Of a stretch of DNA of 64,000 nt, positions 1 through 64,000 are shown piece after piece. The DNA comes from Antedon mediterranea. Lineage: Eukaryota; Animalia; Echinodermata. Position 1 is the stretch's first letter; every line of letters begins with the position of its first letter. The DNA lies in the NCBI RefSeq assembly GCF_964355755.1, contig NC_092673.1, positions 9,796,001-9,860,000 of the forward strand. Direction: 5' to 3'. The position numbers and the translations under genes were made by a program. Under the pieces are notes generated by a model, which saw only the letters and a program-made list of their open reading frames with translations, had not been told where the DNA came from and searched no databases.

Positions 1-165
1 TTACAAATCACAATTTATAACTCTTGCCTCCTGTAGAAATATGATGTTTTTTCGACAAGTAGTTCTCGAGAAAATGCAATTTCAGTACACTTGTTACTTT
101 AAAACTGTTCGCCGGCTTTTGAAAATTGTCTCCTATCTTTTAACACTAGCCGGTCTGAAAATAAT
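1..165 (+). repeat. Dispersed repeat, second diverged copy at ~2665-2825
   Basis: ttacaaatcaca..ataactcttg...gtagttctcgagaaaatg...cctatcttttaacactagc is shared by both loci. Confidence 0.75.
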
Positions 166-2964
166 ATCATTTTAGTTATTTGTGAAGTTATTAATAAACC
201 AATTTTGTTGATTTTCAATAGGCATGGTCTGAAGGTATATACCTATCTACATCCAAAAACGATAACTTGAAAACTGTAGGCGCTATCGTGCTAACAAACA
301 AGCAAACACACAAACAAATTCTTTTTGCCAAGTAACTAGCCTTCGCGCATAGCGCGATACTTTGCCAAATCAAAATTGGCCTCCTGACATTGACCCAATT
401 TTCACCAAAAGTGTGTGTCTTATCAGTGGGACAGCCAGTCGACAAATCGTGTCAAATTTCGACTCGGAGAGGGCGCCCTACTTTTCTAATTTCGTTCAAA
501 ATTGCTAAATTTTAGGGTGTTGGAAAAACACAATATTTGTAAATTTAGCTGATTATCGGAAAAATATTGTTAGTGAAATAAATTCATAAATGGTTTTAAT
601 ATATTGTCATGTAAAATTAAATGTATTTGAACAAAACGATAATCTGTAATTTAAAATAAAATATTTAGAAAAATTGAACAGTCCTGAATTTAAAATCCCT
701 GTTAGAAAAATTAATAATCTACAGAATACGATATTAAGATACAAAATTCGGTGGTTGGGATGCAGCTCCGACTATTCAAACTAAAGGTACCACTATTTGT
801 TCCATCGAAAACTAGCGAAACCGCCATTTTGTAAACACATCGTCATCGTGTTTATGAATTTATTTATAGCGAACGATATACGCGATGTTTATAATTGTCC
901 GCGTATAAGAATTCATATAAATAAATACATTCCAATACAACGTATATTATTACTTGTTTATTTATCACAGTATACATTTTAGTTGAGGAATATTTATCAT
1001 AACTATTATAATAGCTTTTATACGAGTCCGAGGCCTAGCCCTATTAGCGAGCGATTGTTCCAGGGGCGGAAAGTCACTTAGTGACGTTGTGATCGGGCGC
1101 GTCGGGCCTAGCTAATATTAATAATATGACCTGAAATAAGCGGCTAACAAGAACTGTTATATACTTGCTTACAATTGTTTTGTTATTGATGAACAAACAA
1201 GCAATTAGATTGAATAACAAATTATTTATTCATTTTTTTTGGGTAAAAACATGTACAAACTAGTACTGTATAATATAAATTAATAGTAATATTAAACTAA
1301 TACAGTATTAATAAAATATAAAATAGGCCTAACATACAATAAAATTCAATTTTTAAGGTCTACCACATGACAATAACATAATTTACAGAGTATAGTGTAG
1401 TAGGTTTGCATTCAACATAAATATTTGTATTGTAATTCATCTAAATCCTCTGCAACATACATATACTGTATTTGTAATTCAACATTTTGTTTTAAATAAT
1501 TAAATTTTAGTTTGGGTATGACAATGTCTGTAGGTACCGGTGTCATCTTTCAGAAAAAATAATAAATATTATTTAAAAAAAATTGTAATGTCTGGTTGTA
1601 TATATAATTATAATATTGTATGATGACATAAAAGTAAGGCAAATGGAAGCTGTATTTTATTAATTAATATTACAGTATTTGCTATTATTATTTATACAAT
1701 CTAGGCCTAATAGTAGCCTAGCTAGGCATCTATTGAGCCTAATAAATCAAATAATAAATGAAAAATAAAATAATAATATTAATACTGATTGAAAAAAAGT
1801 ATTTTTTGGGGGGATCAGATCACCAGGCTAGGCCGGCCAGGACCAATGATACTCGTAATCAGTACAACTTAACGACTATCGGATCAGCATCAACACAGTA
1901 CAACACACGTCTCGCTATCGCCTATAGTGACACACGTGTCTCGCGTTGCCGAAACCACGCTCACAGCTAGAAAATGTACCTACCTTTCGAGGCCTGAGAA
2001 TACACCAACAAATTTTGAACAGGATAGAAATATATCATACTCGATTAAACTAATATTATTCTTGATAAAACAATTGATTATAATTTTTTTAATTTGTTGG
2101 GATGCACCTCCGACTATTCAGAAAATGGACAACAAAACAGTAGTCAAATCGTACCACATTTATAAATTTCACGAGTCCCGACTTCAGTCGCCGAATGTAT
2201 TGTATTAGCTTCGGTTTCTTTGAAGGAAACCGATTGGTTATTCAATTATACTTATTAGGAAATGCTTTTACCATAATAGGTAATGTTGGGCGGTTCTTAA
2301 ATATTCATGATAGCTTAAAATAAAACAGCACTTATTTGCTAGGCGACGAAAAATCGTGGTTTCAGTTTTCAACGATAGGTGGCGCTTCAAAATCGTCAAT
2401 GCGGAAGTAAGTCGATTTTACACGATTTAACGGTCAAAACGCGAAGTGGCTTTCCCACTGTTATGCTGTGTGATTTAGGCTAATTTCACTATAATCATGT
2501 GTATAGGAGTTTTGTGTAAAGGTTATGTTCAACTAACAATAGCTTCACTCAACTAACAATAGAACAGCAACGCGACAAACACACGAGTGAATTTGAAAAG
2601 AATTAGGTTTTTTAAACTATTCGCATCAAAAAACCTGTATATTAAATCAACTTATGTTTTAAAATTACAAATCACAAATTATAACTCTTGCTAAGCCTCT
2701 TGTACAAAAATGACGTTTTTTGGAGAAGTAGTTCTCGAGAAAATGTTTACTTGTTAATTTAGGACTGCTCACCGGCTTTTGATAATTCTGTCCTATCTTT
2801 TAACACTAGCAGGTCTGAAAATATTTTTTAAAAGTGGTCCAGAATTGGGACCGTAGTCCAGATTTTAACCAAAATTGGGCAGTGTCGTCCTTGCAGCAGG
2901 TGACATGTATGGTAGTAATTTGGAGTCATTCGAATCAAAACTGTGAGCGCTTGAGTGATGAAAA

Positions 2965-3180
2965 CAAACAACCAAACAAACACACAAACCAAACAGATCA
3001 ACATACTTGGCCAATTTTCAATTTGGCCAAGTAACAAACAAACAAACAAACAAACACACCAACCAAACAGATCAACATACTTGGCCAATTTTCAATTTGG
3101 CCAAGTAACAAACACACAAACCAAACAGATCAACATACTTTGCCAATTTTCAATTTGGCCAAGTAACAAACAAACAAACA
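2965..3180 (+). repeat. Three tandem ~60-bp units, each with an 11-bp hairpin (Helitron/HINE-like terminus)
   Basis: aaacagatcaacaTACTTGGCCAAttttcaatTTGGCCAAGTAacaaac x3 (one stem mismatch in the third). Confidence 0.8.
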
Positions 3181-5545
3181 CACGCTACCGATTACAAAAA
3201 GCTATTAAACGAATTAACAATCATGTAACAATGCGTTGTAACAACAATGACCGTTAATTACCTGTTATTTGAGTCATCACATTCGCAGCACAGGATTTCA
3301 CGCAACATACCATAACAAGGACTGTTAATAACGCATTGGAATCATCTTTATGCAACACTAAATGGCATGTCCGGCCTACCGTTAATTACGAGTTAAACAA
3401 TGGAGTGATCACACTACAGCAGCTAGCACATGATTTTAAGATAAACTATAACTGTAGTGGCTAAGTAACATTGGGGTTGATATGCCTCACTGAACACCCC
3501 TACACCTCTTTAAATTAGCTCACATAACAGTAAATCGTTTAACTTTTATGTTGGTAAACAAGCTTAATAAATTTCTTCGGTACATATGCATTGTATACTT
3601 GAATGATAAATCTTTCACAAATTACACCAATTTTAAGTTGTTAAATTGACATTGACATATTCTATTCTATTTTGATATTGACATATTCTACAACGAGAAA
3701 TTACATTTGAATCTCCGAAATCTCTGCTGTCGCACATCTCAAGCTTAACTCGAGCAGGGAAAAATAAACAATGTTTAAGGAAGGAAATAAGGAACACACC
3801 CTTCGCTGACATGGTGCTGTAATTTATATAATATTTTATTTATTAAAATATTCCTAAAACCGATTTACAATTTACTTTTAAGATGTAGAATTTAGCACAA
3901 TACACCATGCACAACACCTTTCAGGCCTCGAATTTTACCGCGGCCAGTGCCGTCGGTTCCCTCACAGTTGGCCTCAATGCCCTCGAAAATGAATAGCACC
4001 CACGGCCACTACTGGCCTGCCCTTTTTTTGCGTTGGCCGTGAGTGCCCTTCCCGAGTTTTACCACAATAAAAACCACTGAATTAGATTTGTTTACACGAC
4101 TCGGACGAGACTCAAAACTATCGCCTGTCTTCGTTGCAAGGGGATTTCCCTAAACGCATTTATTAATACACAAACAGTAGACAAAACATTGAACATTGTG
4201 TAACCAAAACAATATCGTCCCGGCCGCCGTGTGTGGTAAATCATGGTATAGATAGTACATTAAATACAGGGGTGTACACTTTTAATAATCAAGCTTAAAA
4301 TGTTCCTCGAAAAAAAATTACACGCACTCCTACCAGCTAGCCTAACCTATCCTCCCGCCACCGATCCGGTCCAACACCCGCAATTCAATACATTGGGAAA
4401 ACAATTCCATTTGACGCACACGCAACCTCTGATAACAAATTTCACACACGACGTCGTGTACGCGAAGGATCGGATCGTTGGAAAAACAATTCCTTTTGAC
4501 ATACACGCACCCTCTGATAAGAAAATACCATTAGTCCGGTGGCAGGAGGGGGGGGGGGGGGGGGTGGGGGATATCACCACCCGAAAGGGGACAAATTGCC
4601 ATCCAACTTTTCTAGACCAGAATTTTCCGTAGATTACGAATATGGAAGGTAATCGATCAGGATAGGAAGCGTTTTCGAGATATAAGGGGTCAAAGTTCAA
4701 AATTGACCAATATAAAAACATGCTATATATCTGGAAATTCTGGACCTAGTGAGATAATTTTGGTGTCAAATTGTTCACAATATTATATATGTTTATACTT
4801 GCCGTAATGCAACATTTTTTTCAAAAAGTGACTGAAACAATATTTTTCTGTAATTTTAACCGTTGACCTGTTTTTCTCATCTAAATAACGACATGGCATA
4901 GAGATTTCTAACTGCAAATTGTTTATAATAGATATTTTTATTCAATCTAATAGATTCTAGGCTCGCACTGGCCGATCGCCAAGTCGCCATGGGCGAAAAC
5001 TTTTCTAGATTGGCGAAAAATAAAACGGCTACTTTAGCCATTTTGGCGATGACATAATAATGATAAAATAGATAATTCAATAATCATTTTGGCGAAAGCA
5101 TAAAGTCCAACTAAAAGGTCCATTTGTCGATCTCCAACCATTTATTTTGTTCGTTATCACGTTGTTTACTTCAAGCTCCATTTTCGTCAACTTGTTTCGT
5201 TGTACCAGGCGTCTCTTTGTTATTTCAAAAAGATGGAGATAGCAGAGGTAGACTGCACAGAGAGACGGACGTTACACGACACATGGATGATGAAGTCTAC
5301 CCAAACTATCACGTGTTGTGCGCTGCACAAACGATCGACTACGTAGCCGACGGTCGGCTAATTACCGGGATTGTCTATTTTTCGATAGGGGTGTACTTTT
5401 CAGATTAAAAAGAAACATTATAGTATCTTCGATGAATGACGTCTTAATCTTATCGAAATGAAAAATGTATGCGTTATGCATTTTAGAGTCTTCCAATTTA
5501 ATGTAGTTTCATATTTTACCCTTAATAAACTTTCCTCGTGCGTAA

Positions 5546-5724
5546 AGCTTGGTTCCCACTAGAACGTAACGCAAGGACGTAAACGCAACGCAAGCGTTTT
5601 AACCAATGACAAGCGAAGTTATAGACAGTTAGCAATTACAAGCGAATAAGCCATCGCTTGTGATTGGTCAATTCACTTGCGTTGTGTTACGTCCTTGTGT
5701 TGCGTTGCTAGTGGGAACCACGCT
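5546..5724. mobile_element. MITE (PIF/Harbinger-like)
   Basis: TIRs agcttggttcccactag / ctagtgggaaccacgct; TAA on left, TCA on right. Confidence 0.75.
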
Positions 5725-5766
5725 TCAGTGTAAACAAAACAACATGCGGGAAATGGTAGAGTCTAA

Positions 5767-5925
5767 AGCCGATTTTTCACTAGGCGAATTTGTTCGCGCG
5801 AATCGAACGCGCCAGCTTGTACGCATGTGTATTCATGTTTACGTCTTCCAAATCCTTCTCTACGCATGTGTATTAGCTGACGCCTTCGATTCGCGCGAAC
5901 AAATTCGCCTAGTGGAAAATCGGCT
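5767..5925. mobile_element. MITE (PIF/Harbinger-like), TAA TSD
   Basis: ~40-bp TIRs agccgatttttcactaggcgaatttgttcgcgcgaatcgaa; TAA on both sides. Confidence 0.85.
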
Positions 5926-6664
5926 TAACGGGGATTTAGCTAAACACACACGTGCATCTGAGCAGGGCCGGCCCCGGCTTCTGTGTTGTGTAAATACATT
6001 ATAATCTGGATAAATTTCTCGCCCTGACAGAAACGCTTCGGCGCAGCCTTGAAGGATGGAAAGACGTGTACTCTGTGCTTTGGCCTATATTATCTTACGT
6101 TCAACAACGATACGAGTGTTCGTTTGCTAGGAATTTTCCTCAATATTTTTAGCATATGATATACCGTTGCGTTGTTGTACATAATTTTGTAGGCCTAGGC
6201 CGGCGGTTCTGCACTTTCGCACCTCTTGAGCATACCCAATTTAAAAACATTAACCCGCTGCGCGGCGGTGATTCTAGGACACGATTTTCGCCTGGTACGC
6301 CATATGGAAGCCGTCACACGCAAACATGACCAGCCAAGCGTAAAAAACAAAAGTAACATCCAATAGCGTTCAGGGGATTTCAGAAAACTGTAAAATGTTT
6401 CTTATTAAATTGATAACTGTATGAATGCTGTATGATTTAAAACAATTTGAACAATTGTTTTGGTTTTTTCTCATTGATTTTAATTATAAACACACTTATA
6501 CATAGATTACATACTTACATAAATTTTTAAGTATTAATTAAGATTGAATATATAGTTTCTATATCATTATATATAATATATATATTATACTATCAAAAGT
6601 GTGCTTTCATTGGGATACGTACTATTGGCACACAATATTTGTAACTGTACTGTTTCTTCTTTAG

Positions 6665-6898
6665 GTGACAATTGTGAAGATAACTGGAACGACTGTGGTT
6701 CAACGTCATGTTTTCATGATGGCACATGCATAGATGGAATTAACACATTCCATTGTGAATGTCCTCCGGGATTTGTTGGTCAACGGTGTGAAGGAGATGT
6801 CAATGAATGTTTGTCTAACCCATGCAACTCAACAGGAACCAAAGATTGCATCCAACAAACCAATGACTACCGTTGTATGTGCAAGACTGGTTTCGAGG
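6665..6898 (+). CDS. Notch: Notch exon: two EGF repeats (equivalent to EGF32-33)
   Basis: ttag|GT...G|gtaag; GDNCEDNWNDC...CEGDVNECLSNPCNSTGTKDCIQQTNDYRC. Confidence 0.95.
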
Positions 6899-9800
6899 GT
6901 AAGGACTTAAATTGGATATGAAAGGATTTTAAAAATTACTTTGTATGAATCCTTTTAATGTTAGTAAACAACACACACAAAATTAGATTCGAATAACTAG
7001 TAGAACATAAGAAATAAACAAATTAAATTTCACTATAAAACCATAAATTGGTCGACCAACTGACACGCTATCATAATTGTTATGAACGTTCTATACCCAC
7101 ATATGTGAGATCGGCAAGTTTAATTTCCAAAACCTAGGGTTGTGTCCACGGCAGCAGGCCAATCACCATCTAATAAACAAGCACATCATACACGATTTAC
7201 ACGTTGCTGAAAATATTGATATTGCACAATATTGTTGTGTCTGAAAAACGCATATTTCCGAAGATTGTACAAGTAAAAGAAAGTATTTGTACACCTCACA
7301 TTAAATCACTTGCGTAGACTACAATGTAAGCTAGGCCTCGCAGTTCTAAATTCGCTAACTAGGCTTAAGTCGACCAATGTACTTCCAGGAAGAGGAGAAG
7401 GCGGTGTAAATGCACATTCATGGACGTACATGGCGACAATGAGTTTGTAACATTAGCAGGATTTTTAAACAGGACACAAATTACTTTTTGATTAAAGTGA
7501 TAATTTATTTCCATCAACAGCAGCCAGCACCATCATATTTCGTAAATGTTCATTGTACTAAACTCTGCTCAGAAAAATATTTGGCTAAATATATAGTATA
7601 TAAAGAAGTACATTAGTCGTTTATTTATTTATATATTTATTCTATATATTATATCCAGACCCAATATTTGGATTTTAAAAAATAGTGTAATCCGTTAACA
7701 ATCGCCAAATGATGCATTACTAGATATACATGTCCAAGTTCAAGTTCAAATTTATTGTCAAATATGCAATTACAATTTGTATTCCAAAGATCAAACACAC
7801 GATAAAAATACATACAATATAGGCTGTCCACCACTCCTCCTTAAGCTGCTGAAGTCTTTCCCCAAAACCACTTATGGTAAAGTTTCTTTGAATAACGATC
7901 TTTTGGGATATATTTGCTATTGTGCTGAATGACTTTGTGCTAAATCAAATACGTGCATGTATAAATCAAGGACCTGCTGTACGCAGACGATGCTGCATTT
8001 GTAGCTAATTCTGCTGAAGATCTTCAAGCTACCATGACAGTATTTATCAACCTGTAGGAAGTTTGGTCTCACAATCAGTATCTGCAAGACAAAAGTCATG
8101 CACAGCATCAGCATCACAGACCCTACCACCATCAAGGTCAATGACACTACATTGGAGGATGTGGACAACTTCACTGCCAATCTATCTCTGGATATAGAAA
8201 TTGAGACATGTCTATGTAAGGCTGTAATGATGGCAAGATTGAAGAACCGAGTGTGGAATAATAATAGTCGGTGAAAACTAAGATTAAAGTTTACTCAGCA
8301 TGTGTACTTAGCATGCTCTTGTATGCCTCTGAGGTGTGGACAACATATAAAAAACAGGAGAAACAACTTAATGCCTTTCACATGCGCAGTCTTTGACGCA
8401 TTTTACATATCAATTGGCAAGACAAAGTAAGGAGAGTGTTTAAAGATGGCAGGATGTCATGATATCTTTACCATGCTTACTCAAAGGAGGTTAAATACAA
8501 TCAGGATCGACTGCGAATGTATCCCTAAGTAACTCCTATACAGTGAACTCGCTTTTGGAACACGCAGCAAAGGCCGTCCATTGCTCAGGTATAAAGATGC
8601 CTGTAATACCTGCTGGCATTGACATCAAATCAAGTGAGATACTAGCAAGTGACAGAACATCATCTCACAGCGACCGAGACAAGCGAGAACCTGTGAGCTG
8701 AATTTAGACAAGCCCAGAACTGCTGCTGTTTTTACCTGCCATCTTGTGGTCGTCGGTGTATATCTGGGATTGGACTACACAGTCACCTCCATAGTTGCAG
8801 GATACAAATAATAATGAAAAATTAAAATGTATAAAAGTTAAATTAAAAACAAACACAAAATTAATTAATTAATAATTAGGCTACTCATCTGAAACAGTTT
8901 GCAAGAACATCTCTTGCATCATGTTCTGAGGACTCCTTTTATAGAGGACACATTAATATCAGTTCTAAAGAGGACCCCTTAATAACAGTTCTTAGCCCCT
9001 TAATAGCTGTTATAAAATGAACCTATTGATATCAATTCTTAATGATCAATCTGGGGAAATTAATAATCAAGCTACAATACCACTACCGCTACCAATAATT
9101 CTACGTTTTTGAATAGGCTCTAAAAGCTCGCATTAAAAATGCATAAAAATGTATTATGGAAACTGGACATTTTGGAATCGGTAGAAAATAATAACTAGTA
9201 GGTTGACCGAAAAGTCGAAACCGCCTCGGATGTTTATTATGAACTAGCATTAATACCGCCTGATCTGAATCTTATAGCTACTGTAAAAAACGCCATCATA
9301 TAGGCTACCACATACAGGTTGCATTCCCATGGGCCTAGCTAGTTGCAATTAAATTTGTTTGTGGGCAAGCTTAGCGATACGGTCAATGTCCAGTTGGGTC
9401 TTAAAGTCAGTCAGAGACAGGTAGAGCGTTCAATTCTGGAATGCCTATAGTATATAGGCTTTAGGAAAAAATGACAGCGCAATTTAGGCCTCAAAGGCTA
9501 CAGTAGCAATCTACAGATATTTATCCATCTAAAAAATGAAATAATTGGTATTGCTGAAATGTTGTATACCTAATGGACAGACTACACATGACAGGCAATC
9601 TGTATTGTATCAAAATCTATTAGGTTAGGTTTCTACTGTCCAAGCAGTGATTCGACTAAAAACAGGGACTTCTCTGGTAAAAAGATTTTGGCACACTAGG
9701 AGTATCATATAATTCGCAGACCATGACTTAAGCACTTCCGTTTTGATCTATTCGACAAAAATGAAAAAAATGTCTACTTTATATTTCTAATTTAATGTAA

Positions 9801-12800
9801 TGGTGATGTAATAACAGATGTAACAATACAAAATACATATTGTAGTTTATTACTAACTTTATATAAACTGTATTATAAAAAGTGAAAATATTTATCTTTA
9901 TGTTGACATAACAACAGTTATTTTTTCCTACCTACTGATAATATACTTTGAATATCAGATGCAGCTACCATCATTATTCGCTCTCAAGTGGATATAGACC
10001 TCTGTAACTGTTACATTGTTACACCATAGATTGTTGACAACCACCTTCACTGATGGATTACCAAAATCTAGTCTTCGGTCAGATCTTTCACAAGAAAAAC
10101 CATCATTGTTTGTGTCATATTCAGTAGCAGTGTCCTTAAACCAAGTCTCGTATATACATCTCAAATTAGCATCACGATAATCCTAAGGATAAAAGAGTAC
10201 ATGCTTTCAATTCATGAGTTCATCAATTCATTCAATAATGATAATTGGCTGTGAGACCGCCTCTCCTTTCTTGTTTCCATGGTTCAGCATTGGTTTGGCT
10301 GTAAAGGTCAAATGCACTAGACCAGTGAGGTTAACATTGTATGTCGGGTGACACGAGTTGAATGATCGGGAGGGATCTTTGATCGGATTGTTTTATTCAA
10401 GAGTGTATATGGCTCGATGTGCAGTGATACAGGCTTTTGTGTTTGCGTTACCAGGATATTATCCTAAATTAAAGATTCTGACAAAATCAATCAATCAATG
10501 TATCTTTTAAAAATCAATCTTAACCATTATCCCCCTCGACAATTCATTGAGGACCATGTCTCGATATACGTTCTTGCCTCAAGGCAGCTACACATCCAGC
10601 TGCAGTATGCTACTACTAGCCTAGGCCATGTCATTTTCAAACACCATTAATTCGTCCAACTGTCTCTTCAAAACGATGTTAACAACACACTCACCGTCCA
10701 CTGTTTAATGTGGATGAATTTTCATCAATTTCTTCCGTCATTTCAACAATATAGTAATAAAAAAATAATCACCGCACAAGAGGTTGATATGATCGAGGGG
10801 GAAGATATGTGATAACTCGTGTGATTCTCATGCATGAAAAATAATTCTGTGTACACAGACAAAATAGGCATGGCTATGAATTTTGTGAAAGATATGCTTG
10901 AAAACAACTATGGTTGATAATATGAATTTATTTTTATTTATTTTTTTCAAATCTAACTTACTTATCCAAAAATAAAAATCGCAAAGGGATAAGTAATTAC
11001 TAGCATAGTTTCGCATCAATCAATGATTTACTCTAAAATTCATATTTCTGTAATACAAAAGTTTCTTTTTGTGATGTCACAAAAATATTTTTACACTTTC
11101 CCCAGGTTTTTTTTAGGGGGTTACTGTCATCCAATACATTTAGTATGACATGGCTTAAAACCGATTGATATTGCTAGAAACCATTTTTAAATTTCTGTTT
11201 TCTGAACATATCTAGTGGAACTTGACATTAAGATAGCTGATTGTTTTGAATAGTCTGTTTGATTGTAGCAGAACAACATTTCCATTGATAATAATTACTT
11301 AATCAATTTAATCATTACAGGACGATTATGTGACATTGAGATACAGAAATGTACTCCAAGCCCATGTCTACATGGAACATGCTCAGTCACACTAACTGGA
11401 TTTCACTGCAACTGCTCATATGTAAGTTTTGACCATTTTCAATGAAGACAATTGAAAGAAATTGATATTTTATAGAAATTTTTAGTAATTAGCGATTTTA
11501 CTATTAAAGATATTGATCATCAAGTCAAAGGTAAAAAATGTGTTTGTATTAAACTGAATGGTTGTATAATTCTGAAAATGTTGCACTTTATTAGGGCTAT
11601 TATGGCAAGTCTTGTGATCTTCAACTGCTTTCATGTAGCCGTGATCCATGCCAGAATGGAGGAACATGCCAAAATCTAGACAACGGATTCAAATGTTTCT
11701 GTTTAACTGGAACATCTGGCATTCACTGTGAAATCAACGAAGATGACTGCATGTCAATGCCTTGCGAAAACAATGGAATCTGCCAAGATCAGGTTGGTCA
11801 TTTTCTATGTGATTGCCCGTCGGAACACAATGGCATTCGTTGTGAAGTCGATGATCCTTCTTTCCTAGGTGGTATTGGACAAGAGGTTGATGCAGTTACC
11901 CGTCCGCCAAATCCATCAGATGACCAGTGTGCTGATCCAGAATGTGAAGGATTAGGTGGCAATGACATTTGTGATGTAAGTAAATTAAACAAATTTGATT
12001 ATATCAATATTTAAACTTTATTTGTATTTTAATTTATTGAATAATAATACTATCAAATGTATATGAAATGTTTCAGAACAAGTGTAACAATCATGCTTGT
12101 AACTGGGACGGAACAGACTGTTCTGTGGGTGTTGATCCGTGGGCAGATTGTGCAGTTGATCATTGCTATTCCGTCTTCCAAGATTATAGCTGTAATCCAG
12201 AGTGCAATACATCAGAATGTATATTTGATGGTTATGATTGTGAAAGACCAGTACATCAATGCAAGTATGTATTTCAACTATTTACAAATTAGTTTTAGTA
12301 GATATTTGCAAAGATATATTCCTATGTATATGAATGCGTGCAATACCAAAAATTGTTAAACAAACAAACATACAAATGCTCCCTTTTATAATAAAGATAT
12401 TTCACCTGCAGTAAAAGACCCTCAATTTACGAATTCTCAATTTTACGAACGCAAATTTATAACTTCATGGTTAAATACGTACTTAATATTTATAATACAA
12501 AGTGCAGAAATTTTTTTTTTTATTATTCATAGTTTAATCATAAATGAAATTCAAATTAACAAAAATGTGGTTATAAACTTACAATGTATCTATTTATATA
12601 TAATGAAGGGTGATCAAAATGATACAATATTAACTTTAGTTTGAAATCTGCTTGTTTATTCTAATATGTCACAATATAATTGTCTTTCTAGCACTGTTTA
12701 TGATGCCTACTGTGAAAGCAAATTTATGAATAAAATGTGTGATGAAGGTTGCAAAGCAGCTGAATGTGTCTGGGATGGTTTAGACTGCGATACTGATCCA

Positions 12801-15800
12801 CCTGTATATGTCGAAGATACACTTGTTCTTATTCTCAGCATAGATTACGAACTTATGCTGACGCCTGTAGTATCGCATGCATTTCTACGTAATCTGAGTA
12901 TTATCTTGCGTACGACCGCTTTCATTTTAAATGATAAAAATGGCATTCCTATGATATATGAATGGCGGTCAGATATTGATGCTAACAGTGGGTTGAATTT
13001 GCAACGTGTACGTAGATTTATCAATTCTAGACGTAAAACAAGATATTCTGATACTGCAGTTGAGTTTGGGTATGTGCAACTCTATTACTAAATAAAAATG
13101 CCAATGTACCTGTTTTGTGAGAGTTGTGGAGTAAAAGACTACACAATTGGGCTGATTTTAATTAAACTGGGCAAATAAAAAAATTCATGTAGTAGTTAGC
13201 TTATGGTCAAAGGTCACAACATTTCTCTGTTCATGTTCTATTGAACATAGTATGTAAAGCATAGTGGAATACAAAGTTAATTTGATTGCTCTACTAATTC
13301 ATAAAAAAAAAATTAGTACTACATTTTTTTTTTCAGGACCAAAGTTTATATAAGGCTTGATAATAGAGGTTGTTTAAAGGCTTCATTAACCTGTTTTGAA
13401 ACATCAGCAGAGGCTGCAGCCTTCCTAGGTGCACTAGCATCAGCTGGTTCGTTTTCTCTACCAATTCTACGAGTAGATGGTAAGCACTGTGTTTTTGTTG
13501 AAATATAGATAAGATACTATAGTACTTATTTTTTACCCACCCTACTACTTGGAGTTGAGTCTTTTTATTGCATGTTTTTCCTCAATTTAATCAGATCTAT
13601 AAGTGCTTGATGACGTACATAGGCATGCAATGGATATTCAGAAAAATCTAGGCTAGGCCTAAGTTACATACATAGCCTGGCCTATGCCTGTGTCCTACCT
13701 ATTTATTCAACTAAGATGTACATTATTAGTGAAGGATGGTGAAGACCTCCAAAACAGTCCAGTCAAAATTGCACAGTGGCTGTGTGTGGACCAGTTCAAC
13801 CCCCTACTTGTCTTGAAAGATGTACTAGGTTCTTTAAAGTGCACATGAGCTAGATATGTACACTGAACCTACAGTTTGTAGTTAGAGAAAACTCCACCAG
13901 AACCATTTTTATTAATGTAATTTTTTAGATAATTAGCTTCTAAAATTGTTATCTTTATATGTCCATTTGATTATGCCATCGTGTTAATAATTTGATTTAA
14001 ATGATGGGTCTTGTAATTTCATCTATGCTACACTGTATATAACATATACAGTGTATTCTGTAAATACTGTAATATGCTGTATGATACAAAATAGGTACAA
14101 TTCAGCACTGTAAACATATTTAGTTCATGTCATAGGATGGCATAATAAAGAGGTTTCGCAACCTTACGATAACGAAAACGAGTGAAACTTTTGAGCTGAT
14201 CCCATTTTATATTCGTAAAGCGTATTTGTGTTGACGAATATCACCGTATATATATATATAGATCCAAAGGCAAATTACTGAAAAAAATGACAATGCTGTG
14301 GGTATCAGTGGCTGGATCTCAATGGAGATACAAAAATAAAAAGCGAAAAGCTAAATCAAAACGATAAAGTAAACAGCCAGAAAAGTTAGCAGAGCTTTCG
14401 GGCAACACTAGCCCTTCATCAGTGCAAGTGAAGGAATTTGGATAACGTCATAGTATAAAGCTGGCAAGTGCTGCCTGGGTGGACAGGAATAAAGAAATAT
14501 AACAAAGGGAGCCAGGGTGGAGTCTGAATAAGAGTAGAAAACAAAGAAGGTAGCTTGGTAGAGATATAAAAAATTTTGAATGAGACTAAAAAACAGCTTA
14601 AATGGTGGTTAATATTGAAACTTAAATTTTGGTAGTCAATGGAATAATTTTACCGATCTGGGAGTATGTTCCTAATGTTAAGTCCAAAAGGTTTTGTGGT
14701 TTTAAGTAGTAATTCCCAGTGGTTTTCTTTGTCTTTGCGAGTTTTGTCGCTCCATTTGACATCGTGGTCTATTGCAATAACTCTGAAATTTGCAATCGAG
14801 TGACCAGCTGAATTAAAATGTTCGGCTATAGGTTGATCATGCTTTAATGTTTTGATAGCTGATCTATGTTGTGTCATTCTCATACGGAGAGTGTTTTTTG
14901 TTTCTCCGAAGTACTGTTTGCCACAAATATTACAGTATATGAGATAAATGATGTATATATATATATATATACACAAATCAGGCACAGAACATTAATTCTA
15001 AACTATAAATGTTCGGTTCAATGTAACCGTCTATAAAGTGCTCACATTTTGCATTTGAATCCGGAATGATTCATGATTATAATATATAATTATACTTTTA
15101 TTGAAAGTAATTTACTAAAGTAATTTACTAAAATGCCAGGTCAATTTTGATAAATAGCAGTTTTTAAGGTCTTCACTCGCTTTGATGTTATGCTAGGTCT
15201 AGGCAGCCAAGCAACACGTACCTGCGCTTCGCTCAAATTTAACGCATAACACGTCATATTTTGGACGACGCCCTCAATATTTTGTTGCCATGCGAAACAG
15301 ATTTTTACTGGCTCACTAAAAACGAATATGTGTGCGTGATGTATTCGTTTTCGTTATCGTATTCGTAAGATTGCGAAACCCCCCGGTTAATTGTCAACGT
15401 TTATATAGTTTAACGTATGTGCATGTTGCATTTCAGCAGATAACCCGAACTTGTCAAAGCGATGAGTTCAAATCTAGTTCATCTTTCCACGATTTTTGTG
15501 CGCAGCATATCACCTATTGTTTGTGAACATAATTTTGCGTACATTTTTAAAAATGTGCGTTTTGCGCACATGATTGTGGGCACGGCTCGTTCATAGGATA
15601 GAAAAATGGTTTTTGCAGTTAATTTTTTTTTTTACAAAATAACGACGCACGTGCACGTTAAACTTAAATACTCATGGGTAATTTATTGCAAATTTATGGA
15701 AAAATATACCTATTTTTAAACAGTTATAACTCCTCGGGATGGCTGGTTACACCATTAAAATGTATTTTGGAAGCTGATGTAAAATTTGTAACTACCGGAT

Positions 15801-18800
15801 GTTTTGACGTCACCATATGACCACTCGAATTTTAAAAATAGAATCTCTTTCTGTTAATAGAGCGCATCGCGCTGATGCGCTCCCCATTTCCTCCTAGATT
15901 TTAGTATGTTCTTGCTGAATCAATTTTCTTTCACATAAGTTTTTAATTTTTATTAGGCCTACGTCATCATATAAAAAAATTAGAATAACTAGATTTGAAC
16001 TCGTCACTATGGACGAGTTAGGTCATCTGCCGTGCAAACACCACATACGTTAGAATATTGCGCACAGAAAAGCGATTATGCCATTGTGACCTGAAGAAAA
16101 TAAAATGTTAGTGTGCCCTCTATTTTTTGTCTAAGTATATACAACTGTATACATACTACATACAGTGAAAATAAATAAATACATTTAAAAAGAGCGCATC
16201 TCACTTTTACATGCCAAAATTTTTCAGTTTATTTAGGTAATTATCTCCTAAAATTGTTATCTTTATATGTCAATTTGATGACATCATCGTTTTACAATTG
16301 GATTAAAAGATGGATCTCTTAATTTCATCTACTAGAGGGTATGCTCGCGCCGCTCGCTCCCCCTCTAGGAAGTGTAGACGATGGTTCTCGGAATGATAAT
16401 GACTCTGATAAAAAGGTTTTAGAAGGACTTTCAGGCTCCTTGTACGTTTTCTGGCGGTTACCATTATTGAAATGCTTGACATTTGTAAAACTAAACCTAC
16501 TCTGTTTCACATCTGTCTTAGATGATTAATAACATTTTAAAGTATAGTGTTTGGTTGGGCCCTTATAGGGCGGAGATGGGGAGGCGGAGTTCATTTAAGG
16601 GAGGTGCTTATTCGAGGGATATGTTTAATTTTGTTAGTTTTAATAATATGGTAACATTTAGAATAAAATAAAATCCTCTGATATGAAAAGTGGTAAAAAG
16701 AATAACAAATGCTTGGTAAATTGTAGATAACAGTGCGATGAATCTACTAATGAACCCGGAAATTACTTGGACCGCATAGAATTAAAATTGAATTGAAAAT
16801 CTACCAATGAAATCAGAAGTTTAGTGTTAAAACCCTTTATAATATCTTCCTAAGATAGAAATATGGAACAATATCTTAATAGTGGAAACTAATGTTATCA
16901 AATCTAAGTTTCGCGGTACATCTCAGATAGATGAGGTAGGTAACCAAGGCGGAGATTTGTCCGAAAGTTTTTCCATTGTGCTTGCCTATGTCAGAATTAA
17001 CCATAATTTATATATAGATGCTACACTGTATTCTGTGTATTCTGTAAATACTGTAATATGCTGTATGATACAAAATAAATACAATTCAGCACTATAAACA
17101 TTTAATTCATGTCATAGGATGGCATAATAATTGTGTCGACTTTCATATATTTTAACGTTGGTGCATGTTGCAATCTAGTTGATAATTTGCTTTGCTCTTT
17201 TATAGATGAAAAAATTGATGTGGATGATCCTAGTGGAAATGAGACATATCTTATCTCGGCAGCTGTTGTCATTATCCTGCTTTTTGGATTGCTTTATGTT
17301 GTCGTGAACAAACGCAAGTTCCGAACAAGTATGACTTGGTTCCCAGACAATTTCAAAATTTCTGAATCAAAGAAACGGGCACACGAGGAAACTCCAAGAC
17401 AGATGCCAGTTGGACGCGAAGGTTCATTATCATCCGACAGTATCAGTAATGATACAAGCGCATGCATTGAAGTAGATGAGAATGGCGATCACTTAACAAG
17501 ACATCTTGGAGACAACACACGACATAATAAGCGAAGAAAGGTATTCTACTTAAAAATTAATTTAATGTTTGTAATTTAAGTTTTCCTTTTTTTATTTCTT
17601 TTTAAGACTTTTTGGCTGTCACAATGGAAAGTGGGTCTCGCTTACATAATAGAAATATACTCACATTTATATTTTAGGTTGAACCATACTCGCCATTCTC
17701 GGGACAGACCAGATTGTCAGATGATGATTTAGACCAGCGTGAATGGAAGCCGCAGCATATAATTGCAAATGGTGGTTATCAAGATGGTTGCCTCACACCA
17801 CCACAAGATGAAGATTGTGCAGAAGATGTTGATGTTCGAGGTCCAGGTAAAGTTGAAGAGACATTATCGTAAAAAAAAAAATGAATCTTACTTATTACTA
17901 CTATTATTGCTGATACAATACTATGGAATCTCCAAAAACCGACCACCCATCATGATTTATGTACAATTTGCAGCTAGGTAAACTGGATGTTTCTGGATTT
18001 CTATACATCTTCATGCAAAATAATTTAAGCCCGATTCAACCAACTTATATTTATCGGCTTTGTTATGTATTTTATAAGCATAAATAAACCTTTTATTTCA
18101 AACTTTCTTTTCAGAGAGATTTTGGGGTAGTACTGCTAGGGATAATTTTGCAATAATGCAAAACCTTTGACACTCTGACTAAAACATTGCCAAAAATGCG
18201 AATGCCTGAATAATAGTTTTCTAAATAATAATTGTATATAAAATTACGTTTTTTAGTAATTTATTTTTATATATTAAATCAACATTGGCAATTTCAATAA
18301 ATTATTTTATTAATGGTAGTTCTAACAGCTTTGAAAACTTGATAAATACCACAAAAAATGTATCAATCAATTGCATAGGAACGTCAAGGGTCTGGTTTGA
18401 TCCTAGAATTGTTTATTGAAAATTGTAAAAGTAACAATCTTAATATATTTTTATATTGTTTTTAGGTGGAAAGACTCCATTAATGTTGGCAGTAATAAGC
18501 AGTGATCGGGATCCAGAGGGGAAAAATGATCACTCATATGCACTTATTGAAAATCTTGTTCTCCAAGGAGCAAATGTTAATGCGAAGACGGACAAAACTG
18601 GTGAAACTGCACTTCATTTTGCAGCCCGGTTCATGTGTGCTGGAGCAGCAAAGATTCTTATAGACAGAGGTGCACATGTAAATGCAGAAGAAAATAATGG
18701 GCGAACTCCACTACATACAGCTGTGGCTGCTGATTCATATGATCTGTTTAGAGTAAGTGAAAAGATTTATAAATCTATATATAGATTATGTTAATATTAT

Positions 18801-21800
18801 GCTTCACACAATTCAAATCCATTCCCTAATACTCAATCTTGAATACCTACCCGACCCTGTTGTTTGATAATGAAGGGGACAGTTACAAACAGAGTGAGCG
18901 GTGAGCACCTTACTGACACGGTCCACAGATCATGTATTGTAAACCCAGGCTTGATGGACGTGTTTGAGAAGTTTCTGCATTAGTGCCTCAGGCTAGGTCT
19001 TAGGTTAGCAAAGTTTAAAAAGATGAACTAAAAACACCTAATCAAACCCTAAAGGAAGAGGCTTGAGGATGCTTATCTTTTAAATAAAACAGGAAGAATC
19101 AAAGTGAATACATATCTTGCACATACTATATTTCATTCCATTTTTATTAAAATCACAATTGCAGGGTTCGTACGCGTCCTTAAATTCCTGGAAAAATTAA
19201 CTACTTTAAGTACTGAAAAGTCCTTGAAATTAACATTTGTCCTTGAATGTCCTGAAAAATACATACAGAAACGTAATATGAATTCTTTGTAATAATGTTT
19301 TAAAAACACTGAACAATAATAAGTGTTATATAATTTTGTTAAATGACACCAGAAGCCGAAATGGTGCTCTAAAACATCACGGCAAATTAAAAATAAAACA
19401 TCACATCAATTTAACAAAAATACCACGGCAACTTAAAAATGAAAAACCCCGGCAAATTAGTATTGAAACACCACGGCAAATTAGTAATGAAACGCCACGA
19501 CAAATTACAGAATTCCACGGCATAAGTGAATTACCACGGCTGAAGTGAAACCTTTGGAATCTTCGATTTTTTTCTGAGAAGTAATTATTTGTGCTTTGAT
19601 GTAATATTATATTAATTTATTTAAATGCAGCAGCAGTTTACGTGGTTATTGCACTCTTCTTGAACTTTCTAGGCCGGGCTAGACCATAGGCCTTATTACA
19701 AGTAAGGTCTAGACCCTACATTCCACAATGTTTTAATAAATTAATATATTAATATTTACTTCAATGCACAAGTAATTACTTACCTCTGAAAAAAATCGAA
19801 GATTCCAAAGGTTTCACTTCAGCCGTGGTAACTCACTTATGCATGGCATTATGTAATTTGCCGTGGTGTTTCATTATTAATTTGTTGTGGTGTTTCAATA
19901 CTAATTTGCCGTGGTGTTTCGTTTTTAAGTTGCCGTAATATTTTTGTTAAATTGCTGAGATGTTTTATTTTCAATTTGTCGTGACTTTTATTTTTAATTT
20001 ACCGTGATGTTTTTTTTTCAATTTGCCGTGACATTTTATTTTTAATTTGCCGTGACGTTTTATTTTTAATTTGCTGTGATGTTTTATTTTCAATTTGCCG
20101 TGACGTTTTATTTTCAATTTGCCGTGACGTTTTATTTTTAATTTGCCGTGATTTTTTATTTTTAATTTGCTGTGACGTTTTATTTTTAATTTGCCGTGAT
20201 GTTTTATTTTCAATTTTCCGTGACATTTTATTTCAATTTGCCATGGTTTTTTATTAAATTGCTATGGCTTTTTTCAAATTGCCATGGCTTTTTTTGGAAG
20301 TTGCCGTGATATTATTTGAAAGTTGCTGTGACACTTATAGACCACCGTATATTTGTCCTATAAAATTTCAATTAGACAACGAATCATAGAAAACCCATTG
20401 TTTCTGATCATTATAAAAGATTAGTTGGACACTCTGGCTATCAGGGTCTTTAACTTTTAAATGTTGAACTCTATCTTATAGTAGTGCAGATATCTTATAC
20501 AAAATTATATACTGGGATTATATGCTTGCGCAGATATAAATTACTGTTTCCTTTGTCTACCAATGCAAAAGCTCACTAAATCCAGGTCAAATCTAAATAT
20601 GGAGCCTGTACTGTAGTTCAATTAGTCATGTTATTTACGTCTTCAGTTACCATCTAGCTTCATCCGTATATAGTAATCTGAAAACAAAAAATTTGAAAAA
20701 TCACAATTGCAAAAAATCATGTTTAAAACAAGAAATATTTCTTACAAAAAACGCTGCTCGCTTATTGATGTAACAGTTTTAAAGATATATTGTCCCTCTG
20801 AAAAATATTTTTTATTTCAAATTTGTTTTTGAATGTGTCATTTTATTGTCACATAATAGTTATTTTACCTGAAAAAAATGTAATTAATTATAATGTGAAT
20901 TTTGTTACAGAAGTGAATAACTTTGATATGAAACAGACTCAATTTAGTTTATTTTATTGCTAAGTTCAAGTCTGGGGGTCACTTCATCACGCCTTAGATA
21001 CTTCAAGTGTGAAGTATCATATTACAAACAAAATCTTTCATGGACTGTTTTGATAATAATTCAATGATTATCTGACAGCGAAATACAGTATTGTCATGGG
21101 ACTCATAAATACCAGAAATGCAGCTGGTACCTATAAATTATAGTCGAGTTTCCATTTTAGCAAAAATTTCAAAGTGTAGTACTATAACTGCTGCTTGATT
21201 TCATCTAATAAATGAGTCATCTCGTGTGACGTAGCGGTCTAGAGCAGCAGCGTGAAAAACATCTAAAGCAAAAGCATTATTTTATCAATCCATTTCAAGT
21301 ACATTGTTTTAAGCTGGATAGGTATAGCATTTGAACTGACCAATTAATATTATAAACTTTTTCACAGTTATTGGTTAGTAACAGAGCAACAAATGTTGAT
21401 GCAAAAACTAGCAAAGGAGTTACACCATTGATGATGGCAGCAAGATTAGCCGTTTCTAACATGATAGAGGATCTGATAGAAGCTAATGCGGATGTCAACC
21501 TGACAGACAATGATGGAAAGAGTGCTTTACATTGGACTGCATCTGTTAATAATGTGCATGCATGTCGAATTTTGCTACAAAATCGTGCCAATAGAGACAT
21601 TCAAGACCACATGGTAAGTTTAAATCATTTTTAGGTGATCTTTTTTGTCACCTATTGTTATTGTACAAATCCTTACTTATTTCTTACCGTACCCGAACAG
21701 TTGTGTAAGACCCTTTAACCATGTGCTTCTACCGCCGGTCAGTGAATGTATTTATCTAATCGAGCCGAACATTTGTTGGAAAGACAATTCCATTACATAA

Positions 21801-23500
21801 AAACACATTTTCGATCCTGCATGGTGTAATCATACCAGCCAGGAAATTTACGATGCCAAATCCATCCTGATTTAAGAATTTCAAAAACAGCTTTTAAAAA
21901 AAAGTTTAAAAAAAACAAAAAAATAAATTATTTTTTTTCAAATTTCATTTTTTAGCTAATAATAGCTCTGCCTTGTTATATAGCGACAGGGGTATTCAAA
22001 GTACAATTCTCACAAAATGGGAAAGTTATTGCTATTAGTTTTAAAAAGTTGAATAAATGTAGGCCTTGTACAAAGTCAAAGAAAATTCTAACTTTAACGC
22101 TTAAAATTCAAGTTAAAATGTTTAATAATGAATGTTCCGTTTTCTTGATTTAAATTTACAGTAGTGTGAAACTTTTGAAATATTATGGTAATATTTAAAT
22201 TAAAAATTAATTTAATTTTATAATTGCCCTTTAATTTCAGGATCAAACCCCATTGTTAATAGCTGCCAAGGAACATTCTGTAGAAGTGGTAAAATGTTTG
22301 CTAGATCACCATGTCAACCGAGAGATTACAGATCACATGGATAGATCAGCACGTGATATTGCACAAGAGAGTTACATGACTGATATTGTTGAATTATTAG
22401 ATTCTTATAAAGTTGTTCCTAGCCCAGGCACTTTGAATATGAATGGTGGCTTAAGCCCTGTTGGAAAAGATGATTATGATTTGAGTTATATGCATCATAT
22501 GGGCAAGCACTCAAAAAAGAAAGGAAGGTCAAAATCAAGTTCTATACATGATTATAGTACAAAATCTCCTTTGTCTGAGAATGGTAAGGAGAGGAAGCCA
22601 AAGCAGAGAAAAAAGCGGTCTTCAACAGATACCAGTGTTGGAATGTCACCTGTACATTCTCTTGACTCGCCACAAACACATTATGAAAGAACTCCACCTC
22701 CATACTCAAATGGGCAAAATATGTTGCCACATGGGCTTGCACTTGAAGAAGGTGTTGTACCAGCTAGCACCGCCCTCATGCAACTACCACCTCACTTGTA
22801 CACCGATATGGCACACATGAATGGATCATCTCACCATGCAAACATGTCGAATATGAGCAGCGACGTAACATGGGTGCATGATGGGTTAAACCATCTCCAA
22901 CAAAGCTTGACTGTACAACAGATGCCACAACCAATGGTGGCAACACCAATGGTATCTGAGCCCAAGATGCAGCAACCGCACATGGTTATGAGGTCACCGA
23001 CCAAAGGTAGTGTATACTGTAATCCTTCAGTATCCATACAAAATATGATGTCACACCAATTGCACCAGAGCCCGGGTTCTTTGTACGCAGTGTCAAGTAT
23101 GTCTGATGCTCACGATAATCACGTTGGAATGATGGTGGTCAAAGATCTTCACCCCCGCAAACATTCCTATAGTTCTGCACATCAACATCAATCAATGTCA
23201 AATATGAATGTAATGCATCATGTTGCCAAGTATCCAACTCCTCCTTCGCATCATAGTAATGCTACACCTCCACTCTCAACAGGTCCTCCTAGTAATGAAA
23301 GCACAAATGCGTACCTCTTTGCAGATAATTGTTTAACCCCCTCGCCAGACTCACCTGGAAAATGGTCAAGCTCGTCACCGCACTCAGCTCATTCAGATTC
23401 GTGGTCAGAAGGCATTTCAAGCCCGCCAGGTGCCACCAAATTAATAAATGGACAATTACCACATGCGAATGAACAAATTTTTCGTTCACTCTATATCTAG
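6665..23500 (+). CDS. Notch: Notch receptor, 3' portion (11 exons: 6665-6898, 11321-11421, 11595-11975, 12077-12264, 12692-13069, 13337-13479, 17206-17540, 17678-17846, 18466-18752, 21368-21613, 22241-23500); 5' exons lie upstream of the window
   Basis: All exons have AG/GT boundaries with matching phases. They translate to EGF repeats (DVNECLSNPC..GT.DC), three LNRs, HD with basic furin site, TM, RAM WFP, ankyrin repeats (GETALHFAARF, GKSALHWTASVNN) and PEST (LTPSPDSPGKWSSSSPHS), ending at TAG 23500. Confidence 0.97.
7915..8815 (+). mobile_element. Degenerate RTE-clade LINE, 3' fragment
   Basis: Broken frames give FGLTISICKTKVM, LLYASEVWT, AFHMRSL.RILHINWQDKV and terminal CGRRCISGIGLHSH. 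Confidence 0.8.
9410..9500 (-). mobile_element. Possible degenerate CR1/L2-type LINE ORF2 end
   Basis: Minus strand resembles SFFP...(W)NALP; heavily decayed. Confidence 0.3.
9955..10230 (-). mobile_element. Degenerate LINE APE-endonuclease fragment (Rex1/CR1-like)
   Basis: CIYETWF...DGFSCERSDR...VVVNNLWCNNVTV matches the APE pattern ETW..GF...R.DR....VNN.WC. Confidence 0.6.
11321..11421 (+). CDS. Notch: Notch exon: EGF repeat (not in ORF track)
   Basis: acag|GA...TAT|gtaagt; RLCDIEIQKCTPSPCLHGTCSVTLTGFHCNCSY. Confidence 0.93.
11595..11975 (+). CDS. Notch: Notch exon: last two EGF repeats and start of LNR-A
   Basis: ttag|GGC...GAT|gtaag; 381 bp in frame; SFLGGIG linker then DQCADPEC. Confidence 0.95.
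12077..12264 (+). CDS. Notch: Notch exon: LNR-A/LNR-B
   Basis: CNNHACNWDGTDC...CNPECNTSECIFDGYDC; cag|/|gtatg. Confidence 0.95.
12692..13069 (+). CDS. Notch: Notch exon: LNR-C, HD-N and S1 furin loop
   Basis: YDAYC...CDEGCKAAECVWDGLDC, FLRNLSIILRT, RVRR...RRKTR. Confidence 0.95.
13337..13479 (+). CDS. Notch: Notch exon: HD-C (NODP; not in ORF track)
   Basis: GTKVYIRLDNRGC...CFETSAEAAAFLGALAS; cag|/|gtaag. Confidence 0.95.
13820..13885 (-). mobile_element. Possible MetaSINE central-domain fragment
   Basis: Minus strand aaactgtaggttcagtgtac...gcactttaaagaacc resembles the Meta-domain pattern AAACCGAGGTCCCGTG...GCACGTTAAAGAACC as recalled. Confidence 0.4.
14261..14955 (-). mobile_element. Penelope-like element 3' fragment (GIY-YIG endonuclease, 14650-14950)
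   Basis: IIYLIYCNICGKQYFGETKNTLRMRMTQHRS...IAEHFN...ENHW...LKTTKPFGLN; inserted in a (TA)n run. Confidence 0.85.
14389..14425 (-). ncRNA. Minimal type I hammerhead ribozyme (Penelope-associated)
   Basis: Minus strand gca-CTGATGA-aGGGC tagtgtt GCCC-GAAA-gc-TC-tgc: intact core, stem II, palindromic mini-stem III (AGCT), stem I gca/tgc. Confidence 0.8.
17206..17540 (+). CDS. Notch: Notch exon: transmembrane helix and RAM
   Basis: YLISAAVVIILLFGLLYVVV-NKRKFR, TWFPDNF, HNKRRK. Confidence 0.93.
17678..17846 (+). CDS. Notch: Notch exon: RAM-ANK linker
   Basis: DQREWKPQH...LTPPQ...DVDVRGP; ttag|/|gtaa. Confidence 0.93.
18466..18752 (+). CDS. Notch: Notch exon: ankyrin repeats
   Basis: GKTPLMLA...GETALHFAARF...GRTPLHTAVAAD. 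Confidence 0.96.
19361..20349. mobile_element. Foldback-type element: long imperfect inverted arms built from ~20-bp tandem units
   Basis: cacggcaaattaaaaataaaa units on the left, reverse complement on the right; inner arms ttaccacggctgaagtgaaacctttggaatcttcgattt are inverted around ~19700. Confidence 0.85.
21125..21265 (+). repeat. Dispersed repeat, other copy at ~37675-37820
   Basis: tacctataaattatagtcgagtttcca and tagagc..c.gcg.gaaaaac are shared. Confidence 0.6.
21368..21613 (+). CDS. Notch: Notch exon: ankyrin repeats
   Basis: GVTPLMMAARLAV...GKSALHWTASVNN. Confidence 0.96.
22241..23500 (+). CDS. Notch: Notch terminal exon: last ANK, NLS, TAD-like region, PEST
   Basis: DQTPLLIAAKE...REITDHMDR, KPKQRKKR, YPTPPSHHS, LTPSPDSP. 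Confidence 0.96.
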   Translation, partial: DQTPLLIAAKEHSVEVVKCLLDHHVNREITDHMDRSARDIAQESYMTDIVELLDSYKVVPSPGTLNMNGGLSPVGKDDYDLSYMHHMGKHSKKKGRSKSSSIHDYSTKSPLSENGKERKPKQRKKRSSTDTSVGMSPVHSLDSPQTHYERTPPPYSNGQNMLPHGLALEEGVVPASTALMQLPPHLYTDMAHMNGSSHHANMSNMSSDVTWVHDGLNHLQQSLTVQQMPQPMVATPMVSEPKMQQPHMVMRSPTKGSVYCNPSVSIQNMMSHQLHQSPGSLYAVSSMSDAHDNHVGMMVVKDLHPRKHSYSSAHQHQSMSNMNVMHHVAKYPTPPSHHSNATPPLSTGPPSNESTNAYLFADNCLTPSPDSPGKWSSSSPHSAHSDSWSEGISSPPGATKLINGQLPHANEQIFRSLYI

Positions 23501-24920
23501 CATTACTTTGTATAGATGGTGGAAACTTGATGGTAAATTAAAGGATGTTTTTTTTAAATCTTAGTCCTGCAACATAATTGAATGTAAGATACTATGCAAG
23601 TATAAACACCAGGTGTAATGAGAAAGAAATCCATTCCAAATTAATTTGTAAAACATTCCGGCATCATTGCTATTAGAAAGATACATTGGTAGAAAAAATT
23701 GAGGCTGATTGCAACCAGCTATAGGACAAGCTGATGGCAAATTGTTGTGAGGCTGATGCTGAGGTAAATTTTTACTGTTTGCACCTTCAATAATAAGGTA
23801 ATGTTTTGCGTCAAAAGAGGGCCAAATTATTTGTCTTTCACACTCACAATTATCTCAAATATAATTTTATATTTAAATATAATTTTGTTTGTAAGAGCAA
23901 TGCAACATGATCCATATATGCCATATTGATATTGGCAACTTGTAAAGTATAAAAATACAATTATATTTTGATACACATACATTAATAATTGTCTAAGGGT
24001 ATAATAGGTTATTATTAGGAGATACATCTACATTGTATCAATTCAGAACAGGTTTTATTGAGAATTTTAGGCTTGAGATGTCCGGTTTTTTATTACTGAT
24101 TTTATTCCACTCTTTTTTTTTTTACTTTTGTTTGTAAACTAAATGGTGCAAGAAACTGGAAAAGCACATTTTTAAATGTAAATTGTGTAGGTATTGGATA
24201 GTACTATATGAACATTTTTGTAAAAAGTAATGCAGTACAACAAAGGATGCTAATATTAGTCACAATGTATTTTGAGTACCTATACCATTAGAATCAAATA
24301 GTGATTGGGTTTATTCTGTAGGTCATTATTTTGAATGTTAATTTGAAGACGCTTTAGTTTTTACAGGTGTAAGATATCTATTGAGATTCTATGTTTAAAC
24401 AATGTTAGCACTGTACAGTAGCAGTAGCTTGTTTCGTCCAATATTTTTTAATTGATTAATATCTGCCAACATAATTGCTTCATAGAACAACATTTACTGC
24501 ATTGTATAGAACACACTACTGGTGTGCACAACTTCAGGGTAGAATTTATATATATTGACTCAAATTATACCTTGTTGTTTGGTATTTTCTATTTTTTTTA
24601 TTCATAATGTTTTTTAACTTTGATGGTTTTATTTTTTTATTTTTTTTGCAGAAGCTTTTTATTCATTTTGCATGTTTGTATAATATATGAATTTAATCAT
24701 GTTTAACGTTTTAACAAAAGAAAAGTAAGGTTGTCAACACTTAAGGATGTTATGCTCATATGTACGTATATAGACAAAATGTAAGTTAAGAGGTTGACAT
24801 TTCTAGTTTTAGATTATATTTTAGAATTTGCTTTATGGATGACTAATGAAACTTGTTTCAGCACACTTTATAATGAAACAGTTGCAGTGTATTCATTAAT
24901 AAAGAAATGATGTACCAAAT
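23501..24920 (+). promoter_or_regulatory. Probable Notch 3' UTR with AATAAA at 24898-24903
   Basis: U-rich stretch with no recognisable TE after the stop codon, ending at an AATAAA just before TE sequence starts. Confidence 0.5.
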
Positions 24921-25067
24921 ATATATGTGTTTAAAAAAATATTCTTTCAACTTGGGGTGGTAGTGAATTGAGCCCAAGACTGATCGGTTAAGATAGTGAG
25001 ACCATAATGCATAGCCATAATTATCTGTAGGATTAAGCGCTCCATGGTTCTGATGGTAGAGCGAGTC

Positions 25068-26574
25068 TACTTTTTGTCGGGGAATATAATATACAGTAAA
25101 AAACGTTCGCGTTCACTTGGTAGCTTCAGCGCCTAGAAAACCGCGACGTCTCATTGACCGTGAGAGTACGTCAGAGTGCTATTATGCAATTTATATGCAT
25201 TCATTATTGCCAGCGATCTAACTTACTACTAAACATTAGCTAGGTACGCACTTGTGTGGCGGTATCCCTTTGTACGAATCGTTCAACGTTGGGTCGAGAC
25301 GCGTGATATCAAGTTCCATCCAGGGACCAAAATGTGTAATGTAGTTATTTTCCAGGCGAAGTTTACCGACGGTTCGGATACTTTTTGTCGGGGAATATAA
25401 TTCGTTCGCGTTCACTTCGTAGCTTCAGCGCCTAGAAAACCTCGACGTTTCATTGACCGTGAGAGTACGTCAGAGTGAAATTATGCACTTTATATGCATT
25501 CATTATTGCCAGCGATCTAAATTACTACTATAAACAATAGCTATAGGTACGCACTTGTCTTCTGGCGGTATTCCTTTGTACGAATCGTTCAACGTTGGGT
25601 CGTGATATCATGTTCCATCCAGGGACCAAAATGTGTACTGTAGTTATTTTCCAGGCGAAGTTTACCGACGGTTACGTCGTGTACTGTGTCGACGTACGCT
25701 ACACTAGTTACAGCAAAAACGAATTATGTTAATTGTTCGTATGTTCACCAATTTTTTAATTTACAAGTAACCTTCTGTACCGTGGGGCACCTAAAATAAA
25801 TATTTCATCCATTACTAAACAAAAAAACATGCCATTTTCGCTTAGCCAACATCTTATTATAGCTAAGTTATTAAATTTTCAATGTCCTGTATGTCATGAA
25901 TTTCTCACCACTCGGAAGTCCAGATGGTACGCAGGCATACACTTGGGAGGAATAAACTTATTTCCCCGACTGAAAAAGGTCTACGCTTGCGTTTTTTAAA
26001 CCTCTGGGCCTGATGTTTCCAAAGTATAAAATGCAATTTTTTGAAGACCTGCAGCTCTAGTTTTAAACATTTTCTTAGCTCAGCCCCAACAATAAAGCTG
26101 GTCATATTTCGAAGTACAAGAAGTTCATTTTCCGGGACCTAACATCTCTATTTTTTAAACATTTCTTAGCTCAGTCACAACCATGATAGGGACTTATATA
26201 TTTTGTTTCATGTTTTGAAGTATAATAAGTCCAATTTCCAGGACCTCCAACTCTATTTTTCTAAATTTTTTTTGAACTTTTATTTTTTAAATTGAAAAAG
26301 ATGGATTGAAACAGTCATCGCGTATCGTTTTTTTGCACGCAGTATTTTATTTATGCATTATAAAAAATGGAAAAAATGGCTACCCTAAATCTGATTAAAA
26401 TGACCTCAAATGACGCTAGAACGCGTTGCTTCCGGGGGCATCGCCCCCCTGGGCCCCCACCGGGGGCCCTTGGTAGCCCCCTGGCCCCCAGCCTTGTGAT
26501 GCTCGCTTCGCTCGCATAGCCCCCTCGTCGGGGAATGTAGCCCCCGCGTCGGGAAGATCCTGGCGCCACCCCTG
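25068..26574 (-). mobile_element. Non-autonomous hAT-like element, truncated copy (near-identical reverse complement of 30293-~31800)
   Basis: The same 66-aa spurious ORF occurs on opposite strands; ends ...tggcgccacccctg. Confidence 0.9.
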
Positions 26575-29256
26575 GGTCGAATCGATTTTGGCGTTAACAG
26601 CCGCTAAAACAGGTCCGGCTAGGTCAAAACTGGTCCGGCCTTTAAAATCGCTTATTTATTCTTTTATAAATGTATTAAGAAACCTGCAAACAGTTCAAAT
26701 GGTTAAAGTAAACTATGCTTAAAGTAAATATACTAAATATATTACCGTACAAACGAAAAGAAATTATCGAAACACTAATTAAAGAAACTCTAATCGGATT
26801 TTGGGATATTCTATTGTTCAGTTCGTTTAAAACTAATAGCGCCCTCTAGTAATTTTATATTATGTCCAAAGATCTTATTATAGATTATAAGATCTTTGTA
26901 AGATCTTAATGTACAAACTGAATACGTCTTGGGCGTATTCAATAATTGTCGTATTCGATTGGGAACTTTCGTAAATTTGTGCTCAACAGAAAGTCATTCG
27001 AATAGAAAACGTTGACAACGGAAGCTTTTTCGTTATGAACAATCTCAACGCTCAAAATACTCCGTTAAAAAGTAGCCTACTCAACGGAAAAACTACTCAA
27101 CGGTCCACTCGAATACGACAATTGATTAATAATAAAATATAGAACGTTAATTATTATTTTAGGTTGTTTTTTTTGGCCTTTGTAAGAAATTACACCTGCC
27201 TTATTTTTTTTCCAGTCCACATTTTTGGATGCAAGTGGCCACCAAGGGCCTCTTTTTATTATACCGTAGTATAAAACAACAATAATAACAATCGATATGG
27301 GTAGCAATAGTCTAACATTAATAAAGATAAAAAATTGACAAACAACACCACAGTGGAACGACCGGTTCCCACATTCACAAATTTAGCTATACGACGAACA
27401 CGAGTTTCGTAATAGTCTTAGCGAAAAAAAAAGGTAAAACAATTATAGTACAGAGATTTTCACCCCAAATTATGGACTTTTAAGAATTCAATTACTTATT
27501 ACGCTCTAATTATATCACTGGTTGGTGTACGCGTGGGTTACGTCATCATCGTGCCGTAATCAAGTTTTAGCGAAAAATAAGAGGGTTAAATTTGCCATTT
27601 TCTCAAAATTATCCAAAATATGAACTTTTTAGAATCCAATTATTACGCTCTAATATCATTATTTAGGCCTACTGGTAGTATTTGTAATTTAAAAAAAAAT
27701 CTTTACACCGCAACCCAGGACTGCAGCTGAAAAAGCTGTGGCACATCTAACGTGGATGGGATAGATGCGAACGACTAAGTCTATACACCCATTGTCGCTC
27801 AACTCAAAATGTTATAACATAGAGCTGAACGTACAATATACAATAAATTATTTGACTAGCCTATAGGTTTATTTCAATCTTGCAAAACACAATTCATATA
27901 TTTAATTCAAAATGTATGAGTCCTAAATAGGCCTACTGTATTTGATTGTTACAATGTAATAATATATTACCTGTATTATGTTTTATATTTTTATACAGTA
28001 AAAACTGTAATTTAAAACAATAAAATTCACTATACATCAAGGTAGGCTAAACATATTAAAAATGGTACGCTTAACCAGGACCTTGCGTGCGCAATCGCGC
28101 ATTAACATTTTAAAATACTTGCGTGGGCCCTACCCTTACGGTTTTCATTTATATTATCATCCCATGCTGTTATTCTAATATCTTGTTTCTTTCTATTTCA
28201 TTCTTCTACTACGATCACTTCATATTTTCCTGTCTTGGTGAAAAGGGAGGCTCCGGGCTCCCCTGGGTTTATAGCCTCTCTACCCAAACAACGGCACACA
28301 TGGTAAATTCATTTTTTTCTATTATTGTTTGTATATAAATGCAACGTATTACTATTGTATCGTATAAATGATATACAAAATATTAAGTACTTTATGCAGT
28401 TAAACAAAGTATACTGTTTATAAAATGTAATTTTGCATTATCATGTGGATGATAGGCCTACTGTACTTTTCTACACGAAATAGATGGCGCATAGTAGTAT
28501 TGGCTAAACTTAATCATATTAACGACACAATCTAGCTATTTTTAAATGCGAAATAATTTTGAAAAAACCTGAAGTTTTAGGAGGGACATTTGTTGATGTA
28601 TTGATGATGTGTCCCCTGAAAAATGATAATGTTCCATAATAGTTATTCACTTTGACCAAAAATGGATCAAAACAATTTTGTTTTCCTGCAAAAACTGTAC
28701 CAACAGCCAATGGGTTTTTGGTTTAATATAACCGTTTGTTTTTTCTTTTATAAATATAAGTGAAAACATTTTTTTTCTTGGTGGAAAGGCAGGCCAAGTA
28801 GTCCTCATCAATTAAAAAAAACAACAAAAGTGCTCTTTTATATCATGCTAGTCTAAATTCGTGTCAAATTAATTTACTATCGTATCGGCTGAAACTATGA
28901 GTATTTCTGAAATCTAAATTTTGTAATATGTATGCATAACTAAAATTTATTTCCTCACTTTGAAGAATAAATAGGTGATCATTTTATAATTTTACTGACA
29001 TTTCATTTTAAAACAGATGCAGTACGTTAAAATACGATCGCAACGCGTTGATGTTGAGCCCTCTTTTTTAAACCCTTCAGTGCAAGTTAAAGTTATATAA
29101 TATAATAAAAACAAATTCTAAACCGCCCGGTAATATACTGAAAATGTATTAATTTGAAACGATAAAATGAGGAAATATGTGAGAATATATAATCAAACCT
29201 TATTTAATCAAAACATATGAATACAATGAATGAAAAGTCCTTTTTTACTATGCTAA

Positions 29257-29945
29257 CCATTGTCAGACCATTTTAGTGGTGGGAGGTCCCTGCCAGACCC
29301 CCATTTCAGAAGGGCCGAAATTGAGCTAGATCAGCTTAAAAGTTAACCCTCTAACTAAAACTGGTGGGAAAATGTTCAATAAACTCATAACTATCATGAA
29401 TGACCATTGCCAGACATTTTAAGTGGTGGATTATGCCCGCCAGACCCTGTCAAACACCCCACCCCACAAAAAATGAGGTAGGTCAGCTGAAAGAAAAGTT
29501 AACCCCATGAAATCTTTTGCAAATTGTTTGACATAGAGTGAAATGTAATGAATGACCATTGGTGTTTGTAAGTCTTTCTGCTTTAGGTTAATGATGTAGG
29601 GAAGGTGTGCACCATCAATCTCTTCATTCCAGTTGAGAATCATTGCTTCGGTCTTAAGCTCTGTCTACCCTGTCAAACTTTATGTGACAAAAAATGTGAT
29701 GTGCCCATATATGGAAATGATGATGTCATATCACTACCATATTTGGGCACATTTTGTCAAAACTAGTTTGATTATATACAGAGCTTTAGTGAGGTACTTA
29801 TTATTTCGCTCTATGTCAAACAATTTGACATTTTCCCACCAGTTTTAGAGGGTTAACTTTTAAGCTGATCTAGTTCAATTTTGGCCCTCCTGAAATGGGG
29901 GTCTGGCAGGCACCTCCCACCACAAAAATTGTCTGGCAATGGTCA
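29257..29945. repeat. Inverted-repeat pair (29257-29375 / 29829-29943) of an old foldback element
   Basis: tgccagacccccatttcag..gggcc..aattga.ctagatcagcttaaaagttaaccctcta and its reverse complement. Confidence 0.7.
29657..29785. mobile_element. Harbinger-like MITE, TTA TSD; same family at 33512-33670
   Basis: tta|agctctgt...acagagct|tta; internal gtgatgtgccca.atat. Confidence 0.75.
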
Positions 29946-30292
29946 TTAATTACACTTCGCTCTATGGCAAACAATTTACAAAAGATTTCATGGGGTTAAC
30001 TTTTCAGCTGATCTAGCTCATTTTTTTACCCTTTACAATGTCCCTCCTAGCAACACCCACCAAAATAAACACGCCAGACTGTCATTTCCATACATCGATA
30101 TGTACGTAGATAATGCACATGCACATGCATAGAAATTGGTAAACTTTCCAGAGAGCCTTTCCTCTGGGCTCCTGGTCTAATTGTATTATGTGAAAATGCT
30201 ACTTCCACCTATAAGAACTCTTACCTGAATTAGTGCCATAAAACAAAACTGAAATTCTTGTCTAAAAAATCTCCATTGAACCAGGTAGATGT

Positions 30293-32200
30293 CAGGGGTG
30301 GCGCCAGGATCTTCCCGACGCGGGGGCTACATTCCCCGACGAGGGGGCTATGCGAGCGAAGCGAGCATCACAAGGCTGGGGGCCAGGGGGCCGCCAAGGG
30401 CCCCCGGTGGGGGTCCAGGGGGCGAAGCGCCCGGAAGCAACGCGTTCTAGCGTCATTTGAGGTCATTTTAATCAGATTTAGGGTAGCCATTTTTTCCATT
30501 TTTTATAATGCATAAATAAAATACTGCGTGCAAAAAAAACGATGCGCGATGACTGTTTCAATCCATCTTTTTCAATTTAAAAAATAAAAGTTCAAAGAAA
30601 ATTTAGAAAAATAGAGTTGGAGGTCCTGGAAATTGGACTTATTATACTTCAAAACATGAAACAAAATATATAAGTCCCTATCATGGTTGTGACTGAGCTA
30701 AGAAATGTTTGAAAAATAGAGATGTTAGGTCCCGGAAAATGCACTTCTTGTACTTCGAAATATGACCAGCTTTATTGTTGGGGCTGAGCTAAGAAAATGT
30801 TTAAAACTAGAGCTGCAGGTCTTCAAAAAATTGCATTTTATACTTTGGAAACATCAGGCCCAGAGGCTTAAAAAACGCAAGCGTAGACCTTTTTCAGTCG
30901 GGGAAATAAGTTTATTCCTCCCAAGTGTATGCCTGCGTACCATCTGGACTTCCGAGTGGTGAGAAATTCATGACATACAGGACATTGAAAATTTAATAAC
31001 TTAGCTATAATAAGATGTTGGCTAAGCGAAAATGGCATGTTTTTTTGTTTAGTAATGGATGAAATATTTATTTTAGGTGCCCCACGGTACAGAAGGTTAC
31101 TTGTAAATTAAAAAATTGGTGAACATACGAACAATTAACAGAATTCGTTTTTGCTGTAACTAGTGTAGCGTACGTCGACACAGTACACGACGTAACCGTC
31201 GGTAAACTTCGCCTGGAAAATAACTACAGTACACATTTTGGTCCCTGGATGGAACATGATATCACGACCCAACGTTGAACGATTCGTACAAAGGAATACC
31301 GCCAGACAAGTGCGTACCTATAGCTATTGTTTATAGTAGTAATTTAGATCGCTGGCAATAATGAATGCATAATATAAAGTGCATAATTTCACTCTGACGT
31401 ACTCTCACGGTCAATGAAACGTCGAGGTTTTCTAGGCGCTGAAGGTACGAAGTGAACGCGAACGAATTATATTCCCCGACAAAAAGTACCCGAACCGTCG
31501 GTAAACTTCGCCTGGAAAATAACTACATTACACATTTTGGTCCCTGGATGGAACTTGATATCACGCGTCTCGACCCAACGTTGAACGATTCGTACAAAGG
31601 GATACCGCCAGACAAGTGCGTACCTAGCTAATGTTTAGTAGTAAGTTAGATCGCTGGCAATAATGAATGCATATAAATTGCATAATAGCACTCTGACGTA
31701 CTCTCACGGTCAATGAGACGTCGCGGTTTTCTGGGCACTGAAGCTACCAAGTGAACGCGAACGTTTTTTACTGTATATTATATTCCCCGACAAAAAGTAC
31801 CCGTGTTCCCTTCGGTAACCGTCGGTAAACTTCGCCTGGAAAATAACTACATTACACATTTTGGTCCCTGGATGGAACATGATATCACGCGTCTCGACCC
31901 AACGGTGAACGATTCGTACAAAGGGATACCGCCAAACAAGTGCGTACTAGCTATTGTTTAGTAGTTAGATCTCTGGCAATAATGAATGCATAAAAGTGCA
32001 TAATAGCCCTCTGACGTACTCTCACGGTCAATGGAACGTCGTGGTTTTCTAGGCGCTGAAGCTATATGAAGTGAACGCGAACGTTTTTTACTGTATGTTA
32101 TATTCCCCGACAAAAAGTACCCGTGTTCCCCGACGGGAGGGCTAGGCTCCCCGACGAGGGGGCTAGAGCCCCCGTAGCTCCCCCGCTGGCGCCACCACTG
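30293..32200 (+). mobile_element. Full non-autonomous hAT-like element with three internal ~300-bp tandem units
   Basis: TIRs caggggtggcgccag / ctggcgccaccactg; unit aaccgtcggtaaacttcgcctgg...cccgacaaaaagtaccc repeats from ~31194, 31494 and 31817; 8-bp flank ATTCGACC. Confidence 0.88.
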
Positions 32201-32720
32201 ATTCGACCGGACCAGTTTTGGCGACCAAAATCGATCTGGTCGGACCGATTTTGGCCGGACCAATTTTGGCGTGACAGTCCCTCCTAGCTGGCCACACCCA
32301 CCAAAATAAATGCGCCATACATTGATACATGGTTGATATGTACGTAGATAATTGCTGCATGCATATAGAAATTGGTTAACTTTTCAGCTAGGTTGATCCC
32401 CCTCTGGGCTCCTGCTCTAAATTCTCTGAAGCTAAATTTTATATATTAAATAACATATATGAGACGATCGTGCCAACGCATGAGAGGACCACATTTTCTG
32501 GGACCGATCGTCTTGGTGGGACTTGGTTGGGTCCCTGGTCCCGATCGTCTGATAACCGTAGAGTCTAAAAATTAGGCCTAAGCCACTTTTCAGTGTTCAG
32601 CCCCCGGTTGTTACTACCGTGGGTGTATTTGCAAAGAACTTCTTTGGTTGTTTTTATGTCTGGCACATCCTTCATACCTAGTGAATGTAGGAGAGAGAGA
32701 GAATGAGATAAGAAGAGAGG

Positions 32721-32855
32721 CGGTTCAGGGACGATTCGGCCCCCTGAGACGATTCGGCCCGGGACTAGTCGGCCCACTTTTAGTGGGACGTTTCGGCCCA
32801 CTTACTTCTGGGCCGAAACATCCCACTTTGTGGGCCGAAACGTCTCACTTTAGAC
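32721..32855. repeat. MITE-like terminus with ~17-bp subterminal repeats
   Basis: g.gacgattcggccc repeated, then inverted gggccgaaac. Confidence 0.55.
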
Positions 32856-33694
32856 CAAATTCATATTCATTTTTGGGGGTATTTATCAAGTTTTTAAAGG
32901 TGTTTAACAATCCGTATTTTATTAATATTGACAATGTTGATATAATATATATAATAAATTACTAAACAAGAAATATTTCTTACAAAAAACGCCGCGTAAC
33001 TTTTTGACTGGACAGTTGTAAGAACAGTCTTCATTAATCTAATATAATAGGTCGGCCAATCAAAACGCAAGTGAACAATTGGGACTTTACTTGTGATTTA
33101 TGTCATTGGCCTGTCAGCACAGTCGTTTCTTTCTAGAATTAAACGCACAAATTTGTATTGGGAATAATGTATGTGGTTATTACTATCGCATTTAGGTATT
33201 GATAATAATAATAATATGGCTTTTGAATATATAATTACTGTCTGTAGAATAACATTTATACATTTTCGGTTCGCGATGAAAAGTTATATGAATGGATTTG
33301 TAATAGGTATTTATAATAATAGTATATGGGTTGTATTATTGCTAAGCTATCACCAAATCGCGTTATAACATTATTTCTCAGGGTTTTTTGCACCATTGAT
33401 CAATACCAAACGCGTATCGGTATTATAGTTTTTAATGAATCATTACATTAATAAAAATACCCAATTAAATCAATCGCGTCAGTCCAATTCCGACTTATGT
33501 TTCGATCACATAGTTCTGTGTCTACACTGTCCCAACTAGTTTAACAAAAAAAGTGTGATGTGCCCAAATATGGTAGTGATATGCCCGATTATCGTAGTGA
33601 TATGACATCGTCATGTCTATATAATATGGGCACATCATATTTTATTTAGTTTGATAGTATAGACAGAGCTTAAGGATTATATTAAAAAAATGTT

Positions 33695-33975
33695 TTCTTA
33701 CATTTTGAACGGAAGTATTTATTTGTTTATAAGCCCAATTTTCCAGTCTTAATTTTACATTTTGAAAAAAAGTATTTATTTGTTTATAAGCCCAATTTTC
33801 CAGTCTTAATTTTACATTTTGAAAAAAAAGTATTTTATTTGTTGATAAGCCCAACTGTGCAGTCTTATTTTACATTTTGAACGAAAGTATTTATTTGTTG
33901 ATAAGCCCAATTTTGAAGTCTTATTTTACATTTTAAACGAAAGTATTTATTTGTTGATAAGCCGAATTTTCCAGT
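33695..33975. repeat. Minisatellite, ~57-bp unit x5 (related units at 34515-34670)
   Basis: tttacattttgaacgaaagtatttatttgttgataagcccaatttt.cagtctta. Confidence 0.9.
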
Positions 33976-35050
33976 TTAATAATAATGACCCCTTCCACAG
34001 TGCTTATACCATATACATTTTACATGATATTGACCGTGGGTTCTTTACGCCTCTGATGCATTTGTTTTTATTGTACCTTTTTAATAAATTATTATATGTT
34101 TAGGCCTAATCACACCCAATTTAATGAAACGGTCAGATTCCGATTTCAATTGAACGAAAGTAGTACTGTATTTATTATTCATTGATAAGCCAAGGGTCCC
34201 ATGGCGTTAGCCGATATCTTGAGCATTTGACTCTTGTAACACAAATCATTCTTCAAAATCTAAAGAAAGAACCTCACACGTCTTTTTTGTGAGTGATACA
34301 CTATGGATATGCCCACGGAAATAATATGTGGACATTGCAAACAATCATAGGCCTACAGTAACAAACATAACATGGCTAATAAGCATAACATTCAGACTTG
34401 CTTGTTTTCTAGTGGATTTTTATTTACTTTAGCATGTAGAATAAAACTAGTAACAGTGGCTATATTAATAATTATACTGATTATCCTTGATGTTATCGCG
34501 TCTAATAATAAAATATTTTGTTGTTGATAAGCCCAATTTTTCAGCCTTGATTTTACATTTTGAACGAAAGTATTTATTTGTTGATAAGCCCAATTTTGCA
34601 GTCTTAATAATGACCCTTCCACAGTGCATTTTACATGATATTGACCGAGGGTTTTTACGCCTCTATAGGCACTGATCAATACCATAATTAATGTACTTTT
34701 TTAAATGAATATTGAAATGTTTCAACACTCCCAGATTTCCTCATCTTTATCGTTTCAAAAATTAATTAAATAATTTTCAGTGTATCACCGGGCGGTTTGG
34801 AATTTATTTCTATGCCTGTTGTGTTTATATATATAATATTAAGTATAATTATGAATTCACCAACACTTTCAGGCCCGGGGCCGAGTTGTAGACCAGACTT
34901 CCATGCACAGCCACATGTTAAGGAATATGAATCTCTTTATGATTTTAATATGGTTCGAAATGATATTACACAACAACGATTAGACAGCAACTGTGCAAGA
35001 GTCAAACTAATAAAATCGGAATGATCAATTAATTGAACATTTACAGCATA

Positions 35051-35411
35051 AGGCCCATACACTAGGACGATAACTATCGACGATAAATAGACAAATGTGC
35101 ATTTTTAATACATAAACCAAAAGAAATATAAACAATTCCTTTGATGAAAATTATATTTTCACACGTCCAATCAAATGACGTCATGATTAGTAAGACCAAT
35201 AATATCGTGACAATACAGCGATTTTATTGTTTTTATTTATCATGACGTCATTTGATTGGAATTTGAAAAACATTATTTTTATCAAAGACAGCATAAATGA
35301 TTATCCTATAGGTCTAGAACGAAAACCTTTCTAATTTCTTTTGGTTTATGTAAAAAAAATGCATGCTATATATTTATCGTCTGTCGTTATCGTCATAGTG
35401 TAATTGGGCCT
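35051..35411. mobile_element. MITE with long imperfect TIRs
   Basis: aggccca.tacacta.gacgataac...acataaaccaaaagaaat and reverse complement at the right end. Confidence 0.75.
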
Positions 35412-35720
35412 TTATACAAAAAAATAAATTGATTACGAAGTTACATGTCATTTTCACCTATCACCAAAAAACTAACCTTTTCAAAACTAATTAATTGTTA
35501 CGAAGCCAATTTATATTATATATTTCATTAAAACTGAACTTTACGGTAAATGAAGAGTAAGTATCAGTTAATATGAATAATATAACTAGTAGGTCTATGA
35601 ACTTGCGTCCAGACACAGAACTGTGACATTACTATCATAAATGTTGAAACCACTTATAAAACCTTTTTTTTAAAGAAAATATAATTGTGTTAGGAGAAGA
35701 CTAATAAACAAATAGATAAT

Positions 35721-37229
35721 AGATGACAAATTTCGTTTTTGTAAAAGCACAAGTTAACGGAGTACTTACTCGAACGTTTCGATCTCTATCAGAGATCCTT
35801 CTCAACTGACTGCGGAGTGTTAATGCAGCTTGGTCATTCTTGACGTCATCTGTTGATGACGTTGTACGCCTCCGGTTGTAGGTTGGAGGTTGTGCGGGGC
35901 TCGGCCAGGTGATGTGTCTATCAAATCATTGTACAAATGCGAGAGTTCGTGGGCTCCAGTGTCCAGTGTATCTAGAGTGGCTCGAACATCAAGCCATAAA
36001 CACGGCACCCACTAACATCAAGCCTGTGTATTGGAAACGATACGTTGATGATGTATTAGCTATCATCCCCATAGGTACAGTACATACATTTAACACACAT
36101 CTTAATAACATCGATATAACTGACAATATCAAGTTCACCACAGAATCGTTGACAAACAACACAATACCTTTCCTGGACATGCTCATCACACTCAATGACA
36201 ATGGAACAGTTACCACCTCAGTCTATCGGAAGCCCACTCACACAGACCAATATTTACATTTCAACTCACATCATCCACTCGAACACAAACTGGGGCTTAT
36301 AAACACGCTTGTGGACAGAGCTGAGAAGGTAGTGGGAGATATGGATTTGAGGAAAGTTGAGATGGATAACATCAAGAAAGCGTTACACAACTGCCAGTAT
36401 CCAGAGTGGTCCTTCCAGAGAGTTATGGAAAACCGAAAAAGGAAAAAGAACAAAGGACACGAACCACAGAAGGAAAAGATCAAGATGCGAGGTAGCATAG
36501 GAATCCCCTATGTAAAAGGAATGGCAGAAAGAATACGACGCACTCTCTCCTATCACAATGTCGGAACCTATTTCCTACCCCAAAATAAAATCAAGAATAG
36601 CCTCGTCCACCCAAAAGATAAAATCGAGAAGATGGATACATGTGGAGTAATCTACGAAGTCACCTGCCGCAACTGTCCACAAGTTTACATTGGGGAAACA
36701 GGGAGGGCATTACAAACACGAATTAATGATCACAAAAAAGATGTTACAACAAACACGGGGGGAGTAATGACTAGGGCCTCCAGAACATCCACATCTTCGA
36801 TCATACACAAATCTGCCATTACAGAACATGTCATAAAACACAATCATGTACCGAACTGGGAGGCTACCATCTTAACCAAAGAGCCTAAACGCAAAGACAG
36901 ACAGATTAGAGAATCATTACATATAAGGAGAAATAAAGAGAAGACCATGAACCGGGACACTGGAGCCCACGAACTCTCGCATTTGTACAATGATTTGATA
37001 GACACATCACCTGGCCGAGCCCCGCACAACCTCCAACCTACAACCGGAGGCGTACAACGTCATCAACAGATGACGTCAAGAATGACCAAGCTGCATTAAC
37101 ACTCCGCAGTCAGTTGAGAAGGATCTCTGATAGAGATCGAAACGTTCGAGTAAGTACTCCGTTAACTTGTGCTTTTACAAAAACGAAATTTGTCATCTAT
37201 ACAAAATCGAAGCTAAATGAAATTCTTTC
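35721..37229 (+). mobile_element. 5'-truncated Penelope-like retroelement with inverted pseudo-LTR and 14-bp TSD
   Basis: 35721-35964 is the reverse complement of ~36955-37198; AACAAATAGATAAT at 35707-35720 and 37230-37243. Confidence 0.92.
35965..37099 (+). CDS. Penelope RT C-terminal half plus GIY-YIG endonuclease (5'-truncated)
   Basis: WKRYVDD, IPFLDM, VYRKPTHTDQYL, GVIYEVTCRNCPQVYIGETGR. Confidence 0.93.
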
Positions 37230-38376
37230 AACAAATAGATAATGTTCAAACCTTTTTCTGGATTAATTAATGGAGCAGGCGTTCCTAATAATCTTCTGTA
37301 GACTGATTGTTCACCTTCTGACGATAATTGATTGGACCCCCCACGGCATCTGATAACCAACAAAAAATTTACGAGGACTGTTTCAATGATTTAATATCTG
37401 ACGGCGTATTATTATAACATTGGCCTAGATTGAAAGTCAAAGAAAGTCATTGTAAATACCTCCCTTTATGTTGACAGAGCCAAAATAAAGTTTTGACCAT
37501 TATCGAATAATTATTTGACAGTGACTTATTATAATACCGCCCTGGTTGACAGCAAAAACGAAGTTATTATTTATTGATCAAGATTTTACAGATTTCCGTC
37601 TACATCTCAATAATACTGTATTATCAGCAAAGGCTTTCATATAGACTCTCTTCTCCCAGACGTTTTTTGGGTCCAGCAGCTACCTATAAATTATAGTCGA
37701 GTTTCCAAATTCACAAAACTGTCAGCCTTAGATACTAAAGCTACCGCTATGAAACAGCTTATTAATGAATGTGTCCTCCTGGGACATAGCTGGCTAGAGC
37801 CGCGGCGCGAAAAACGTAATTTAATATTCAATTTATTACTTCGAAAACCTTGTTTATTTTGTGCATTCGCCAAGCGGCCAACAGAGGGCGTAACTTGTTT
37901 ACATCGTTCGCGTGACTAAAAAATGATCATTTTCGACAATTATTTTTAAAATGTTTGCTTTATTGCATCGTTATCCCTAGTGTTGTGTTTCTCTATATTG
38001 ACTCACACGTACAGACATATACAAGACAGACACGTTGGTAACAGTACTTTATTGAGTGCCTTGTTCATTAACATAGGTCATACAATAGAGGGCTCACTAC
38101 ATCCCCCGTTCTTTAGCTAAGTCTATTGCTGTAGAGAAATTATTGTTTATCATTCAGATAATTTCTAGTACTATTACTTTAACTTTTTTTTTTTTTTTTT
38201 TTTTTACAAATAATTTACAAATAGTGCATATTATGATTATACAGTAATTGTGTCCAAATTGGTCTAAACTGATATTATGGGTTATGGTTTCAACTTTTAT
38301 GAATACATTGATGTCCTTCAGATATGTTGGTGATTTTATCTCGCGTCCCGATCTCGTACGCTTCGGTGTCACAGTT

Positions 38377-41300
38377 TCAGTTGTGTTTCGCTGAATCGGC
38401 GTGCGTTTCCTTTCGCTCATCGCTTACTCGTTTGGATGTTGATTTACTCGTCCTTTTCTCTACGTTCTCGTTTCGCGGTTCGCTTTCGGTTGAAGTTTGT
38501 CCTGTATTTGTGATGTGATTGGGTGGTTCCTCTTGTGTTTTCTTTAAATGTACACGGTTTCTCCTGTACATTCCTTGTTGCGTTTCTACGTGGTAGGATC
38601 TTTCATCTAATCGCTTCGCTACCAACGCCTTTTCCCAATGCTTGTTTCCTCTGACCAACGGTTTCATTCTAACAATGTCTCCTTCTTCTAGTGGTTTCAT
38701 ATCTTTTGCTTTGCGATCATAGACTTCCTTCATTTTATCTTGTTTGCGGTGCATGTTGTGTGATTCGTCGTGCACTCGCGGTTTTAGAAGTGTTGCCGTG
38801 GTTGGTAGGAGAGTGCGTGTTCTCCTATTCATCAATCGTTGTGCCGGACTCGTTTGTAGACCTTGTGACGGAGTGTTACGATGGTCTAAAATCGCTATGT
38901 GTACATCGCTTCCGGCTTTGAGTGATTTTGTGATTATGCGCTTCGCTGTTTTGACGGCGGACTCCGCTTTTCCGTTAGCCTGACTGTTTCCTGGGCTACT
39001 TGTAAGGTGGTCGAAGTCCCATTCTTTGGCGAATCGCTTGAATTGCTCAGATGTATACTGTGGTCCGTTATCGCTTACCACCTGTGACGGTGTTCCATAG
39101 CGCGCGAAATGTGCTTTTAATTTCTTAATCACTGTCACACTTGCTGTATTTGGTAGATAATCCACTTCCCAAAAATTGCTATGGTAGTCCACAGTTATTA
39201 AGTAATCTTTGCCGCTGATCGAGAATAAGTCTGTCGCGACTCTCTCCCATGGTCTTGTTGGCAATTCGTGTGGCATCAGCGTTTCTTTTTGTTGGCCTGT
39301 TTCCATTGATCTGCAAATTTCACACTTTGCAATCATTTGTTTAATTTCGCTTGCCATCCGTGGCCAAAATACGCTTTCCCTGGCTCTTCGTACGCAGCCT
39401 TCCTGTCCCAGGTGGGAAGCATGTATGTGTTCTTTAATTTGTTCTCTTAGTTTGTCTGGTATGACGATTCGTTGTCCCCTGAAAATCAAACCATCTTGTA
39501 TGATTAGTTCATCGGCATGACTGAAGTATGGCAATATTTGCTCAGGGACTTCCTGTCTTTGTGTTGGCCATCCTTTGAGTATGGTTTCTTTTAACAGTTG
39601 TAGTGTTTCGTCCTGGTTTGTCTCCTGCTTAATTTCCGCAAGACGTTCTTTACTCGCTGGTAAGTATTGGATTACATTGATCTCTTTCATGATGGCTTTT
39701 TCCGTCGGGTCGACAGCTCTTGACAACGTATCCGCAATGTACATGGTGTTGCCCGGGGCGTGCGAAATGTCATAGTCATACTGTTGCACCCGCAATAGCA
39801 TTCCTTGTAGGCGCTTCGGTGCCTTCACCAAAGGTTTCTTTATGATCGCTTCTAACGGCTTGTGATCGCTGATTACCTTGGTGTGTCGTCCAGAAGTGTA
39901 TTGGTTGAAATGTTCTAACGAGTATGCAACTGCTAGCATTTCTTTCTCAATCGCTGCGTAGCGTTTCTCAGTTTCTGTAAGCGCTCTGCTTGAGTAGGCT
40001 ATAGGTTTTACATGCTGTAAAAGAGCTGATCCAATGCCAATACCGCTTGCGTCACATTGAATGACTAACTCGCTGTTCGGGTCATAATACGCTAACACCG
40101 GTGATTTAGTTATTAGGGCTTTCACTTTGTCGACCGCGTTTTGTTGTGGTGGTCCTCATTGCCACTCTACGTCCATACGCGTTAGTTGTCTCAATGGTTC
40201 TAAGATGTCTGACAAAGTTGGTAAGTATCTACTTAAGTAGTTGATGAAACCAATAAACCTCCTAACCTCATTTAAATTCTTTGGGATGGCATGTTTAGTA
40301 CAGCTTTAATTTTGTTGTCATCTGGCTTTAAACCTTGTCTTGTGACCTTGTGACCCAGAAAAGTTATCTGTGGTTCACGGAATGTGGACTTATCCTTATT
40401 TAACTTAATGTTTAGTTGCTGGCACCGCTCTAGCAATAATTTTAAGTGTTCATCATGGTTTTGAAGTGCAGCTTCATCTGTTTCACCCTTACCATAAACA
40501 ATTATATCATCGGCCACACAAATTATCCCTTCTAGCCCTTCTAAGGCTGTGTGTAATCGGCTTTGAAATAGTTCAGATGATGTACATAGGCCAAATGGCA
40601 ATCGATTCCATTGGAATCTGCCAAATGAAGTATTAAAACAGGTAAGTTCTCTCGATTTGTGATCTAGTTGTATTTGCCAAAAAGCTTCACTCAGATCCAG
40701 TTTCGAGAATATTTTGGCATCATTCAGTTTTGGTAATACATCATCAATAACTGGTAACTGATAATGAGCTCGTTTTAAGGCTTTATTTAAGGGTCGGGGT
40801 CAACACATATTCTTAGTTTGTTGTTGGCTTTAGTAGCGACAACCATCTGACTTACCCATTGTGTGGGGTGGTCGGGTGCTACTTTCTTGATTACCCCTCT
40901 TTGTTCCATTTTAGTTAGTTCGTCTTTTACTCTTTGTTTAATTGAGTGGGGAATTCTCCTCGCTGGAAGTGCCGTAGGTTCAACATTTTCATCAATGTAT
41001 AGGGTCGTTTCTCCAGGTAACCCTCCTAACTCCCCATTAAATACGTCATCATATTTACACTCAACATTTACTTTCCCTATCTGGGTGACCTTTTTGAACT
41101 CGTGGTCATTGATAGTTATCAATTTCATGTGTTCGCATGCTTTACAACCTAGTATTGGTTGTAGATCAGGTTGGTCTACAACTTTGAACTCTACCTGATA
41201 TTTACATTTGTTCTTTGGATTTCTCAATTTTACATGAACTTTACCAACAACCTTTACTTTTGTCTTATTCCACATCTTTAAGATTGTGTTATCTGGCTGT

Positions 41301-42323
41301 ATGTTATTAATGAGTTTCTTAGGTAGACTGTTCTTTGGGATGATGTTGACTTCTGCTCCACTGTCCAGTTGCAGGTCAATCAGTCGACCTTCCAAAGTCA
41401 TGCGCGCATAAATTGCTGTTGTGTTGACGTTGACCTCGACTACTCCGATTGTGTATTCATCTTCCGTTTCTACTTCAGACGAAGATGAATTAGCTATTTG
41501 GCTTACGTCCTTGGCGGTACCATTTCTTTGGTTTTGAGGCTTTGGATCTGCAGCATGCAGCAAAATGGTTTGGTTTATCGCACTTGTCACATGTGCGTCC
41601 CCTCGCAGGGCACTGTTGATGACTTGCATTATAGCCACATTTTCCACATTTCTTCGTCGAGTCTGATTTATGTCCCTTGTAATGTGAGGGCGCTGTTTTA
41701 TTATATCTTTTTGTTTTGTCAGTGTTGATTTTATGCACTTGGCTTTCGCCCTCCATCACCTTTAAACTTTCTTGGGATGTCTCATAATTGAGTGCAATGT
41801 TAATCGCTTTGTCAAGGGTTAGCTCATCTCCTACGTCAAGACATTTTTCTCTCACCTTGTGTTCCTTTGCTTTTACGACGATCGCGTCTCTCAACATTCT
41901 ATCCTCGTCATTGTACTCACAACGCTTTATCAACACTCTTAAATCGGTTAGAAATTTATTGAAAGACTCACGTAAGTCTCTTTGTGCCCGTCCATGAAAT
42001 TCTACGGTCACCTTGATGACGTTCTTTTTCGGCCTAACATAAAGTTCAAACCTGTTAAAAACACCTGTTAGTGTACCATTTTCGGCTGGCGTGGCTGGCT
42101 GGTCGTCGATCGCCTCGACGGCTGGCGCCCAGTCTAGTGTGTCGAACATTTCTCGGCTTCGATCCCCGAAGTATGTCATGAGGTAATTTACCTTCTGCAA
42201 CTCGGTTTTCTCAGATAATGGGCCGTTAAATGTAAATTGACAATGCTGCCTGAACCTCTTGAATTCTTTGTACAGGTCTACAGATGCCCAGTCCATCTGG
42301 GGCATCTTTGATTTCGTAGCCAT
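38377..42323 (-). pseudogene. Gypsy gag-pol (zinc-knuckle gag, protease LDSGA, RT VADD, RNase H CDAS, integrase DLF/SDNG/E) with frameshifts and a stop
   Basis: ORFs 41490-42356, 40787-41647, 40272-40601 and 38377-40125 lie in order PR-RT-RH-IN. Confidence 0.93.
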
Positions 42324-42448
42324 AATACTGGAATGTTCGGTAATATAGGCTAGCAAACACCGCTTGTCACCATGTTGTGTTTCTCTATATTTAATTGACT
42401 CACACGTACAGACATATACAAGACAGACACGTCTTCACTTGGTAACAG

Positions 42449-42865
42449 CAAAGAACTTATAACACAAGAATCTCCTGTTCGTCCGAAGCGCGTAACAATT
42501 TCGAAAGGCATTGTGGGATAGAATAGAGCTATGGGTGGCGCCATTGTGAGCCATGGAGTAGGGCGCCCGCATCAAATTAGAAAGTTAAAATCAAAGAGGG
42601 GATCTGCTAATGCTCTTGGGGGGATAGAGTAATTGACTGAGGAGTAGGGCGCCCGCATCAAATTAGAAAGTCAAAATCATAGAGGGGATCTGCTAATACT
42701 CTAGGGGGGTAGGGGGGAAGAGTAATTGACTTCCTAGTTTGGAGGGGGCGCTGCTCCATGCTGTGAAATGGCGTCGCCCAGTTTGACCTTTTAACCCTGT
42801 ACTTCCGATACTGTGTTTTGAATGCAAATTGAAGAACAGGAGATTCTTGTGTTATAAGTTCTTTG
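42449..42865. mobile_element. MITE inserted in the Gypsy 5' LTR (P-superfamily-like)
   Basis: Perfect 32-bp TIR caaagaacttataacacaagaatctcctgttc; TSD GTAACAG; internal ~85-bp direct repeat. Confidence 0.88.
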
Positions 42866-42948
42866 GTAACAGTACTTTATTGAGTGCATAGGTCATACAA
42901 TAGAGGGCTCACTACACCTAGTAGTACCAGAGCCATATATATAAAGAG

Positions 42949-44050
42949 GGGTGTCACGAAACCTAAGACCACGAAAGCTAAGACCCCCTAAGACCTAAGA
43001 TCACGAAAGCTAAGACCCAAGACCTAAGATTACAAATATTTATCTTTCGCACCTGCCTTGTATTTTAACTCCCAACATTTATTCTGAATACCACACCTTA
43101 GAATTGGCACTTTTATGAAAAAGAATCACATAAAAAGTAACAAATACAATTTTAAATTGATGATTTTACAGACGTTTTTCTCGCACACAAACTGTTTGCG
43201 AATTTCGCATGACTAGCCTACAGAGTACAGTAGGCCTACCCCTGTTCAATGTTTTTGTTTCTATGGAACGTCAAAAGAGCAAAAATTATATAGAGGGCTG
43301 AAAACTCTGTGGAGTCCATCTACAGTGTGGATGGAACAATGTAAAATTAAAATTGTAATGATAATAGTATATCATGCAAGTACGAAGAAAGAAATACTGG
43401 CAAATAAATTTTAATTTAAAAATCATGATAATAAGTTTTTTTGTTTCGTTTTCTTTCTGTTTTTATACTTGCACTATATGTTGCTCTTTTGGCGCTTCAT
43501 AGAAACAAAAACATTGAGCATGGGGGGGGGGGGGGGCTCGAGGAGTTATCTCTATGAGTATACAAAGAAACATGTCTGTAAAATCATCAATTTAAAGGAT
43601 TTATTTATTTGTTTTTATGTGTTTCTCCTTCTGAAAGTACTTATAAATCCTAATTTTAAAGTGTGGTATTCAGGATAATGTTAGTCAACAAATTTGGAGT
43701 CAAAATACAAGAAAGGCAGGTGCGTAAGAAAAACATTCTCTGAACCAACACAATGGAGTAAATATATACCAACAAACAACCCGTCAAGTTTGTTTGTTGT
43801 AAAGAAAAACTATACATTTACTCAACGGGCGAAAATAATGTGAGTTTATCCATGTTTTGCGGTAGTATTTAATTATATTTATGGTAATAAATGAAACCTA
43901 CTGTGTTTAAAATTATGTATGGATAAACAAGTATTGTTTTTAAGCTGTAGTATATCTTAGAATTTGCAATCTTAGGTCTTGGGTCTTAGCTTTCGTGATC
44001 TTAGGTCTTAGGGGGTCTTAGCTTTCGTGGTCTTAGGTTTCGTGACACCC
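42949..44050. mobile_element. Mutator-like MITE with repeat-built TIRs
   Basis: TIR gggtgtcacgaaacctaagaccacgaaagctaagacc... (~85 bp); 10-bp TSD atataaagag/atataaggag (1 mismatch). Confidence 0.85.
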
Positions 44051-44927
44051 ATATAAGGAGTTACGACATTGGATTATAGTCACGTGATATGCAGATGAAT
44101 TTGTGTCAAACTTGTCTCCGTTAATGCATGTAAAGTATAGGAGCAAGAAAATACTTTAAACTTGTTCTTATATTTAATAAAATGTAATTGTACATTTTAC
44201 GGTGAAATATCGATGTGCACAGCGTACAGAAGTACTTGCGGCAAAGAATATTGCGCGCGCGTGCGCTAGTACATTATAAATTTCGATTGATTGATTTTGG
44301 AACGAAACATCCCATAACTACGTCCTATTAATAACAATTATGTAATATTTTCAATTCATAATGCATTTTTTGATGGCTAAATAAAATAATAAAGTGTCGT
44401 GGATATATTTGTTAATATATTGAATAGGGTATGAACAATATTAAAATATTAAAGGCAAATTATTACAAATGAAATGATGAACGATCGGTCTCTGAAAGTT
44501 TGTGTCAAAAACACACAGAGAGCCATATACTGTATAAAAAGAGGGGTAAATTTGTGTGTTTTTTGTATTGGTTCATGCTTTGATGTATTCTGAATTACAT
44601 GTAGGCCCTAGCATTTATTCTTTTGTTATTATTGTTAAAGTGTGCTCTCATTATACAATAAATGTTACCAATAGCCTACTGGTCATTCACCTATAGATAA
44701 GTGAAAGTTCCTGTTCTAAGAAATAGATGATATACCGGAACTGTCCTCAGATCACAAAGCAATCCATCATTGCTTTGCTCACTCCTTAAGATGATAACAT
44801 TCTTCTATGTGAATCACTCACATATTTATTCCTACTGTGTAGATGTGTACTTTGTATAGTTTATTACAATAAAGTTATTATAGTTCTAGATAGAACATTT
44901 GTATCTGCGTCAAATACTGTTATCGAT

Positions 44928-45632
44928 ATGGCTCACAATCCTACAACCTTAACAGGTTATGGGCCCAGTAAACGGCTTTTATTTAATGGAGACGAAACTA
45001 AGTACGAGTTGTGGGAAGTCAAGTTCCTAGGACATTTGCACATACAAAAATTAAGTAAAATTATTGTACCGGAAAGCGAAGGTGGAGTAGCCGCTCCCGA
45101 TGAGGCGAAAAATAGTAATGCGTTCGCCGAACTTGTGCAGTACCTGGACGATAGAAGTCTATCTTTGATAATGAGAGACGCAAAGAACGATGGAAGAAAG
45201 GCTCTAGGAATCCTGCGGGAACATTATTTAGAAAAAAGTAAGCCAAGAATTATATCACTATATACTGAGCTTACCTCATTAAAAATGGACGAACACGAAC
45301 GTGTAACTGACTACGTTATTCGTGCAGAAACAGCAGCTACAAGTTTAAAAACTGCTAAAGAACAAATTAGCGACAGTTTGCTTGTGGCTATGGTCCTAAA
45401 AGGACTACCTCAGCGATTCCGGACATTTGCGACCGTGATAATGCAAAAAGAAAAAGAGATAAACTTTACCGATTTTAAAATTGCGCTGAGAAGCTTCGAA
45501 GAGTCGGAGAAGGCTCAAAGAGAGACAAAAGATGATAGTGTAATGAAAACACTAGAAAGTGAAAGAATTGTATGTTTTAAATGTGGGAAGCAAGGCCATA
45601 AATCCTTTGAATGTAGGATCCATCCAATCTAG
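44928..45632 (+). CDS. Copia gag (starts inside the LTR; truncated by deletion)
   Basis: TGYGP..RLLFNGDETKYELWEVKFLG, CCHC knuckle. Confidence 0.85.
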   Translation: MAHNPTTLTGYGPSKRLLFNGDETKYELWEVKFLGHLHIQKLSKIIVPESEGGVAAPDEAKNSNAFAELVQYLDDRSLSLIMRDAKNDGRKALGILREHYLEKSKPRIISLYTELTSLKMDEHERVTDYVIRAETAATSLKTAKEQISDSLLVAMVLKGLPQRFRTFATVIMQKEKEINFTDFKIALRSFEESEKAQRETKDDSVMKTLESERIVCFKCGKQGHKSFECRIHPI

Positions 45633-46456
45633 AACCCCAACCTGAGGACCAAAGGGTAATTAATGAATCGGGTAACGAAAATGTAAGGTATCCAAGACGG
45701 GAGAGAAAACCTCCATCGTATCTTGAGGATTATGCTACCGATTTAGAGGACAATAATGACCAATTATTATCCAGTATTGATTATTGCTACAAAATGTCAG
45801 AGTTTCCTCAAACTTTTAGGGAAGCTATTAATTCACCAGAGTCCAAGTATTGGCAAACTGCAATGGCAGACGAAATGAAATCCCGTAAGGAAAATAACAC
45901 ATTCACTTTAACTAAAGACTGAATAATCACTACAGGTATGAATTCAGTGGGAGGACGATGGGTGTACACTACTAAAGAAACTGCCGATGGTTCAAAGAAC
46001 TATAAGGCAAGATATGTTGCAAAAGGGTATAGCCAAATAAGAGGTGTAGATTATAATGAAACATTTGCTCCAACTGCCAGTATGACATCCGTACGTATTT
46101 TGATGCAAATTGCAGCACAACATGATTTGATTTTACATCAGATGGATGTGAAAACTGCTTATCTTAATGCTCCAATTGACTGTGAAATTTATATGGAGCA
46201 AGCAGAGGGTTTTGAAGTCCCTACAAATTCTAACAAAAAGTTAGTATACAAATTAAATAAATCACTGTATGGTTTGAAACAATCTGGCAGAAATTGGAAC
46301 AATGTATTGCATACTTTTCTATGTGAAAATAATTTTGTACAAAACCCTGTTGATCACTGTGTATACACTAAATATGTAGAAAATGAGATGATTGTACTAC
46401 TCATATGGGTGGATGATTTAATTATTGCAACAAGTAATGAGTCCGTGATGACAAAT

Positions 46457-46596
46457 TCAATTCAATTCAATTCAATTCACATTTATTTACTCATCGTTTA
46501 TAAATACAGTTTCATAGCATAAATGATGGCAAGGATCCTGCATAGAGAAGTTTACACTTCTGTTTTCGCAGGACCCTTTTACATAAAAAACATAAA
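46457..46596 (-). mobile_element. Short L2/CR1-type 3'-end insertion with (TTGAA)n tail
   Basis: TSD ACAAAT; minus strand has a stem-loop, AATAAA and a (gaatt)n tail; removal restores VMTNVKEMLK. Confidence 0.75.
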
Positions 46597-46877
46597 ACAA
46601 ATGTTAAAGAAATGTTAAAAAGTAAATTCCATATGAAAGATCTTGGTAAACTTTCATATTTTCTTGGTATTGATTTTAAACAATCCAAAGGTTCCGTAAA
46701 AATGAATCAAAGTCGATATATAGCAAAAATGCTAGACAAATTTGGAATGACCGATTGTAAACCAAGGTCTACTCCATGTGAACAGAAACTAGAATGTAAT
46801 AGCCAGGAGGCCATTGACCCTACAAAATATCGTGAAGTTGTAGGTAGTTTAATTTATGCTATGACATGTACCCGGCC

Positions 46878-48114
46878 GCGATTTTTTTTTTCGTACATAA
46901 GTTGGGGACCCCCTCATGAAACGTCACAAAATAAACATGAATAATTCATCAGTTAAATTTTCTTGTTCCGTGTGCACCCAAGCGTATAGCAACAAGAAGT
47001 GATTACACAAGTGCGGTACGATTCTAGGCCTATCTCCGCTGTTGAAGAATAGCGGCGTTTTGTGTGGATTGTCGAAATAATCGGCCTTTAGTTTATGGTG
47101 TTTTTAATAAAATTTATTACTAAAGAATTACGTGTTAAAATTATAGTTTCTATTAATACTATTAGGCCTAATTATTAGTCTCTAAACCCATGTCTATTCT
47201 AGTAGTAGCTGTGTGGATGTGTGTGACGTGTGTGTGTGTTAGGTATGACCAAAGATAGTTACACTATCTTTGGTAATAGTTACACTATCTTTGGTATGAC
47301 ACAATCCGAGTAATAAGTCAGCAAAATTAAACAATTAACATTACACAAAAATACATTTTTTATTCTCGTGGGTCAAATCTTCCCATCTCATGTGTTCATA
47401 TACGCGCATTTTTAAAGTTCCTTTGAGTACATTGCATATTGTTTGATAATTGATAGCAGAATTTAAAAAATACAGTACACAAATTATACACATTCTTTAT
47501 TCTTGTGGGTCTAAGCTTTCTTTGGGCTATGTCCAAGAACGCTTGGGTGCACACGGAACAACAACTGCGATACGATTCTTTCTACAATAATAGGCCTAGG
47601 ATTCTAGGTCAATTCACGTGATTGCCTTCGCGCACTCTTCTTCACACACACGTCCACTATGCAAAATGTGTCGAGGCTAATCGACAGCTAGGCAAAACAT
47701 TAAACTAAGTAGTAATTGGACATAGCCCAAAGACACAAGTCACACACACCCACACAGCTACTACTAGAATATACAGGGGTTTAGATTAGAGACTAGTAAT
47801 TAGGCCTAATAGTATCAATAGAAACTATAATTTTAACACGTAATTCTTTAGTAACAAACTATATTAAAAACACCATAAACTAAAGGCTGATTATTTCGAC
47901 AATCCACACAAAACTCCGCTATTCTATTATGAAATCGCACGCGGCAACCACAGCGGAGATAGGCCTAGAATCGTACCGCACTTGTGTAATCACTTCTTGT
48001 TGCTATACGCTTGGGTGCACACGGAACAAGAAAATTTAACTGATGAATTATTCATGTTTATTTTGTGACGTTTCATGATGGGGTCCCCAACTTATGTACG
48101 AAAAAAAAAATCGC
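46878..48114. mobile_element. MITE with ~165-bp TIRs inserted in Copia RT
   Basis: gcgattttttttcgtacataagttggggacccc... and reverse complement; TACCCGGCC on both sides; splits MTCTRPDI. Confidence 0.85.
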
Positions 48115-49334
48115 TACCCGGCCGGCCAGATATAGGCTGGATAGTTACAAAGTTGTCACAATATTTGTCAAATCCAAAAATTGAACACTGGGTGGCAGCT
48201 AAACATGTGTTAAGATATCTCAAAGGTACAATTAATCATGAGTTGTGTTACAGTAAGTGCTCTGAAAATTTAAGATTGATGGCTTATCCTCAGAGGACAG
48301 ACGTAGTACTACTGGCTACTGTTTTAGTTTAAATAATTGTGGTCCTCTTATTTCCTGGAAATCAAAGAAGCAAACCACAGTAGCACTGTCATCATGTGAA
48401 TCTGAATACATGGCACTAGCTGCAACAACTCAGGAATGTTTGTACCTTATACAACTATTAGATGGAATTGTTAGCGGATATCAATATGGGCCTATTCACA
48501 TTTTTGAAGATAATCAAGGCACAATTGCCTTAACTAAAAACCCAGTAAGTCGACAAAGGTCCAAGCACATTGACATCCGATATCACTTCATACGAAATGT
48601 ATTAAACGATGGTAAAATAAATGTTGTTTACTGTCCAACAGCTGAAATGGTTGCTGATATTATGACTAAGCCAGCAACAAAATTAAAGTTAAGTAAATTT
48701 AAGAATTTTATTTTTGGACAATGATGTGTTGTGATACACACACTGCACAATGTAATAATGTAATACATTTTATAAAATTAATATGGTAAATTAGAGAAAC
48801 ATTTTTATACTTTTATAATTTGATGAATATGCATGTTGTATTATATTTGATTTTTAATATTATTAGTATTACTATAAAATTAAGAAAAATGAGAACAAGT
48901 GGGAGTGTTAAAGTGTGCTCTCATTATACAATAAATGTTACCAATAGCCTACTGGTCATTCACCTATAGATAAGTGAAAGTTCCTGTTCTAAGAAATAGA
49001 TGATATACCGGAACTGTCCTCAGATCACAAAGCAATCCATCATTGCTTTGCTCACTCCTTAAGATGATAACATTCTTCTATGTGAATCACTCTTCCATAT
49101 TTATTCCTACTGTGTAGATGTGTACTTTGTATAGTTTATTACAATAAAGTTATTATAGTTCTAGATAGAACATTTGTATCTGCGTAAAATACTGTTATCG
49201 ATATGGCTCACAATCCTACAACCTTAACAATTATAGACACAATATATATATGTTACCAAATTAATACCATTAATACAATTAATTACTAAAATAAAAACGG
49301 ACTAAGCGTTATTTCAGGAGGGTTTCTTTTCTGC

Positions 49335-49655
49335 GAGTTGCGAGTTGCGAGTTGGAAAATGCGAGTTACGAGTTGGAAAATGCGAGTTGCGGGTCGGAAA
49401 ATGCGAGTTGCGGGTCGGAAAATGCGAGTTGCGGGTCGGAAAATGCGAGTTGCAAGTTGGAAAATGCGAGTTGCGGGTCGGAAAATGCGAGTTGCGGGTC
49501 GGAAAATGCGAGTTGTGGGTCGGAAAATGCGAGTTGCGAGTCGGAAAATGCGAGTTGCGGGTTGGAAAATGCAAGTTGCGGGTCGGAAAATGCGAGTTGC
49601 GGGTCGGAAAATGCGAGTTGCGGGTCGGAAAATGCGAGTTGCTGGTCGGAAATTG
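49335..49655. repeat. 21-bp tandem array (GCGAGTTGCGGGTCGGAAAAT)n, about 15 units
   Basis: Direct reading; source of the repetitive spurious ORFs 49286-49759. Confidence 0.95.
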
Positions 49656-51821
49656 CAAAAATAATTTTTCAAGGAGGTCGTACCATCCAAAAAAATAAAT
49701 ACATGAACCAAACAATCAGTAAATAAATTACAATTTAAATTTTGTTTAGTTTTTTTCATATTATGACCTGTTTAACAATTATAGACTAGTGATTCCTTTT
49801 TTAACATGGATGTTTAAAAATGGTTGAAATGAACTTATTTTGTATTTCAACACAAAACAATTATGTTATTGATACTTCATATTTTGAAATAATATAATTG
49901 TAAATATAGTAGATTAAAGTTATTATTTAATTTGTTTGCAATTACTGATAATGATACAATTACTAATAATGATACAATAAATTATGTACATGTATTTTTG
50001 CCTTGTTAAATGAGAAAATAATAATAAATTGGTAAGAAAAACTCACATTAAAAAGTACAGTTAGTATTGTTTACAGCAGGGAGGTGTTTACAGTATTTAG
50101 GTAAGCTGATTAATGATGATTAAAAACAGACATAATGGTTGGAGTCATCAGTACTACCTTGTGTACAGCAGATCCCATAAATAGGGCAAGGAAACACATA
50201 CCATACCTACAGATAATGGTCAAATTTTCAAAGCTATATTATTTTCTTAGAAATCATAGTCAATTCTTTATGTTTATAATATTTTTTTGTTAAACATTTT
50301 CAGACAAACTGTCCATAGATACATATAAATACATATGAATACAAAAAAAAGAGAAGAAATACACAGTTTATTATGTGTAACACCCATCAGAAAATCATGG
50401 AGAAGACCAATTAATGTATCTATTGAAATATAGTGCATCTCTCCAATTAAAATACATTCTGGAATCTAACCATATATTCATAATCTAACATTTTGTTTGC
50501 TTTTCATAATTTTGGAAAGAAGACTGTAAATTGTCAACCTAAAAAATTCATAAGAAGATGGAATATTGTTTTCTACAAATAATTTTCTCTGACTTAGATA
50601 TCGGAGTTGACAACAACAACATGCGGAATAAACACAAATACATGCTTTAGTATGTACACGTACAGTGCAGTAGGCATCTGTCAAATGTACTATGTGTATT
50701 TAAAGTAACTTTAGCAGGGTACAGATGTAAATACTGAAATCACTGGTTTGTTTTTAGAGAAAATATAACTTATAACTAAGATAATTCAAATTTACTTGAA
50801 TTGAATTGTTGAATTTAGGTGACAATAATCATTGATCTGCGCCCACAATTACATAGGAGAAGGAATTATTATTACTTATATACAGTATTGTTTGATGAAA
50901 TGTGTGATACAGTAGGTGAAATGAAGTTGTATTTTAGTTGTTGTTCAACGCGATGATCAAATATACAACACACTAAGAATGTAAAATTAAACTGTACATT
51001 TTGTTTTGCAAGTGAAAAGATGCAGTAGAGTCGCATATAAAAAACACTTGATCCTCAAATAAATGAATACACAGAATACATTAGAAAGTACTGGAATCAA
51101 CACAGTGTTGCTTGCTTATGAATTGGTTAAACTGACTGATTAAATGAGGAGATTGCACCCTTATTTATATCTTATTGATATATGGGGGTGCCAATTATGA
51201 CTTCATCGCATAACTTAGAGATGAGAATAGTTAGTTTTTAGATGAAACTTAAATGACATCATCATCTTTAAGAAGAAATTATAGATGACATCATACCAAC
51301 TTTAAGTCACAATCCCTTATTTGGTATAGTACACAACAAGTGTCCATGACAGGTAAATTTATGGGCCCTTTGGGAGTACCTAGTACAAAAGTCTGCATAG
51401 TGTAGTGCTGACTTATACAAGTAATAATATGTTAACAATTATATGAAAATGATTGTGTAAATAATAAAGTTAAAAGTAAAGTCTAAAAGTAAAAATGCAT
51501 TAAAAATCATGTGGTGGGCTAAACTGTCAGGCTTCTTATATTTATTAGTAGGTAGCAGACACAAATCTACAATGTGGACCTTTATCAAAGCAGTCATTAA
51601 TTGTTTTAGTAAAAGATACCTGCCCCAGGGTGGGAGTTAATTGCTTCATGGAGACCTTGATGAAGAATTCATTATCTTTTAAACCTACCACCAACCCCAC
51701 CTCAGCTCCTCCTCCCAACCAAGATCCACATACCATACATCCCTGAGATTATTTGATACAACATTACCTCTAAATGCCAGTATTTCCTTATACATGAACA
51801 TTCAAACAAACAAAAATAAGC

Positions 51822-52286
51822 AAGTTAAAAAAAATCTGCGAGTTAAAAAAAAATCTGCGAGTTAAAACAAATCTGCGAGTTAAAAAAAAATCTGCGAGTT
51901 AAAAAAAAAATCTGCGAGTTAAAAAAAATCTGCGAGTTAAAAAAAAATCTGCGAGTTAAAAAAAAATCTGCGAGTTAAAAAAAATTTGCGAGTTAAAAAA
52001 AAATCTGGGAGTTAAAAAAAAATCTGCGAGTTAAAAAAAAATCTGCGAGTTAAAAAATTTGCAAGTTAAAAAAAAATCTGCGAGTTAAAAAAAAATCTGC
52101 GAGTTAAAAAAAAATCTGCGAGTTAAAAAAAATTTGCGAGTTAAAAAAAAATCTGCGAGTTAAAAAAAAATCTGCGAATTGAAAAAAAATCTGCGAGTTA
52201 AAATAAAATCTGCCAGTTAAAGACAAATCTGCCAGTTAAAGACAAATCTGCCAGTTACAAAACAAATCTGCCAGTTACAAAACAAA
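51822..52286. repeat. ~18-20-bp tandem array (GCGAGTTAAAAAAAAATCT)n, about 25 units
   Basis: Direct reading; shares the GCGAGTT core with the 49.3-kb array. Confidence 0.95.
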
Positions 52287-53430
52287 TGCTTGATTTAAAA
52301 ACATAAATGTTATATATTTATCAGTTATAATTGGATAACCCTTCTCTTTTAACATTTTAGTGAGCCACTTGAGTGTTCATTTCGATTTTAATCTTTTGGA
52401 TTTTGAACTCTTTACTTTGTTTTGTTTTTGTCTGATGAATGAAATAAATGAAAAAATATACATATTTGAAAATTCTCACTCTGTTTATATATGTGTGTGT
52501 GTGTGTGTGTGTGGGGGGGGGGGGGTATTAAGGTGGCACATAAGGAGATACTGGCATGTTTGCATTAGTAGTTATTATTTGTTTTTTGTACTAAAAACAA
52601 GTTAAATTAAATCAATGGCAATCACATAGATAAAAGAAGATAAAAGTTAGAACGCAATCAAGTTTAAACTATGTTATGTCCGACAGCTTCAGGCCCGTAG
52701 CCAGGGTGGATTTTTTATGGTTCGGGTGAAAGTATTTATTCTCTCGTTACTATCATCATTATATCATTACCATTAAAATTATAATTTTACATTGTTTCAT
52801 TATCCACATAAGTGTACATTGATTCATTGTATTGATTGAAAACATATTTTCACAAATCATATTAAAGAAGAAACTTGATGTAAAAAAATATTGAGTAATA
52901 CAGTAGCCTGGATTTATTTATATATGTTGTGAAGCTTTTAACGCTGTGTAGGCTACATAAGCCTGCAAACTCTCCTCCTACCCATCCTAGTAAAAAGTAA
53001 AAAAAAATCACTTGTGCCGCTTCCTTTAATATAGTAAGGGCAACAAGGGCCTTGTATATAATTACTAGCCCAGATACTAGCCAGGGCGGGAGTACGTTGT
53101 TGCATTGATGAAAGTTTAGAGAATCGACTGTCAATAGAAATAATGATATATATTTCAATCTTTTGTGGTGGTTTCCCATCTATTTTTATAAAATGTAAAT
53201 ATCAATCAATGCAGAAAGAAGTAAAAATAGAATGTAACATTCTCGGCTGTATATTAAATAATACAGATGTTTATAACATCTGCTTTAACTGTGTAATGTG
53301 TCATATTGGATACGGTAATGATTGAAATTGTTTGGCTCGCCTTCATAGGGTCAACTATATTGTGTTTTGAGAATATACCCTTCCCAGCATGTCAATCAAG
53401 CGAGCTGCCTAAATCTTCTTTAGGTTTTTA

Positions 53431-53688
53431 TTTTCGTATATTTGAGTCTCCCTTTTCCTATATTTTCCTACTTTTTGTATATTTGGGTCTCCCTTTTCGT
53501 ATATTTAGGTCTCCCTTTTCGTATATTTAGGTCTCCCTTTTCGTATATTTGGGGTCTCCCTTTTCGTATATTTGGGGTCTCCCTTTTCGTATAGTGGGGT
53601 CTCCCTTTTCGTATAGCGGGGTCTCCCTTTTCGTATTGGGTCTCGGGTCTCTGGTCTCTGGTCTCGGGTCTCTAGTTTCGAAACACCC
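53431..53688. repeat. Tandem ~21-23-bp units (gggtctcccttttcgtatattt) ending in a Mutator-like terminus gtttcgaaacaccc
   Basis: Terminus resembles gtttcgtgacaccc of the MITE ending at 44050. Confidence 0.75.
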
Positions 53689-54034
53689 GTCAAAACACCT
53701 ACCGTATTTAAAAAATACATGGCCAACCTAAAATCAAAAGTGTATGGTTTTTGTTCATTAATGAAAACTAATTGATCACAGAGGCTTGTACTAGTAGGCC
53801 TACTAATAACATGGGTGGCATAGCTTATCAGAATAGTGTCTACATATCGTCTATTGCCTTATCTAATCATTAAAACCTCAGACTCAACCATAAATTAAAT
53901 CTGATCCATCCTCATTGTCTTTATTTTGTATTACTTTTAGAACGAAATGATTGGACAATTAGTTCAATTTTGGGGGGTTAAGTAAAAAAGTTGACACAGA
54001 AAGTATTTAGTTCATGAGATGATCACAAGTCATA

Positions 54035-55058
54035 ATGGCTTTCAAAATTCCTACATTATCTGTATCTAAGAAGAAAGTGTATGATATTTCAGGGATTCAA
54101 AAATTTGATTGGAGCGAAATCTCATTTCCAAATGAGATTGGGCGCGGGGCATTTGGTATTGTACATCGAGCTACATACAAAAACAAACTAGTTGTGGTAA
54201 AACAAATTATTACCGAGGATGAAGAATACAAAAAATGATGGCCAAGGAATGCAAACTAATGAGTGCTCTTCAACACAGGAACATAGCAGATTTTAAAGGA
54301 GTTTGTGAACAACCTTACTCTATTATGGTGGAGTACTTATGCTTTAGCTTTAATCCATTTGGATTTGCAAAACAAGTTAATGATCTCTCTCAGTGGTTAA
54401 CTGCTATTGACCAATTAGAGGATGTATCAGATATGAATGATTTCTCGTCAATAATTGTTGCGGACATTGCCAATGGACTAGACTATCTGCATCATCTTAA
54501 CATTATACACAGAGATCTAAAACCACAAAATGTGCTAATCTCCAACAGGCATTATTCTGAAATTAACTGTGAAACTTCAGAATTTTACAGGGAATTTCAA
54601 AAGTGTCCCATTCATTGTAAATTGACTGACTTTGGGGAAAGTAGATCTGACTTCGTTCAGACTAAATCACTTGTAAACAATGCAACAGAAAATGTCCATC
54701 GTGGATCTATGCCATATATGGCTCCTGAAATCCTAACACATGAATCACAGTTTAAAGCAAGTATAAATGATCTGAAGAAAATCGATATCTGGGCATTGGG
54801 AATGACGATTTATAATATCTGCAATCCTGGGGTAAAATATCCATATGAGCTTGACACACAGGAAAAAAGTCAATTTCGGTTTCAGAAGTTTTTGATAAAT
54901 CAATTAAAGAATGGCAAGCGTCCATCACATTCTACAAAATACAGTGATGTTCAAAAAACAAAATGGAAGAAGATAATGAATATATATTTTCGGTGCACCA
55001 TAGTAAATCCACTAGCCCGTCCAAAAGCTTCATGGATAGTCCGAGAATTAAAAAAATG
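54035..55058 (+). CDS. Protein kinase domain (Ser/Thr or TKL-like)
   Basis: IGRGAFGIV, VVVKQI, HRDLKPQNVL, DFG, GSMPYMAPE, DIWALG, NPLARP. Confidence 0.92.
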
Positions 55059-58000
55059 GTAAGTACAGTTTATTTTGTGACTATAAAATCAATAATTCTT
55101 TGTAATTTAATATAGTGCATTATTGTCTTTGTAATTTTATATTATTAAAGCTCAGGCAGGCATGATTTTTATTTATTATTATGTCGGAATAAATGTACAT
55201 AAAGAAAAAAATTATGGTCAAATAATTAAGAATTTGCCAGACAAACTTTTTCAGTAGTTATGTAGGTATGCTTTAATCTGATTTACTCAACTCTAGAAAG
55301 TTATAAAAGTGCAAACAAATTATATATGAGGATATATAGTGGATAAGTTTTGATATAGCACAAATATAAAAATCTGAAGTTAAATATAAACACCAAAAAT
55401 AACAAATTCAAGTTAATAGTCATCTGATACATTTTTTTACCAACCCGCTTTGTAAGTTAAGAATAAAATGAAAAGTGAATTTTATGTTCAGTGTTGAAAC
55501 CTATCTAAATTGTCATTCTATTACAGTGGTGGTGCTAGTACTAGTAGTAACATTGATGACTGCATTGACATTTCTGAAGATGAAGCCAAGTCTAGTAAAA
55601 GTGTACCTCATGAAAACAAGAGTCTTAATGAACATGACATTGACTGCAGGTAAGAACAGATAATTCTGGGTTATTACATCACAAATTGCGTAGTACAAGA
55701 CCAAAACAATTTATATTATAGAACGTTACAAGCTATAAATTATCTGCTGCTAACTTTAAGATAAAACAATTGATATTACTCAATTTAAAGTAAACTTTGC
55801 CTAAAATTTTAAATCCATTCTTTATTTTATTAATTAGTGACATTGATGACTGCATTGAAATTTCTGAGGCTGAAGCCAAGTCTAGTAAAGGTGTATCTCA
55901 TAATGAACATGACATTGACTGCAGGTAAGAACACTAAACAAAAATTAATCCATTATAACATTAAACAGTAATTCTATTATATTGTATTCTCTATCCCTAG
56001 ACAATTACCTAATTTACAATAACTGACCCGAACAGAAAATAACTGTTAATGATCTGTATAGAGAGCAATTTTTATTTTTCATTTCATTGGTCGATTGCAT
56101 TATTCTATTCTTAATGATAATAATAATAATAAAGTTATCGGAAAATGGAAAACTTGATTACTTAACAAGTTCGTTTCAGTATGCAAGACTATTTACAAAA
56201 AAAACAAACAATTAAAAAAAAGTAAAAGAATGTGACTAAACCAATTCTTTATTTTATTAGTAACATTGATGACTGCATTGACATTTCTGAGGATGAAGCC
56301 AAGTCTAGTAAAAGTGTACCTCATGAAAACAAGAGTCTTAATGAACATGAAATTGACTGCAGGTAAGAACAGATAACACTGTGTTATTACATCACAAGAA
56401 CAAACCCTTAAAGACCACTTTATATTAAATTGATTACATCATGATTTAGTAAAAAAAAATGTCCAGTATATTATAGGGAACTTTAAGATTTCTCATATGT
56501 CTGTATTCAGTTTACGTCTGCCTTATATTCCTACTTTTTTTCAATGCTAGTAAACTCTATAGAGGATTAGTGTTATCTGAAAGATCTTTAATTTAACATG
56601 ATGTATTGCAAATAGTAACAAAAGAGGTATGGCAAGGGAGAAGGTGAATGCTGCCATTAAGGATAAAACAATTGATATTCAATTAAAGGTATTTTTCGAA
56701 AATTAGCCTTAAATGTTTATTCTGTTCTTTATTTTATTAGTAACATTGATGACTGCATTGACATTTCTGAGGATGAAGCCAAGTCTAGTAAAAGTGTACC
56801 TCATGAAAACAAGAGTCTTAATGAACATGACATTGACTGCAGGTAAGAACATTACTATGAAATATGATCTTTATTTGATGATTTCAATAAAATTCTTTGC
56901 TAATGTAACAATCGCTAAATAAATATGTTAAACTGACACCCAATTATATAATTTAATTTATTTTATTCTTTCAGTACTGCTCGACAGGCTTTTCAGTACA
57001 GAAGACCTACTAGTGAATTGACCATGGTATGCTAATAATTTGTTTCTAGTTTTAAAAATACAGTAATTAACAAAATTTTTAAAGCTGTATTGTCCCCAGA
57101 AAACATGAAATATGAAGATAAAATAGACTTTGTAGTTTTAATTAATAAAGTTAATCACTTCCATAGGGAAAAAAAGTCAATCTGACCATTGTTTTGCCTT
57201 AAATAACAGTTGTTCAGATAAAAAATAATGTTTGGTCAAAGTGAATAACTATAACTATATTCAACAAAACAACTTAATTTAACGTTTTTTTGTAAACTTT
57301 GCCTGAAATGTTTATTCTTTTATTTATTTTATTAGTTTCTAATTTTGTTATGATACAGGGAAATCAGGATTTTGTTATAATGGGAGATTTTCATCAGGCT
57401 TCCGAGGAACAATTCTTCCATGATGCTGCAGGTTCTCAGTGCTGCTCCATAAGTATAATGGCGATAGTATTCAGCAAAATGAAAGCATCAGTTAATTGGA
57501 CTAAAGATATCATTCATGATATAATGATGCAAGGTGACGCTGTCCATGTGTCAGCTTTAAGAAGGTTGGGATGGCCAGATAAACGAAGAGAAAAAACACT
57601 TGATGTTGATGAGCTACCAGAAATTTGGAGCTATACAGTAGATGGAAAACATATGAAAGCCAGTGTTGGTACGCTTGAAGGTGGCAAGTTTGGCTATAGT
57701 TTACACAATTTGCTAACCGAGTCACTTGTCATCAATTCATGCTCTTATCTGCTAAGAATTGCAGATAAATGCACTGCCATCATAAAAGATTCCAGTGAAG
57801 GATGGAGTCTATTTGACAGTCACGCCTGTAACTACAAAGGGCAACGAGACCCTGATGGTGCAGCAAGTATGACAAGGTTTGGGACAGCAACAAGGTTAAT
57901 TGAACATTTAGCAACATCATATCCTGATGATGGACGACAAATTGATATTTTTCCAGTTTATGTGCAGATATTAGGTGAAGATGAAGGTAAGCAATCTGAG

Positions 58001-60551
58001 TTTCTAAAATCATTATATAGACTGAGTAATAAAATAAAAATAATGATAGTAATTTATAATTATTAAAACGCTTAATTGCACACTGTTAAATTTGCAAGTT
58101 AAAAAGGAATTAAATCTTCCAACCCTCTATTATTAGCATCTATTTTAAAACAATTTTATAACATGACTATGCATATAATTTGGATTTAATTTAAGTTATT
58201 ACATATTTTGAGGTGAAATTTCCATTTAAATAATAATCATGATAACAAACTTTCTTGTGTTAGTATCGCATGAGTTGCAAACATTTCAGTTTTGATGACA
58301 TCATCAAGTCCAAACATGGATTACTTAACTATACACTATTATATAACACATAAATAAATTCATATAAATTTACAGTATTGGACAATTGTGGGTCACATGA
58401 TTTTAATAATTTCCATACAAAATAATGTACCATAATTGATTAATGTGACATTAACAATCAATTTTATTTATTTTAGATAATGAATCTGATTTGAACGATA
58501 CAGATGACAGTTCTGACTTCTCGATGAGATATAAAAATAATAAATATGACAAAGAGCACTGGAAAGAATGTATGCCAAAACAAGTCAACACACTGCCCTT
58601 TGATATCAATGGCTTAGAAGTTTATCATCTTTCCTGCAGTAAACAAAGTGAAATGATGAAAGTTTCAAAGGACGGAAGGCCATGGAACCGTTACTGCAAG
58701 ACTTCACGAAAACACTTTAAGGGGGTACGACGTATTTCACACTGTAAAGGATCGCCAATATGTAACAACCCGGAGTGCACATATCTGAAAATGTATGGGT
58801 GTCAAAACAGAAGCCAATTCGGTAAAGAGACGGGCATATTAGTGTGCTACACATGTGGGAAGGCAGCAGATCATGTAAAATGTTATGCCACGAAGGTATG
58901 GGAATACAGTAACGACATGGTGGTTGTTATGCATACTGGCTTCCACACATGTGTAGCAAAAAAACCAAATGTTTCTGTGGCCGTCATTGAAAAGGATATA
59001 AAACAGCATCCTGGTCTCAAGCCAAGTGCCATCGTTTCGGCCAAAATAAACGCAATCATGACCTCCAACAGCTTCAAGTGGAAAGATGTGGATGAGTTAG
59101 CTGAAAGATATAGTGAAATGAAAAGAGTCCACAATGCAAAGGAAAGGTTGAAGCAGGTGATGTTGCCACTTGGTGACAATTTTGAAGCTCTCGCGGATTT
59201 TAAACAGAAATGCGAGGAAAAGGATAAGTACCTAATATATCAGATAAATAACAGGACCTTTAACAACAAACATAGTTATGTTTTCAAGTCCAGCAAACAA
59301 ATGGCAGAACTGGCTCTATCAATGGACAGAGACCAAGATGGCATATTGTCAGGTGAATATGCCTATGTTGACGGCAAACATAACCACTGTAGAGGTTATG
59401 TTACGATCACATTATGGGTTTACCATCCAGTAATGAGACGAGTTGTTCGCCTTGCAGTGTGTGACACAGAGAAAGAGGACACCACTAACCTTGAAACATT
59501 TTGGAATGTTTTCAACGAGATGCTCTCTAACGCTGCTGGACGAACAGTAATTTTCAATCCCTGTGGTTTTGTTGCAGATGAAAATCATGCCAACTGGAAA
59601 AGTATCAAGAATGTGTTCGGCGATGATGGAGTTCGTAGAACTGTATCCTGCGAATTTCATTACAAGCAAAGTGTACAACGCCATTCAAAAAAAAATTCCG
59701 CAAGATGATGCTGCACAATTCATTGAGATTGCAAATTCTATGCTCACTGCATATTCCCTTACTGAACTTAATGAAGCATGCAAAGAAATGACCAAGTTCA
59801 CTGAGAAGCATCAAGTTCTTCAGAACTGGTATTCCTGGTGGTATGCTCGAAGAAGTCATATTTTTTGGGCTTACAAACCAAGTGATGCACCAGTTTCAAA
59901 CTTGGCTGAGGTAGGGCATGCTAAAATGAGTGTGTCAAAGCAAAAAATGTCCCTTTTAGAAGCAGCTAGGCAAGACGTAATCGATGCCATTAGACAACAA
60001 CCTGAGATTAACGGCTTCAAAGAAGGTCAACATAAGGGGAGGGGGGGGGGGGCAGAGGAGAAAGAGCAAATAAGAAAAAAGCATTGAAATACCGCAATGA
60101 AAAGAAGAGAGCTGCTCAATATGCAGAAGAGGTGGAGCATCTCTTCATTCCAGATCAAGGGTCTCATCGTCCGCCAGAACCAAAAAGGAGAAAATTAGCA
60201 AAAAGGGCACCAGTGAACAATGACGAGCATCCAGTATGTGTTTGTTTTTCAACGATGGTAATTAACCTTAAAACATGCTATGGGTGCAAAGAAAGATTTT
60301 CAGATCGCTATAGAAAAGAGCCAAATTATGTCATCTTAAAAGTCAACCTGAAAAGGAAATATACAAAAGATGGCAAAGAACATGTAGCATCGAAGGTATC
60401 TGCAGCCTACTTTCACCTAAACATGAACTGCGTAAGGAAGGTTAAACCGTACGCAGAAATCAACGAGATAGTCATTCACAATGAGGTAAAAGCACTCTTA
60501 AGAGCAGGACACAAACAGGTTTTAAAAATATTTGGAATGAAAGCAATATAG
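54035..60551 (+). CDS. Putative spliced kinase-deubiquitinase-GCM-like-MULE transposase fusion (~1,400 aa); exons 54035-55058, 55527-55649, 55838-55924, 56261-56362, 56741-56842, 56975-57026, 57359-57986, 58477-60551
   Basis: All junctions are GT/AG with phases 2,2,2,2,2,0,1 matching; three frameshifts, all in homopolymer runs (~54230 A6, ~59687 A9, ~60041 G12). Confidence 0.75.
57359..57986 (+). CDS. Herpes large-tegument-like (peptidase C76/VTD) deubiquitinase domain
   Basis: GDFHQ...F...AGSQC, W...I..I...GD.., LFDSH...G..DPDG. Confidence 0.75.
58477..60551 (+). CDS. GCM/WRKY-like Zn DNA-binding domain, Mutator-type DDE transposase and C-terminal Zn finger
   Basis: CKGSPICNNPEC...CYTC...C...HTGFHTC; YVDGKH, VADENHA, VF....CEFHYKQ, NLAE; CYGC...YFHLNMNC. 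Confidence 0.75.
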
Positions 60552-61657
60552 ATTTGGAGGCTGCTATTTTTTAAATAATATTAAAATACAGTGTGATCAC
60601 TACCCATGAATACTTATAACTTGACATTTTATTATAAATACATCATGTAAACTTTTGGATCTCTGTGTTTTTTGGGGGTTGGCTGGGGAATGTGTTTATG
60701 TTGAACAAAGCTACAATATTTTAAAATATATCTGTTCTGTTAAGGGTATGTTCAGACTCACAGTGTACGGTTTGTTATCTGACGCAAGACGTCAAGGTGT
60801 TCAGACACAACGATCAACATTCCAATGCTTGCATTTAAAACACTCTGATAATCAGATCTAAGCAGATTGAACTATGTATACATTCATGATGAAAAATGCA
60901 TTACAGTTTACATTGTAAAGTTGTTTTTTGATATTTTTATTTATACAGTATAATGTTACCTTCAAAATACTGATTTGTTCTTACTACTTGCAGAATTGCA
61001 TTCTAATTCAAAATAATTTCAAACACAATTAGCACACGGCCAATTATCTGATTATTACAGTATTGTATTTAATTTATGAAAATATATCGCTGACGTGAAC
61101 TGTACTTTAAAATTTAAAACCTGATAGTTTGACGGTCAGCGATCTCGATGTATGCCTGCTATTAACCGTGGTCGTGTCTTCTTATTGGTTAAGGTTAAAA
61201 TCACTGATGCCTCACTGGATTAGCATTATTAAATCTACCCTCTTCTTCAAGGGTTACTAACGCAACTGGTGCGGCGTAACAGCTCCCTAACGCTAATCCG
61301 TGGCCTAGTTCACACACAAAAATATGTACGCCGCTTACATAATGCCACCTTAACTGAACATATCCTAAAGCAAACATATTCCTTATTATCTTTAGTTACA
61401 GAATTATAACAAACAAGTTCTATCTTGTAATAAACAGTGCTTTGAAACACGAGGTTTAATTAATAACCATAAACTTAAATATTGTTTTTAATTCTGTACA
61501 TTTTTATTTTTAAGAAAGGTTTTAGAATTCAATATTGTCTAGAAAACAATTCTTTTTAAAGGGATTTACAGTACAATCTATATATAAATTTACGTAAGGG
61601 CAAAATTCGGTAAATCGCGCGTTATTTCTAGAATGTTTACTCGATGGTATATAAAGT

Positions 61658-62033
61658 TGGTTTTGTTGCAGATGAAAATCATGCCAACTGGAAAAGTATC
61701 AAGAATGTGTTCAGCGATGATGGAGTTCGTAGAACTGTATCCTGCGAATTTCATTACAAGCAAAGTGTACAACGCCATTCAAAAAAAATTCCGCAAGATG
61801 ATGCTGCACAATTCATTGAGATTGCAAATTCTATGCTCACTGCATATTCCCTTACTGAACTTAATGAAGCATGCAAAGAAATGACCAAGTTCACTGAGAA
61901 GCATCAAGTTCTTCAGAACTGGTATTCCTGGTGGTATGCTCGAAGAAGTCATATTTTTTGGGCTTACAAACCAAGTGATGCACCAGTTTCAAACTTGGCT
62001 GAGGTAGGGCATGCTAAAATGAGTGTGTCAAAG
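61658..62033 (+). pseudogene. Near-identical duplicate of the transposase core (59564-59940), interrupted by an LTR element
   Basis: GFVADENHANW...HAKMSVSK; differs by about 1 substitution and A8 versus A9. Confidence 0.92.
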
Positions 62034-62534
62034 TGTAATAAATTACCATTCCCTAACATATAGAGTAACATAGTATTTACATGAACATTCTAGAATAAGA
62101 TGTTTTGATTTAAGAAACCATGTATAATTAATAAGAACAATCAAGAACATTCCAGAAGTGCTATTAATAGAAACTGTAATCATGTAATAATGAGAAGTAT
62201 AAGGAATGATCTAGAAGGTTATGAACATATTGTATATAAGGGGAAGTATGACAATTGTAAGAGGGAGAAGGATTTTTGATTGAAGCATTTATTTTGAAGA
62301 AGGTTGTTGGATTAGAGGTTGGATTAGAGGTTGGATGTTATATTGTAAAGTCATTGTGAAGCTGTTGTTTAAAGTGCTTACTGGATTGTTAAAAGTTGAA
62401 GTTGATTGAAATTAAAGCTTTGTTTTGAGTTATTTTACAACTTTGTGGATTTTGTGTGTATACTTTTATGTCACAAGGGAGTTCCTAAAGTATTTTCAAC
62501 CGCTCGGAAACATACGTGAGAGGAGTTCGTGACA
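62034..62534 (+). mobile_element. 5' LTR of a Gypsy element, followed by a tRNA-Leu-type PBS (62540-62552)
   Basis: TGTAATA...GTGACA, TATATAA and ATTAAA inside, then tggtggcagcggt; 3' LTR is outside the window. Confidence 0.8.
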
Positions 62535-62863
62535 TAATTTGGTGGCAGCGGTTATTTCGATCTACTGTTCGACTTAACTGTGTATTTATCTACGGTTGTG
62601 ATATTTTGTGTAGCAGTTTGATCTACTGTATTTTGCCATAGATTGGTGGCTGTTTTAGGATCAACTGTACTTTATTGATTTTGTGAAAGCGGTACTTACG
62701 ATACTGTGATATTTTACGGAAGCCGCGGTGCTACGTTTTGTTTAATCGTAAGTACACAAACATTGTTTTAAGAACACTACATTGTTTATTTGGAACAGTA
62801 GACTTGTGAACGTCTCGGTAACTACGATTAACTAGTAACAAGACCCTCATCCAGATTTAAAAT

Positions 62864-64000
62864 ATGGCTGATAAACAATCAACAACAAGATCCGGTAGAG
62901 AATACAGCGGCGGCGATGAAACTGATTCGGATGTAGAATCAGTTCAATCAGTACAACCTGAACAACAGGCAGAAGAGTCTGGACCAACCAGTGGACATAA
63001 CCCTACAGGGGCTGACTCATTTTCAAAAGATTTGTTGTTGTTGATGCAGCAGCAAATGCAACAGCAAATGCAACAGCAAATGCAACAGCAAATGCAGCAA
63101 CAAATGCAACAGCAGAATCTTATGATGCAGCAGATGATGGACAGACAAGAACGTTTACGTAGGGAAGATATGGAGAAACAGCAAGCATTAGTAATGGCGT
63201 TAATGGATAAGCAAAAGGACAGTGAGGAGAAACGATTAAAGGACATAATGAGATTGAAGGAAGTTCAGATTGCAAAACTTTCTGATAGTGAGGATATTGA
63301 AAATTATCTTACTACGTTTGAACGAATTGCTAACACCTATGAGTGGCGAAAAGAACACTGGGTAGTAAAACTAATACCTCATTTGACAGGCAAAGCAAGA
63401 GCAGCCTATGCATCACTACCAGTGACAGAAAGTAACCAGTACGATATAGTGAAGAAAGCAATATTACAAAGGTATGACATAACTGAAGAGACATATAGAC
63501 AAAGGTCAATTAAAAAGAAAAGTGAAGAAAGTTATAGAGAAATGTATGTTAGGTTGAAAGACTTATTTACTAAGTGGGCTAGGCCTGCTGATAAAAGCAA
63601 AGAGGATTTAGCTGAAATTGTTATTTTAGAGCAATTAATAGATATTATGCCCACAGGGGTACAAATTTGGGTTAAAGAACATAAACCAGATTCTGGATTA
63701 AATGCTGCAGAATTAGCAGATAATTATTTTCAAGCTAGAAAAGGTATCGATTTTGAGAAAAAGTTTCAAAATAGAAAACACGAAAATCGAAACAACCAGG
63801 AGAAAACAGTGAAAGGCACTCCTGAAGTTGACACTAGAGATCATGCTAGAAAAGAAAAACTAAGAGAGGAAAACGAATTAAAGTCGGAAAAAGCTTCTGG
63901 GGTTATTTCACATCAGTTAGATGATGTGGTTAATTTTCAAGAAGAATTTGGACATTTAGATGGCCAACTACTCAGTAACAACCCTCCCAAGGAAAAAGTT
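62864..64000 (+). CDS. Gypsy (Gmr1-like) gag with SCAN-like capsid C-domain; open to the window end
   Basis: EDIENYLTTFER..W...W...L.P.LTGKARAAY...Y..VKKAILQRY...ETYRQR...ILEQL...WVKEHKP. Confidence 0.88.
   Translation, partial: MADKQSTTRSGREYSGGDETDSDVESVQSVQPEQQAEESGPTSGHNPTGADSFSKDLLLLMQQQMQQQMQQQMQQQMQQQMQQQNLMMQQMMDRQERLRREDMEKQQALVMALMDKQKDSEEKRLKDIMRLKEVQIAKLSDSEDIENYLTTFERIANTYEWRKEHWVVKLIPHLTGKARAAYASLPVTESNQYDIVKKAILQRYDITEETYRQRSIKKKSEESYREMYVRLKDLFTKWARPADKSKEDLAEIVILEQLIDIMPTGVQIWVKEHKPDSGLNAAELADNYFQARKGIDFEKKFQNRKHENRNNQEKTVKGTPEVDTRDHARKEKLREENELKSEKASGVISHQLDDVVNFQEEFGHLDGQLLSNNPPKEKV

Follow-up and report, generated by a model that had tools for sequence, protein, structure and literature searches.

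Mutator-like elements (MULEs) of the foldback type, such as Muta1, Tm1, Phantom and Rehavkus, encode transposases with a D..D..CxxH..E catalytic core, a helical insert, a conserved Trp and a DNA-binding domain of the WRKY-GCM1 fold. They end in long inverted arrays of tandem subterminal repeats, whose units are given as 12 bp in Muta1 and about 14 bp in Tm1 in the portions of the published descriptions used here. Papain-fold proteases of ubiquitin type are fused to some MULE transposases, namely the OTU domain of MuDR-6_HM and the C-terminal OTU domain of Medicago MULEs. Another class, the VTD (peptidase C76), is found in Helitrons and herpesvirus tegument proteins (DrT1-VTD2, PDB 8ADD; M48, 2J7Q), which have a Cys..Asp-x-His active site and a fold in common. 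Its active-site motif was defined in a study (PMC9741609) in whose consulted sections the three Helitron VTDs tested cleave K48 and K63 ubiquitin chains, transposon deubiquitinases are proposed to shield transposition proteins, cnidarian VTDs are said to be fused to 'several transposon-associated domains', and the words Mutator and kinase do not occur. For the 50 MULE groups of Table 1, the part of PMC6446971 drawn on here, neither a kinase nor a VTD is listed.

We analyzed a stretch of 64,000 nucleotides of the Antedon mediterranea genome (contig NC_092673.1, positions 9,796,001 to 9,860,000), hereafter the window, to which all coordinates refer. With a probability of roughly 0.75, it holds a damaged foldback-type Mutator-like transposon that encodes a single predicted protein of the order kinase, deubiquitinase, GCM-fold domain, DDE core and zinc finger, and that acts by the mechanism proposed below. 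This is the most likely identity because of the domain matches in the structural model of a relative and the shared TGCGAGT arrays. The catalytic core with its helical insert and conserved Trp is common to the foldback MULEs and this family, as are the DNA-binding fold (known here from the relative's model) and, in the relatives L001 and L004, the inverted repeat arrays. The N-terminal kinase and VTD, as well as an unmet PF10551 cut-off, set the family apart from them. The GCM-type domain with its second Zn site differs from the domains of MULEs with FLYWCH/FAR1. Compared with the OTU-bearing MULEs, the protease here belongs to the VTD/C76 class and lies after a kinase and N-terminal to the DNA-binding domain, and, while the described carriers of VTDs are rolling-circle Helitrons, this one is predicted in a Mutator-type transposase.

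The gene model consists of eight exons on the forward strand, predicted from splice signals and frame (54035-55058, 55527-55649, 55838-55924, 56261-56362, 56741-56842, 56975-57026, 57359-57986 and 58477-60551), these being the sole basis of exons 2-6. All seven predicted introns are GT..AG (donor GTAAG in six, GTATG in one), and their phases, 2,2,2,2,2,0,1, reproduce exactly those of the original prediction. From the kinase through exons 2-8 the chain runs for 1,044 codons without a stop; the spliced model is a stop-free 1,397 residues with an X at each of three frame breaks (A6 at 54230, A9 at 59687, G12 at 60041), the length that had been foreseen after mending them. Exon 1 (54035..55058) encodes a Ser/Thr-type protein kinase and is followed by four duplicated acidic Ser-rich repeat exons of phase 2-2 (exons 2-5, 55527..56842) and a short linker of phase 2 to 0 (exon 6, 56975..57026), all predicted. 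Exon 7 (57359..57986) carries the VTD/C76 deubiquitinase-like domain. Exon 8 carries the GCM-like DNA-binding domain (58477..58960), the RNase-H-like DDE core with CxxH and a helical insert with WW-R (59240..60040), and an end containing the G12 break, a basic linker and a CxxC..H..C zinc finger (60041..60551, stop at 60549-60551). The same finger terminates the relatives.

All three breaks had been considered correctable homopolymer indels. The A9 break in the DDE core (59687-59695) is missing from the read contigs of four of four runs and from the window's own duplicate of this region, and the G12 break fits a net 2-base shortfall of one read contig, as inferred from the contig's length. The A6 break (54230-54235), which separates the N-lobe Lys of the kinase from its alphaC Glu, is present in the read contigs of all three runs that cover the site (X1-X3, one sample), so the window copy is probably kinase-dead. 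An ATG lies just past this break, from which the protease and transposase could still be made. We rejected programmed -1 frameshifting at this run of A, as no relative breaks there. Contigs of a further run, X5 (presumed RNA), cross exon-intron borders with no splice joints and are uninformative on expression.

That one protein is involved, as had been proposed, is borne out by diverged relatives in which the layout recurs in unbroken frames. Kinase and core share a single open frame in 4 of 17 matches (P0001, P0002, P0005 and P0007) as well as in P0079 and P0241, and all of these except P0005 have a protease-like middle domain. Five independent protein clusters, with cores about 45-50% identical, hold kinase, protease-like domain and core in one frame. 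Of 25 metagenome loci, 6 (5 distinct elements) have the three modules in order on the same strand; in L001, one GT-AG intron joins them into an open frame of 1,400 codons. P0072, a feather-star gene model from Anneissia japonica, joins the VTD to the core at the exon 7/8 junction and is 63% identical over 520 residues; it starts within the VTD and has no kinase. We therefore consider the kinase-deubiquitinase-transposase fusion very probably real, and, since the layout recurs in distant relatives, such elements probably encode means of their own to alter protein tags. The family comprises 1,347 clusters at 50% identity; one Holothuria member is annotated 'kinase TAO1'.

The C76-like protease of the original prediction was recovered by sequence in the window and as a fold in a relative. 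Exon 7 matches PF04843 at E=0.0018, under the cut-off, and PDB 8ADD by sequence at E=0.004, with QC (Cys codon 57440) and FDSH (Asp-x-His 57815-57823) aligned; it is 61% identical to P0072. The relatives' middle domain matches 8ADD, 8ADB and 2J7Q by fold; in the atlas, it matches clusters of PF04843 at 0.95. There is no significant alignment between the window protease and this middle domain (hhalign 2.3%) and P0072 has no kinase, so no protein found repeats the exact combination of kinase, VTD subtype and core. A single-sequence fold of the window protease reached a pLDDT of 31.4 and was left out of the evidence. Judged from its sequence, exon 7 likely encodes a deubiquitinase.

The protease of this transposon might instead cleave a polyprotein, freeing kinase and transposase, rather than act on host ubiquitin marks. 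Such a role has been suggested for the OTU domains of Medicago MULE transposases in the sections of PMC1702500 consulted, and the protease does sit between kinase and transposase, beside long disordered linkers (residues 201-321 of the L001 model have pLDDT <50). Against this, the Helitron VTDs tested cut ubiquitin chains (PMC9741609, as far as consulted) and the window domain retains the QC and D-x-H of DrT1-VTD2. Moreover, P0005 retains the kinase with no protease domain, and other members carry an OTU in place of the VTD (OTU matches in 21 of 85 relatives scanned, 6 above the cut-off), which fits a shared need for a deubiquitinase. Self-cleavage is thus improbable, and deubiquitination is the function we prefer.

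The likely left end (49318..49656, forward strand) has a GAG-starting terminus and then a 21-bp tandem array with a TGCGAGT core, the putative subterminal repeats; the exact terminus is inferred solely from its resemblance to the right end of L004, to whose reverse complement the array's core is the same and its outer units are similar. A second TGCGAGT array with a 19-bp unit (51808..52287, 25.5 copies) lies in the same orientation. These two arrays contain 34 of the 35 copies of TGCGAGT in the window, and the minus strand has none, with 2.2 expected per strand. The motif also builds the inverted arrays of L001 and L004; in L001, the arms (1-395 and 10739-11133) are inverted 12-bp arrays of about 400 bp that are 88% complementary. 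The window showed no inverted counterpart to the left end, and hence no right end. Between the arrays and the gene lies one end of a repeat-tipped element that seems unrelated (53431..53689, strand unassigned), no partner of which was found nearby; given both observations, the arrays might be part of another, non-autonomous relative.

The element had been drawn to 62033 and called giant, which overstates it: its size is about 11-12 kb, and 61658..62033 (forward strand) is not an element end; it duplicates 59564-59940 at 99.5%, is joined via a short shared sequence and adjoins the start of LTR-retrotransposon-like sequence. Because contigs of X1-X3 pass 59564 unbranched, the duplicate appears private to the window haplotype or an assembly artefact.

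Support for dispersed copies with shared terminal repeats was partial. Several near-identical members and the L001/L004 arrays were found, but of 11 loci examined, 8 had no long inverted ends, L006 with its roughly 5 kb of upstream sequence among them. A target-site duplication was seen neither in the window nor at any other locus. Multiple copies are suggested by three Sanderia gene models of 91-95% identity, by clusters with 101, 26 and 11 members, and by members that occur almost unchanged on several contigs, all compared without flanks, so that some may be alleles. Of five locus pairs, two gave dN/dS values of 0.19 and 0.09, two pairs with L008 were saturated, and L003/L007 (1.20) was left out because its slice crosses the L007 tandem duplication; purifying selection of this kind would be expected of a host gene and of an active transposon alike.

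The locus might be read as a domesticated host gene of transposon origin that now acts as a kinase-bearing DNA-binding regulator. The seven predicted introns (against zero or one in most relatives), the few variants over the coding region in read contigs and the missing right end would suit such a gene. They are outweighed by the kinase frame break in three runs of one sample, the match of the upstream arrays to a relative's terminal arrays, the retention of every catalytic DDE residue and a diverged second copy, seen in run X5. In addition, copia-like, Helitron-like and gypsy-like elements surround the locus. Domestication is therefore quite unlikely, and the transposon identity of the element is highly probable. 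The original assignment to Mutator-like DNA transposons was upheld: the domains held, the fusion recurs, and one relative has inverted terminal arrays sharing the motif.

Host kinases are reportedly regulators of the Mos1 and piggyBac transposases. A kinase fused to a transposase was not found in the literature searched (Repbase not covered), consistent with the earlier view that the combination of kinase, C76 protease and MULE transposase is undescribed. The kinase is a full one, as predicted, with PF00069 matched above the cut-off (E=2e-27); GRGAFG, VVVK, KE, HRDLKPQN, DFG and APE are present in the window model, and the Gly loop, Lys-Glu pair, HRDxKxxN, DFG and APE are all found in the window (with X at the break) and the 7 complete relatives aligned, 8 relatives being aligned in all. 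Its nearest neighbor is a Sanderia kinase attached to another transposase lineage (40% identity; 94/94, unstarred), whereas the window core is sister to P0072. The kinase-deubiquitinase cassette also precedes a second transposase lineage; the two cores align weakly (hhalign 5.6%), yet the positions of their D, CxxH and E motifs coincide.

This discordance, together with the start of P0072 inside the VTD, would also be expected if the kinase of the window copy were a separate gene or dead cargo beside a VTD-GCM-DDE gene, unlinked by the repeat exons. We regard that as highly improbable: the kinase frame stops at a strong donor exactly at the domain end, six more exons chain stop-free, and each of the ten strong matches to the kinase region lies on the N-terminal side of a transposase-like region (among the proteins of 774-2,464 residues searched).

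For the DNA-binding domain and core, conservation and fold carry the assignment, the fold evidence being a model of relative L001 (mean pLDDT 79.3) and not of the window's protein. The window model has QC..DSH, eight Cys/His ligands, D (59370), D (59577), CxxH (59649-59660), E (59908) and CxxC..H..C. The eight ligands, whose spacing we take to resemble that of GCM, are near-invariant across 108-113 aligned rows, and in alignment A2, among rows with a residue, the core positions are conserved as D 116/116, D 110/110, C 113/113, H 109/110 and E 92/92. The best Foldseek matches of the L001 model were ISCth4 (E=1.2e-4), 1ODH (1.5e-3) and 8ADC (1.7e-3); along the protein, the order of the matches is viral-tegument-like deubiquitinases, GCM domain and ISCth4. 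VIA gave ISCth4 at Z 12.4 (rmsd 5.5, 244 aligned), 8ADD at Z 11.8 (4.0, 167) and 1ODH at Z 8.0 (3.8, 124), with Hermes (Z 10.6) and the P element (Z 9.1) close after ISCth4. The best viral fold match was O92526 (E=1.6e-11), presumably a Phantom MULE of a bracovirus.

The predicted GCM-like Zn domain therefore stands at fold level: the likeness to animal GCM transcription factors (1ODH) covers 124 residues, against 74 for WRKY domains, and the domain here belongs to a transposase. By sequence, GCM (PF03615, 1ODH) was not matched in Pfam scans of the window and 108 relatives or in PDB profile searches, and PDB profile searches with alignments A1 and A3 returned nothing relevant. The domain's atlas neighbors are clusters of GCM, FAR1, DBD_Tnp_Mut and FLYWCH, all <0.9 and a lead only. 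The D..D..CxxH..E core stands on its near-invariant residues and on ISCth4, the top fold match for the catalytic region in each of the two PDB searches, which we take to be of the IS256 family (IS256/Mutator-type). ISCth4 is bacterial and shows 10-12% identity, and no relatives of the window core were found in the prokaryote genomes, viral contigs and phages searched. Matches to the MULE profile stayed under its cut-off: PF10551 was matched by 6 of 16 relatives in one set and 17 of 85 in another, mostly over nearly the whole 99-position profile, but none reached the cut-off (best E=1e-5, 26.3 versus 27.6 bits), and the window core had no Pfam match at E<=1. That the core is a separate lineage among CxxH-bearing DDE transposases (hAT, P, Kolobok and related families) is extremely improbable, since the missed PF10551 cut-off, the nearby Hermes and P element folds and the absence of family motifs from the MULE supplements searched as text are countered by the near-complete profile matches with no other transposase family matched, by an N-terminal domain of the WRKY-GCM1 fold typical of MULEs, and by ISCth4 topping both fold searches.

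In the mechanism that we propose for the transposon, the GCM-fold domain would bind the subterminal TGCGAGT repeats and thereby gather many copies of the transposase at each end, by analogy with the repeats of Muta1, which increase binding and excision (PMC5499845, in the parts consulted). The DDE core would cut and paste the element, leaving an 8-10 bp duplication. The VTD may strip ubiquitin from the transposase or its neighbors, allowing escape from proteasomal clearance, while the tethered kinase may phosphorylate the complex itself, with the acidic Ser-rich linker as a candidate target, or host proteins at the element's termini. The kinase-deubiquitinase cassette would be swappable cargo. 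A counter-host role for kinase and deubiquitinase is possible, at a little below even odds.

Deubiquitinases in transposons are already known, and the transposase-fused kinase is the apparently new part. The analysis exposes a large family that Pfam misses and databases mislabel, and whose transposases are candidate relatives of the GCM domain. A wider joint reading, which we hold doubtful, is that the cassette of these marine-invertebrate Mutator elements, half of it a kinase family of their own, is a counter-defence that moves between transposase lineages and rewrites phosphorylation and ubiquitin marks where transposition takes place, and that the family is the still-living lineage from which animal GCM transcription factors arose; in the same tentative reading, the cassette might be an animal counterpart of the plant VANC anti-silencing proteins and the GCM-type domain might hold two zincs. 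Where a transposase brings along both a kinase and a deubiquitinase, the ways in which animal DNA transposons counter post-translational control become testable on one protein, for which P0001, P0002, P0027 and L001 provide intact natural relatives.

The exon structure of the original prediction was recovered in the window gene (54035-60551): its eight exons are present, the seven introns are all GT..AG with pyrimidine-rich acceptors, and the intron phases were again 2,2,2,2,2,0,1 upon re-check. The exon chain runs from the kinase to exon 8 for 1,044 codons without a stop, and the expected length of ~1,397 aa was confirmed as 1,397 residues, with no stop, when X replaces three homopolymer breaks. 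The predicted kinase has a Pfam match (E=2e-27); Herpes_teg_N was found under cut-off (E=0.0018), and the transposase part of the window model gave zero Pfam matches. The proposed C76-like protease could be aligned by sequence to PDB entry 8ADD (E=0.004), with its QC and FDSH motifs in register. This entry is the Helitron enzyme DrT1-VTD2, of a class defined by an Asp-x-His motif (PMC9741609).

Structure prediction, which had been recommended with the gene model, was run on L001, a metagenome locus of a relative. An AlphaFold model of its residues from the protease onwards (mean pLDDT 79.3, built on a 118-row alignment) had its top Foldseek matches in the transposase ISCth4, in the GCM domain, and in deubiquitinases of the VTD class. 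The VIA Z scores were 12.4 against ISCth4 (rmsd 5.5, 244 aligned), 11.8 against 8ADD (4.0, 167 aligned), 11.1 against M48, 10.6 against Hermes, and 8.0 against GCM (3.8, 124 aligned), while the last finger reached only Z 6.6 against PARP-1 Zn2. The relatives' middle domain is of another VTD subtype: it has no significant alignment with the window protease, yet maps to PF04843 clusters and the VTD fold.

Of 4,616 candidates in a search with the core (58554-59690), 17 proved to be longer relatives, and four of these 17 carry a kinase in the same unbroken frame (core identity 47-53%). One kinase-core relative, P0005, has a Ser/Asp-rich tandem repeat in the protease's place, resembling the acidic repeat exons of the window. 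A wider core search gave 1,347 clusters at E<=0.001. Among 85 proteins picked by length from these matches and two cluster lists, then domain-scanned, a kinase was found in 4, OTU in 21 (6 over cut-off), and a MULE match under cut-off in 17. On metagenome contigs, the kinase, middle domain, and core lie in order on one strand in 6/25 loci (5 distinct elements), most of the other loci being short. The sole longer relative of the window protease in the protein search was a gene model of Anneissia japonica without a kinase, in which the same core follows the protease from the exon 7/8 junction onwards (63% identity, 520 residues). The eight Cys/His ligands, D, D, CxxH, the WW-R motif, and E are kept throughout the alignment of the relatives' core (A2).

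The kinase-protease cassette appears to be swappable. The kinase-plus-protease region of the relative P0027 gave 33 matches among 7,987 scored candidates (774-2,464 residues). The best ten matches form a separate group at E<=1.4e-48, the next one being at 2.8e-10. The window-type core is present in four of these ten and another core in six, in which D..D..CxxH..E was judged by eye; two of the six have a SWIM match and two a weak MULE match. The other-core set includes three Sanderia malayensis gene models (91-95% identical), two of them from the group of ten. It also includes P0244 (KAJ8047258.1) of Holothuria leucospilota, which bears the name 'kinase TAO1' and combines a kinase with VTD-like, MULE-like, and SWIM parts. 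In a 20-row kinase tree, which carried a long-branch warning and an outgroup of only five weak matches, all 15 transposon kinases group together (100/99); those that go with the second core type fall in three places, the two type-mixing forks being unstarred. A core FastTree (133 rows, after exclusion of cluster members and of rows with <280 query residues covered) placed the window sister to Anneissia, kinase-bearing rows in one clade, except one, and most OTU-bearing rows in another, the OTU label having missed P0206 and P0204, both outside the OTU clade.

L001 (11,137 bp) has inverted arrays with a repeat unit of 12 bp at its two ends, and these arms (1-395 and 10739-11133) are 88% complementary. 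L004 represents the same element (99.5%) and extends beyond the right end. The TGCGAGT core of this unit is also the core of the two arrays that precede the window gene; these arrays contain 34 of the 35 copies in the window, with 0 copies on the minus strand versus 2.2 expected per strand. The outer units and GAG start of L001/L004 resemble window 49318-49360. Of the 11 loci examined, eight show no such inverted ends. No right end was found in the window: 61658-62033 is a duplicate without support from the read contigs, and the start of an LTR-retrotransposon-like sequence comes next. The right coordinate first proposed, 62033, was not upheld. At 61576-61662 lies a Helitron-like repeat of very high copy number, represented by its 5' part and starting TCTATATATAAA. 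Reads carry a different continuation of this repeat beyond 61662, the point at which the window passes into the transposase duplicate via about 13 shared bases. The start of a Gypsy-like element occupies 62034-64000, with a gag-like frame that contains a Gln-Met repeat and a SCAN domain (E=2.8e-20).

Upstream, a Copia-like LTR retrotransposon (44633-49229; LTRs 44633-44954 and 48906-49229, 99% identical; gag and RVT_2 matches) stops 90 bp short of the likely left end; within it sits a 1.25-kb element that has long inverted ends (about 46871-48121). Perfect inverted repeats of 246 bp (35719-35964 and 36955-37200) flank a reverse-transcriptase-like frame (35882-37099, Penelope-like by eye), and a gypsy-like pol region lies at 38377-42434 on the minus strand (within 35719-42500). 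More foldback-like elements with inverted tandem-repeat ends occur at 19370-20294, 25068-32123, and 42949-44050, and a 1.5-kb inverted repeat pair (98%) at 25068-26574/30293-31799. Host gene exons at 11595-23500, Notch-like by eye (EGF repeats, LNR-like, transmembrane, ankyrin end, PEST-like tail), mark the window as animal DNA.

Contigs of four public runs (X1-X3, X5; two samples) were compared with 53700-62300; they showed no splice joint, nor would DNA contigs be expected to contain any. The break at 59687 is an error or a private allele, since one A is absent there in all four runs and in the window's own duplicate. One X2 contig is 2 bases shorter across the G12 run (judged from lengths), which would fit an open frame. 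The kinase N-lobe break at 54230 looks real in the X1-X3 sample, as the X1, X2, and X3 contigs have zero indels there (the position is outside X5 coverage). Since a stop codon overlaps two ATG codons of the downstream frame at this break (54235-54240), re-initiation could give a protein that lacks the kinase N-lobe and nothing else. In X5, the 3' part is present in a second, diverged copy (59 differences over about 1 kb).

No kinase fused to a Mutator transposase was found in the literature searched, with Repbase, subscription journals, and MULE-survey FASTA supplements outside its scope; these may already hold this transposase family. 'Kinase' has 0 occurrences in the accessible main text of PMC6446971, PMC9741609, PMC1702500, PMC6431247, and PMC13359780. 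The accessible parts of the respective papers show that OTU in MULEs (PMC1702500), VTD in Helitrons (PMC9741609), and foldback ends in MULEs (PMC3169594) were already known.

The kinase-VTD-GCM-DDE architecture is well supported, and the mechanism drawn from it is a proposal; the data themselves show the domain layout, the residues, their recurrence, and the ends of one relative. According to PMC5499845, both binding and excision of Muta1 rise with subterminal repeats, and the duplications made by MULEs are 8-10 bp long. For the protease, the main alternative role is polyprotein processing, as suggested for OTU-bearing MULEs in PMC1702500. Helitron VTDs cleave chains of both the K48 and the K63 type and were proposed to protect transposition proteins (PMC9741609). 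Under the proposed mechanism, the predicted GCM-fold domain would load the transposase onto the repeat arrays, the predicted VTD would spare the transposase complex ubiquitin-driven removal, and the kinase would have the complex or neighbouring host proteins as its targets.
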